From Chara braunii (Eukaryota > Plantae > Charophyceae): DNA of 57,403 nt. The notes under the pieces were generated by a model, which worked only from the letters and a program-made list of their open reading frames with translations, ran no database searches and was not told the origin of the DNA. Below are positions 1-57,403 of this stretch, one piece after another. A program made the translations under genes and the position numbers. The stretch covers positions 414,626-472,028 of the forward strand of contig BFEA01000011.1 in NCBI GenBank assembly GCA_003427395.1. Direction: 5' to 3'. Each line of letters begins with the position of its first letter. The first letter of the stretch is position 1.

Positions 1-580
1 CTGTCCCACCCGCTTTCCCATTGTCACCATTTCATCTCTGCCATAACCGCTCCATCGCCACCATCTCCCCTACGAGCTTCGTAGTGCCCTCGATGTGTTT
101 CTGTCCGCCTACGTGCGGACTCATCAGGAGGTGAGATCCGAAGATCCCGTAGCTCTCATACAGCAAAGGCCCTGCTGTCTGTCCTAAATACATTGTTCCC
201 CCCACCCCGTTTCCCTTGGCCCCAGGTTACGCGGCTGCAGCGTTTCAAGATTCATTTTTTTAAACGGGAATCGTATTTCAAGAAATTATGGACTCACCGC
301 CAGATGCAAGCCGCCGACTTTCATTCAGTCTTTCTTTCCGTTTTTTTTTCCGTTTTTTTTTTTGCTCGGGTACCCCCGGTCTTTACGAGCTGGTCCCACA
401 GTGTTTATCCTATAGTAGGACCGCAAACGGTTGTTCCCTCCCTTCATTAAACACTACCTAGCCTACCCCCAGCCTATTTGTGCGTCCCCTCGAAGCCCCT
501 TGCACCACCTTTAGTACCTTCAGTACACACAGCAGACTATAGTCACCGACAACCTTGACCAACTTGGCCAGGGCACCAAG
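1..580 (-). repeat. PLE pseudo-LTR, 3' copy (truncated by the window edge)
   Basis: Near-identical to 5109-5690 (ctgtcccacc...gggcaccaag). Confidence 0.95.
88..131 (-). ncRNA. Minimal type I hammerhead ribozyme (degenerate)
   Basis: Minus strand reads cctc-CTGATGA-gtccgc-acgtag-gcggac-a-GAAAC-acATC-gagg. Stem I is cctc/gagg, stem II is a perfect 6 bp, and the core boxes are present. Confidence 0.8.
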
Positions 581-2206
581 CGAGACCTCCGGGGCGTAGC
601 CCCGGAGGTTTGCTTCCCACACAGCATATGCAATAGATCCGACCACCAATGCTTGACTAGACGTCGATGACCACAGTCTCTTCAAAGTTGCCGCCAAAGC
701 GGTCTTCTTGGTCTTCTTCTCTGTGTAGGAGCAGTAGTCCTACATGGTTTGATACCTCAGTCTCGCTTCCTCTCTCAGTGACTTCAAATTCTTAGTCTCT
801 GGTACATACAGCAGTCTTAGAGGATTCTCCAACACGTACATTGTTCCTCCAAGGAAATGCCACTAATCCTTGGACTCGTCCTTTTTTATCAGATGCAGAT
901 TGTTGTCATAGCTCGACTCCAGCGCCTGGAACAGTCGGTCCCCCTGTTCTTTATCCACCTCGCCTCCCTCGGGTCGTCTTCCCACAATAACGGTAATGTC
1001 ATCAACTATCCTCCACCCCCCAATCAGTCTCCGATCACTGCCCAATCCCGACAGAAAATTGAACTCGGCCATCGCACATGTAATGGTGGCCTGAACTGGG
1101 CTTGTAGATTTTCCCATTGGGATCCCTGCCACCTGTCTCCTGATCTCCTCCCCACACGTGATGTAGGCATGCTTCAGGTCAAAATTCACCATGCCCAACA
1201 TGAGCTTGAAGTTAATTCCCGCATATCCGTCAGTCTTTTTACACGTTTTACTCAAAACGCACATCTTCCCTCTCCTGGAAACCTTCACTTGTTTCCATTC
1301 CCTGTTTGCATACCAAACTAGAAGCTGCCATACTGCCTTCCGCACTGCTGCATGCGGAATCCGAGTAAACATATCTTTAATATCGTAACATCTCCCCTCC
1401 GCCCTTGTACATTGTGCTTCCGTCAATCTCTTCGTAGTTGCCTGCAATCGCGCCGGTAGCTCTTGAATTGAATTCAGGTAGAATGATTGTTTAGCAGGAA
1501 ACATCTTCATCAAATAATGTAGTGCCCTGGCTAATCTTTTTTTAGCTTGCCCAGCGGGATCTCCGGTTGCCGGTGCGATCGGTCTCCATCTCGTCAAATC
1601 TTTATCCTTCGGGATCACATATGCCCGACCTATCCGCCCGTCCTTTTTCCACTCAGCCACCCTCTGCAGGCCTTCCCCCTCGAAATGTCTCCTTGCCTCC
1701 ATCAGCACCTCTTTTTCTCCTGCTTCCACCCGGGCATAGTCCGCATTCCAGGCAAACACCTTCCCGAAGGCGTGTCGATACAGTATCGGGCAGAGCATAG
1801 CCGTATCCCCTTGATTTCGGTCGATTGGGGCCAAAACGAAACCCGAAAAACGCTTCGCCCAGCTTGCCACTGCTGCCTCACTCCATGCTCCATTCTCCCC
1901 TGTCTCATTACTCCCATTCAGAAAGCCACCCATAGGAACAGTCACCTCTTCAGGTCGGCTATTCAGATGATTCGTAGCCACAAGAATAGCCTGCGTGCAG
2001 TACTCATCACATTTCTCCTGCGTATTACACGTCACGTTCTTGGCATTCCTCACAAAATCCGGGATATCCGACAGGTCCGAGACACGGGTCATCACGTGTC
2101 CTCCTATCGTAGGTAGCCCCGATCCTCGACATGTGCACGCCTGTTCCTTCACGTTTGCGTATTGTGAGTGTGGATGATTTCTCCCACCATCCTGCTTCGA
2201 CACCAT
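458..2206 (-). pseudogene. PLE reverse transcriptase (pol C-terminal part)
   Basis: Motifs CTC..GH, PIDRN (DK motif), YVIPKDK, RPI, YDIKDMFTRIPH, QVAGIPMGKSTSP, WRIVDD, HFLG. The frame continues to 458 through two in-frame TAGs (863-865 and 740-742). Confidence 0.9.
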
Positions 2207-3396
2207 GTAACCCGCAATCGACTCTTAATCAAGTTCGTCGCTGCCTGATCCTCCACGCACTTCGTAACCACTCCTTCAGTTGCCACTCTGATCTTCTTCT
2301 TAACAATCCTCCTGTCGTACATTATCTTAACCTGAACCCTCCTTCTTATCCCCACGTTCGTCTTCTTCCGCATGGCCCGATCAATTTTCAACCGCAGGTC
2401 ATTCTTCGTTTTTTTGTCACCTAAAAATCCCGCAGCCCGATATAGCCCCACCAACTGGTTCGTGGATCTTGTTACCGGCTGTGTCGCCAGGGAAGGCTTC
2501 TTCAGAATCTCGCGCAGCTCCTGAACCCGCTTTGAAGTAGTCGTTGGTGTCCTGTTTATCCCAACCAACATAATAGTCGCCCCATGTCGCAAATTTCCTT
2601 TCGCCGCTTTCAGTTTCTTTAAAGTCCCGTGTACGCGAACCTTTGTCATTCCATACATGCTCTTGAGCTTCTTCCATCCATCGGTCCAAATCTTCCCTTT
2701 TTGGAAAATCACCCTTCGATCTGTCTTCTTATCCCTCTTCCATTCTTCTCCAAGCCAGGACAGGAAAGAAGTCCGTGGTGGTTCGTTCTCGCCATTCTTG
2801 AAACTCACTGCGGTCTTCACCTCCGTTTGTGTCGTCTTCAGCTTTTTCCTCTCACGCCTTCCTTTCCTTTTCCTGCACTTCGTCCCTTGTTTGCATCCCT
2901 TCGTATTACATATGTTCAGACTTGGAGAGAAATCCTTGATGGTATGTAACTCGAAAGCCCGATCGTCCATCTCATCGACGTGACGTACCGGTAATATCAT
3001 AAAATTTCCCATCCCCGAGTGCCGCATCCACCGATACAGCTTCGGGGATTGACCGATCGCGTCTGTGTTCGCATTACTCAGGTGCTCTCTCCATCTCTGC
3101 ATCAGCGGTCGTACTGTACTGCCTACGTACGTCTTCTTCGACCAGGGGCTACCGATCACGTATACGCCCGGCCGTGTCAGATCCACCATATCGACCACAC
3201 CTTCCGATCTAGCGACGTACTTCTCCAACCATGGGATTTGTCCACGCAGAGTAAGCATTAGCGTAGTGATGGTAATAACCTTCTCGACTTCATTCATAAG
3301 CTCGTTTCTCCTGCCCTGCCCCCAAAGGGCCGACCGCTTCCTCAAATGGGAGTTCAATGTCTCCCCCAGGGCGCGAGTCGTAGGGGGCGCAGGTAG
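2149..3396 (-). pseudogene. GIY-YIG endonuclease plus basic linker (pol N-terminal part); joins the RT by a frameshift near 2170
   Basis: PGVYVIG...KTYVGST..L.QRWREH...ELHTIKDFSPSLN, followed by a Lys/Arg-rich NLS-like stretch. It overlaps the RT ORF in another frame. Confidence 0.88.
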
Positions 3397-4788
3397 TCAG
3401 CTCGACTCCTGCTCCTTCTTCTTCGCTGCTGACTTCAGAGTGACCCTTGGCGGTGCAGACTTCACCGATGATCTCGTTCCCTGGGTGCTTTCCTTCCGAT
3501 TCGGTCCCCGAACATCTTCGTCGAGCCTTACCGTTGCCTGTTCACTATCATCTTCTGTTCCCTCGTTCTCTTCGAAGCCTTCGTACGCCAGCATGACCTG
3601 CTCCCTTGCCAACACGTCGATGATTTCAGGCTTCTTTGTATATCGGATCCCCTTCTTCTGACAAATCTTCCTCAGTAGAAAAACCTTCTTTGAAGATAGT
3701 ATCTTCTGCGTAGACAAACAATAGTCTATAATTCCTTCCCTGAAACATTTTGCGGCCAAACCTTTATGTCCGTTCTCCATTGGAGTCTTGGGCTCTTCAC
3801 CTTGCTGTTCGTTGTTGTTGTACGGAACTCCAAATCTCAAGCCTCCCGTTCTTGGCGGACTTCGCTCTTCAAAACCAGCGCCTATGTCATTCGCGTTTCG
3901 CAGCGCATCGTCCTCTTTTCTGTAGTTACACCTCGCCCTTTGCCTCGAAGACTCGCCCCTTTCCGTAGTATGATTGCCATTCTTAACCGGTATTTTCTCT
4001 TTCTCTTTCCCCCTCTCTTTCTCTTTCATCCCCTTCGCCTTCTCCTTCGTCTTCTTTGCTTTCTTCTTCTCCTTCAGTCTTTTTATGGCTCTCCGTAGCT
4101 CTTCCTCAGAGTCGGATCTATCACTCTCCGAGGATTCTGTGGTCTCTCCTTCCGACTCCGACGAGGATGAAAACCGAAGGCGCGTCCTCTTTCTTGACGA
4201 CCTCGCTAGTGTATCGGTCTTACTCACGCTCCGCTTCTTAGTTCCGTCGACCCTCGCTCTTGCCTCATCGGCCCTTGCCTTTGCCTCCTCCGCTCTCACC
4301 TTTGCTGCCGCCGCGGCTTCTTCTGCTTTTCTCGTTTGGTTTCGCCATTTCTCCTCCAGTCCGGCCTCCAGTTGTAAGCGCATCTCCTCGGTCCTACACA
4401 TCAGGTCTTGCTCACGCCTTCTCTCGTTTTCTTCTTGTATCCTCCGATGTTCCTCCTCCCTTCTTCGTTCCTCCGCCTCCCGCCTTTCCTGTAGTACTTG
4501 TCTGTAGTACTGTCGCATTCCATCGAGCTCACTATCGTCGCTCTTTCCTCTTTTTGTCCAACAGTCCCTCGAGTAATGGCCCGGCTTTCCACAGGTGTAG
4601 CATATGATCGACTGTCTTCCTCCCAAACCACCTCCGCTCGCGACGTAGCCCACGCCTCCATTTCCATTCTAGTTTCCCCCTTCGTAGCTCCCTCCCCCCT
4701 GGTTTCCCCCATCGCTTCCCCCGGAGTTCCCGTAACCTCCTCCTCCCGGTCCTCCGGGTCCCTGTCCTCCGCCCGGTCCGCCGTACAT
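3397..4788 (-). pseudogene. Gag-like ORF1: Gly-rich N-terminus, CX2CX4HX4C zinc knuckle, coiled coil, Ser/acidic tract, SAP/HeH-like motif
   Basis: ATG at 4788 gives MYGGPGGGQGPGG..., in frame with ORF 3397-4653 through one TAG at 4669-4671 (GGN* versus the earlier GGNQ). Knuckle CYTCGKPGHYSRDC; SAP-like LSSKKVFLLRKICQKKGIRYTKKPEIIDVL. Confidence 0.8.
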
Positions 4789-5108
4789 CCCACTCTTCTA
4801 GAGAAGCCATGTCACTGACTATGTAACTATATGTGGGAAATATCTCCTTACTCGCTAAGCTCTGATTATTGACCTCGCCCCGACTACACACACACTGCGT
4901 CCTGAGACAGTCACTTACCCGTATGTAGACATAGCCACCGTGAAGTTCACGGCACTCCTAATTACAATGCGCCTCCGAGTGAACGTAGACTGCGGCCAAC
5001 ACAGCCCATGCAGCGACACGATTACGGCAGAACCAGATTGATATTACATTCTCTCCACCTGAGAACCCCTCATGTAGTTATACACAAAAGCTCTCACCTC
5101 CTCTTCCC

Positions 5109-5685
5109 CTGTCCCACCCGCTTTCCCATTGTCACCATTTCATCTCTGCCATAACCGCTCCATCGCCACCATCTCCCCTACGAGCTTCGTAGTGCCCTCG
5201 ATGCGTTTCTGTCCGCCTACGTGCGGACTCATCAGGAGGTGAGATCCGAAGATCCCGTAGCTCTCAGACAGCAAAGGCCCTGCTGTCTGTCCTAAATACA
5301 CTGTTCCCCCCACCCCGTTTCCCTTGGCCCCAGGTCACGCGGCTGCAGCGTTTCAAGATTCATTTTTTTAAACGGAAATCGTATTTCAAGAAATTCTGGA
5401 CTCACCGCCAGATGCAAGCCGCCGACTTTCATTCAGTCTTTCCTCCCGTTTTTTTCCCGTTTTTTTTTTTGTTGCTCGGGTACCCCCGGTCTTTACGAGC
5501 TGGTCCCACAGTGCTTATCCTATAGTAGGACCGCAAACGGCTGTTCCCTCCCTTCATTAAACACTACCTAGCCTACCCCCAGCCTATTTGTCCGTCCCCT
5601 CGAAGCCCCTTGCACCACCTTTAGTACCTTCAGTACACACAGCAGACTATAGTCACCCACAGCCTTGACCAACTTGGCCAGGGCA

Positions 5686-5690
<5 letters not shown>
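5109..5690 (-). repeat. PLE pseudo-LTR, 5' copy
   Basis: Direct repeat of 1-580, including the last ~40 codons of the RT ORF. Confidence 0.95.
5196..5239 (-). ncRNA. Minimal type I hammerhead ribozyme
   Basis: Minus strand reads cctc-CTGATGA-gtccgc-acgtag-gcggac-a-GAAAC-gcATC-gagg. Confidence 0.82.

Positions 5691-5757
<67 letters not shown>
5691..5757. repeat. (GA)n microsatellite, probable PLE target
   Basis: Pure GA run directly at the element junction. Confidence 0.95.
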
Positions 5758-5759
<2 letters not shown>

Positions 5760-8055
5760 CCTCCCTGTTGTTTCTTTTTCTTTCTTCTTTTCTTGTTTTT
5801 TGAAGTGGTATCTCGTTTTTTGTTTTTTGGGTTATTTTAATTTCTAAGGAAAAAGAGCTCCTACCGGTCCTTCAAGTCCCCGACCCCCGAAAATCGTGGC
5901 GCGTTAACGACCGCGACTTTTTTTTCTAGCTGGCGAGGTACTGGTGGTTTAAGTTCAATTTTCTTCATCAATAACCGTAGTCACAGCCTGATGCATCGCA
6001 CCTGCACCTGGTTTCACATCATGGTGTCCACAAGGATGAGGAGAGTGCAGCGAATAGCTCATAAGCATTCCTGCTACAGGCTGCGCACCCTTGCCCTCAT
6101 GGCAAATCAATGAGTGTGGCTAAGGGCACTCTCGAGGGGCACACCTCAAATTTCTCGAATTTTTGTTGTTCTAGAGCACTCCCAATTTTTTTGGGCGGTT
6201 GGGGAGTGGTGTGTCGAGGCCAAAGGACTGTGCAGCTCACTCCTCAGACATCGCTTGTGTAGTACGGTAAATGTGGTTCACTCGAGGCTCGTTTCGTTCT
6301 CCTGCCTTTCCAGGGACATTCACCGTATCGCTGTGAACCGAGGTTCCTCTTTCTTTTTTAATTTAATTTAGCGCGAGGGCCTTGAGGCATCATCATCGAC
6401 GAATTGACCTCCCCCTCGATTACGTGATGATGAATGAAGTTTGATTTGAATGTTCCCTCAGGCAATTCAGAGCTTGCATCCGCCGATCACCAGTTAAATG
6501 GGTGCACCAGCCATATGGGCCACTTCGGAGGGGCCTTTGGGCCAGTCTTACGGGTCCACCCCTTGTGCGCTACATTGCATTGGTGTCGCCGGGAGTGCAG
6601 TCAGACTGTCAGTCCCTGTCCTCGTTTTTTGGGAGGGGGAGATCTTTCTGGACAGCGAAAGGCGCGGAAGCAGGAGCTGGTGACAGGCGGGCTGGGTGTG
6701 CGGATGGGGTGTCTGTGATGGCGTCTGATGGAATATGACCAGTCTGATTAGCAACAGACAGATGGCAGGTCTGGCCAGGTCAGTGCAGGCGGGAAACTGA
6801 CACCGCAACTTGACCACTGAAGAGGAAGAGTCCAGTGCAGTTCCCAGGCTACTTCAGCCATGCCAGCAGGCAGCCCACTCTGCTGCGCGTGCCTGCGGCA
6901 TTGGCTCTCTGGTTCTCTGGCCTTCACGGCTCTGGTTCTGACGCGCGCTCTCTTCACGAGACTCTCGTGTCGCTCCGCTGGCGGCTTGTCGGGCTGTACT
7001 GGTAGTGGCGGGATCATCACGTCAGCACGGGAATCACATGGAGTCAGAAATGCAGTCGGGCGGGGATCGCTGGAGAATCAGAAACGCAGCAGCAGTATCG
7101 TAGACCCTCCTCCCTTGCGCTTCCGTCGCCCCAGTCATACGCCCGCAAACGCTCACTGTACTGTAAAGGTGGGGAATGTCGTGCCTGCGGTTTGGCATGT
7201 GGCTTTCGTAGCGGCTTCTTCCTTGTGTGTAGAGTCTCCATGCGCCTCATCCTTCTCTCACTTGCGGCTCGCGCTCGCCCTCTCGCTCACGCATCGTATC
7301 ATCTCCAGCTCAGCCGCGTCGTGCATAGGATAGCAGTGCATCGCAGTGAGTTCTGACAGGCGTGTTTTGTTGTAGCGTGCGAGGAGGGCAGACGAGGCGA
7401 GCACGCGGACGAAGGAGCGGACGAAAGTGTGGATGAGTCTGTTTTGTGCTTGTTTGTGGTCGGCCGTGTGTCCGGTGCGCCTCAATCGCCACATTCATTT
7501 CCCGCAAGAGGAGTGCGTGTTTACTTCCGTGGTGCTTTGTAGGGCGGGAGGTGTTCGTCTCCCCGCGTGCTAATCTGCTGATTTGTCACGGTTACGAGAG
7601 GGAATAGGCCTATGGCAAGGGACAAATGTAGCAAGATTGTACTCGAGCTGCGCTCTGTCATTCGCGAACCATTAGAGAGTGGTCGCAAAAGCGCACCGTT
7701 TGCTTAGAGCCGAGTTCGAGTGGAATTGCGTAGTAGGGTGAGCCACTCACACCTGCGTCGCGGAGCAACGGGTTAAGCGGAAGCGTTGCGGCGAGGACGA
7801 CTTTGGTTAGGGCCGCTGCACAACGCCACCCCCAGCTTTGTCAATAATCGTGTTCGGGGACCAGTGGAGAACGCGAGTGATCGCCGTAGCTGCTAAGAGC
7901 ACGGAGTCCTGGTGGCCATTGTAGGGGCACTGAGCGGAGTTTCTCGCAGGAACAGAGTATTACTCACAGAAACTTAACGAAGCAACTGGGAAGGAATGAG
8001 AACAGGCAAAGCCAGGGTGTGAGGCACGGAGTGTCTCGTCTTGGGGTGCGGTTGT

Positions 8056-8060
<5 letters not shown>

Positions 8061-8093
<33 letters not shown>

Positions 8094-8094
8094 N

Positions 8095-8165
<71 letters not shown>
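8061..8165. repeat. Compound (GT)n(GA)n microsatellite
   Basis: Read directly; contains one N. Confidence 0.95.
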
Positions 8166-8167
<2 letters not shown>

Positions 8168-9029
8168 TCTGCGTAGGGCACAGGACAGGTCTGTCGTGTG
8201 GTGAACGGAGAGTCTGAATGCTGGCGTGGTGGGATTGAAAGACTGAGAGTGCGAGTGAATCTCTAGTGCGTTGCGCTGTTTTTCTCAACCCTCCACCCTG
8301 CTCCCCTCTTTCTCCTCTGTTCCGTACTCCTGTTTCATGCTAGGCTCCTGCGTCAAAGATTCGTGCGATTCAGGATTATCACTCTTTCCTCTCCCTTTAT
8401 TTTTTCGGTTCCTTTTTCTTAAATCTGTTCTTGATCTTTGACAGCAATGGTTCTAATTTCACTGTCCTACGTTGTGAACGTCCTGTGACATGTTCAACGG
8501 GAAAGCATATTTTTCTGATTTCTGCTTTCGTGATAAAGGGCTAGCGAAAAATTCGCTTATCTGCATCTTGCCGTGTCTTCTGCATTGATTTCTTCCGTGC
8601 GGCATTCGTACAGGTGGAGGCAACGTGTCCTCACGTAAGTCGTTTGCGGTACGAAATAATGTACATATATATGTGACGATATATGATTGTCTGTGATTGT
8701 CTGTGAGTCCGATTTGAAGTTACCTCGCTTCCATGATTTAGTCGACTTTATGAATCAATTTCGTCGATCATAGGCTGTCGTTCCGTACTAAGCATTCGCC
8801 GGCCTTAGAGGGAGGGATTGCCGCTATCTCCATTACGCAGTCTTTGTCCATTTTATGGTAGGGTTCCTTCTCTACCTGCCGTGCTACTCATTCTTTAGTG
8901 CAATGTAATTCTTTGGTCGACAACCTTCTAAAGCAGTGTAGCCTATACAAACCGAACGTACTCACGTGCTTGAGTGCTCGTGGTCGTCTTGCCGTGTGTA
9001 TGTGTGTGAGACAGTCACAGAGAGAGACA

Positions 9030-9043
9030 AACACACACACACG

Positions 9044-9098
<55 letters not shown>

Positions 9099-9291
9099 GT
9101 TGAACTGCGGCAAGATGTGGTAATTAAGGGGCTGCGGAGGCGAGTCCCAGGGGGAACGAAGGGTGGGAAGGTAGGGGCAAAAGCTGAGGTGAGATAGATA
9201 GATAGATAGATAGATTTGTCACAGCCCCTCGTTTGTTGTCCTCTTCTCTCTCTCTGCCTACGGTTTACCGGGCAGTTCTATTTGTGACGAT

Positions 9292-9350
<59 letters not shown>
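9030..9350. repeat. Cluster of (CA)n, (GA)n and (GATA)n microsatellites upstream of the CCCH gene
   Basis: Read directly. Confidence 0.9.
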
Positions 9351-9351
<1 letters not shown>

Positions 9352-9992
9352 GTCTACGACGAATGATGGTGGATGGGCATACCGTGGCTGGCGACGAGAA
9401 GGACACAAAGCGAGATAGGGATTTAGGTAGTATTCGATTCGAAACCGAGTAGGATGGGGGGAGAAAAAAGAAAGCGGCGCCTGTTCTGTTGAGGAGGAGA
9501 GCGGTCCAGGAAGACAAGCGATCTGGAGCTCATTGTCGAGCGCGTTCATTTTCTACGAGGAGTTTGTTGTTGAACGGCTGTGGAGACAGGTTAATGTGAG
9601 GAAAGGCGCGAGACGAAGCGGGAGTACGGTTCTTTTCAGAATTCCTCGCTCCTGAACCTTCTTCGCTTCACAATACCCCGGCCGTGCAGCAACGAGGAAT
9701 GGGGGCGCGGGGGACCTTGTCAGCACACGATATGATGGCAATCAGCGGCTGCGTGGTTTGCCACGTCGTGATATTTTAGGTGGATGCGGGAGGGAGGTGA
9801 GTAGGATTCACGGACGGTAAGAAGAATATGTCGTAAGTGAAGAATGAGCGGGGAGAGAGTGGAGGAAGACAGACTGAAAAAGGGCAGAAAAGCGAGGAGG
9901 TGGCGCTTGACTTTCGCTGACGCAAGAGAAGGGCATCAGAGGACGTTAGACGCGAATAGGTACGCACTCTGCGTGCGTGTGTGCGTGCGTGC

Positions 9993-10058
<66 letters not shown>

Positions 10059-10059
10059 T

Positions 10060-12126
10060 ATGGAGGCGGGGGGGGCTTTGGTGGGGCCGTCTCCGAGGGA
10101 ACGAATTGGCGATCAGTGTCAGCAGCAGCAGAAGCAGCAAGACTGTAGGCACTTTTTGCAGACAGGAACTTGCGCGTACGGGCGGAGCTGTAAACACAGT
10201 CATCCAATAACTGGACGAGCCGTCTTTGCGTCCTTGGGGAGCTTCACGTCAGCGGAGAGGCGGAGAGGGGAGGAGCAACAGCAGCATCAAGTGCGTCAGC
10301 AGCCGGCTCAACATCCTGAACGTCCCGGTCAGCCGGAGTGTCCGCATTATGCGAAAACTGGAACGTGCAAGTTTGGCATAAGTTGCAAATTCCACCACAG
10401 TCCCCATCTAGTGAGGCTCTCTCCTGTCGCAGCGTCCACGACGTTTTTGCTGGCTGCTCAAAGCCAAGCTCAACGCGTGGGCGGTGTTGTCTTGAATGGA
10501 TCACGATACCCTTTGCGCCCGGGCCAGAAAGATTGCGACTACTACATGAAAACCGGTCAGTGCAAGTTCGGCGTCAGTTGCAAGTTCAATCATCCGGAGC
10601 TGATCGCCGCTTCGAGCAGGGCTCCGGTATATCCACCACCATCAAAACCGGCGGTCCCGATACCTGTACCGACGCCCACAGTCTCTGCGGGCTATCAAAC
10701 AGCCCCAGGTGCACTGGGGCGCAGTGGACCGCCGGCCATTCCCGTGAGTCCTGTGGTATTTCCGGTACCTGTGCGACCTGTAGGTCTGGCGCGCTTCCCG
10801 CCCTTCAGCACCCAGCCAGGGCAGGCCGTGCCCTCAGGCCCTGGACACGTCCACTGCCTCGTTCAGCATCCTGGAGGTATCGTGTATCTGCCACCAGGCT
10901 GGAATTACCAGTACGTTTGGCCGGCACCTGCAGATCCTACTCACCTGCTTTCCCGTCCTCAGTCACATCAAGTAAATTCCGCTCCTCAATCTCAGCAGCA
11001 GCAGCAGCACGCTCAGCCGATGTCAGCAGGATCAGCAGCAGGTGATGGAGGCTCGTTTTTCTTGCCGCCTCGGAGCCATCTACCTCCTCCTCCTCGCCCT
11101 CCTCTCTCCCCCCCACCGGCTGCGACGAGCGCTACGGTATCAGGCCCTGGCGGCGACTCGCTGGCATCAGGTGGCCTTGGAGTTGTTCGCGGTGGTGGCA
11201 CGGTGATCCCGGTTGCAGGGCCCGTTGCGCCTTTCGCTCCATCGTCGAACCCAGGGCTGCTAACAGCGAATCCTAATGTCAATTTCATGAGTAAGAGTAC
11301 CGAGATGCCGCCATCTCTGCCTGCCCTGCCAAAGGCTCCATATCCACCGGGAATGATCGGTGTGCAGGGAATAATGCCCTCGTCGCATAACGGGCCCGGT
11401 GGATGCACGGGAGTCGTGCTGTTCCCGCAGCTTCTGCCACGCAACAGCGCTGCGGCCCCGTTCCCCGAAAGGCCGGGACAACTGGAATGCCGCTACTACG
11501 TGCGCACTGGGGCGTGTAAGTATGGGATGTCTTGTCGCTACCATCATCCAAAAGATCGGAAGGCTGCGGCGATGGCCAGTGGGAGCGGCAGTAGCGGAGC
11601 TGGGCCGGGAACAGCAGCTCGGTGCGCACTCAATCCGATGGGATTCCCGCTACGTCCAGGTCAGCCTCCTTGCACGTTTTACGTACGCAACGGTGATTGT
11701 AAATTTGGTCAGACTTGTAAATTCGACCATCCAGTCGGGGAGCTAGAGTATTGCCCCTCTGCATCGTCGTTAGTGGACATGCCTGTCGCGCCGTTGCCAG
11801 AACGATCCTTAGCTGTGGCTGCTGAAGAAGAAAACGGGGTCGTCGAAGCCACTCTACATAAACCCAAGCAGGAGGTGAAGGGTCAATCGACCGGAGGGAG
11901 CAGTGAGGTAAATCGTCCGGATGATGAAGAAAACGGTGGGGACAATGATGATGAGGATGATGATGATGAGGAGGATGTAGAGGAGCATGATCTGAAGGGT
12001 GGAAGACATCAGGGCGGCAATGGTGCTGATTCCGCCCTGAAGGTGACGGCAGAGGAGGTGAACTCCGCTCCCATTCAAGCGGTTGTGATTGAGAATTCTG
12101 GTCTAGTTAGTGTAGGAAGTCACTGA
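10060..12126 (+). CDS. CCCH-type (C-X8-C-X5-C-X3-H) tandem zinc-finger RNA-binding protein, plant ZFN/C3H five-finger (3+2) type
   Basis: Five fingers: CRHFLQTGTCAYGRSCKHSH, CPHYAKTGTCKFGISCKFHH, CDYYMKTGQCKFGVSCKFNH, CRYYVRTGACKYGMSCRYHH, CTFYVRNGDCKFGQTCKFDH. Lead-ins PERPG/PLRPG and the family motif SASSLVDMPVAP are present. The ATG at 10060 follows the microsatellite; the upstream ATG at 9844 would read through the SSR. Confidence 0.93.
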   Translation: MEAGGALVGPSPRERIGDQCQQQQKQQDCRHFLQTGTCAYGRSCKHSHPITGRAVFASLGSFTSAERRRGEEQQQHQVRQQPAQHPERPGQPECPHYAKTGTCKFGISCKFHHSPHLVRLSPVAASTTFLLAAQSQAQRVGGVVLNGSRYPLRPGQKDCDYYMKTGQCKFGVSCKFNHPELIAASSRAPVYPPPSKPAVPIPVPTPTVSAGYQTAPGALGRSGPPAIPVSPVVFPVPVRPVGLARFPPFSTQPGQAVPSGPGHVHCLVQHPGGIVYLPPGWNYQYVWPAPADPTHLLSRPQSHQVNSAPQSQQQQQHAQPMSAGSAAGDGGSFFLPPRSHLPPPPRPPLSPPPAATSATVSGPGGDSLASGGLGVVRGGGTVIPVAGPVAPFAPSSNPGLLTANPNVNFMSKSTEMPPSLPALPKAPYPPGMIGVQGIMPSSHNGPGGCTGVVLFPQLLPRNSAAAPFPERPGQLECRYYVRTGACKYGMSCRYHHPKDRKAAAMASGSGSSGAGPGTAARCALNPMGFPLRPGQPPCTFYVRNGDCKFGQTCKFDHPVGELEYCPSASSLVDMPVAPLPERSLAVAAEEENGVVEATLHKPKQEVKGQSTGGSSEVNRPDDEENGGDNDDEDDDDEEDVEEHDLKGGRHQGGNGADSALKVTAEEVNSAPIQAVVIENSGLVSVGSH

Positions 12127-13924
12127 TCGATTGGGTCAGGAGTCCTAGAGGGGCCTGATTCAAGGATCAAGGATAGGAAGAGCGTAGGATGAGCTGCTTG
12201 CTCGCCTGCTTTGTTCTCCGTCCTGGCTGCCCCGTTGGTTGATTGACTAGTTGATTGCTTGCTTGCTTGCTTGATTGATTGATTGGGTGCTTGGGTAGTT
12301 GCAGAACAGCGGAACGAAGCGTCGTTTCCCCTAACGTAGGTCTAGTCCGTAGTTTGAAATTTGATTTGTTATGCCTGGGTCATCTTAGCACGTTTGACAC
12401 GATTCCTACGGTAGAGCCCGTCTCTTGAGTGGCTCATTCAAGTTCCTTGTCTTAGAAGTTAGGTCGCTTCTGGAGCATTGAGTGCTTGCTTGCGTGCTTG
12501 CTTGATTGATTGATTGCTTGCATGGACAATCGACATTGTCGTTGCAGCACTTGCAAGAAAGCTTGAAGAGCAAGAGGATGTGAGATGCAAGAGATGAAGA
12601 AGTGGACAAAAAACGCTTTTTGTTCTGCGTCCTCCACACTTCGTGGATAGCGACTGCTGCTGGCCTTTCTTCCTCATCTCCTTGCTTTTGGAGCTGCTGT
12701 TGTTTTTGTTTCTGTCATCCTTGCTGTCGTCACCGGCGATGCTGGTTTGTTGGGGACGACCACTATCCGTTCACTTACTGACTTTCTCTTTGCTGAATTG
12801 CGTTTTCTTTCATCCCCCACCTTCCCTCCCCCTCTCCCCCCCCCCCTCCGCCCTTCCTGAATGGAAGTGGAAAGGAGCGAAGGGAAGAGGAGCTCATCTC
12901 CTAGAGGTTGTCAGTGTACTTTGTTTGCATTTTTGCTACCATCCGGCATCAGGAAGCTGATGCTGGCTTCAGATCTAGCAAAAGCGGGCAAAGGTATGTT
13001 GAGCTTAGGGGGCCTGTTTCAGAAAACACAGAACCTTAGGATGCTTTTTTTTCTTGATTTATACGGGCCGAGCCCCTTTGGTTCGAGTCAAACAGTTCGA
13101 TCGTTCATTAGAACCAGAAACGAGAGTCTGGACTAAATCATCCTGAAGGGAGGACGGCGAGCGATGTCAGTTCAAATGTGGCCCTCGGCCCTGGCATGAT
13201 GAGAGGACGGCGAGCAGGCAGGCGGTTCTCCGTAGGAGTAGAGGAGGGATTCTCCTCTGGCAGGCGGGTAAGAGCGGGCGGGATCGTTGTGGCTATCAGT
13301 CTCTTGGTCGAAGGCACGTCGGTCGCTGGAGAGGAGGAGCCCCGTGATCCCGTAGTGTCGGAGTAGAACGGTCAACCAGAGGAGGCCGGGGGTGGACGAC
13401 GTAAGGCAGGCCGCTTGGGTAAAGGGGACATCAATTTCAAATCTTTGACAAACGTGAGGTGAATCGCAAAGCCCCGGAAGCGGTTTCTCTGGGAATGGGG
13501 GGTGAAGCAGAGGTGGGCGTGTTGGGCAGCAAGGCTCGGTTTTCTAGAATCGTCCGGGCGTGTCAGGATGAGTATGGCCAGTCTTGTCTAACTTGTTGGT
13601 TTGGCTTCCTGAATTTGACCGGCTTATCTCCGGCTGCCGCGGTCGGGAGCGCGTACGGATGTGACGACGTCGTTGATGTAAGTGTTGGACGAAGAAACCA
13701 ACGAGCTTGGTTTCTGCTCCGGCTGAGGTTCAACGAGCTTGGTTTCTGCTCCGGCTGAGGTTCAGATCCGCCACGTGGGCCTCGCTCGGATTGGTCACGC
13801 TTGTCATCTCCTGTTGCAGTCTTCACTGTCACAATGTGTGAAGTAGAAGGCGCAATTGGCTCTCCGCGGCCTGTGGGTGCACAATGTGCGCGTTTAGATG
13901 GACTGCCTCCCTCGTCGTTCCGTC

Positions 13925-14225
13925 ACTCGCACATTCCCTTATTCTGTACCACATTCACTCATTCCTCCCTCGTTCACACATTTCTCCGTCGCTCCCTAAC
14001 TCCATTACTACCACATTCACTCATTCGTCTCTCGCACATTCCCTTATTCCGTACCACATTCACTCATTCCTCCCTCATTCACACATTTCTCCGTCGCTCC
14101 CCAACTCCATTACTACCACATTCGCTCATTCGTCTCCCATTCCCACATTCCTTCCTCTCATTCCCTCGTTCCCACATTCCCTCATTACCACATTCCCCCT
14201 CATCCCTCATTTCCATTTCCGTCCT
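13925..14225. repeat. Pyrimidine-rich tandem repeat, ~104-bp unit (about 2 copies plus partials), built from cattc motifs
   Basis: tcgcacattcccttattc recurs at ~13928 and ~14032. Confidence 0.85.
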
Positions 14226-15607
14226 TCCCTAGGCTCCTTTCTCTCCCTTCTCCCCTGTCCACCGCGCCTTTTGATTCGACAGGCGCTCAGATGCACGCTT
14301 CGCATCGTTTCCTGAATTACCTGACGCTGCCTGTCACCGCATGTCAGAAAGCAGAAGCCGCGGCCGTAGTGGGGGAAAAAAGTGAGTGACGTGCTGATGA
14401 AGCTGCTGCCACAGTGTGACTGTTAGATAGCTGACAGTGGCAATTATCATGCAGAGGACGTGGAGGAGGACGTAGGCTGGAGGACTTGTTTGGTAGCCAC
14501 GGGGGAAGAGAGGTCCTCAGAACCGTCCGAAAATTGAGGGTTGTTGACTTTTTGAACTAGAAGGGAGGACAGGATGCTTCTCCGTTCGAATACCTGGCGA
14601 GCCGAGGCAGGGGAATAAGCGGCATAGATCGCGTGGGTGTCGCAGCAAGGCGTGAAGAAGTTTGCCTGCAAGGATCTACTGGAGGCTCAGGGCCGACTTC
14701 TAGAGATATGATGAAATGTCCGGACAGGACGGGATTGTTGTTTGTTGTTTCATAGCGTAGTTAGCGTGCGCTAGGTTTCAGAGATTGCGCGTGCTTTCGT
14801 GCGTGTGCCTGGGCTTTACTTTTTCCTCGTTGCTTTGCCAAAGCGGCCTGGAGAGGGTCGGAATCAGTGCACGACCCATTGACACACACAGGATTGCTGA
14901 AGGTAGCGAGAGTCGGAAATAAATGTGGGGGCGGTAGGACTCTGGCGAACCACCGCCTGCATGATGCATTAGAGCAGGCTGCTTGAGGGAAGTGTCTGCT
15001 CGCCTTCACTGAGAAAGAGATGGATGCGAGAGAGTGCCGTGAGAGATAGCGGAGCGAGAAGGCTTGGGGGGGAGGAGGAAAACCAGAGAGGAGACGGGCA
15101 TGAGACACCGTCCGAGTCGGGACGAATCGAGGTGCGCGCGGAATTTTTTCTAAGAGTGGAAGGTGGGTCGTTGAAAATGTGAGTCGACAATCTGTTAGCG
15201 CTCCTTGCAATTGAACCAGCTCTGCCACGGGTGCCGGCCGCGCTTCAGTGTGAGGCAAGGGTATTCGCTCTCAATTAACGAAAAGATTCGAAAGGGTTGT
15301 GTGCCGTGTACATTAATGACCGTCTGCTGGGCTGAAGACGGCTTCAGTTGATCACCGTCTGTTTAACTAGCCCCGGAAGGTAACGGTAGCAGCCCCTGTG
15401 TGTGTGTGAGTGTGTGTGTGTGTGCGCGCGCGCGCTTGTATGCACGCGACGGCGGATGAGGGACAGCGTATGTGTACGTGCTGTGCTCGTGTGTCCGCGC
15501 CTCCTGGATGCGCGTGTTTATGTCTGGGTGCCGATGCATGTGCGGTGCGGCATGTGAAGATCCACACCCCGTCATGCACACACATACACACGCAGAGACA
15601 GACACAC

Positions 15608-15657
<50 letters not shown>

Positions 15658-16662
15658 GTGGATGTGGAGAGGAGTTGTGGTAGGCTAGGGAATGAGGTGG
15701 GTTGAGATGGATAAAGAGAGTTATGGCAGGCTAGCGCATGAGCTGCAACAGTGAGGGGGAGGAGTACAGGAAGTAGGGGCTGCTGTGGACGTTACGTAGC
15801 GTGATGGACGATTGGGACAGGGGGCGAAAGAATAGCTCCTGGCCTCGTCTGGATGACGTTGAGAATCCATCCAGTGGTAGAAGAACTCCGTGGGAATGAG
15901 GGACGCCGAAGAAGTGGGAGAGGAAAGTGAAAGTGGATTGGGTTGGGGCAGGGCCGAGGTGCGGAATCAAGCGAGCGAATCTTCCTTTTTGGTCAGGCCG
16001 AAGAAGAATTAGAGGGGCCCGCAACTGGAAGATCGACAGAGGAGGGGCCTGGAGGCAGCGGGATAGAAAATTGGAGAAAAAACATGGAACGAAGGAGGGG
16101 AAATGAAGAAGGAGATTCACAAAGCCTGCAGGTATGGATGAAGCAGCCATGACCCTTTGTTTTCGTTCGCGCTAAAAGAATGCAATCCTTTTACTTTGTC
16201 TTGAAATTAACCTGCCATTACTTTGAGATACACCACCGGTCCTTTTCGTTGTCTTCCGCACACACTCTGCGCAGTGGCACTGCATCTCAACCTCCCTCTC
16301 CTTAAGCAGGACGAGGCAGCAAAGATTCGCGAATAGAAAACCCTCGTTCCCTCAACGGGTACGCCGTTGTCTATTTGGATCATCGAGACTAAAATATATT
16401 TTCTGCGTGTCCATAATGGAGGATAATATTCTAAGCGTATTGGGTCGGCAAAGCGAGTAGGGGTGGAGGCGGGATGAAATACGGTGATTTGTATGTATGT
16501 GCAGACTTCTGGAAAGCGAGTATTGGGTCGGCAAAGCGAGTAGGGGTGGAAGATGATACCTCGGTTTGTGAGAGAGACATCTTACGTTTCCTGTGTCTTT
16601 TGGGTTGCGTGATTTACTACCCTGGAGATAGGGATAACTCGTGGAACGCAAAATGAATGTAT

Positions 16663-16721
16663 GTGCGCGCGCGCGCGCGCGTGTGTGTGCGTGCGTGTGT
16701 GCGTGCGTGTGTGCGTGTGTG

Positions 16722-16786
<65 letters not shown>
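16663..16786. repeat. (GC)n(GT)n(GA)n compound microsatellite
   Basis: Read directly. Confidence 0.9.
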
Positions 16787-17349
16787 TTCCGGAGTGTGAA
16801 TGGGTAAAGTTGAGAGTATGGAGGACCAATTACAGGCGCAATAGAAAAGCACAGAGGATTGTTTGTGTGTGTTTTGTGTTGTGTTTGTGTGTGTCACATG
16901 GTTGACTCTCAGCCCGACTCTTAAACAATCCAGAATGCGTGGAGTTATTTAAGAAAGTGTTACAGAGGGAAGGTGAAGGAAGCCGAGTTGCATGAGGAGG
17001 AAAGCAGATAGGACTAGCTGTTGGCTGTCCGAAAAGTCGTTGTTGGTGTGGCTTGAATGAAGTCATGGCTTAGCGACAACGAGAGTTTTGTTTATTCTGA
17101 AGAGTTATAAGTGAATGGACACGTGTAATCCCAGTCGATGGTTGTTCTCATTATACCGGCCTTCTCCAACGCGCAGAGCGACCTTTCTCGAACAGACAGA
17201 GAGACCCTTCTTCAGCGCACAGTGAATAGACATGTGTAATCCTACGTGATCGTCTCATTTGTTTTTTTGTTTCGTTTTTGTTTTCGAAGTTTTAAGTTGT
17301 GTATACAGCGACCCTTCTCGTTGTTGGTGTAGCAGACCGCACAAGGAGA

Positions 17350-18780
17350 CACTGAACTGGAATGAGGTACGTGTTAAGGTCCTTCTGGTAACCTTCCTGG
17401 GTGTGGTGCTGGCAACTGGGCGATGGTTGGGACAAGAATGAGGCATATGTGGGAAGGACACGCTGAACAGAAGGATAGAAATGACAGGGGACAGCGACGC
17501 ATTGGAGACCTAGAAACAGAAGTGGTCTAAGGAGCCCGCATATAGGATGGAAGGAGAAAATTCTCCTAAAATTTGAGTAGCGTCTGGCTTGGGGGGTTTA
17601 GTGTTGCAGATATTAGTTTTGCAAACGGGGGACTGCCGCATGCGAGCTTCACCATACGAAATGGGATCAAGAGTTGGTCTTTAAACCACACTCTTGACTT
17701 TTCACACCCACGGGTCTCTGAAAAAGTTCCCGAGGATATATCTTGTTCTGGGGTTTGCTGAGTCGCCATTCACACAGAGTTTCCAAACCATGAAAGGTTG
17801 GAAGCTCTGTGTGAGTGGTTGGAAAATTAGGTGGTTAGGCTGCGTGGTTAATGGCATGGGCGAGTTGTGAAGGCTTGTTGCGGCAGGCTGGCAAGCCTGA
17901 AGAGGTCTGTGTTCCCTCCGTGGTCAGTTAAACCACGACCCCAGAGGCTGGGCAATCAATGCTGACCCATGTTGCTGGATATTTCTAGTAGTTTATGAAA
18001 GGACCCTGGGCCCGGTTCCCAGCAGATGCAACTCCTCCTTTTGACTACCGGTAGTAGTGCCTCTGGCTTCCCATCAGGCCTACGACCAGGAGGATTTCCG
18101 CCGGTGAGCAGGCTGCTGAGACACCTAGCGGATTTGGTGAAATGAAAAAAGAGCATAGGAACTACGAGCAACGGAAGGAAAGGAAGACCCAGGAAACCAA
18201 TAATTCTAAAGTATAAAGCAGCTAGGACTGCAAGTAGGTAGGGAATGGAGAGCTGAAAGTGTACCCTGAGCCTTGCTGAAAAATTATCACTAGAGAAGTT
18301 TTTGCTAATGCGGTGCAGGCAAGTTAGTCTACCACATAGCTTCATGAGTCGGTTAGTGCCAGATAACGTGCCAGTGATTGAGTGGAAAGCCATTTGCAGA
18401 CAACCAAGGGCTAAAAGGGAACTAGCAGTTGGTACAGCATTGCAAGCAGTGGATGGCTGGTAGCTTCACTGTCCTCTCAGAATGCCAATTTATGTTGCAT
18501 CATGATTTGTCAGAGAGCCATTGGTTGCAAGCCATCAGAGAACAGGATGGTAGGCTTGAGTCGTGCATTATCTGAGAACTCAAGCTTGCTCTAGAATCGT
18601 GCTCTCCTCTCCTCCGCGAAGCAGCAAAACCCAAGCAGTCATGGTGGTGTCGTTTGTCTGGCAGTTGGCTCTGTATGCATGGCGAGTGGTTTCCTGGAAA
18701 TTTCACGAGTTATCTCAAGACTCCAAGAAGTCGCTATGAAATTGAATTCTTGCCGGGAAAATAGGTAGGCACAACCAGGC
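17350..18780 (+). pseudogene. Possible highly degraded non-LTR (L1-like) ORF2 3' fragment
   Basis: Weak motifs only (VTFLGV; GGFSVADI..N..L resembling GGLG..D...N.AL; Trp-rich downstream). No intact ORF. Confidence 0.3.
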
Positions 18781-19125
18781 ATTTAAGGCATCTTACTAGT
18801 AGTTGGTTGCCAAACGATTGTCTACCTTTGGGATTGGGGTTTTGTTCTCGTTTTGTTTGTGTTCCCTTGGAGAAGCTTAGTAGTCACTGTGTGGTGAATG
18901 TAATGTGCAAATCATATGGATTCTGAAGCATATGCGGACTTTTTCGGGAGCTAAAATCTGGAAAGAAGGCGCAATCATGTGAACTGCAAGCTCGAGTTTC
19001 TCAGCAGCAAGGAATTGCTGCCGCAATTCCTCCAGATGGAGGCCTGAGGAAGGATATAGATGCATTGAGCTGAAATGTGGGTGGTGGAAACGCAAAGCAG
19101 AGAATTAGCAACCGATTTGTGCTTT

Positions 19126-20005
19126 TGCAATCAGACTTGTCCTCAACCTCGCTTCAGCGTGCATGCAAACAGATGACGATCAAACTTGGCGGGAAGTGCC
19201 CATACAAAGCTCAGAGATAAAACGTGGCCAGGAACACAGCTCAGATTCAAACTTGTCTTTGATGGCTATGGTGCATGGCGCCAGACAAAGGTTCCCACGC
19301 GATCAACTGTATCCACCAGCAACTTATTCGCACATGCATATGCACACTTGGATCACCCTGGATGTCCCGTATACACACACACTTCCTACCCTATCCTACG
19401 TGGCAGCTATGGCTGCCATCTCTCTCCTAAGCTAGCTCGCGGCCATGGTCATGTCTTCTTCCTCTGAGCCCTCTTCTTCTTCCGGCACCTGCAGACTTCT
19501 GTAGCACAAGACGCTCCGACAGCGCTTCCGCATGGCTCACCGGCAGAATGAATGAATGACTTGACGTTGGTACTTGCTAATCGTCCGTGGTCTGCCCTTG
19601 GACGCTGGGCCCAGGGTGCACACAGTCCCACATGGTACTTGCTAATTTTAAAGTGCGACTGGGACTGGGTACCACTGACTAGGCTAGGTAGGACTGGGAC
19701 TGCCGTTTGCTGACTGTGCTAGGACTGCTCCTTGCTGACTCAGCGGCTGACTGACCCCTAGGACCTACGAAGAGTCAGTCCTACAGCTTCTAGAAGGTCG
19801 TAGTATTGACCCTTTGCAACTGTAGCAGCTATGACCTATAACGTACCTATGACCGCTAAGTCTAAGGTCTACGGGCCAAACCCTTGCGACCGTGCTATAT
19901 ACAACAGCCGAAATACGACTCTCAGAGAACAGGTCGCGGGCTCAAACACACGGGTCAACGGGTACTTGGTTAAGGGGGAGGTCTAGGGATCGAGCCCTGG
20001 GTTCT
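19126..20005 (-). repeat. 3' LTR of element D
   Basis: Homologous to 27509-28356. Confidence 0.9.
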
Positions 20006-20252
20006 GTGTCCGGCGGAATCATCGAACGACACAACGGAAACTGTTGGCTGATGACACAAGGTTGTAGCTTAGACGCATGGAAGACTGGATAGGTGTGGAG
20101 GTGTGGTGGAATCTCTACTGTTTAGGAAGGTCCGTCCTCTCCACCTTTTACTTCTAGGACAGGCCACGGTCCCCTATACGCGGATAACGGCTTCTGTGAG
20201 ATGTTCTCTTCGAGGGGGAACTCCTGAGATTGACCCAGACTGAGTCACCTAC

Positions 20253-23200
20253 CTAGAACTGCGATGGCCGACGATGTTTGTTAGCTTGCTCTATCATTCG
20301 GTGTTGAGCTGTTCTCAGATTGTCGGTCACTCTTGCAATTTCCTTCTCATGCTGTAAGGCAAACTCTCTACTTTCGATTGGCAGTCTCTGTATTTGGTCA
20401 CAGTTCAGCCCTTCAAACGGCCTGCGTGGTCTAAAGGACTTGTGGAACTCGTTAGGAGTCCGACAAATAGCTAGGTGAACTTTGTTATTGTAAGCACTAG
20501 CTACTTTAGGGAGCATCACATCCCAGTTAATCTGATCTGGTCTAACATACATCCCTAGTATCTGCTGCAGGATCTTATTCATCTATTCAGTTTGGCAGTT
20601 AGTCTTTGGGTGACGACCGAATGACTTTGAGCCGTAGACTCGCATAAGTTCTTTCCAGTGCTGACTAGTAAATAGTGTATCTCTATCACTAACGATGCAT
20701 AACGGAATACCATGTTCGCTTACCCAGGAATCGAAAAGCTTCTCCTTAGCTAACTTTGTACGTGCCTCAGAAGGCAAAGGAACAAAAATTGCATATTTGC
20801 TAAAACAATCTACTATGATCATGGCTTGGCTCTTGCCATGCCTACTCCTAACCCTTGCATCCATGAAGTCGATGGACATAGACTCTCTGGGTCCTGAAGG
20901 GATAGGCAAGGGTCTGAGAAGACCCAATGGGGCTCGCGTCATACTTTTGTTGCGTTGGCATTCTTTGCCACTACGTACGTACTCTATACAGTCAGCTTTC
21001 ATTCCAGGTTGGCTAATGTCTTTTGCCAACTGAAGTGTCCTTCTGTATCGTGACGTTCCCCTAGGATCACACTTCGGATCTCTTCACTATTGGGAATGCA
21101 CAGCCTATCTACGACGTCTGTCTTCTCAAACAGCAACCCGTTCGTGGTGCGGTAGTCATGTTCACTCTCTAAGGCCTCTCTTACTCTCTTCAAGAGGTTG
21201 ATAGGGTCCTGAGCATACGTATCTCTAACCTTTTGCTGTAAATCGGATCCTATGTCTAGATAGTGCACGCTTGCTCCTAAGTAACCAGCCCTTCCATTGA
21301 GAGCATTTGCAACCACGTTGAGCCTGTTTTTGCCGACCCTGATTTTCACTGCGCTCCGAGTTTTGCTGAGCCTGGGTCCCACTCCATTTCTTTATGGTAC
21401 TCTCACGGGAAGAACAAAAAAAAAGAAAAAAAAGAAGAAAAGTTGCAGCCGTGAAAAAAAACAAGAAAACGAAACCAAGCTCTGGGCGTGATTGAAGCTG
21501 TATACATTCTCGGAAGTGGTAGTGTGAGTGTGCCCTCAGTTAGGGCATCTCAGTCTCGTGGCCAGGTTGTCAGATTCCAAAAACTCGAAACAAGAAAAAA
21601 AAGATAGAAATACGGATTCGGCCGTGAAAATGGCAAGATACATTCCCGCAAGTGCCAGTGTGAACAGGGTTACAATCCTTTGAGGGAACACAGCTCGAGC
21701 AGATCATGGATTCCGCCCTGCCTCGTTGGCAGAGGACACATAACAAACAAAGGAGAAATAAAAAAGAGAACAACAAGTTTCAGAATGTGACCGTCTTTGT
21801 TGTGAGATGCATTCAAGACAGTGAAGACGGCCGTAGACTACCCTGCTCGACATCATTGCAGTACAAAGGCCTTTTTTTTTCTCCTTTTCCTTTTGTGCAC
21901 GGGCAAAAAAAAAGTACGATTTATGGGACATTGCCGACCCTGGGTCCGACCCCCGAAAAGTTCGGGTACTGGCCAGCATCACGTTATTTCCCAACAGTGG
22001 GGGAGGTACTGGTGGTTTAACGGGTTTGAGCTCAAAGTCATAAGTGATCTATTTCTGCAGCCCACTTAGTAAGCTTAGGTGTCATCTTGGCTTGCGTTTT
22101 CAGCCACCTGAGTGTCTCGTGGTAAACTTTGAAGTGCCTACCAAGCAAGTAGTGTCTGCAGTGATATAGTGCTTGCCTGAGAGCATAGAGAGTTCTGTTT
22201 TGCAAGTTGAAGCTGCTACCTTTTGCGAAGGCAACCTAGCAGACATGAACTCTATGGGTCTATACCCATTGTTGGGCTGAGGCGCAGTCTTGGTCCCACT
22301 TTCAGATCGCCTCTTTCTTTAGCAGTCTGCGAAGGGGAGCAGTGATAGTAAAAACGTTTCTAACAAACTTTTTATAATAGTTGGCCAACCCTAGGAATGA
22401 TTGCAACTCTGTTAACGGACGAGGAATTGTCCAGTCTCTAATCGCTGCGATTTTATTGTCCTCAGGTTTTATACAATCTCCATCTAAGACGTGGCCCAAA
22501 TACAATGTTTTGGTTTTGGCCCACTCACACTTCTTCGCGTTGATCTTGAAGTTTGCCTCGCGCAACTTCTTCGAGATCTGCCTTGGATGAGCCTCATGCT
22601 CCTGGAGGGTCTTATTAAAGGTTAGGATATCATCTAAATAAACCGTTACAAATCTTTCTAACCACGACATAAACAAATCGTTCATATAGCGCTAGAAAGT
22701 GGCTGGTGCATTCGTTAGTTTAAAGGGCATCACTATGAACTCATAATGCCCGTATGTAGTATTGAACGCTGTTTTGTACTGATCATCAGGGCGAACTTCA
22801 ATCTGATGGTACCCTGACTTGCACCGGATCTAACAGATCACCTATTCGGGGCAGTGGCTCTGCATTCTTGTTGTATCAACGTTTAGACCCCTGTAGTCTG
22901 TGCACATTCTCAACTCTCCCTCTTTCTTGGGGACAAATAGAACAGGTGCTCCAAACGGAGACGAAGTGGGCCTAATCCAACCCTTCTCGAGGAGCTCGTC
23001 TAACTACTTGCATAGTTCCTCTAACTCCTTAGGAGACATCCTATAAATTGCTCCTTTGGGAGTTTCACTGCCAGCCTCTATCTCGATGTGATGTTGGATG
23101 GGACGCGGAACTACTTTTGAAGGAGCCTTTGAGAAATTTGCGTACTTGTCCAACAACTTGGCAATAACAGAGTTGGTTGGTTCCTTTTTCTTAGGCTCAG

Positions 23201-23775
23201 TAATTGGCCTAACATAGGCTACAAAAACCTGATCTTCTAACTGCTCCTTTTTAACTAATTGTGCAAACGCAGGAGCACTAAGACAACAATGTGCCAGGGA
23301 GCTATCCCCTTCCTGACACATGGAACAGGCGGACTTTCTTGACGCCACTTGGCGGACTAGGAAGTCTTCACTCGTGCTCACGCAAATGGCGTGCGGCTCT
23401 TGTTGCCTCTCCCAAGTCCATTCCCAATACCATATCGAACGGGAGATCATCTTCAACCGGGAGAGTCAGGGAATCGATAAATCTCTCTACCTTCCCATCT
23501 GCTTCTAGGCGAAAATACGCTTGGACTCCCTCGACGTAATCCTCGATTCGCATTATGCAATTATCAATGAGTATGCTGATTATAGGTTCTTCTAGCTCTT
23601 GGACTTTCAAGCTAAGCTTTAACTTCTTCAACGCTTTATGGCTAATATAGCTACGGGTGGCGCCACTGTCTATAAGGACCCCTAGTCTACCTCTAAAAAA
23701 TTCTACATCTGCTATCAACAACTGTCCTTTTCCTTCTTTATTCATCTTGGCCCAGACCGACATTCTTTCCCTCAA
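20253..23775 (-). pseudogene. pol of element D (protease, RT, RNase H, integrase), multiply disrupted
   Basis: ORFs 23368-23775, 23004-23456, 22302-22685, 20999-21382, 20583-21029 and 20253-20582 carry the motifs. Confidence 0.9.
21332..22016. mobile_element. Non-coding ~685-bp insertion in a T-run of element D pol (unclassified non-autonomous element)
   Basis: It splits ELKPVK / NRLNVVA. Its right end, gaggtactggtggt(ttaa), is shared with 5935-5952 and inverted at 28713-28730. Confidence 0.7.
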
Positions 23776-23938
23776 TTCTTCTGCCAGACCTGTGAGGGAA
23801 ATGCCTAGAGAGACTCTTAAGCAGTCTCGGATCAGCTAACTAGACGCTGGCCAGCAACCTCTCTCGTAGACACATGTGGAGTGAGAGTTTCTACTTGGAG
23901 CCCACACTCATCTCCATGAGGTCTAGAGGTAAGGGCAA

Positions 23939-25780
23939 TTGCTACCCTTATCGAGGGTGCCTTTTGCTGCCTCGACAACAGCTCGCTGGGCACCTTTTGT
24001 GCTTTGGGCAAAATTTGATGATGTGCCCAGGGTCATCGTAGAAAATGCATTGAAACTCGTCTATCCTTTTTTGCTAATTGGTTTGCTCAATACCAAACGT
24101 TTCCTAGTGTCGGCCCTCAGGCCGACGAGGATGCTAACCACCCCCTCTGGGAGGTGATCGATCAGAACGAGGACGGTTAGACGGGGGATGTTGACCCCTG
24201 CCTCCCGCTTGGCGGTTTCCTCTACTGCCAACCCCTTGGCCGCCAGAGGCTTGGCCACCTCGGCCTTGACCTCTTCCACGTCCTTGCGACCTCCCTCCGG
24301 CTGTGACAACAACATAGGTACTCCCTTGACCTACACTACTGTAAGGGAACTTTTCCAGACCACCCTCTTCTAAAGGATAAGACTATCATTGGCCTTGACT
24401 TGGCTCGTGATGGTCTGACCCTTTCACTTTTTGCCCTTGGCAAGGTCTTTGTGCCAAAAAGTGGTTATTGGTGCGGACTGGGCCTCAAAGGCCACAACCT
24501 CGTGACTTAGCGTGTTGTGTGTCATATCAGGCTGTTGCTTTCTGGTGAAGAAGTGCCCGTGCAAAATTTCAGGCATGGCACGGTAGAACAATTGGACAAG
24601 TTGGGTCTCAGTGACCCCATTATCCAGGGACAATGACAAGCTCATCCATAGCAGTTTCGAGTGCTTGTGCACTCCTCCACTGTCGCGTGAGGATCGTTTT
24701 TGTCAGATGCCCTAATGCCCCTAGTGACGTCTGCAAAACGTTCGCGGAGACTCGGGTTAGTGATAGAGTATGTGACCGTGTCGTTGTCGCACTTAGCATC
24801 ACGTGCAAGCGACGTAGCAAAACTGGCTGGTTCTTCCTTCAGGGTGTGGAAGGCTACAAGAACATGATTCTCTGGCGTGATATCTTGTAGGTGTAAATAA
24901 GACTTGATATTGGCTTCCCAATTATGAAAGTCCTCTCCCTTCTTCCACCATAAGGTTCAGGGAAACTGACCTTCACTCGCTCACGATGTGGCCGTGCCTC
25001 CTCTTCCTTGGGAGCCACTATCTTTGTGCGTTTTATGGCACCTGTGTAGAACTTTTTTGTGCCTTCCATGGCGACACGCATTTCGCTTGCGACATGAAGC
25101 ATCATATCCCGTGCAAAATCCTTGAAGCCTACACGCATGGACTGTAGCGCGTTGTCATGGCCCCTAAGGTGACACAAGTGTTCTTGCTGGGCCCTCAACA
25201 TAGCATCCATACTTGGGGAGATGAGCTCTACATTTTTTGTTGAGGTCAACCTACACTCCCAATTGCCCTTGCTGCTCTTTAACAACCTTCAACTCTCTCT
25301 CCATCCTCTTTGTCGCCTTAAATCGCCTCGTTCTCTCCCCCGTGAGGTGCAACTTCCACTCCAACTTCTTTTCATCTTCCTTGGCCCCTCCTCCCTTTCC
25401 AATTCTTGTTCCACCGCTTCTTTTTCTGCCTGATGGACAAGCAACGTAGCTTCTTCATCCTCCTTCCGGGCTAGATTAGCCACCCGCGTCTTTGTCTTGG
25501 GCACTACTATATTCCCCTCTCTCTTCAGTTCTTGCCGTTCTCTGCGGGGGAACCTCTACCTTTTCTTCTTCTTCTTCTTCTCCTTCTTCTTCTATGGTTG
25601 CCACTGCTTCCTCTTTCTCCTTTTGCAGCCGTTTCAACCCTTCTTCTAACTCTCTCTTTCTTGGCCTTCTTTGCCAATAAGGCCACCTTCTTGGCCGCCT
25701 TCTCCAACTCTTTCTTCTCCTTCCTCACCTTCAACTCTGACAAGATTCTTGCACCTTCCTCCTCCTGCTCCCTCGTGTAA
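23939..25780 (-). pseudogene. gag region of element D, disrupted
   Basis: Charged coiled-coil fragments, KVSFPEPYGG and QLFYRAMPE, located upstream of the protease. Confidence 0.65.
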
Positions 25781-26939
25781 GGGGAGGTTCTTGTATCACC
25801 CCTTCGTTGTGACTCTGCAGGTAAGGGTGCGCCAAAATCCTAAAGGGAAAAAAAACTGGCAGAGGGTCCCCCACAAGGAGAACCCCACGAGCAAGGAATA
25901 CATCGGATAGTCATTCATGGTGTCAGGTGCGCAACCCCGTGGCAGTTCCACTCCTCACCACTTTCCAATAATTGGTTGATTGACTGACTCTCTAAGGACC
26001 ACAAAATCTTCTCCTTTGTTCCAGCCAAGTAATAGTCGACGAAAGCTTTCGCCGCCACTATCACCGAAACTTTCCAGGATCCGAGTGCTCCTTGCACATA
26101 GGATCAATCCCACCTGGCTTTCACCCTGGATCAGATCTTTGTCAACTAGGGTCACTAGCCTAGTCTACTCTAAGGCTGTCACTACAAGACACTACTGCTG
26201 ATCAGGAGGCACTTTAGGAGATCCCCCATAACTCATGAATTCTTTAGTGTCGCACGACGTGATCAGCAGAGTCCTTTCAACATATACACAGCTGGATGTG
26301 CAGCCTACAACTCGGAGTTTAGGCCTACCATGCCACACTGAGCAGCCCGCCGGTCTGTACCGGTCCTTGGGGGTCTTGTCCCCGGGACGTGTCAGTCGTT
26401 AGACGTGGCCTTTAGCCCTACTAAGTCTCGTGCAGGCTTGGCCACCATAGCTTTATGACCACATGCACAAAGTCCTATCACCTGGACAGAAGTGACTCAA
26501 TGTAGAAAGAAGAGAGATTGACGCGCAGCAAGTACCAAGGTTACGTGCACATCCACAGGGTAAGGGGTAGGCCAAGGCTTGAGAGATTATACCATACACC
26601 AGCTTGGTCAAAAGTCTTGGTCAACGCCTCCGATCAAAGGTCTTGTTCAATGTCGGTCACCGCTGGTTAACGTTGATCAACACCTTGGTCAAACTCACTT
26701 GGTGCCGGTCAACTTCGTTTCGGTCTTTGATCTCCTGGCTATGGCCGCCGACTCTTCTCCTTTGTCAACCTCCTCCTCCTTCCTTTTGTCTTCCTCCCCA
26801 CTTGACCTTGGCTATGGCTTCCTCTCTTTCTCCTTTGTCTCTCCCTCCGTTTGCCTTTCTCTCGTCTTTCCTTGTCACTTCTATCTTTGTCTTCTTCACT
26901 TTCGAGCTCGTCGGCTATTGCCGCCACTTCGCGCGTCCA

Positions 26940-26995
<56 letters not shown>

Positions 26996-27491
26996 TTGTC
27001 GGCGTCTTCTTCTCCGCGCTCAACAAACTTCTTCTTTGCGGTCTTCTTTCGCATGGGGGCCTCCTTCGTTGTGGCGGCCTTCTCCTTCAGCGCGGCGAGA
27101 ACAGCGGCAGCGATATGTAGGGGCGCATGGGCGCAAAGGCAACTTAGCGTGTGATCAGCAGCAGCGCACAGGCAAGGTGGCGGCACGTAGCGATGGTGGG
27201 CGCTCACGTGGGAAGGCAACGGCGCGTAGCGATGGTGGGCGCACTATCTCTATCGGGCACTAGCAATTGAACGGCGGTGTGTGTTGAGGGCAGTGGGCGT
27301 GTGCAAAGACGACGCGCACGCGTACATGGCGCAGTGTGCAACGACGTGCTCTTTTGATTGTGCGGGTAGAGGCGCCCAGCAAGCGGGCACACAAATGCTG
27401 ATGTGGCGCCTAGGCGCCTCCCTTTCTTTCTTCACAAGGTGGCGATGATGACAACGACGGCGGCGATCGCGGCAACTGTGGGACAGCGGGA

Positions 27492-27507
27492 ACCAGCTTC
27501 GATACCA
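27492..27507 (-). promoter_or_regulatory. Primer-binding site (tRNA-iMet-like)
   Basis: Minus strand TGGTATCGAAGCTGGT, 1 nt after the LTR CA end. Confidence 0.85.
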
Positions 27508-27508
27508 G

Positions 27509-28356
27509 TGCAATCAGACTTGTCTTCAACCCTGCTTCAACGTGCATGTAAATAGAATGACGATCAGAGTTGGCGCGAAGCGCACACAAAGGCTCAGAGA
27601 TAAAATGTGGCCAGGAACACAGCCCAGATTCAAACTTGTCTTTGATGGCTATGGTGCATGGTGCCAGACAAATATTCCCACCCGATCAATTGTATCCACC
27701 GGCAACTTATTCGCACATGCATACGCACACTTGGATCACCCTGGATGTCCCGCATACACAAGCACTCTACACACACACACTTCCTACCGTATTCTACGTG
27801 GCAGCTATGGCTGTCGTCTCTCTCCTGAGCTAGCTCGCAGCTATGGCCGAGTTTCTGTCCTCTTAGCCCTCTTCTTCTTCGGGCACCTGCAGACCTCCGT
27901 AGCACAAGACGCTCTGACAGCGCTTCCGCACGGCTCACAGGCAAAATGAATGAATGACTTGACACTGCCTCTTTATTTATACTTCGGAGCGTTGTTGGTC
28001 TGCCCTCCACAGTCGCGCATGGTATTTGTTGACTGGACAAAGTGTGACCGGGATTGAGTACCGCTGAGTAGGCTAGGTAGGACTGGGACTGCCCTTTGCT
28101 GACTGTGCTAGCCGCTGACTGACTATGACCTACGAAGAGTCAGTCCTGCAGCTTCTAGGAGGTTCTAGTATTGACCCTTCAGAACTGTAGCGGCTACGAC
28201 CTATGACCACTCTATGGGTCAAACCCTTGCAACCGTGCTATATACAACAGCCGAACATACGACTTTAAGAGAACAGGTCGCGGGTACAAACACACGGGTC
28301 AACAGGTACTGTACATGGGTAAGGTTGAGGTCTAGGGATCGAGCCCTGAGTTCTTC
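27509..28356 (-). repeat. 5' LTR of element D
   Basis: Homologous to 19126-20005 and adjacent to the PBS. Confidence 0.9.
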
Positions 28357-29379
28357 GTCTGTCACCGTTTCGGGTGAAAACCGTGTCACTTCAGAGAATA
28401 GAAGGACAGTCAAGTTCAAACCACACAGGTGAATGGGTGAGCGTGCTGCTGCTTTGTCCATGTTTGGGTGGACATTGGCCTTGGTCTGTGCACGTTTGTT
28501 TTGGCATCCTTTGAGAGAGGTGGGCTCTGTCTGTGCACGTTTTATGGAAAGGTCTGTAATTTATTATTTCATATGGTATATGAGCATCTCCAAAGGGTGA
28601 TTGATTTTGCCTATGGTGGAATTTCGCTTCAGTGGTGGTCTCTTTGCCCCCTCCTTCACCAGTCTCGATTACTGCACCATAGTGTACCTCCACAAATTGC
28701 CGAATCTCAATGTTAAACCACCAGTACTTCCTAAAGTCGTGCCCGTTAACGGTTATGCAATTTTGGGAAACGTACGGGTCACTACAGGAGCGCTCAAATT
28801 CATCCAACTTGAAACGTTTCTACCGTACTTGCAACCGCACGAGCCGCACCCGCACAGACCGGATCCGTGCGGAGATCCGTATGGGGGTTGCTCGATCTCC
28901 ACACATTCCGCACCCGCACAGACCGGATCTGTGTGGAGATCCGTACGGGGGGTGGCCGTGTGGAATTTATTTTATTTTATTTTTATTTTTTTATTTTTTT
29001 TGAAAGGGGGGTCTGAGGGGTCCGAGAGGTGTTACGTGTGCTGATATGATGGAGAACAACAAATAGTGAAATTTGAACTGAGTTTCAAGCTTCAACTTTG
29101 AAGTTTGGAGTTTGAACTCCGACTGCCAACTACGACATTGCAAGAATATCAAATTTCATGCAGCGGGTGGGGTTGTTCGGTCGGTACACACCTGTTCATG
29201 TTTGTAGATGCAGAAACACTGCATCTGAGTGCCACATCATGAAAACAGACAACTGCAGAGGGACACAGTGTCAGAAAGTCAAAGTTGTCGGACACATCAC
29301 AAAGAAACCACAAACAGCCTGGGACAAGACAACATCCGAAAGAGCTTCCCCATTGCAATGTTGCTAAGTCATTTATATC

Positions 29380-31680
29380 ACTTATAGTCAGCAAAACAGT
29401 GAACCTCCGAGTTCGCAGTGGGCCAGATACTAATTCTCAGCCTCTCCATCATCAGAAGATTCAGAACCTCCGCCCTGTCCCTCCGCAGCCCCTTCCTCCC
29501 CACTCTCTTCCTCTTGTTCGCCCCCCTCGTCCTCATCATCAGAAGATTCAGAACCTCTGTCCTGTTACCCGTCATCACCATCATCATCACCATCACCATC
29601 ATCATCACCATCACGATCATCATCACCATCGGCACCATCATCACCGTCATCATCATCAGAGGATGACGACGATGAAGCCGAACACGGAGGGGTGTTGTCA
29701 TCGTCAATGACTTTCCCCTTCTTTTTCTTCGCTGCTGCTGCTTTTTTCTTTGCAGCAGAACTCTTTTTCTTTGCAGATGCGGACGCCTTCTTCGCAGCGT
29801 TCTCTGCTGCTTTTCTTTCTGCCTTCTCCTTGTTGCTCGGTCGTCCTCTCCCCCGTTTCGGAGCAGGCGCAATGTCTACCTCCGCGGTACGCTTCCCTCC
29901 ACCGTCCCCCTCGCCAGGACGTGCTCGCCGACGCTGCCTCCTGCTTCCACCTTCTTCCTTGCCATCCACCCATGCCCCCGTCTCCCTGGCCCGCAGCGCA
30001 CGGTCCCGCTCCAGTAGTGGACTTCCGGTGCTGGCCGCTCTTGGCCTGACAGCCTCCTCAAGAGACGTTCTCGGTGCCTCCCCGACATTGTGTTGAAGTG
30101 CCAATGGTGTGTGTAATTGTCGAGCTGCCTGATGCCGTCCTGCTGGTCCATGTAGTCGTCCATGTCGTCATTGTGCAGCCACCTCCGTGCCATCGGGACT
30201 TCGTCATCATCATCCTCCCCCGCTCCCCCCCCATCTCCTTCCTCCAAGTCACTCCCCCCATCCTTCGCACGCCTCTTGACACGCCGCACCCACTCATTGT
30301 AACACGCCTCCGCCTCGTGCTTCCTCTCCTCATCAGGCATGTCCTCCAACCAAGGGATGTGAACATCAACCTCGCCCTGACCGTGTTCTTGCCTCCACTG
30401 CAGCTGGAGGTTCCAGTTGTTATAAACCAACTTCGACAGGCGGGTTGGCAAAATCCGCGTCCTCCTCCCGAAAATGAGCTCATGTAAGCTCCAGTTGCGT
30501 TCGCATGCAGCAAATGAGCTTGCCTGGCCGAGCAGTCTGATGGCTTGAGGCTGCAAAAGGTACAGTCGCGACCCAAATGCATCCCACCACATCGCAGGCG
30601 TCTTTATCCTTGCCGTGCGCATCGATTCCTCTGACTGGAAAGACCCCTTGAAGGGCACCCACTCGTCCACCTGCCAGCTGATATCATCGAATTGCTCAGG
30701 CTTGCACCACGTGTACAACCAGATGTTGAATCCAGCCCGGATCTCGGTGTCCTTGAAGTAGCCGTAAGCTCTATACTCTGGGTCCAAGAAGGCAGCTGCA
30801 CAATGCAGCTCTGATGTCATGAATGCCCAGCGATCCATAAGGATCACCTCCACCTCCCCCTTCTCATGGCTGTTAGCACGTCCAATTTACAGATGGACTC
30901 CACAACGGTGTCCATCCGATGGTAGACCTTAGGTAGCGTTCCACCGGGACCATCTACGAGCCTCAGAAGCTCCACGATTGAATCTGTTGTCAGCAACGCC
31001 TTGTCGACATCATCCCAAAATGTACCGTCCAACACTGTTGCTGTCGCCTCCTCGAACTGCGTGGCAAGGTCGGGCCGCACAAAGCCGGACACCCACCCCT
31101 TATCGCCCACTGCCAGCTTGAGGGCATTGCTCGCATCCGACAACGACTTCAGCATGATGATGTTTGTGGCAAATCGAGTCACACCCGGCCTCTTGATCTG
31201 TGCACCGCCGGATTTGCTGAGGAATAAAGCCCGCACCTTGTCGTGGTTCATGATAAACTTCCCCAATTGATTCCCCCTCTTCACCGTCGTTCTGAACCAC
31301 TCTAATGACTTGTTCATGTCCTCCAAGGCAAGGTCGAGGGCATGTGCTATACAACCAACCCGGAAGATCCACGGATACTTTTGTTGCACCGTCTTCCCAG
31401 CCTTCACACAAACTCTGGTGTTGTCCATGACCACACCCACCACGCTCTTTGGCCCATTCTCCTCAATCGCCCCCTCGACTATATGGAAGTACGCCTGCGC
31501 ATCCTTGTCCTTCCCTTCGACACACAGCGATTTCCAGAACACTGTGCCTATGGGGGAGGACACCATAACGTTGATGTGTGGTCTTCCCCGCCGGTCAGAC
31601 CACCCATCAACTTGTATCATGCACCCCGTGCGTGCCAAAGTTCGATAGATTGGATTGTTTTCGAAATTTCAATACCTAGG
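29380..31680 (-). pseudogene. hAT transposase (DUF659 plus hAT C-terminal dimerisation domain), frameshifted, N-terminus missing
   Basis: DGWSD, VMDN, CIAHALDL, TRFAT, LHCAAAFLDP, WWDAFG, ASSFAACERNWS. Frameshifts near 30850 and 30000. AT-hook KRGRGRP in the tail. Confidence 0.9.
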
Positions 31681-31781
31681 TGGGATAGTAGGAGGAGGAG
31701 GTGGACGGCAAGGTCGTGCTATAATCTTTTGTGTATCGATCCCAATCACCCCTCCGTTTCGTGAGCTTTTCTTTTTTTTCA

Positions 31782-31850
31782 ACCTTTTCTCGATTTGTGC
31801 ATGTCATCCTTGCGCAGAGGTCGTGCTAATCTTCTCTGTGTCGTCCTCAA
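31782..31850 (-). ncRNA. U6 snRNA-derived fragment (inverted copy, pseudogene-like)
   Basis: Minus strand gacgacACAGAGAagattAGCacgacctctgcgcaaggatgacatgcacaaatcgagaaaagg closely resembles the 3' two-thirds of plant U6. Confidence 0.85.
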
Positions 31851-31855
31851 TCTTT

Positions 31856-32960
31856 GGGAACGATACAGAGAAGATTAGCACGACCTCTGTGCAAGGATGA
31901 TACGCACAAATCGAGAAAAGGTATAAAAAAAAAGAAAACTCGACAAATTCGACACCTGTGGGAGAAGAGGAGGAGGAGGAGGAGGAGGACGATGACGAGA
32001 ACGGAGGACGAGGAGGAGAGATGGAGGACGAGGAAGGGGAGGAGTAGGACGAGCGGGAGGAGAGGAGGAGGAGGAGGAGGAGGAGGAGGAGGAGGGGAGG
32101 AGGACGACCTGGAGGAGGAGACGAAACGGAGGGATGGGAACGATACAGAGAAGATTAGCACGACCTCTACGCAAGGATGATACACACAAATCGAGAAAAG
32201 GTAAAAAAAAAAAAAAACTCGACATATTCGACACCTGTGGGAGAAGAGGAGGAGGAGGAGGAGGAGGAGGAGGACGACGACGACGAGAACAGAGGACGAG
32301 GAGGAGAGATGGAGGACGAGGAGGAGAGATGAAGGATGAGGAAGGGGAGGAGTAGGACGAGCGGGAGGAGAGGAGGAGGAGGAGGAGGAGGAGGGGAGGA
32401 GGACGACCTGGAGGAGGAGACGAAACGGAGGGATGGGAACGATACAGAGAGGATTAGCACGACCTCTGCGCAAGGATGATATGCACAAATTGAGAAAAGG
32501 TCAAAAAAAAAAGAACTCGACATATTCAACACCTGTGGGAGAAGCGGAGGAGGAGGAGGAGGAGGAGGAGGAGGAGGACGACGACGAGAACGGAGGACGA
32601 GGAGGAGAGATGGAGGATGAGGAAGGGGAGGAGTAGGACAAGCGGGAGGAGAGGAGGAGGAGGAGGAGGAGGAGGAGGGGGGGAGGAGGACGACCTGGAG
32701 GAGGAGATGGAACGGAGGAATGGGAACGATACAGAGAAGATTAGCACGACCTCTGCGCAAGGATGATACGCACAAATCGAGAGAAGGTCAAAAAAAAAAG
32801 AACCTCGACAAATTCGACACCTGTGGGAGAAGAGGAGGAGGAGGAGGAGCAGGAGGAGGAGGAGGACGACGAGAACGGAGGACGAGGAGGAGAGATGGAG
32901 GACGAGGAAGGGGAGGAGTAGGAAGAGCGGGAGGAGAGGAGGAGGAGGAGGAGGAGGCAG
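31856..32960 (+). repeat. Tandem array of four ~280-300-bp units, each a U6 3' fragment + A-tract + conserved linker + (GGA)n
   Basis: U6-like cores start at 31856, 32136, 32435 and 32722 (gggaacgatACAGAGAagattAGCacgacctctgcgcaaggatgatacgcacaaatcgagaaaaggt). Confidence 0.92.
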
Positions 32961-33438
32961 AGAGGATGATGAAGGGGAGGTCGAGGCCGGTGATATTCAC
33001 CGAGCGATGGCGGCAGCTCCTCCCTCACACGGCAGCACGGCAGCACGGCAGCAGGTGGCGGCACTTGAGAACGGTGGCAGCTCCTCCTTGAAATGGCAAC
33101 GGCACTCCTCGCAGGAATGGTCGTGACCGACCACACACCTACCCAAGAGGCCCAGCCAACTCCACACAGAGTAGAAAGAACTGGAAACAGGTTTCAAAAA
33201 TTCGAAACCTGGCGGTCCGGCCTTGAGCGCGGTCCGAAAATTTTTTTTTGGCCTTCGTAACAATTTTGGCGGGGGGCCTCCGATGTGCCGTTTCGACCCC
33301 TGCCTTTTTTTTTTTTTCAGGAGGGGGGGGGGGAAGGGTCGGGCCGTTCCCCGCACACCTCGTACACCGCGCGGGAATGGTCAGGCCCGGGCGCCGGACG
33401 TCGGGAAACTCATGCACGATGTGCGCTTGCAAGTATGG

Positions 33439-33523
33439 NNNNNNNNNNNNNNNNNNNNNNNNNNNNNNNNNNNNNNNNNNNNNNNNNNNNNNNNNNNNNN
33501 NNNNNNNNNNNNNNNNNNNNNNN
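33439..33523. other. Assembly gap
   Basis: N run. Confidence 1.
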
Positions 33524-33579
33524 TTTTTTTTTTTTTTTTTTTTTTTTTTTCCTCCCCTCGGCCTGGACATTTTTTGTGT

Positions 33580-33710
33580 CTGGTGTACCGATCCGGACGG
33601 TCTGGGTCCGGTCCTGTCCGGTTGTCCGGTGCCTGTCCGGATTAGCGGACGTCTGAACCAGTCCAGACAAATGTCCAGACATGTCCGGGTCCGGGTCCGT
33701 GGTTGCCATG
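33580..33710. mobile_element. Probable terminus of another TIR DNA transposon (hAT-like) with gtccgg subterminal repeats
   Basis: Many tccgg/ccgga motifs, ending ...ccgtggttgccatg. Confidence 0.5.
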
Positions 33711-33759
33711 GAGCAAACTATGTGAGCAGATGTATGCACAATGGGTATGTTGGTGATTG

Positions 33760-36266
33760 ACAGTTGAGCTTCAATTGGAATCCCCCTCCCCTGTATCCAA
33801 TGTGCCTGTCTGCATCATCGAGCAGTGGTGTCTAAGGTGTGCATTAACGGCACACCCCTGTGCCCGAGGAATATGCTTATGACCAGAACTGCCCTATCTT
33901 TATCCTTGCGTGCAACGAGCCTTACGTCTGACTGATCTGTCTGATCAAGAGGCAGTTTAAGGACAGCCCCCAAGGTCCTCAGGAATTATTTAACGTCGCA
34001 GACAGGACGACGATCACAGCCAGTGGACAGTTCAGAACCCCGCCAGGAATATTTATAGATGTTCTGGTAAGTGCCTGCATAGGACTGGTCAGTCCGCACA
34101 CCCCTTCTATCAGCGCAGCAAAGCGCCTCAAAGGACAAAGCAGCATGGCCTGCATGTACTTCTCCCATGGGTTGGCATGGTGACCGTGACCCGTGCTTCG
34201 ACCAGGGCCCTTCAGAGGCACTGCCCCTCTCCTGCCAGATGCGCCACTGGGAAGAATGTTGTCGCTCGAGGTAGAGCGCTCACGACTCACAAAAAGAGGA
34301 CACTCAAGGTTGGACTCACTTCCTCACGGTAAGAAGAAATTGAGAGTAAGGGAACAACGTACCTGGAGATGGTTGCCCCCAACCACAGATTTCTCACCAA
34401 TTGAGCCAATGTGCATTTCGATGACCGGTCGTAGCTTCGGTACCATCCACAACGCAGTGCAGTGCCACCTCAGCCAAAAGGCCATGTCAGCATGCTCTTA
34501 TCATCATGCATACATCCACTGTTGCCACAGCTCGGACGCTGTCGCCACAGCCTTCCTGCGACCCACCCCTCTACCCGGGTGTCGCGTTGCTAAACCAGCG
34601 CCAATGTATCCTTACTGTACATAAGTGAATGTATTCACACTGCAAAATTTCTCAGACCCTGCTCCAGGGTCCCCAATTATTGCGTCCCCAAACCCTACCG
34701 GTGTAGGTGTAGGTGTTGCAGGTCAGTGAGTACAGCACCTGTAGGAGCATGCCAGTCCCCAAAGTCCAAAATTTGCAGCAGCTAGCAACGGAAGTTGGGA
34801 ACTTTCCCAAAATAGCAACTTGGGAAGGCAGAGGCCAAAGGAGGCCAGTACCGATTGAAGCAGGCACACCCAGCCCACTTCAACTATATATTGTGGGCTA
34901 CAGTGCCGGAGGATAGTCAGTTGTCATTTCGCAAATTTGTGGAAGCTGTTGGAGCTTGTGCGGACTAACGACCTGGACGAAGAAGTGCGCTGAAGGGAGG
35001 AAGAAGACCAGCGCCCTGGCTGCGACAAACCACCATAGCCAGGAGAGGGGGAGATGAAGTGATTGGCGGCCATAGCCGCCCGTTGTTGTGAGGCACACCG
35101 CAGAGGCATTCAGGGTAGATCCAGGACATTGTAGAGGGAGGAACAGTAGCAGGGAGCATCGCGGGATGAACAGTGCAGAGATGTGAGTGGAGAGAGAGAG
35201 TAAGAGAGGGAGAGAAGAACCAGATCGGAGGGGGAGAAAGTTGGGTACTTACTGGAGTGTGTTGCAGCGGTTGAGACTGCCCAATCCCGAACTTTTGTAA
35301 TTGTATATTATTTGTACTTTGAGTGGAATTTCGAATTGGTACTGTTCATGGCCATAGCCCAAGCTTGTGAGTTCTTTATCTGAATGCTCCCAATTTGCAT
35401 GTGGTATTTTGAGTTGGATCTCACGGGGATCATTGCAGAAGCATCGTCAGCGCACCAAGTAAGAATGTCGCCGGCGGCAGATAGGCGATCTCGAACCACT
35501 CTGATACCAAATTGAAAGGTATATGAGCGAGAGCGATATACAGAAAACCAAATTGGAAAATCACGCAGATGTCCAGATAGCCATGTACAAGCAGAGAGTT
35601 CCATCCAAATGAGAGCAATACGATGAACTCGTGAGCCAATGTTCAAGCCCTCAGGCCACGCCAGCGCAGTATTCAAAGTTGCTCCTCTGTCACTTCCATA
35701 TCTATCCTATCTACGTTCTCGCGACAGGCTCACTTCGACTCTGAAGACCAATCTACATGTCGTCAACACAAATGCCGACCTCCCACATAAACCAGGTACG
35801 TACGTCTGCCTCTCCTCATCACCCCGTGACACCCACTCTTTGTGCCTCCTCCAGCCCACCCTGCCTCCCGCCCTTCACCTACCCTGCGCCCTGCAGCCCG
35901 GCTATGGCCGCTAGCGTCCCGTTGCCCTGCAGCGCCCTCACCTCGCAGCGCTCGTGAGCGCCCTGGCCTAAGCTCGGGCATGCAGCCACCCGTGTGCTAG
36001 TGCAGCAGCGTGTCCGCAATGCACGCATTGGCCAGAATGCCAATCCCTGGCTGCCCTCCTTCCTATATGGAAGTGGCAGCCTCTGCTGATTTGCGTGGGC
36101 CTGGACGTTGGGGCTTCCAGTAACTTCCGGTTGGGCCCCAGTGCCTGCGCCCAGGCTAACGTTACGGTTGTGGGCCTGGGCCCTTTTCAGCTGGGCGCAC
36201 TCAGAACATTCCAGGCTTCGGATGTTTGCTGCACTCGCATAGGACCAGGGGGAAGATACGGCGACA
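33760..36266 (-). mobile_element. Truncated Ty3/Gypsy copy (element C): 5' LTR ~35513-36266, PBS 35496-35509, and 5' leader
   Basis: PBS TGGTATCAGAGTGG. Leader 33830-34560 is homologous to 50855-51600. The LTR shares atggaagtgg(c)cagcc with the element A LTRs. Confidence 0.75.
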
Positions 36267-36881
36267 GTGCTGCTTTCTTGTTTACCCGCGACCAGTTCGT
36301 GATGTATCTGCCCCTGAATGTGTGTGCCCCGGGCTCAACCACCCGACCCAGGGTAAGCCTCAGGTCCTTTGGTCGTGATGGGGGTCAGATACATTCGGGA
36401 AAGTACTAATGTGAGCATGCTGTCAGTGAGTGTCGTCAGTGAGTGCCTTCCCTTAGAACGTGGAATACGCTCGGCCTTGCTGGCAGGGCACAGAAAGAAA
36501 AGAAAAAAAAAAGCAGAATGATTCCTTCTTTTTTTTTGGGAAACTTTTTGAAATGCCCCTGAAGTTTCGATTATTTTGTGGCATGCGCCTCTGATGACAA
36601 CTTACCCTGTCATGCCCCTCTGACAACGAATGATGTTTCCAGAAAACCCCTGGCGCTGTTTCGGCCTGAAGCATGTTTCATATGCTACTACCGGTACCTG
36701 TCCCAACTTTCCAGTATGCAGCCAACCTACCGGTTGGCCGTTGAGAATCAACAGAAAAGTTTCCCATATGTCCTTATCGATACTGTACATCTTTCCAGCA
36801 TGCCCCTGTCGCCGTTGTTGACACTCGCAGTCTTTCCCCTGGCCCCCGGAGAGGTGCTACCAGGGCATATCAGAAATTTCC

Positions 36882-36958
36882 AGTAGCGTGAGGCCAGCCG
36901 TGGAGTTGGAGACTTACCTGTTGTTGGCCGGTGCGTTGCTCATCCTATCGATGGAAAA

Positions 36959-36992
<34 letters not shown>

Positions 36993-37448
36993 GACACACA
37001 CACAGACACACACACACACAAAGTGTGGCAGTGTATATTTCCATGTTGTAGCGGAATATTGATTCAACTTTGCTCATCCTATCGATGGAAGTAGCGTGAG
37101 GCCAGCAGTGGGGTTNNNNNNNNNNNNNNNNNNNNNNNNNNNNNNNNNNNNNNNNNNNNNNNNNNNNNNNNNNNNNNNNNNNNNNNNNNNNNNNNNNNNN
37201 NNNNNNNNNNNNNNNNNNNNNNNNNNNNNNNNNNNNNNNNNNNNNNNNNNNNNTTTGGAGTGTATAGAGAATATGACAACACACACACGTGCACACACAC
37301 ACAAACAACTGTGGCAGTGTATATTTCCATGTTCTAGCGGTAGATTCATTCGATTTTGCTCATCCTATCGATGGAAGTAGCGTGAGGCCAGCCTTGGGGT
37401 TAGAGAATTACCTGTTGGCCGGTGTGCTGCTCATCCTATCGATGGAAA

Positions 37449-37479
<31 letters not shown>

Positions 37480-37494
37480 GTCTCTCTCTCTCTC

Positions 37495-37547
<53 letters not shown>

Positions 37548-37664
37548 AAAAAAAAAAGATTCATTCGATTTTGCTCATCCTATTGATGGATGTAGCGTGA
37601 GGCCAGCTGTGGGGTTGGAGACTTATCTGCTGGCCGGTGCATTGCTCATCCTATCGATGGAAAA

Positions 37665-37714
<50 letters not shown>

Positions 37715-37760
37715 TGCACACACACACACACAAACACACACACAAACACACACACACACA
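36882..37760. repeat. Satellite with ~210-bp units containing (CT)n(CA)n
   Basis: gtagcgtgaggccagc recurs at ~36882, 37091, 37377 and 37592, and gctcatcctatcgatgga is repeated. A gap lies at 37116-37253. Confidence 0.88.
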
Positions 37761-37761
37761 C

Positions 37762-38258
37762 TGGGGCATACTGCGCATCCACACGGGCCTGCAGGGCCTG
37801 ACCAGACGGAAAATAAGGGCCGTCCAGGCCCTGTGTCGTTTCAGCCTAAAGGCCTGAAAAGGAGGGCCATTTTCAGGCCCTCATAAAGTCGACCTGCCCT
37901 GAAACTCAGGCGCCAGACCAGGGTTTAGCACAGGGCATTCTTGGGCATGTTTCAAGACAACCTTTGTTTGAACTTCAACGCGTCTGGCACAATTCGGCAT
38001 GGGAAGGCAGTTCACGGGGAGTGCATAGGCAGCACTTCACGGGCCGTTCAGGAGGCAGTCTTCAGGATTCGGCCGCAGCACTCTGGAGGAGCGCTGCAGC
38101 ACTAGGTGTAGTCTTCAGCGCTGGGCGCTGTAGGAGCTTAGAGTAGCGGTGAGGGAGAGTTGGCGGAAGCCAGGGGGACTTACCTGTGGCGCCATAGCTC
38201 CCGCTTCGTCTTCGATGTACCTGCAATAAGGCGCCACCTTCACAAGTTCGTACTTGGT

Positions 38259-38320
<62 letters not shown>

Positions 38321-38359
38321 CTTCACCCTTTCATTACCTGACTTCTCAGCACCTACGGA

Positions 38360-38419
<60 letters not shown>

Positions 38420-41380
38420 ACATTGGGCAAGGGATTATTGGGACCTGTACAGAAGACTTGGTGTTGACGACATTCCCATCTTCCCCCTCTTCTTCGTCTG
38501 ATCCCCCTCTTCGTTTGTGTATGGTTGGGGAGTGGCGCATTCTTCCTGTGTGAGCGCCAGGCCCCTTCACACCATCTGATGATGATAATGTATGTTCGGT
38601 CTGCAGTGCGACATTGATTGGTCTGATCATTGGTATTTTAGCCTTTCGCTGCGCTATCCTGTACTATGTGAGAGAGGTCGGTTCTTGTTCTGGTCTGTAA
38701 AGTACGGTATGCAACAGTTTGGTATCGGAGTGGACCTCTCAATCAGAGGATCCGCGCAATCAAGGAGCCAGCTTGCTGGATTGATTGATTGTTGAATGAT
38801 TGATTGATTGATTGATTGTTTATTAGTGAATCAAGTAGGGCTTCGTCAAATCTCTGCAAAAAAAAAAACTTGGAGATTAGCATTTCGTTTTTTTTTTATT
38901 TGACCATGGGCATATTAGGGAACTAGGGAGGTCGTCATATTCTCAGGCTGGTTCTATTCTTCTGTGAAAGTGGAACCTCCATTCTATTTCGCACAATTTT
39001 TTTTTTCAAGATCGCATTTCTTTTTGAAAGCCGAAACTTTGTGAAAATTTGCGTCGATCTCATTCATAGCACTCCTCTGTAATGCCTCACTGATAGCAGA
39101 TCGATAGATATTCAAAAAAAAAAAGAAAAAAAAAAAAGGGGGGGTTGATCCGCTTCTTTATTTTTTTCTTTTATTTTATTCTGTTGATTAGGATCGGAAT
39201 GGAAAGTGCAGTTTTGTTACCTTCCTGCGTTTCCCTCCCACCCAGCCCCTTCTTTGCATTCCCGGTTTGGTAAGTGCCATGTCAGCAGCAATGCCACATC
39301 AGCAGTGCCATGTCAGCAGTGCCATGACAGCAGTGCCATGTCAGTAGCAGTGCTGCATCAGCAGTGCCATGTCAGCAACAGTGCCATGTCAGCAGTGCCA
39401 TGTCAGCAGTGCCTTGCCACCATGAGGGTTTCAGTTTTGGGCATGCCAGGCCAACTGGCCAACGAGTCCATTGCCGAGTACCGATAGTGGTTCCAAGCTC
39501 AGCTCGCACTGATCGAGGCTGAGGAACAGTGCCAGGCGGCAGCCGAGGCTGCCCGCCTGCAGGCTTAAGCGGAGGCAGCAGTTGAAAAGCAGCGGCTTCA
39601 GGCCGCAGCTGACGCAGTTGCCCAGGTCCGCCGCAAGGAGAGGCCTAGGATCAACTGCAGCGGCACGAAGCCGCCAGTGTCGACAGGCTCAAGTTATGGC
39701 ATTTTGAACCATCCGAGGACCATGACAACACGACACCGGAAGAGCAGCAGGAGTTTCTCTCCAAACTCGTGACCCGGTTGCAGTCCCAGCTGGTGACTCC
39801 GACGGGCAGTGCGGAACCAGAAGGATCTGCACGAGGATGCTATGCGGGTACACCATTCTTGTGTACAGGACTTGGAGCAAGCAGCACCAGGACCAAATGT
39901 TGCCGAACCCAGCAGTGCAGCTTCAACCTGCCAATTGGAGCAACGAGTTTATCATGTAGTTGCAATGCTCGGCGACATAAGCACCTTCGCCGCACCAGCC
40001 ACCATGAGCGAGCAACTCGACACCTTGAAGACCGAGGTTCGGCAACCTTACCAGCCGCTCGACAACGATGGCAGCACCAGTGCATTGCGGGCATACAAAA
40101 TGTCGACGTTCCAGATCGAGAAGTTTGATGACTATACGCATCAGGACCCAGTCGTCTGGTGGCAAGGCTTTACAACGGAGATTGGGATTCATGAGGTCCC
40201 GAATCACTTGTACATCTCGGTGGTGTTTCTCAACGCCAAGGGCGATGCCAGATCTGGCTTAGCCACATGGCAATCACTTGTACATCTCGGCGGTGTTCCT
40301 CAACGCCAAGGGCGATGCCAGATCTGGCTCAGCCACATGGCAACCATCCACGACGTCCAGGTCTCCGACCTGCATAAGAAGATCTCTTGGGACGATATGA
40401 AGCGATTCATTGTGGACGACGCCCCGACGCTCGCCATCAACCGCCTCTTCGCCATGACTCAAGGCAAACACCGACCCGCGATTGGCTCATCGAATGGCAG
40501 AAGATCGTGGCAACACCCGATCTTGAGCTGCCATTTTTGCATTTGCTCCGGGAGTTCTACAACCGGTCGTGTGCCGCCTTGTGCCTCGCACTCGGTGATC
40601 GAGAACAATACACGACCTTCGTCGACGTGAGATAAGGCTCCTGAGATCATCAAGACCAACCGGGCTGCTGCACACGAGAAGTCAGCGTGGCAGCCAGCCC
40701 ATGTGGAGAAAGGAATATTTGGTCCTCGTTCGCAGCAAGTCGCTGCAGTCCAACCGGACAACATTGTGGAAGACCCGACAGCCACACCAGCATCACATGA
40801 GGATGATCAGGTGGCCGCTGTCCAGCCACGAAGCTAATAACTCCCATGGAAAAGGGAAGGCAAAAACTACATTGTCGATCGGAAATGGACAGCCAGTACC
40901 ATGGGTCAAGTTCAACTTGACCGAGGCCGAATACAAGTACCGCAGCCGATACGGTTGCTGTTATTGATGCAACAGCACCAAGCACAAGACCTCCCAATAC
41001 CAAGATCAAGGCAAGGGGGATGTTCGACCTCGAATCAGCTCGGGAAACAGAGTTGCGTGGGAGGTAAGGCGACTCCACTTCTCAATCCGCTAAATTTGGT
41101 CGCCTTGCTAGCGGCCTCCTACACATCTGGGGAGCATGTGAATGTCGCGAGTCCTCGGTTCACTTACGTGGATTACCCTATCCACTTGGTCTCACCGTTG
41201 GACCAGCCACTCCACATGCAACAATCCACCACATGCACGGTTTCACCACCATCGGCAACCGATTCGGCCGCTTCACCGCCAACTTTCACCGCGGATTCGA
41301 CGTCATGGTCAAGATTTGAGAGACTCGACCCGTTGGCGTTCGTGGACTTCCAATGGATGCCCCTTCCCCCGACCGGATAA
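37762..41380 (+). mobile_element. Ty3/Gypsy element B, 5' part: LTR 37762-38716, PBS 38720-38730, degenerate gag
   Basis: The LTR ends ...gtatgcaaCA and is followed by TGGTATCGGAG. Gag motifs IEKFDDYTHQDPVVWW and RYGCCY. Confidence 0.85.
39274..39415. repeat. ~14-bp minisatellite (cagcagtgccatgt) in the element B leader
   Basis: Read directly. Confidence 0.85.
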
Positions 41381-44300
41381 ATATTTGTGAGCCTTCCAGG
41401 CTCTCCCAGCAACGTGGTCGAAGTAGGGTACACTGTACGCTTGCACCTGCGCGGTTGGGCACGCCTAACCAATTCGATCCCAGGCCACTTTTTGAACGGG
41501 TTTAGGCGTAGACAATTTGGCCTAATGGGAAGCTACTGAAAACTCAGTCCAGCCAGCCAAACATAGGAAAGTGCTCACCAGCCTTCGGAGGCATTCGACA
41601 CTTGCGTAAGCGAGCGGCAGCGCTGCTGGAGCGCGAGTGCATGGGCTGCCTGCTTAGCGCTAGGGGCAAGTGTGCGTGCGTATGTGGGTGTGCAAGGAGG
41701 GCGCTGCTGAGGGAAGCCCCATAGCCAGCCCTACATAGCCAGGCCTTGGCTTGGATGTGTAGCTGGAGGGGTGGTATGGTCTTCGTGTATAGGAAGAAAA
41801 CCTGGGTGAAGAAGGTGAGGGAGAGAGAGAGATGAGGATGATGATGTGAGAACACATACCTGGTTTTGGCGGTGGTCTACAGGGTGGACGTCTTCATGTA
41901 CTTAGGCTTTTGCTGCTGACGTGAACAGGTTGCATGTCAATTCGTAGGCTGGGTAGTAGTCTGATTCTAGTCTGTGCGCTGATTGGTGGTGGCGAGAGTA
42001 TGCTCTCACTGACATTCGGATTCGGTGCTTTGGTTCTCCACTGGTGGAATATCAGTGCATATCTGTTTTTTGGACAGCGTTTGACTTTTTGGCTTTCAAT
42101 GTGATTTTGCATTTTGGAATTCTGTTATTTCGTTATTGCTCATTTTCCTTGCATAAGGACCATACTTGCGGCGCATCCCGTGCGTGCTGCTCGCGCACAT
42201 GCGGCACACTGCGCAATGCGCATGTGGCGTGTGCACCCGGTGCGCCACATGGGCAAATTTTGGGGTCAGCCAAAAAAGGAAAAAGTTGGGGAGGGGTTGA
42301 ATCGAAGTTCCCACACCCAGCCAAAATTAGGACATTGCCCGCGCAAATTTTGTTCAGGGCCGCCCGACCACAAAACCTGTGTGTGTTGGCACGTTTGCTG
42401 TTCACAACTCCATGCTATCTTTAGTGTATCTGAGCCCTTTCAGAGGTCCAATATGGTCATGATGAGGACTCGTCTATGGAACCCTATGAGGACTCGTCTA
42501 TGGAACCCTTGCTTTCAGCTCACTACTTCCGGGTATAGAAAACTGCAAGGACGATGAGCAATAGGGAACTTCAGCAATCAAACAACATCATACACATGAG
42601 ACGAGATAGTCGTGACCTCGAACCAAAAGCAGAATTGCATCACGAGTTTCACCAAATAAGAGCACACCAAAAGCTGATAATTGATAATGTTGGAATACTC
42701 TCATCATCATCAATCGAAGAACCAACCTATCTGGCGCTCGACGCCCAAACTACGAATGGCAGATCCTATCTCGCCCAGACTACAATGCCGATGATGACTT
42801 CAACAACTTCCCAAGTACGAGCAGACCTCGGCCAATGTCGCATGCGTCAAGCACCAGGTGTGTCTCTCGTATCACTCAACCTCGTTCCCCAACTCACAGG
42901 TGCCACTTGCACCCAAGGACCACCATGCGCCCCATCCAGCGTACAGCAGCGCAACTTGGCAATGGCTGCCTGCTCCTTCCAGCTCGCCCGTGAGCGAGTG
43001 AGCCTCGCAGGCGATAGCGCAGCGGCGCTTGCGCACAAAGCAGCCAGTGCCTGAATGTCCAATGCGTAGGCTGGCCCTTTCCTAAATGGAAGTGGCCAGC
43101 CTACTTGCGTGCAGGCTGGCTGCGCTTGGTCCCTGTCCAGAAGCTTTCGGTAGGCCCAGGGAGGCTGAGCCTCAGACCAAACGAATCAGGCCTAGGGCCA
43201 TCGACAATTACCCGTGCCCAACTGCCCGTTGTCTGAGTTGGGCCTACGCTGCGTATGTCGCCTGGGGCCTGACTTAGATAAAGTCGGTAAGGAGGCCAGG
43301 GCATGGGCGCCTTCAACCAACTGGCGGTGCGCAACTGCCTGAATTTTCCCCAGTTGCGAAGTATTCAAAAATAGGCCTCTTGTCGTGTGTCGGACCTGCC
43401 TTCACTTAGGCTGGCCGACCTGTTGCAAATAGGGGCTTTGTAGGGCTTATCGAGGCCTATGCCTCGCATTCCCTCCTCCATACTTCGCTAGTCCTCTGAG
43501 AAGTTCAATCTTCGATAATTTGACGCTTTCCTTTTTGCAGAGACTTCTCATAGTGCGCGACAACGTGTGGAGCGGCATCAGTTCCTCCCTTGTGAATCCT
43601 CCCTTGGATCAGTGATGGTTGAACCAAACTCGGTACTGCAGCTTCGGTTTTGGAGGATGCCCCCGGCCTGTTGGTCTTGGAATTGACATCTCCCTGTGAT
43701 CAACGATGTTGTCGATGTCGACCTCTCCATGCACGGTTGGGGGCAGCATTGAGCGGCGAGAGGGAAACTGATCAGTTTCTCCGAACGGTGCAAGTTTTGA
43801 GGCGTGAAATATTGGATATGTGCGTAGGTGACCAGGGATGCGAACAACATAAGGAGGACCATCTGGTTCATCCCCAACGACATCTAGAACCTCCCATGGT
43901 CCAAAGTACTATGGCATGAGCTTACAGGATATCCCGTGCTCCTGTCCCAGTTTGGCATCTCTCATCATCGTGGGGCACCAGAACCGTTGCAGCAGATTGG
44001 TTGCAGTCTTCTTGAAGCTAAAATGTCTGGTGGCATCATGACATTTGCCTGAAAATAAACTACGCAAAGACTCCCTATTGGGAACACACAAACGTTTATT
44101 CCCGGCCTTCCCAAGGAACAACAGACCGTTGACCAACTCAAACTCGGGAGAAGTGATTTTGTCCTTCACCTTGAACCTGCGAATGATCTCAGACATGAAG
44201 TGATCCACGCGGTAGGCTTCCACCATAGAGTGAGTAACATCGTCCGCAAGCCCAAACTCAATGATCAGCACTGAAGGAATCTGGTCTACGCGACAGCGCG

Positions 44301-44395
44301 TCAACAACGTTGTTGTACTCGCCCTTGATGTGTTGGTGCGCAAAGGTATACTGCTCTATGACTTCAATCCAACGCTTCAGAGCGTCGGAGAGCAC

Positions 44396-46205
44396 AGGCT
44401 GGGTTTTCATCCACTTGGTGTATAGCCAGAGTTTGGACGAGCATGTGGAGCACTTGCACACCGTTTTGGAACGGCTACGACAAGCCAAGTACAAAGCCAA
44501 CCGCGACAAATGCGAATTCGCTCGGCAAGAGCTCGAGTACTTGGGCCAGTTTGTGGTCCAACCGCTCGCGGTCAAGATCGAGACCATCCGAGTGTGGCCC
44601 GAGCCCACCAACACCATGAAAGTTCGCTCATTCATGGGGTTGGCGGGCTACTACCAACGCTTCATCACCGGGTACTCGAGGATCGCCGCACCATTGACGA
44701 GACTACAATCGCCAAAGGTGCCATTCGTATTGAGCGACGAAGCGCGCCAGTCATTCCAGGCACTTAAGACGGCCATGCTCATGGTTACCCGCCCTTAGCA
44801 TCTACGACCCCACCTTGCCAGTGAGTGACGACTGACGCTTCTGGCTATGGCATTGGGGAAGTCTTGGAACAACACGACGGCGACGACTGGCACCCCGTGG
44901 ACTATTTCAGCCACAAGGTGCCTCCCATCACTTCAGTTGATGATGCAAGGAAGAAGCGTTCGTGATGGCTCTCAAGTGATGGCGACACTTCCTCCTTGGG
45001 CGTCATAGGTTCACATGGGTCACTGATAACAACACGTTGACCTACTACAAGATGCAAGATACATTGAGCAGCACAATGGATGTATTTCATCGACCAATTT
45101 GTGGCCGCTTGCTTTCCCGCCTCCGCCTCGAAGTATAGGGAATTGCTGGCTCAAGACCGTGCGAACATGCAAAAGGCTAAAGTCCGCATGCAGCAGCAAG
45201 CCAACAGGCATCTCGTGCCATGTCCCACTTGCGCCGGCGATCTGGTTTGGGTCTCCGCGGATGAGTTTGCACTCCAACATGATGTTTCACGCAAGCTACT
45301 CCCCAAGTGGTTTGGACCATGGACCGTCCTTTCAGCTACAGTCGACGAGCCCGACGGCCCATCCTTTGTGATCGACATCCCTTCGCATCTGCTGGTCCAT
45401 CCAATCTTTCACGCCTCGAAGCTGGCAACATACACACCAGCTAAGAGCAACGACTTCCCGGGCTGACGATCGCAAGACCTTTCGTTTATGGATGCTCATC
45501 AAGAAGTCGACCTCGTCATCACGGATGGCCAATACGGCAACAAGCCTCGATAGTACAAAGTTACCTTCAAAGCATGCGATCCTGACGACACTCGATGGAT
45601 TTCAAGAGCAGATTTGGAAGCATCCGCACCACTGATCTACGCTCATTACAAACGACAAAGACTAGCTAAGGAAGCTTCACGACCTGCCCCTCCCGCCCCG
45701 GACTTTGGTCCCTCCCTTCGATAAGCAGATTCGCCCTCGCAGGTAAGCTCGGTCTTTCAAGGAGGGGGGGGGTGGCATACTGCACATTCACAGGGGCCTG
45801 CAAGGCCCGACCATACGGAAAATAAGGGCCCTCCAGGCCCTGTGTTGTTTCAGCCTAAAAGCTTGAAATGGAGGGCCATTTTCAGGCCCTCAAAAGTTGA
45901 CCTGCCCTAAACTTAGGCGCGCAGGCCATTTTTGGGCTTGTTTCAAGACAACCTTAGCTTGAACTTACGCGCGTCTGGCACGATTCGGCATGGGCAAGAG
46001 CAGCCTCGCAGACCGAACCAGTACTATATAGTGCTGGTCCACCCTACAGGCTGCAGGCAGTTCACGGGGAGTTCACAGACACTTCACGGGCTGCTTAGGA
46101 GGCAGTCTTCCGGATTCGGCCGCAGCACTCTAGAGGAGCACTGCAGTAGTAGTAGCTAGCGCGAGGTGTAGTCTTCAGCACTGGGCGTTGTAGGAGCTTG
46201 AGTAG

Positions 46206-46248
<43 letters not shown>

Positions 46249-46428
46249 GGCGGAAGCTAGGGAGACTTCCTGTGGCGCCATATTCCTGCCTCGTCTTCGA
46301 TGTACCTACAACAAGGTGCCACCTTCACAGGTTAGTACCTGGTACAAGAGAGAGAGAGTTATTTTTCCTCCAAGTCCACCATCTCTCCCTCACCCTCTCG
46401 CTACCAGACTCCTCAGCACCTACGGACT

Positions 46429-46482
<54 letters not shown>

Positions 46483-46834
46483 CGACCTTGAGATTTGATG
46501 ACATTTGGATTTAGACTCGACATTGAGTTTGAGACATTGGACGAGGGATTTTTTGGGACCTGTACCAAAGACTTGGTGTTGACGACATTCCCATCTTCCC
46601 CCTCTTCTTCGTCTGATACCCCTCCTCTTCGTTTGTGTATGGTTGGGGACTGACGCATTCTTCCTGTGTGAGTGCCAAGCCCTTTCACACCATATGATGA
46701 TGATGATGTATGTTTGGTCTGCAGTGCGACATTGATTGGTCTGATCATTGGTATTTTAGCCTTCCGCCGCGCTATCATGTACTATGTGAGAGAGGTCGGT
46801 TCTTGTTCTGGTCTGTACCGCTCAGTATGCAACA
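44396..46834 (+). mobile_element. Element B-family 3' part: RT/RNase H/integrase-end fragments, chromodomain, PPT, and LTR 45771-46834
   Basis: KCEFARQELEYLG, SFMGLAGYYQRF, TDASGYG, KLLPKWFGPW, chromo-like YKVTFKACDPDDTRWI; PPT aaggaggggggggg. The LTR is homologous to 37762-38716. Confidence 0.87.
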
Positions 46835-46847
46835 CGCACATGCACAC

Positions 46848-46926
46848 GCGCTCACCTTCGCACAATAGGCCAACGAACTCCAACGGTGCGCTGGAGTTTG
46901 TTGGCCTACTGTGTGAAGGTGAGCGC
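46848..46926. other. 35-bp inverted repeat hairpin with a 9-nt loop
   Basis: gcgctcaccttcgcacaataggccaacgaactcca pairs with tggagtttgttggcctactgtgtgaaggtgagcgc, with 3 differences. Confidence 0.9.
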
Positions 46927-49900
46927 ACGAGTGTTTGTGTTCCCAAGGCACTGTCTCAACGTGCTTGGGCGCAAACAGTTTGGCCCAATGGGAAGCTACT
47001 GGCAACTCAGTCCAGCCAGCCAAACGATAGAGGTCGGGCCCCGACAACGGACGCATGCCCGACGTAAGTGAAACCTGTCCGTTTACTCCCATGGGGTGTC
47101 AATTTGAGTCAGGTCCGTCAAAGGGGCAGCAACTATGCTATAATTTTGAACAAAATTGCGGTAGTAGCCTGTCATCCCTAAGGAGGACCTCATCTCAGTC
47201 ACAGATTGAGGACGCGGCCAGTCACGAATGCTGGCCACCTTCGCGTCATCGGGCTTCAAACCCTCTGCGGAAATCTCATGACCCAAGTACAAGATACGGG
47301 TGCGCACAAACTCACACTTCTCCCCGTTTATCTTGAACTTGTGCTGTCGAAGGAGACTGAGGACTTTGTCTAAGCCCTACATGCTCCTCGACAGTCCTAC
47401 TAAAAACAAGTATGTCATCGAGGTACACGATGACAAACTTATCCAAGTAGTCATGAAATATTTGATACATAGCGTGCTGAAAGGTGCTAGGAGCATTGCA
47501 AAGGCCGAAAGGCATCACCACAAACTTGTACAGACCGTACCTAGTTTGAAATGCGGTTTTGTGTTGATCCTCGGGCCGGATTGCAATCTGATGGTACCCG
47601 AACTTCAGATCTATCTTACTGAAGTTCCGACACTCTTGCACTCTATCAAGCAAGTCGTTGATGCGAGGTACGGGCTCTCTATTCTTGATAGTGATGGCAT
47701 TGAGGCCCCTATAGTCAATGCACATCCTAAGTGTGATTGGAGATCCATAAGGAGAAACACTTGGCCGGATCCAACCCTTCTCAACGAGTTCCTTGAGTTG
47801 CCGGCGAAGCTCATCAAGCTCGTTTGGAGACATTCTATAGATCCTACCCTTAGGGATACTAGTCCTTGGGATAATCTATATTGCGTGGACGACGTCCCTC
47901 TCGACAACCCTTGTAGGCTCTTCAAAGAGATCAGGGTACTTGGCAACTACTCCCTCCATCTACGACGACATTTGGCTCGCCTGCTGCAGAGACATAAACT
48001 AGATACATACCCTCCTCCGAATTTTGCTTATAATAATTATAGGATGCGGCCGCGCACATGCATCCGTGGAACTCAATCAGACTACTAGCTTTGAACTTAC
48101 CTAATCCGGCTTTCCCTCCACCTGGCAAAGTGTGTTTGACCACTTTTCAGTCCCAGTCAAATTGGGGCCGTGCCACGGAGAGGTAGTACATGCCTAACAA
48201 GATATCCATTGGGAGATCATCGCTCACTAGGAACGAGACGCGATGTCTCAGTTCCCCTCCCGCGAACGGGAAACAACACTCAACATCCGACTACCATGCG
48301 CTGTTTGTTGGCACAGGTCGACTCCATAGGTCGACTCGGACGATGCACTTGCACCTGCAAATGCAACCTCAACGCACGTGTGACTAATGAAGTTCCGTGT
48401 CGAGCAAGCGCCATAATAGGCCCCGGCCTCGCGGCCGTCGATGACTACCTCGCTGAGGAACATCTCACCCCCAGGGTCTTTATCCAATGCCGTCCAAGAA
48501 GCTAGTGGGTCTGATCTAGACCACTCCTCCTTTAGCTCCTTCAAGGACTCAAACACGTTCCTCGAACAGAGGCTCGACGGGTCCGAATGTGTTTGCGGAA
48601 GGACAATGGAGTCGGTAGCTTGGGCCATCTCTCGAGATTGTGAGGGTGTGTCCACCGCCTCGACCCTAGCAGGAACAACTACTATTCCTACTGAATCGAC
48701 GCGTTTCCCGAAGCAGTGCCAGAACTGCTGGCCACATTGCCACCAACGGGAGCGGAGGACCCCAACGCTTGCCCTATCGTAGGTGGGATCTTCCCGGTCA
48801 CCTTTCAGTTACGACACTTGAATTGGTTATGACCATATTGGCCACAAAGAATCCTGATTAAGACCCGCTTTCTCCCATGGAGGAACATTAGGGTCAACTT
48901 GACTCCTAGATCGGGAATCTCCACGACGTCTACAGGCCGCCTTACCTTTCTGAATTACGGCAGCGACTACTCCACCCCCTGAAGCTTATACGTTGCCTGC
49001 CTCTGAACCCACTCCCGCCTGGAACTCGTCATCCAACTCGATGGTGGATCCATCGTTGTCGACGAACATTATGCGTCCCTTCGCTTTCCAGTTGGGAGGC
49101 AGTGTCTTTTCCCTACCATCCGTCGAGGGCATTTGACCATGCCCTATCTTTTCTTCAAGGTCTAGGGCCTTCTTGCTAAACTAGGGAAAGTTGTGAATGT
49201 TAAAGCTGGCCTCACCTGCCAACTGATTCCTCAGAGGCATAGGAAAGCATCTTATGTAGGAGGTGAGTAAAACCTGGGGGTCATAGCGCACCCCAAGGAC
49301 ACAAATCAGACGCTCTACTGCGTCTGTGGCCTCCCTTACAGACTTAAACTGCCTAGTATGCAGAGTCAAGATCGCATCAGTGACTTTTTGAGCCTCCTGA
49401 GGATCATGCCACCTGTCTTCCACTAACTTTAGGAAGTCATTCAATTTCTGGGTGACCGCCCAAGTGGGGAAGTCATGACCGTATCCTTGCAACTGCACTA
49501 AACCACTCAACCATCTTGCGGCACTCCCCTCTAAATAGGAGGCAGCCACAAGCACTTCCTCGTGCGGCAAGGTAAGTTTACACTTGATACTGGCACTGAC
49601 CTCAACCATGTGTCGAGGTCTTCGCCCCTCTTGTTCCCTGTGAAGGGTTTAGGAGCGGCGATGGTCGTCTTTGGAACCCATTGACTTTGTCCCGGTACTT
49701 GGACCATTCCGGGTTGTGGACTCTATGGTGCAGGCTGCTGCACTAGCTACTGTTGGGGCTGTGTGCCCTGCGGCTGTGCAGGCTGCGAGACAGCAGGCTG
49801 CCCGCTTACAGCAACCTGCGACGGAGGTTGGGAAAACACTGTCTGTACAGAAACCTGTACACTAGGACCTGCTGAGAACCCGCTTGTTAAAGGCATACCC

Positions 49901-52610
49901 AGGGAGAGGCTGCACTGATGCTCGAGCGGTATATGGGGATACCCCAGGCACCGGTGGGACAAAAGGAGGAGGATGTAGAACGGGCCAGACACCAGGCCCG
50001 GACAGTGATGGTGCCGCCTGCGCTCGGCCGACCAACACGGCCAGACTCTGCTGGATGTCTTGTAAGTTCGTCGTCTGTTGATCTTGCATCTCTACTACTC
50101 GTAGCAAGACCGACCTCAGGGTCATCACTTCATCATCCAACCTCTGGGTCGGGAGTCGACACTAATGGCTGGCTTGTCACGACAACAGTGGACTGACTCA
50201 CAGTCTGTGCGACCGTTGACCCTACAGAACCTGAACCACTAGCCTGAGAACTTTGCTGCGCAGCAGTGGCCATGGTTGATGAAGTAGCGGCTTCGCTTGC
50301 TGCTTGCCTCTGCTTCCCTAGCTCTTCTCTGCTGCTGCAGCCTCTCTCTCTGCTGGCGGAACAAGTATCTGTCGCCCTCTGGTCCTAATGCCAAATGGGC
50401 AGTCGGGCGTCTTGCCGATCGCAAGAGCCTATCGTCCGCCTGTGGGACCTTCCCGTTGCTCATAGGCTACAAAACTGCACACCGTCTGCACTAGGACACA
50501 ATCGATGCCTACCGCAGTGACATGTACAGACCGATTTATAATAAAATGATCGGTGGCTGTTTCATAGAATGTACATTTGGGTCCAACAGGTAAGTTCAGA
50601 TTCCTACAAACGAAAACTATTTTACTTTGACCAGTCCACAAACCGAAGCACAAGGAACAGAAAACAGTTCTAATTGATGCTGTCTGTCAGATGTTAATGG
50701 CTGTATATCTAACTAATCAAATAGAATCGTTTGTTGGGTCTGTTTGCAGAATGGGATCTTGCTCGAACTTATCACCTAGAATCTACCCCTCCCTCGATTA
50801 TTCTTGAATGTCTCTTGTCGTCAACGTCCCTGAGCGATCCAGATAGCGTGCGTTTCTAAGGGTGTGCAAACGGCCCACCCCTGTGCCCCAAGTCCTGCTG
50901 AGCTGGCCAGCCATGCACAGTATTTATCCTCGTGTGCAGTGAGCCTTACACCGACCGATTGGCTGATCAGGAGGCACGTTTTTATTGACGGCCCCCAAAG
51001 TCCTCAGGAATTTTTTATCGTCGCAAATAGGACGACGATCACAGCCAATGGAAGGTATCCCGCCAGTGCTTATATTTATAGACGCCCGGTCTCGTCTGTC
51101 CCCTAGGGCTGGCCTGCCCTTCAGAACCCCTCTACAGCGCAGCGAGCAGAAAGGATAAAGCAGCAAAGCATGCGTGCTCTACTCCCGGTGGGTTGGCATG
51201 GTGACCGTGACCCAGTGCTTTGTCCAGGGCCCTTCAGATAGCACCGCCCTCTCCTTCCAGATGCTCCACGTGAAGATTGACAACTCTCAAGGTTGAGCGC
51301 GCACGACTCCTCACATGAGAGGACTCTCAAGACAGAACGCATCCTCTCAAGTGTCGAAGAGGGTAGATAAGGTTAGGTGCAACGTACCTCAAAATAGCTG
51401 CCCCAAACCACAAATATTCTCACCAGATGACCCAATGTTGATTGTGATGACCAGTCACTGCTTCGGCACAACCAGCATTGCGCAACCGTTGACCTCAGCA
51501 TCAATCACAAACCGGTTAGTTCTCATCACACTACGAACACCCAATCATCACCGCTTAGCCTTCCTGGCGAACCCCTCTCCACCTGGGTCGCCTACTTATC
51601 TTCGCCCTCCTCACTACACACGTCCCACGGCACGGTCGCTCACCACACACACCGCGTGCATGTACCGCATTAGCGCACCGAACCACAGCTCCGATACCAA
51701 ATTGCAAGGAAGATGAGCAAATGCGAACTTCAGCAATCAAACAGCATCATACACATGAGACCAGATAGCCGTGACCTCGAACCAAAAGCAGATTGCATCA
51801 CGAGTTTCACGATATAAGAGCACATGAAAAGATCATAATTGATAATGCTGGAATAGTCTCATCATCATCAATCGAAGAACCATGTTGACATCCTATCTGG
51901 CGCTCGGCGCCCAGACTACGAATGGCAGATCCTATCTAGCCTAGACCACAATGTTGCTGATGACTTCAACAGCTTCCCAAGTACGAGCAGACCTCGGCCA
52001 ATGCCGCACGGGTCAAGCACCAGGTATGTCTCTCATATCACTAACAACCTCGTTCCCGAACTCACAGATGCCACTTGCGCCCAAGGACCACCATGCGCCC
52101 CATCCAGCGTACAGCAGCGCAGCTCGGCTATGGCTGCCTGCTCCTTCCAGCTCGCTCGTGAGCGCGTGAGCCTGGCAGGCGATAGCGCAGCAGCGCTTGC
52201 GCACAAAGCAGCCAGTGCCCGAATGTCCAATCCGTAGGCTGGGCCTTTCCTAAATGGAAGTGGCCAGCCTGCTTTCGTGCAGCCTGGCTGCGCTGGGTCC
52301 CTGTCGAGAAGCTTCCGGTAGGCCCAGGGAGGCTGAGCCTCAGACCAAACGAATCAGGCCTAGGGCCCCCGACAGTTACCCGTGCCCAACTGCCCGTTGT
52401 CTGAGTTGGGCCTACGCCGCGTATCTCGCCCAGGGCCTGTCTTAGATGCAGTCGGTAAAGGAGGCCAGGGCCTGGGCGCCTTTAATGAACTGGCGCTGCG
52501 CAACTGCCTGAATTTTCCCCAGTTGCGAAGTAGTCAAAAATATGCCAAATATGCCTCTTGTCGTCTGTCGGACCTGCCTTCACTTAGGGCGGCCGACCTG
52601 TTGCAAATAG

Positions 52611-52795
52611 GGGCCCAGTAGGGCTTACCGAGGCCTATGCCTCGCAAAATGACAGAACTGACCGTTGTGTTTCATTGGTGCTTTCGCTAGAAAAAAATGA
52701 CAGAACTGACCAGTAGGGGCCCAGTAGGGCTTACCGAGGCGTATGCCTCGCAAAACGACAGAACTGACCGTTGTGTTTCGTTGGTGCTTTCGCTA
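52611..52795. repeat. Tandem duplication (~105 bp) of the element A LTR end plus flank
   Basis: gggcccagtagggcttaccgaggc..cctcgca-aaa.gacagaactgaccgttgtgtttc occurs twice. Confidence 0.9.
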
Positions 52796-53360
52796 AAAAA
52801 AAAAAGGAAAAAAACAGGCAGTAGCTATACACATGCACAAAAGACAAAAAATATGAGAGTAGTCGAGTGAGGCCCTATTACAACTTACCTGTTGCCAGAA
52901 TCTGTAGGGCCTCTCTCAACTACACACGTCCGTTGTAGTGCCTCTGTCACATGAGGGCTGCAAGTCCAGCTGTAGTCCGTTTGTAAGGGCCTCGCTCCAG
53001 TACTCGTGCACAAAAGACAAAAAATATGCCGGTGTATCTTTCCTCGCTCCACCATTCTCCAAATGTGCAAAGTGAGAATGAATCTTCCGCTAGAACATGG
53101 AAAGATACACCGCCATATTTTGGTCTTTTGTGCATGTGGAGAGCAGTGGAGCGAGGCCCTGTCAGTAAACAGGCTGTAACTGTTTCCCAAATAAGACAAA
53201 AACAAATAAGAAGAAAAAGAGGAAAAGCAACGGGCCTATCGGGCTGAAGAAAATGCCCTCTGTCGAGAATCCGTAGTGTCCGTTGATACAGGCGTTTGTT
53301 CGGTCCGATAGTGTCAGGAGAATGGTGTCGTTGCACAGCCAACAAACGCCTGTATCAACG

Positions 53361-53362
<2 letters not shown>

Positions 53363-53432
<70 letters not shown>
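53363..53432. repeat. (CA)n microsatellite
   Basis: Read directly. Confidence 0.95.
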
Positions 53433-53437
<5 letters not shown>

Positions 53438-54079
53438 AACAAAAAAAAAGAAAGGCACATCCGCAGATGCACAGGCATGGGGGTCACTCGGCTGCACTCC
53501 AGTGCACTGCCTGTGCATCCTCAGTGCGTGCGGTGTGCACGTGTGCACACATCACCCGTGAGTGCATGGCGCGCGGCGCAGCGCACCGCACGGCGCACCG
53601 CTCAAGTGCGCCGCAAGTATGATAAGGACCTTTTGTTCTTCCTTTCGAAATTCGAAGGCCTTTATTTCTGGGGGACTGGCGTCCGAAGCATAGCTTGGGC
53701 ATCTTGAAAATAGGGGACCCACATATTAGTATTGAGCATCATTGTGGCAATGGAGGGCATCCTCATGATTGGACTAGCACTGGTTGTGCTCGGGATTCTC
53801 TTGACCTCCGGGCAGTGATTGCTGCTGATTGTGGTCATGTTTGTACGCCCGTGACTCTGACACTGTGGCTTGTTTGTTTTCAATTGGTTGACTGGTAATT
53901 TGGATGCGGGCTGCGCCTTGCTGTAGTTGCATTTGAATGTGTGTTTGTGTACAGACATTTGACTACAACCACCACACATTCACACGCGAATGCAACCAGA
54001 CAACCGCATTCGAATACGTCCATGCGACCTCAACCAGACAACCTTACAACCAGAGCTTGGGTCCTCAAGGCTGCAGCTG

Positions 54080-55265
54080 AGTTGTGGTTCGCTTGGATAG
54101 AGCTGTGGAGCTGTAGTGGGTGGCAGAGTAGAATACAGCTGTTCTGGTGCAAGTGTTGGATGTGAACACAGCTGTCCTAGGGGGACTGCCCCAGGTGTGC
54201 AGCAGCTGCCCCTTGTGAGGGCAGGTGTTCTGAGGCATAGGTGGTACTGCTGGTGCACTTGATAGCTGTCCTGATGCATTTGAGGTACAGCTGAATAGGG
54301 TTGTCCTGGTGCTTGGCCGGTGCGTGCGAATTCAGCCCTAAATTCCCTAATGGCACACGGGTGACACACGAGAATGCAGCTGTTGTGGTGCAAGTGGCAC
54401 ATGTGAGCTCAGCAATGTCAGGGAGCGAGTGAGGCATGCTTGTGAATACAGTTTTCCTGGCATGGGTGGTGCATACACGTGAATGCAGCTGCCCTGGCGT
54501 GGATGGAACATCTGAACGCAGCTGTCCTGGTGTGGGTGGCGTACATCAATACATCTGTTCCGGCACAGGTAGGGAACGTGAAATCAGCTGTCCTGATGTA
54601 GTGTGCTGCACATGAATACAGCTGTCCTCACAGTGGTCTGGCGCATGTGAATACAGATGTCCTGGCAGTGGCAGCTGTCCTGGCTGTCGTATGGCACATG
54701 CGAATACAGCTGTCCGGGCAGTGGCATGGAACATGTGAATAGGGTTGATAGCCAAATCCTAGTAGAGAGCAGAGCTACAGGTGTGTCGTTTGAATACAGC
54801 TGTGTGCCACCTTGTTGTATTGGCTGTTTGAACACAGAACTTTAGCGGCATATACACCAGTTCATAGCTCTGGATAGCGGCATATATATAGCTCTGTAGA
54901 GCAGCACTTACATAACTCTGTATACCCGCAGACAGCCCCATATATGGCAGTACAGATAACAGTACATAGCTCTACATAGCAGCATATGCATCTCTCCATG
55001 GAGCAGCAGGTACATAGCTCAGCATACCCGCACATAGGCCATATACGTAGCTCTACATAACCAATAGCCGGTCCGGTTGAACACAAGGACATAGCTGTAT
55101 GTCCTGTAGTTGTATCTGAGTGCCCAAATATGGAATCGTGCGGTTTAATGGGTACACAGCTCTGCATGGCAGCAAATGCACAGCTTTCCGTGGCAAATAG
55201 TTGTACATACCAGTTCATAGCTCTATTTGATAGCACACTTAGCAATGCATACTAGCTCTATGTAG
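54080..55265. repeat. Two adjacent degenerate minisatellite fields (atacagctgtcctg ~33-bp units; tacatagctct ~25-bp units)
   Basis: Recurrent cagctg and atagctct cores. Confidence 0.75.
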
Positions 55266-55680
55266 AAGTGCCTAGGTTTTGTACCCCCTGGCATGCCGTC
55301 CCCTCTTTCTGCTGCAGGTGGCACTGCAGCAGGCAGCTAATAATAATTTCTTGTTCCTGCACCTTGTGCTGTGGTGGGCAGCTAACCTCTTGTAGTAGTA
55401 GTAATAATACAAATTAAATGGCCTCATTTCAGTTGTGAACATTGTTCCAAGGACGCCTTCATAAGTTCCTGTTGATGACAAAGGGGAAGAAGGAACAAGG
55501 AATAGTGAAAAAAAAATCTTCAGTAATAAAGAATATTCACCATGTCTTGTGAATACCAAGAGATAAACGGTTACTCATGCTTCTGAGTCTGAAAGATTCA
55601 CCATAGCGATTAGAGCTTTGGGAGCACAGAGTGGTGCGTGCAAGGTGCAGTTTGCTCGGATCCGGAGGTATGTAACGTGC

Positions 55681-56311
55681 GTGGTAGACTGGTGATACTG
55701 CATGATTCTCTTGGCTGTACGTCCTAATCAAGCCCGGGTGTCATATCATCAGCGGTCATAGATGTGTGGAGAGTCTGGAGACTCTTTCATCAGCATTTTT
55801 CAGTTTGGCTGTCGTCATTGTCCAAGTAATGGTAGAGGATGAGGAGTGCTAAATTGCATGGATTTTTAGTGCAATTCCTTCGTTCCTTCCAAGAGACCTA
55901 ATGCACGTTTACCTGAGTATGAAGTTACTATGAACGAGTGAGGTATTCAAGAGAGAACAGAGTGGCTCTAAATAATCAACTCTCCGCAATGTGTGGTAGA
56001 CTGGTGATACTGCATGATTCTCCTGGGTGATGACTGATGCAGGCTTTACGTCCTAATCAAGCCCGGGTGTCATATCATCATCGGTCATAGATGCGTGGAG
56101 ACTCTTTTATCAGCATTTTTCAGTTTGGCTGTCGTCATTGTCGAAGTAATGGTAGAGGATGAGGAGTGCTAAATTGCATGGATTTTTACTGATTTTTTAG
56201 TGCAATTCCTTCGTTCCTTCCAAGAGACCTAATGCACATTTACCTGAGTATGAACGAGTGAGGTATTCAAGAGAGAACAGACTGGCTCCAAAGAATCAAC
56301 TCTCCGCAATG
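55681..56311. repeat. Tandem duplication of ~312 bp
   Basis: gtggtagactggtgatactgcatgattctc starts at 55681 and 55993; both copies end aatcaactctccgcaatg. Confidence 0.93.
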
Positions 56312-57403
56312 CTTGTGCGCAGGGTGCTGCTGCTGTCAGTCTTTTGACCGGCCTGCTCTGCTTTCTCCGGAAACTTGTACCGGTCTCCGGTGAAGTTTTA
56401 GTTGCTGATTTCCTTGTAAGTGTGTGCTATGCTCCTGTGGGCTCCAATTTGTCGGCAGCCTAAATCCTTGGTGGTGTATTCAATATCAAGCAAGTCACAC
56501 ATATTCTGAGACCAGGTACACGTCTGCTCGGTAGCGTGATATGCAAGCTTAGGACAGTCTTCACTACACCTTTGTGGCTAGTTCTTTCTGGTAAATGGGG
56601 TTTGGCATATTGTGTCAGAAAGGCAAGCAGCAATTTACTAATTCCTTATTCGTTTCCTCTGGTGCACAATCCCTGTTCTGCCACTTAGTTCCTCAACCTG
56701 CTTAGCGCCCTTAGCCTCTCGCTTGGCTCCACTAGTTTGTCTTTTGAACGACTACCGAATTTTGGAATCTCATTTTCTGAGCTCTTATCTTCTTTTTCTT
56801 CCTGTCTGTTTGACGGGTTGTCAGATTTGAGCAGTAGCAGATTATGCCCCTGTGCAAATCTTTCTGAGCTCTATCTTCTTTTTCTTCCTGTCTGTTTGAC
56901 GATTCCCTCCCACCTGCTTATTGTTTTCTCTTCCGTGTTTTGTTCCATGACAAATGTAATATGTGGCATGGTATCCACTGTGGCTCCAGTTGGTTTATTG
57001 AACCTGGAGTTCTGCTGCTGCTGCTGTTCCTGCTGTCCGTAATGAGAGACAATTGTGAGCTATGTGCAAACCTGCCATATGTGAAATGACATGACCCTTC
57101 CTGAAACAAGCGCCTTAAACCACCATGCAAATTCTCAGCCCAAATCTGCATCAGTCGAGGCTGTAGGTCGTCATTTCCCTATCTCCATACTTACTAAAGG
57201 ATGGAGAGGGCCCGGCGACAAGCCCTGTCACGGGCCCAGCGAATTTCTCGGGAGGCGGGCGGCACTGGGAGGAGGCCCGAATCGGGCAGTGGGACCGCAA
57301 ATTTTGAGGCGGGGTCCAGGCCTCATCGGAGGAGAGGCCCACGAAATTGCTGGCGCACGAGCCGGGCGGTACCGGTAGGAGGCGGGGACAGGGCGGTGGT
57401 ACC

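Follow-up and report, generated by a model that had tools for sequence, protein, structure and literature searches.

Plant DNA transposons capture or carry gene fragments, as in Pack-MULE-type transduplication. Polyadenylated snRNA retrocopies generated via the LINE reverse transcriptase have been described as U6/poly(A) processed pseudogenes (Doucet et al. 2015, PMC4476161). The SINEs grouped as SINEU possess heads derived from the U1 or U2 snRNA (Kojima 2015, PMC4494074), and the Dada-U6 elements split U6 at 65-GCGCAA-70, with a TSD at that place (Kojima & Jurka 2013, PMC3706591).

The locus analysed here belongs to Chara braunii and was studied within its window, that is, the whole stretch of 57,403 nucleotides submitted to the analysis. 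Its copies resemble the U6/poly(A) pseudogenes in that they are devoid of promoter and U-tail, carry an A-rich tract, are truncated and are non-functional. We consider it probable, from the structure of the copies and of their surroundings, that the locus is a U6/poly(A) retro-pseudogene which has been amplified in tandem and in inverted orientation and which decays neutrally 5' of a dead hAT copy, probably riding in it. In the literature searched, neither Chara nor hAT elements are reported to contain U6 arrays.

Organisation of the U6-derived array

The preliminary description of this DNA reported four regularly spaced U6-derived units and proposed a comparison with the Rfam U6 family. The covariance model RF00026 recovers the four units and, in addition, an inverted copy, so that five U6 copies reach the gathering threshold of 44 bits with scores ranging from 54.4 to 61.9 bits. 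The direct units follow one another head to tail, as a tandem repeat with a spacing of 280, 299 and 287 bp. The array and the pieces located on its left, of which the first three below were absent from the preliminary description, are the following:

31659-31705, plus strand: diverged, older linker and start of a GGA spacer (local alignment score of 22.5 to the linker of unit 4)
31706-31760, minus strand: partial inverted copy made of the 5' flank ACGAAACGGAGGG and of U6 to about GCACGACC (blastn over 31711-31744, 85%, and reading of the sequence)
31763-31850, minus strand: inverted copy of U6 and A-tract (inverted repeat; RF00026 match at 31772-31879, minus strand, 57.2 bits)
31854-32133, plus strand: unit 1, with U6 segment and A-tract at 31855-31937, then linker and GGA-rich spacer (repeat finder and multiple alignment; RF00026 match at 31825-31932, plus strand, 60.9 bits)
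32134-32432, plus strand: unit 2, with U6 and A-tract at 32135-32217 and a spacer containing a 20-bp internal duplication (repeats and alignment; RF00026 match at 32132-32212, plus strand, 54.4 bits)
32433-32719, plus strand: unit 3, with U6 and A-tract at 32434-32516 (repeats and alignment; RF00026 match at 32404-32511, plus strand, 56.0 bits)
32720-32960, plus strand: unit 4, with U6 and A-tract at 32721-32803, ending within the GGA-rich spacer, where the array stops on its right side (homology lost in the alignment after about 32960; RF00026 match at 32717-32798, plus strand, 61.9 bits)

The 83-nt segments formed by U6 and its A-tract display 92-94% identity to the reference copy of the repeat finder. 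In the multiple alignment, the U6 segment is followed by an A-tract of 10-16 nt, then by the linker, by a spacer rich in GGA/GAC (about 150-170 bp) and by the junction GACGAAACGGAGGGAT, and the A-tract, conserved linker and GGA-rich spacer announced for each unit are all found again. The linker of all direct units is CTCGACAAATTCGACACCTGTGGGAGAA, with the aligned form CTCGACA(A/T)ATTCGACACCTGTGGGAGAAG. According to the covariance alignments, the true U6 homology is limited to the model positions from about 25-27 to about 97-100 and starts at AAU-GGAACGAUACAGAGA; the columns of the 5' stem-loop (model positions 1-18) are skipped or occupied by a flank that does not pair, and a run of A stands in every copy where the model has UUUUU. 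The 5' stem-loop and the oligo-T terminator of U6 are thus both missing, as had been proposed. The A-tract comes directly after ...GAGAAAAGGU(C) in all five copies, as expected of U6/poly(A) pseudogenes. The ACAGAGA box and the AGC triad are read as GAUACAGAGAAGAUUAGC in units 1, 2 and 4, with one change each in unit 3 and in the inverted copy. Outside the array, Rfam and blastn searches of the whole window detected no further U6-like sequence.

The left border of the array is more complex. The inverted copy and unit 1 form together a palindrome whose arms of 88 nt are 88% complementary and separated by 3 nt. On the minus strand, the flank ACGAAACGGAGGG and the partial U6 5' piece are found directly after the A-tract of the inverted copy, with neither linker nor spacer in between. 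The rearranged pieces at 31659-31850 therefore imply at least two inversion junctions at the locus (31655-31853).

On the right side, the linker appears once more outside the units:

33198-33211, plus strand: isolated exact linker core AAATTCGAAACCTG, 240 bp beyond the right end of the array

When up to two mismatches are allowed, this core gives 6 matches against 0.69 expected, and all but one of them are at the locus. The isolated core is contained in a small palindrome (CAGGTTTC...GAAACCTG). Taken together, this lone core and the diverged linker at 31659 suggest a linker that belongs to the local element and not to the retrocopy, and the core could be a motif native to the 5' region of the hAT element.

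Two other origins were examined for sequences in and around the units and rejected. The right flank was considered as a decayed fifth unit; its alignment past the 14-mer scores 12.5 against 9.6 +/- 1.3, which is not significant. The acidic-tract coding region of the transposase was considered as the source of the GGA spacer; 69 of 300 block shuffles score at least as high as the real alignment.

The signals expected of a transcribed RNA gene were searched for as well. No plant USE was detected within the locus and no TATA/USE-type Pol III promoter either, each U6 piece being preceded by the GGA-rich spacer; no terminator-like site was found, A-tracts taking the place of T-runs. The unit contains no tRNA-like element of the kind that serves as internal promoter in SINEs, and no Rfam family other than U6. 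Since they possess neither the U6 5' end, nor a promoter, nor a terminator, the units would never have been genes, and the copies look like passengers within or beside a dead hAT copy and not like a working RNA gene.

These results bear on the idea that the unit is a mobile module, a SINE-like retroelement or a U6 satellite present at many loci and composed, in this order, of linker, GGA spacer, the 3' two-thirds of U6 and poly(A). Each unit can indeed be read as ending with U6 and A(n), which is the phase expected for a retrocopy. We nevertheless hold this idea to be rather unlikely, given that the unit has no internal Pol III promoter and no tRNA-, 5S- or 7SL-like head, that the 57-kb window contains no second unit or linker elsewhere, save the 14-mer situated 240 bp away, and that the diverged linker and this 14-mer, both lying in a local flank free of U6, suggest a linker of local origin. 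A word search of a large protein collection with one translated frame of the unit matched no predicted protein, which is a weak test, and the exact patterns of the mutated U6 core and of the linker gave 0 matches in metagenome contigs, where Chara DNA is not expected. The SINE-like unit of the preliminary description finds no support here, neither USE, TATA, tRNA-like head nor terminator having been found, and the amplified retro-pseudogene is preferred.

The adjoining hAT transposase and the limits of the element

On its left, the array lies beside the remains of a transposase gene, around which the limits of a hAT element were sought:

29876-31650, minus strand: fragment of a hAT-type transposase (DUF659, weak hAT dimerisation domain), with a frameshift near 30870 and no N-terminus
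28823-28840, plus strand: candidate terminal inverted repeat (TIR), pairing with 33421-33438 at 16 of 18 positions
33439-33523, no strand: assembly gap (run of N), probable right end of the element, followed by a 27-nt run of T

The ORFs 30844-31638 and 29876-30853 (minus strand) match the Pfam family DUF659 (E 2.2e-32, profile positions 30-149), and Dimer_Tnp_hAT is scored at 19.8 bits, just under its cut-off of 21.4. The homologues P0011 and P0012 possess both the DUF659 and the hAT dimerisation domains, and the domain make-up of the transposase, an RNase-H-like core with a C-terminal dimerisation domain, is that of the hAT superfamily. The best seven protein relatives are all hypothetical DUF659 proteins of Chara braunii (52-61% identity). 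With Chara braunii homologues as queries, tblastn makes the homology begin at 31650 and places the frameshift near 30870. The longer relatives possess 70-115 N-terminal residues that have no match anywhere in the 57-kb window, and neither a BED/zinc-finger-like exon nor an N-terminal exon was found on the minus strand to the right of the array. By reading the sequence, the transposase frame reaches a stop just upstream of 31650, where no acceptor AG is visible. The transposase copy is dead and truncated.

The sequence derived from the array begins 5-9 bp from the start of the transposase homology. The array thereby occupies the place of the 5' part of the transposase, to which its four direct units run in antisense. 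The preliminary description had put the array inside a hAT transposon, between its TIRs and antisense to the transposase: the position at the 5' part and the antisense orientation hold, the pair of TIRs is no more than a candidate, and what was called the transposase is a fragment. As the latter is frameshifted and devoid of N-terminus and of upstream exon in the window, the location inside a transposon is only likely.

The search for the ends of the element gave the following picture. About 0.02 pairs as good as the candidate TIR are expected in the search space, according to a rough estimate, and MAFFT offers for it an alternative, ambiguous register. Its right arm abuts the gap at 33439-33523, which makes the outer end of this candidate and the 8-bp TSD unreadable. 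Neither the k-mer nor the exhaustive 16-mer comparison yielded a TIR pair accompanied by a TSD, and inverted repeats with an 8-bp duplication were obtained at chance level only. Blastn revealed no inverted homology between the flanks, and the hAT ends are not enriched in the Ac-type subterminal motif AAACGG. The unrelated repeats 27509-28354 and 33828-34443, each copied elsewhere in the window, confine the block to at most 28355-33827, about 5.5 kb.

Two repeated stretches are situated near these limits: a 64-bp tandem duplicate with CCGGAT motifs at 28835-28954, and a GTCCGG-rich stretch at 33580-33700, past the gap on its right. Both resemble the subterminal repeat clusters of DNA transposons and are not tied to the TIRs.

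The neighbourhood of the array and the transposase could also be accidental: some unrelated rearrangement or insertion would have brought a tandem U6-pseudogene array, formed in GGA-rich intergenic DNA, next to a truncated hAT fragment. The lack of verified TIRs and TSD, together with the missing N-terminus and the absence of an acceptor, means that the array could sit at a rearrangement breakpoint and not inside an intact element. The abrupt end of the transposase homology at 31650, with its in-frame stop, and the inversion junctions in 31655-31853, at least two in number, go in the same direction. What renders such a coincidence unlikely to us is that the breakpoint falls only those 5-9 bp from array-derived sequence and that the unrelated repeats frame one single block, 28355-33827, which contains both the hAT fragment and the array. 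We therefore retain the array as a probable passenger of the hAT copy.

The remainder of the window contains other elements. A Penelope-like retroelement occupies positions 1-5695, with direct terminal repeats at 1-585 and 5109-5695 (96.8% identical) and two ORFs on the minus strand, GIY-YIG (2149-3357) and zinc-knuckle (3397-4653). An uninterrupted ORF of 760 aa at 9844-12126 (plus strand), with five CCCH zinc fingers (zf-CCCH, E 6e-42), is probably a host gene. Further assembly gaps (runs of N) are present at 37116-37253 and 8094. Three to four repeats of about 215-290 bp, with (CT)n(CA)n microsatellites and GCTCATCCTATCGATGGAA, extend over 36882-37760 and are interrupted by a gap; a minisatellite with a 14-nt period, GCAGTGCCATGTCA, is repeated about 10 times at 39259-39422, and a related motif is found at 34459-34508. 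Small palindromes are located at 46848-46926 and 52986-53160. Four pairs of dispersed repeats with 73-90% identity (42540-43468 and 51699-52646; 37765-38716 and 45774-46834; 19126-20005 and 27509-28354; 33828-34443 and 50852-51469) make the window dense in unclassified repeats.

Order of events and decay of the copies

The substitutions carried by the copies allow their history to be followed. The sequence CACGACCUC is present in five of the five copies where the Rfam consensus has CAUGGCCCC, and since all of them share it, they would descend from one seed copy. The five copies read GCACGACCUCUG against GCAUGGCCCCUG in the Rfam consensus, a difference of three transitions within the ISL 5' strand; the shared U6 substitutions are scored here against the Rfam consensus, from which the U6 of Chara itself may differ. 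These common substitutions agree with the earlier proposal that one captured copy was then amplified. By contrast, GAUGAUACGCA (GAUGAUA) is common to the four direct units only, the inverted copy having the consensus-like GAUGACA. Compared with the direct units over the U6 part, the inverted copy shows 87-90% identity and, as far as these substitutions tell, it is older than they are.

The direct units differ from one another at 9-15 of about 230 shared sites (93-96% pairwise identity). When their shared columns are compared, nearly every variable site proves to be private to a single unit, with only two phylogenetically informative ones, and this divergence of 4-7%, nearly all at private sites, points to a single amplification burst. 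Between units, U6 with its A-tract is 91-94% identical, against 89-98% for the remainder of the unit. The U6 part being no better conserved than the rest, no selection on the U6 sequence is seen.

The scenario which we propose on these grounds, after the model of the U6/poly(A) pseudogenes made by LINE reverse transcriptase, begins with one U6 snRNA, whose U-tail would have been trimmed from the 3' side, which would then have been oligoadenylated and reverse-transcribed back only to about nucleotide 25. The retrocopy would have been inserted in GGA-rich sequence just upstream of the DUF659/hAT transposase gene, and this seed would then have acquired the three transitions of the ISL 5' strand. 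An inverted duplication would have come next, giving rise to the palindrome and to the older fragments at 31659-31850. One further mutation, GAUGAUA, would have appeared after the inversion and before the tandem amplification. A block of about 290 bp, comprising U6, A-tract, linker and GGA spacer and bounded by GGA runs of microsatellite type, would finally have been amplified in one burst to four units, each of which would have decayed independently thereafter; slippage or unequal exchange aided by the GGA microsatellite would be the likely route of this amplification.

The structure of the locus and the order of these events are given by the sequence itself; the mechanisms we only infer. Between the flanks of the seed insertion, which were reshaped by duplications, only a 5-nt resemblance, GAAAC, can be noticed. 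With no recognisable TSD, it is from the A-tail and the truncations alone that we infer retroposition. The retroposed, A-tailed U6 fragment of the preliminary description keeps in this way its 5' truncation, its A-tail and its absence of terminator, the retroposition itself being presumed and the SINE-like character finding no support.

The same measurements are relevant to a function of the array. If it were transcribed from the minus strand together with the transposase, its four U6 segments would be produced in antisense, along with a hairpin of 88 bp, and these RNAs could base-pair with the U6 snRNA or be diced into small RNAs. The palindrome is predicted to fold, as RNA, into a near-perfect 88-bp stem of -133.7 kcal/mol (z = -23.8 versus shuffles), long-hairpin miRNA models score it by structure alone, and the units are still about 90% complementary to the U6 consensus. 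This function seems to us quite improbable all the same: the U6 part is not conserved above the spacer, no promoter-proximal exon can be recognised in the broken transposase next to it, and the matches to the miRNA models are far under the gathering thresholds, with no sequence identity. The role of antisense-U6 RNA or of U4/U2 decoy that had been suggested finds no support in units whose U6 part and spacer decay at the same pace.

As for the palindrome considered as a miRNA hairpin, it was tried and rejected, MIR7533 giving 84.8 bits against a gathering threshold of 230, through pairing only and with no sequence identity.

Could the locus instead be one copy of a Chara hAT lineage which stably carries recurrent U6 arrays, for example as multimeric cDNA made from ligated or circular U6-containing RNA, the hairpin and the antisense units giving small or antisense RNAs that pair with the U6 snRNA? 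A multimeric cDNA made in one step would fit, because the four units diverge in a star-like manner; taken as a whole, the proposal is in our opinion a long shot. Either of two outcomes, the spread of these arrays by a single hAT family or their formation by a special reverse-transcription route, would, if true, bear on the way in which snRNAs enter the mobile fraction of a plant-lineage genome. Taken alone, and according to the neutral amplification that we favour, the locus would be no more than a relic, a dead U6 retro-pseudogene that was multiplied on the spot beside a broken transposase.

Comparison with known snRNA-derived elements and gene-capturing transposons

The Dada-U6 elements share with this locus the presence of U6 fragments beside a DDE-type transposase antisense to U6, and they differ from it by the U6 65-70 insertion site and TSD (GCGCAA/GCGAAA), which is wanting here, and by the family of their transposase. 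Even though Dada-U6 insertions have U6 fragments on their sides and frequently a transposase running in antisense to U6 (PMC3706591), the insertion of a Dada-like target-specific transposon into a genuine U6 gene cluster, leaving U6 halves, is hardly conceivable and we exclude it, because every copy is continuous through the GCGCAA site (CUGCGCAAGGA), the transposase is here of the DUF659/hAT type, and the units, lacking the U6 5' end, the promoter and the terminator, are not genes.

With SINEU, the locus has in common the reuse of an snRNA-derived segment in a repeated element. In SINEU, the snRNA provides its 5' part as head and the tail is derived from a LINE (PMC4494074), whereas here the 3' two-thirds of U6 are found at the tail end of the unit and no promoter or LINE tail was identified in it.

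The Pack-MULE-type elements are comparable by the presence of non-functional, host-derived sequence between the transposase gene and the end of the element. The cargo of the Chara locus would differ from theirs in being the retrocopy of a small RNA and not a gene fragment captured at the DNA level, and the boundaries of the element are here candidates only.

The U6/poly(A) pseudogenes remain the nearest relatives of the copies described here. Those were described from mammals, single and dispersed, with TSDs (PMC4476161); those of the present locus belong to a charophyte, are truncated at the 5' side, have no recognisable TSD and were amplified with their flanks, in tandem and in inverted orientation. 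In this amplified form, the locus would constitute a clear example of such a retrocopy with a datable order of events: the seed, then the inversion, then the burst of four.
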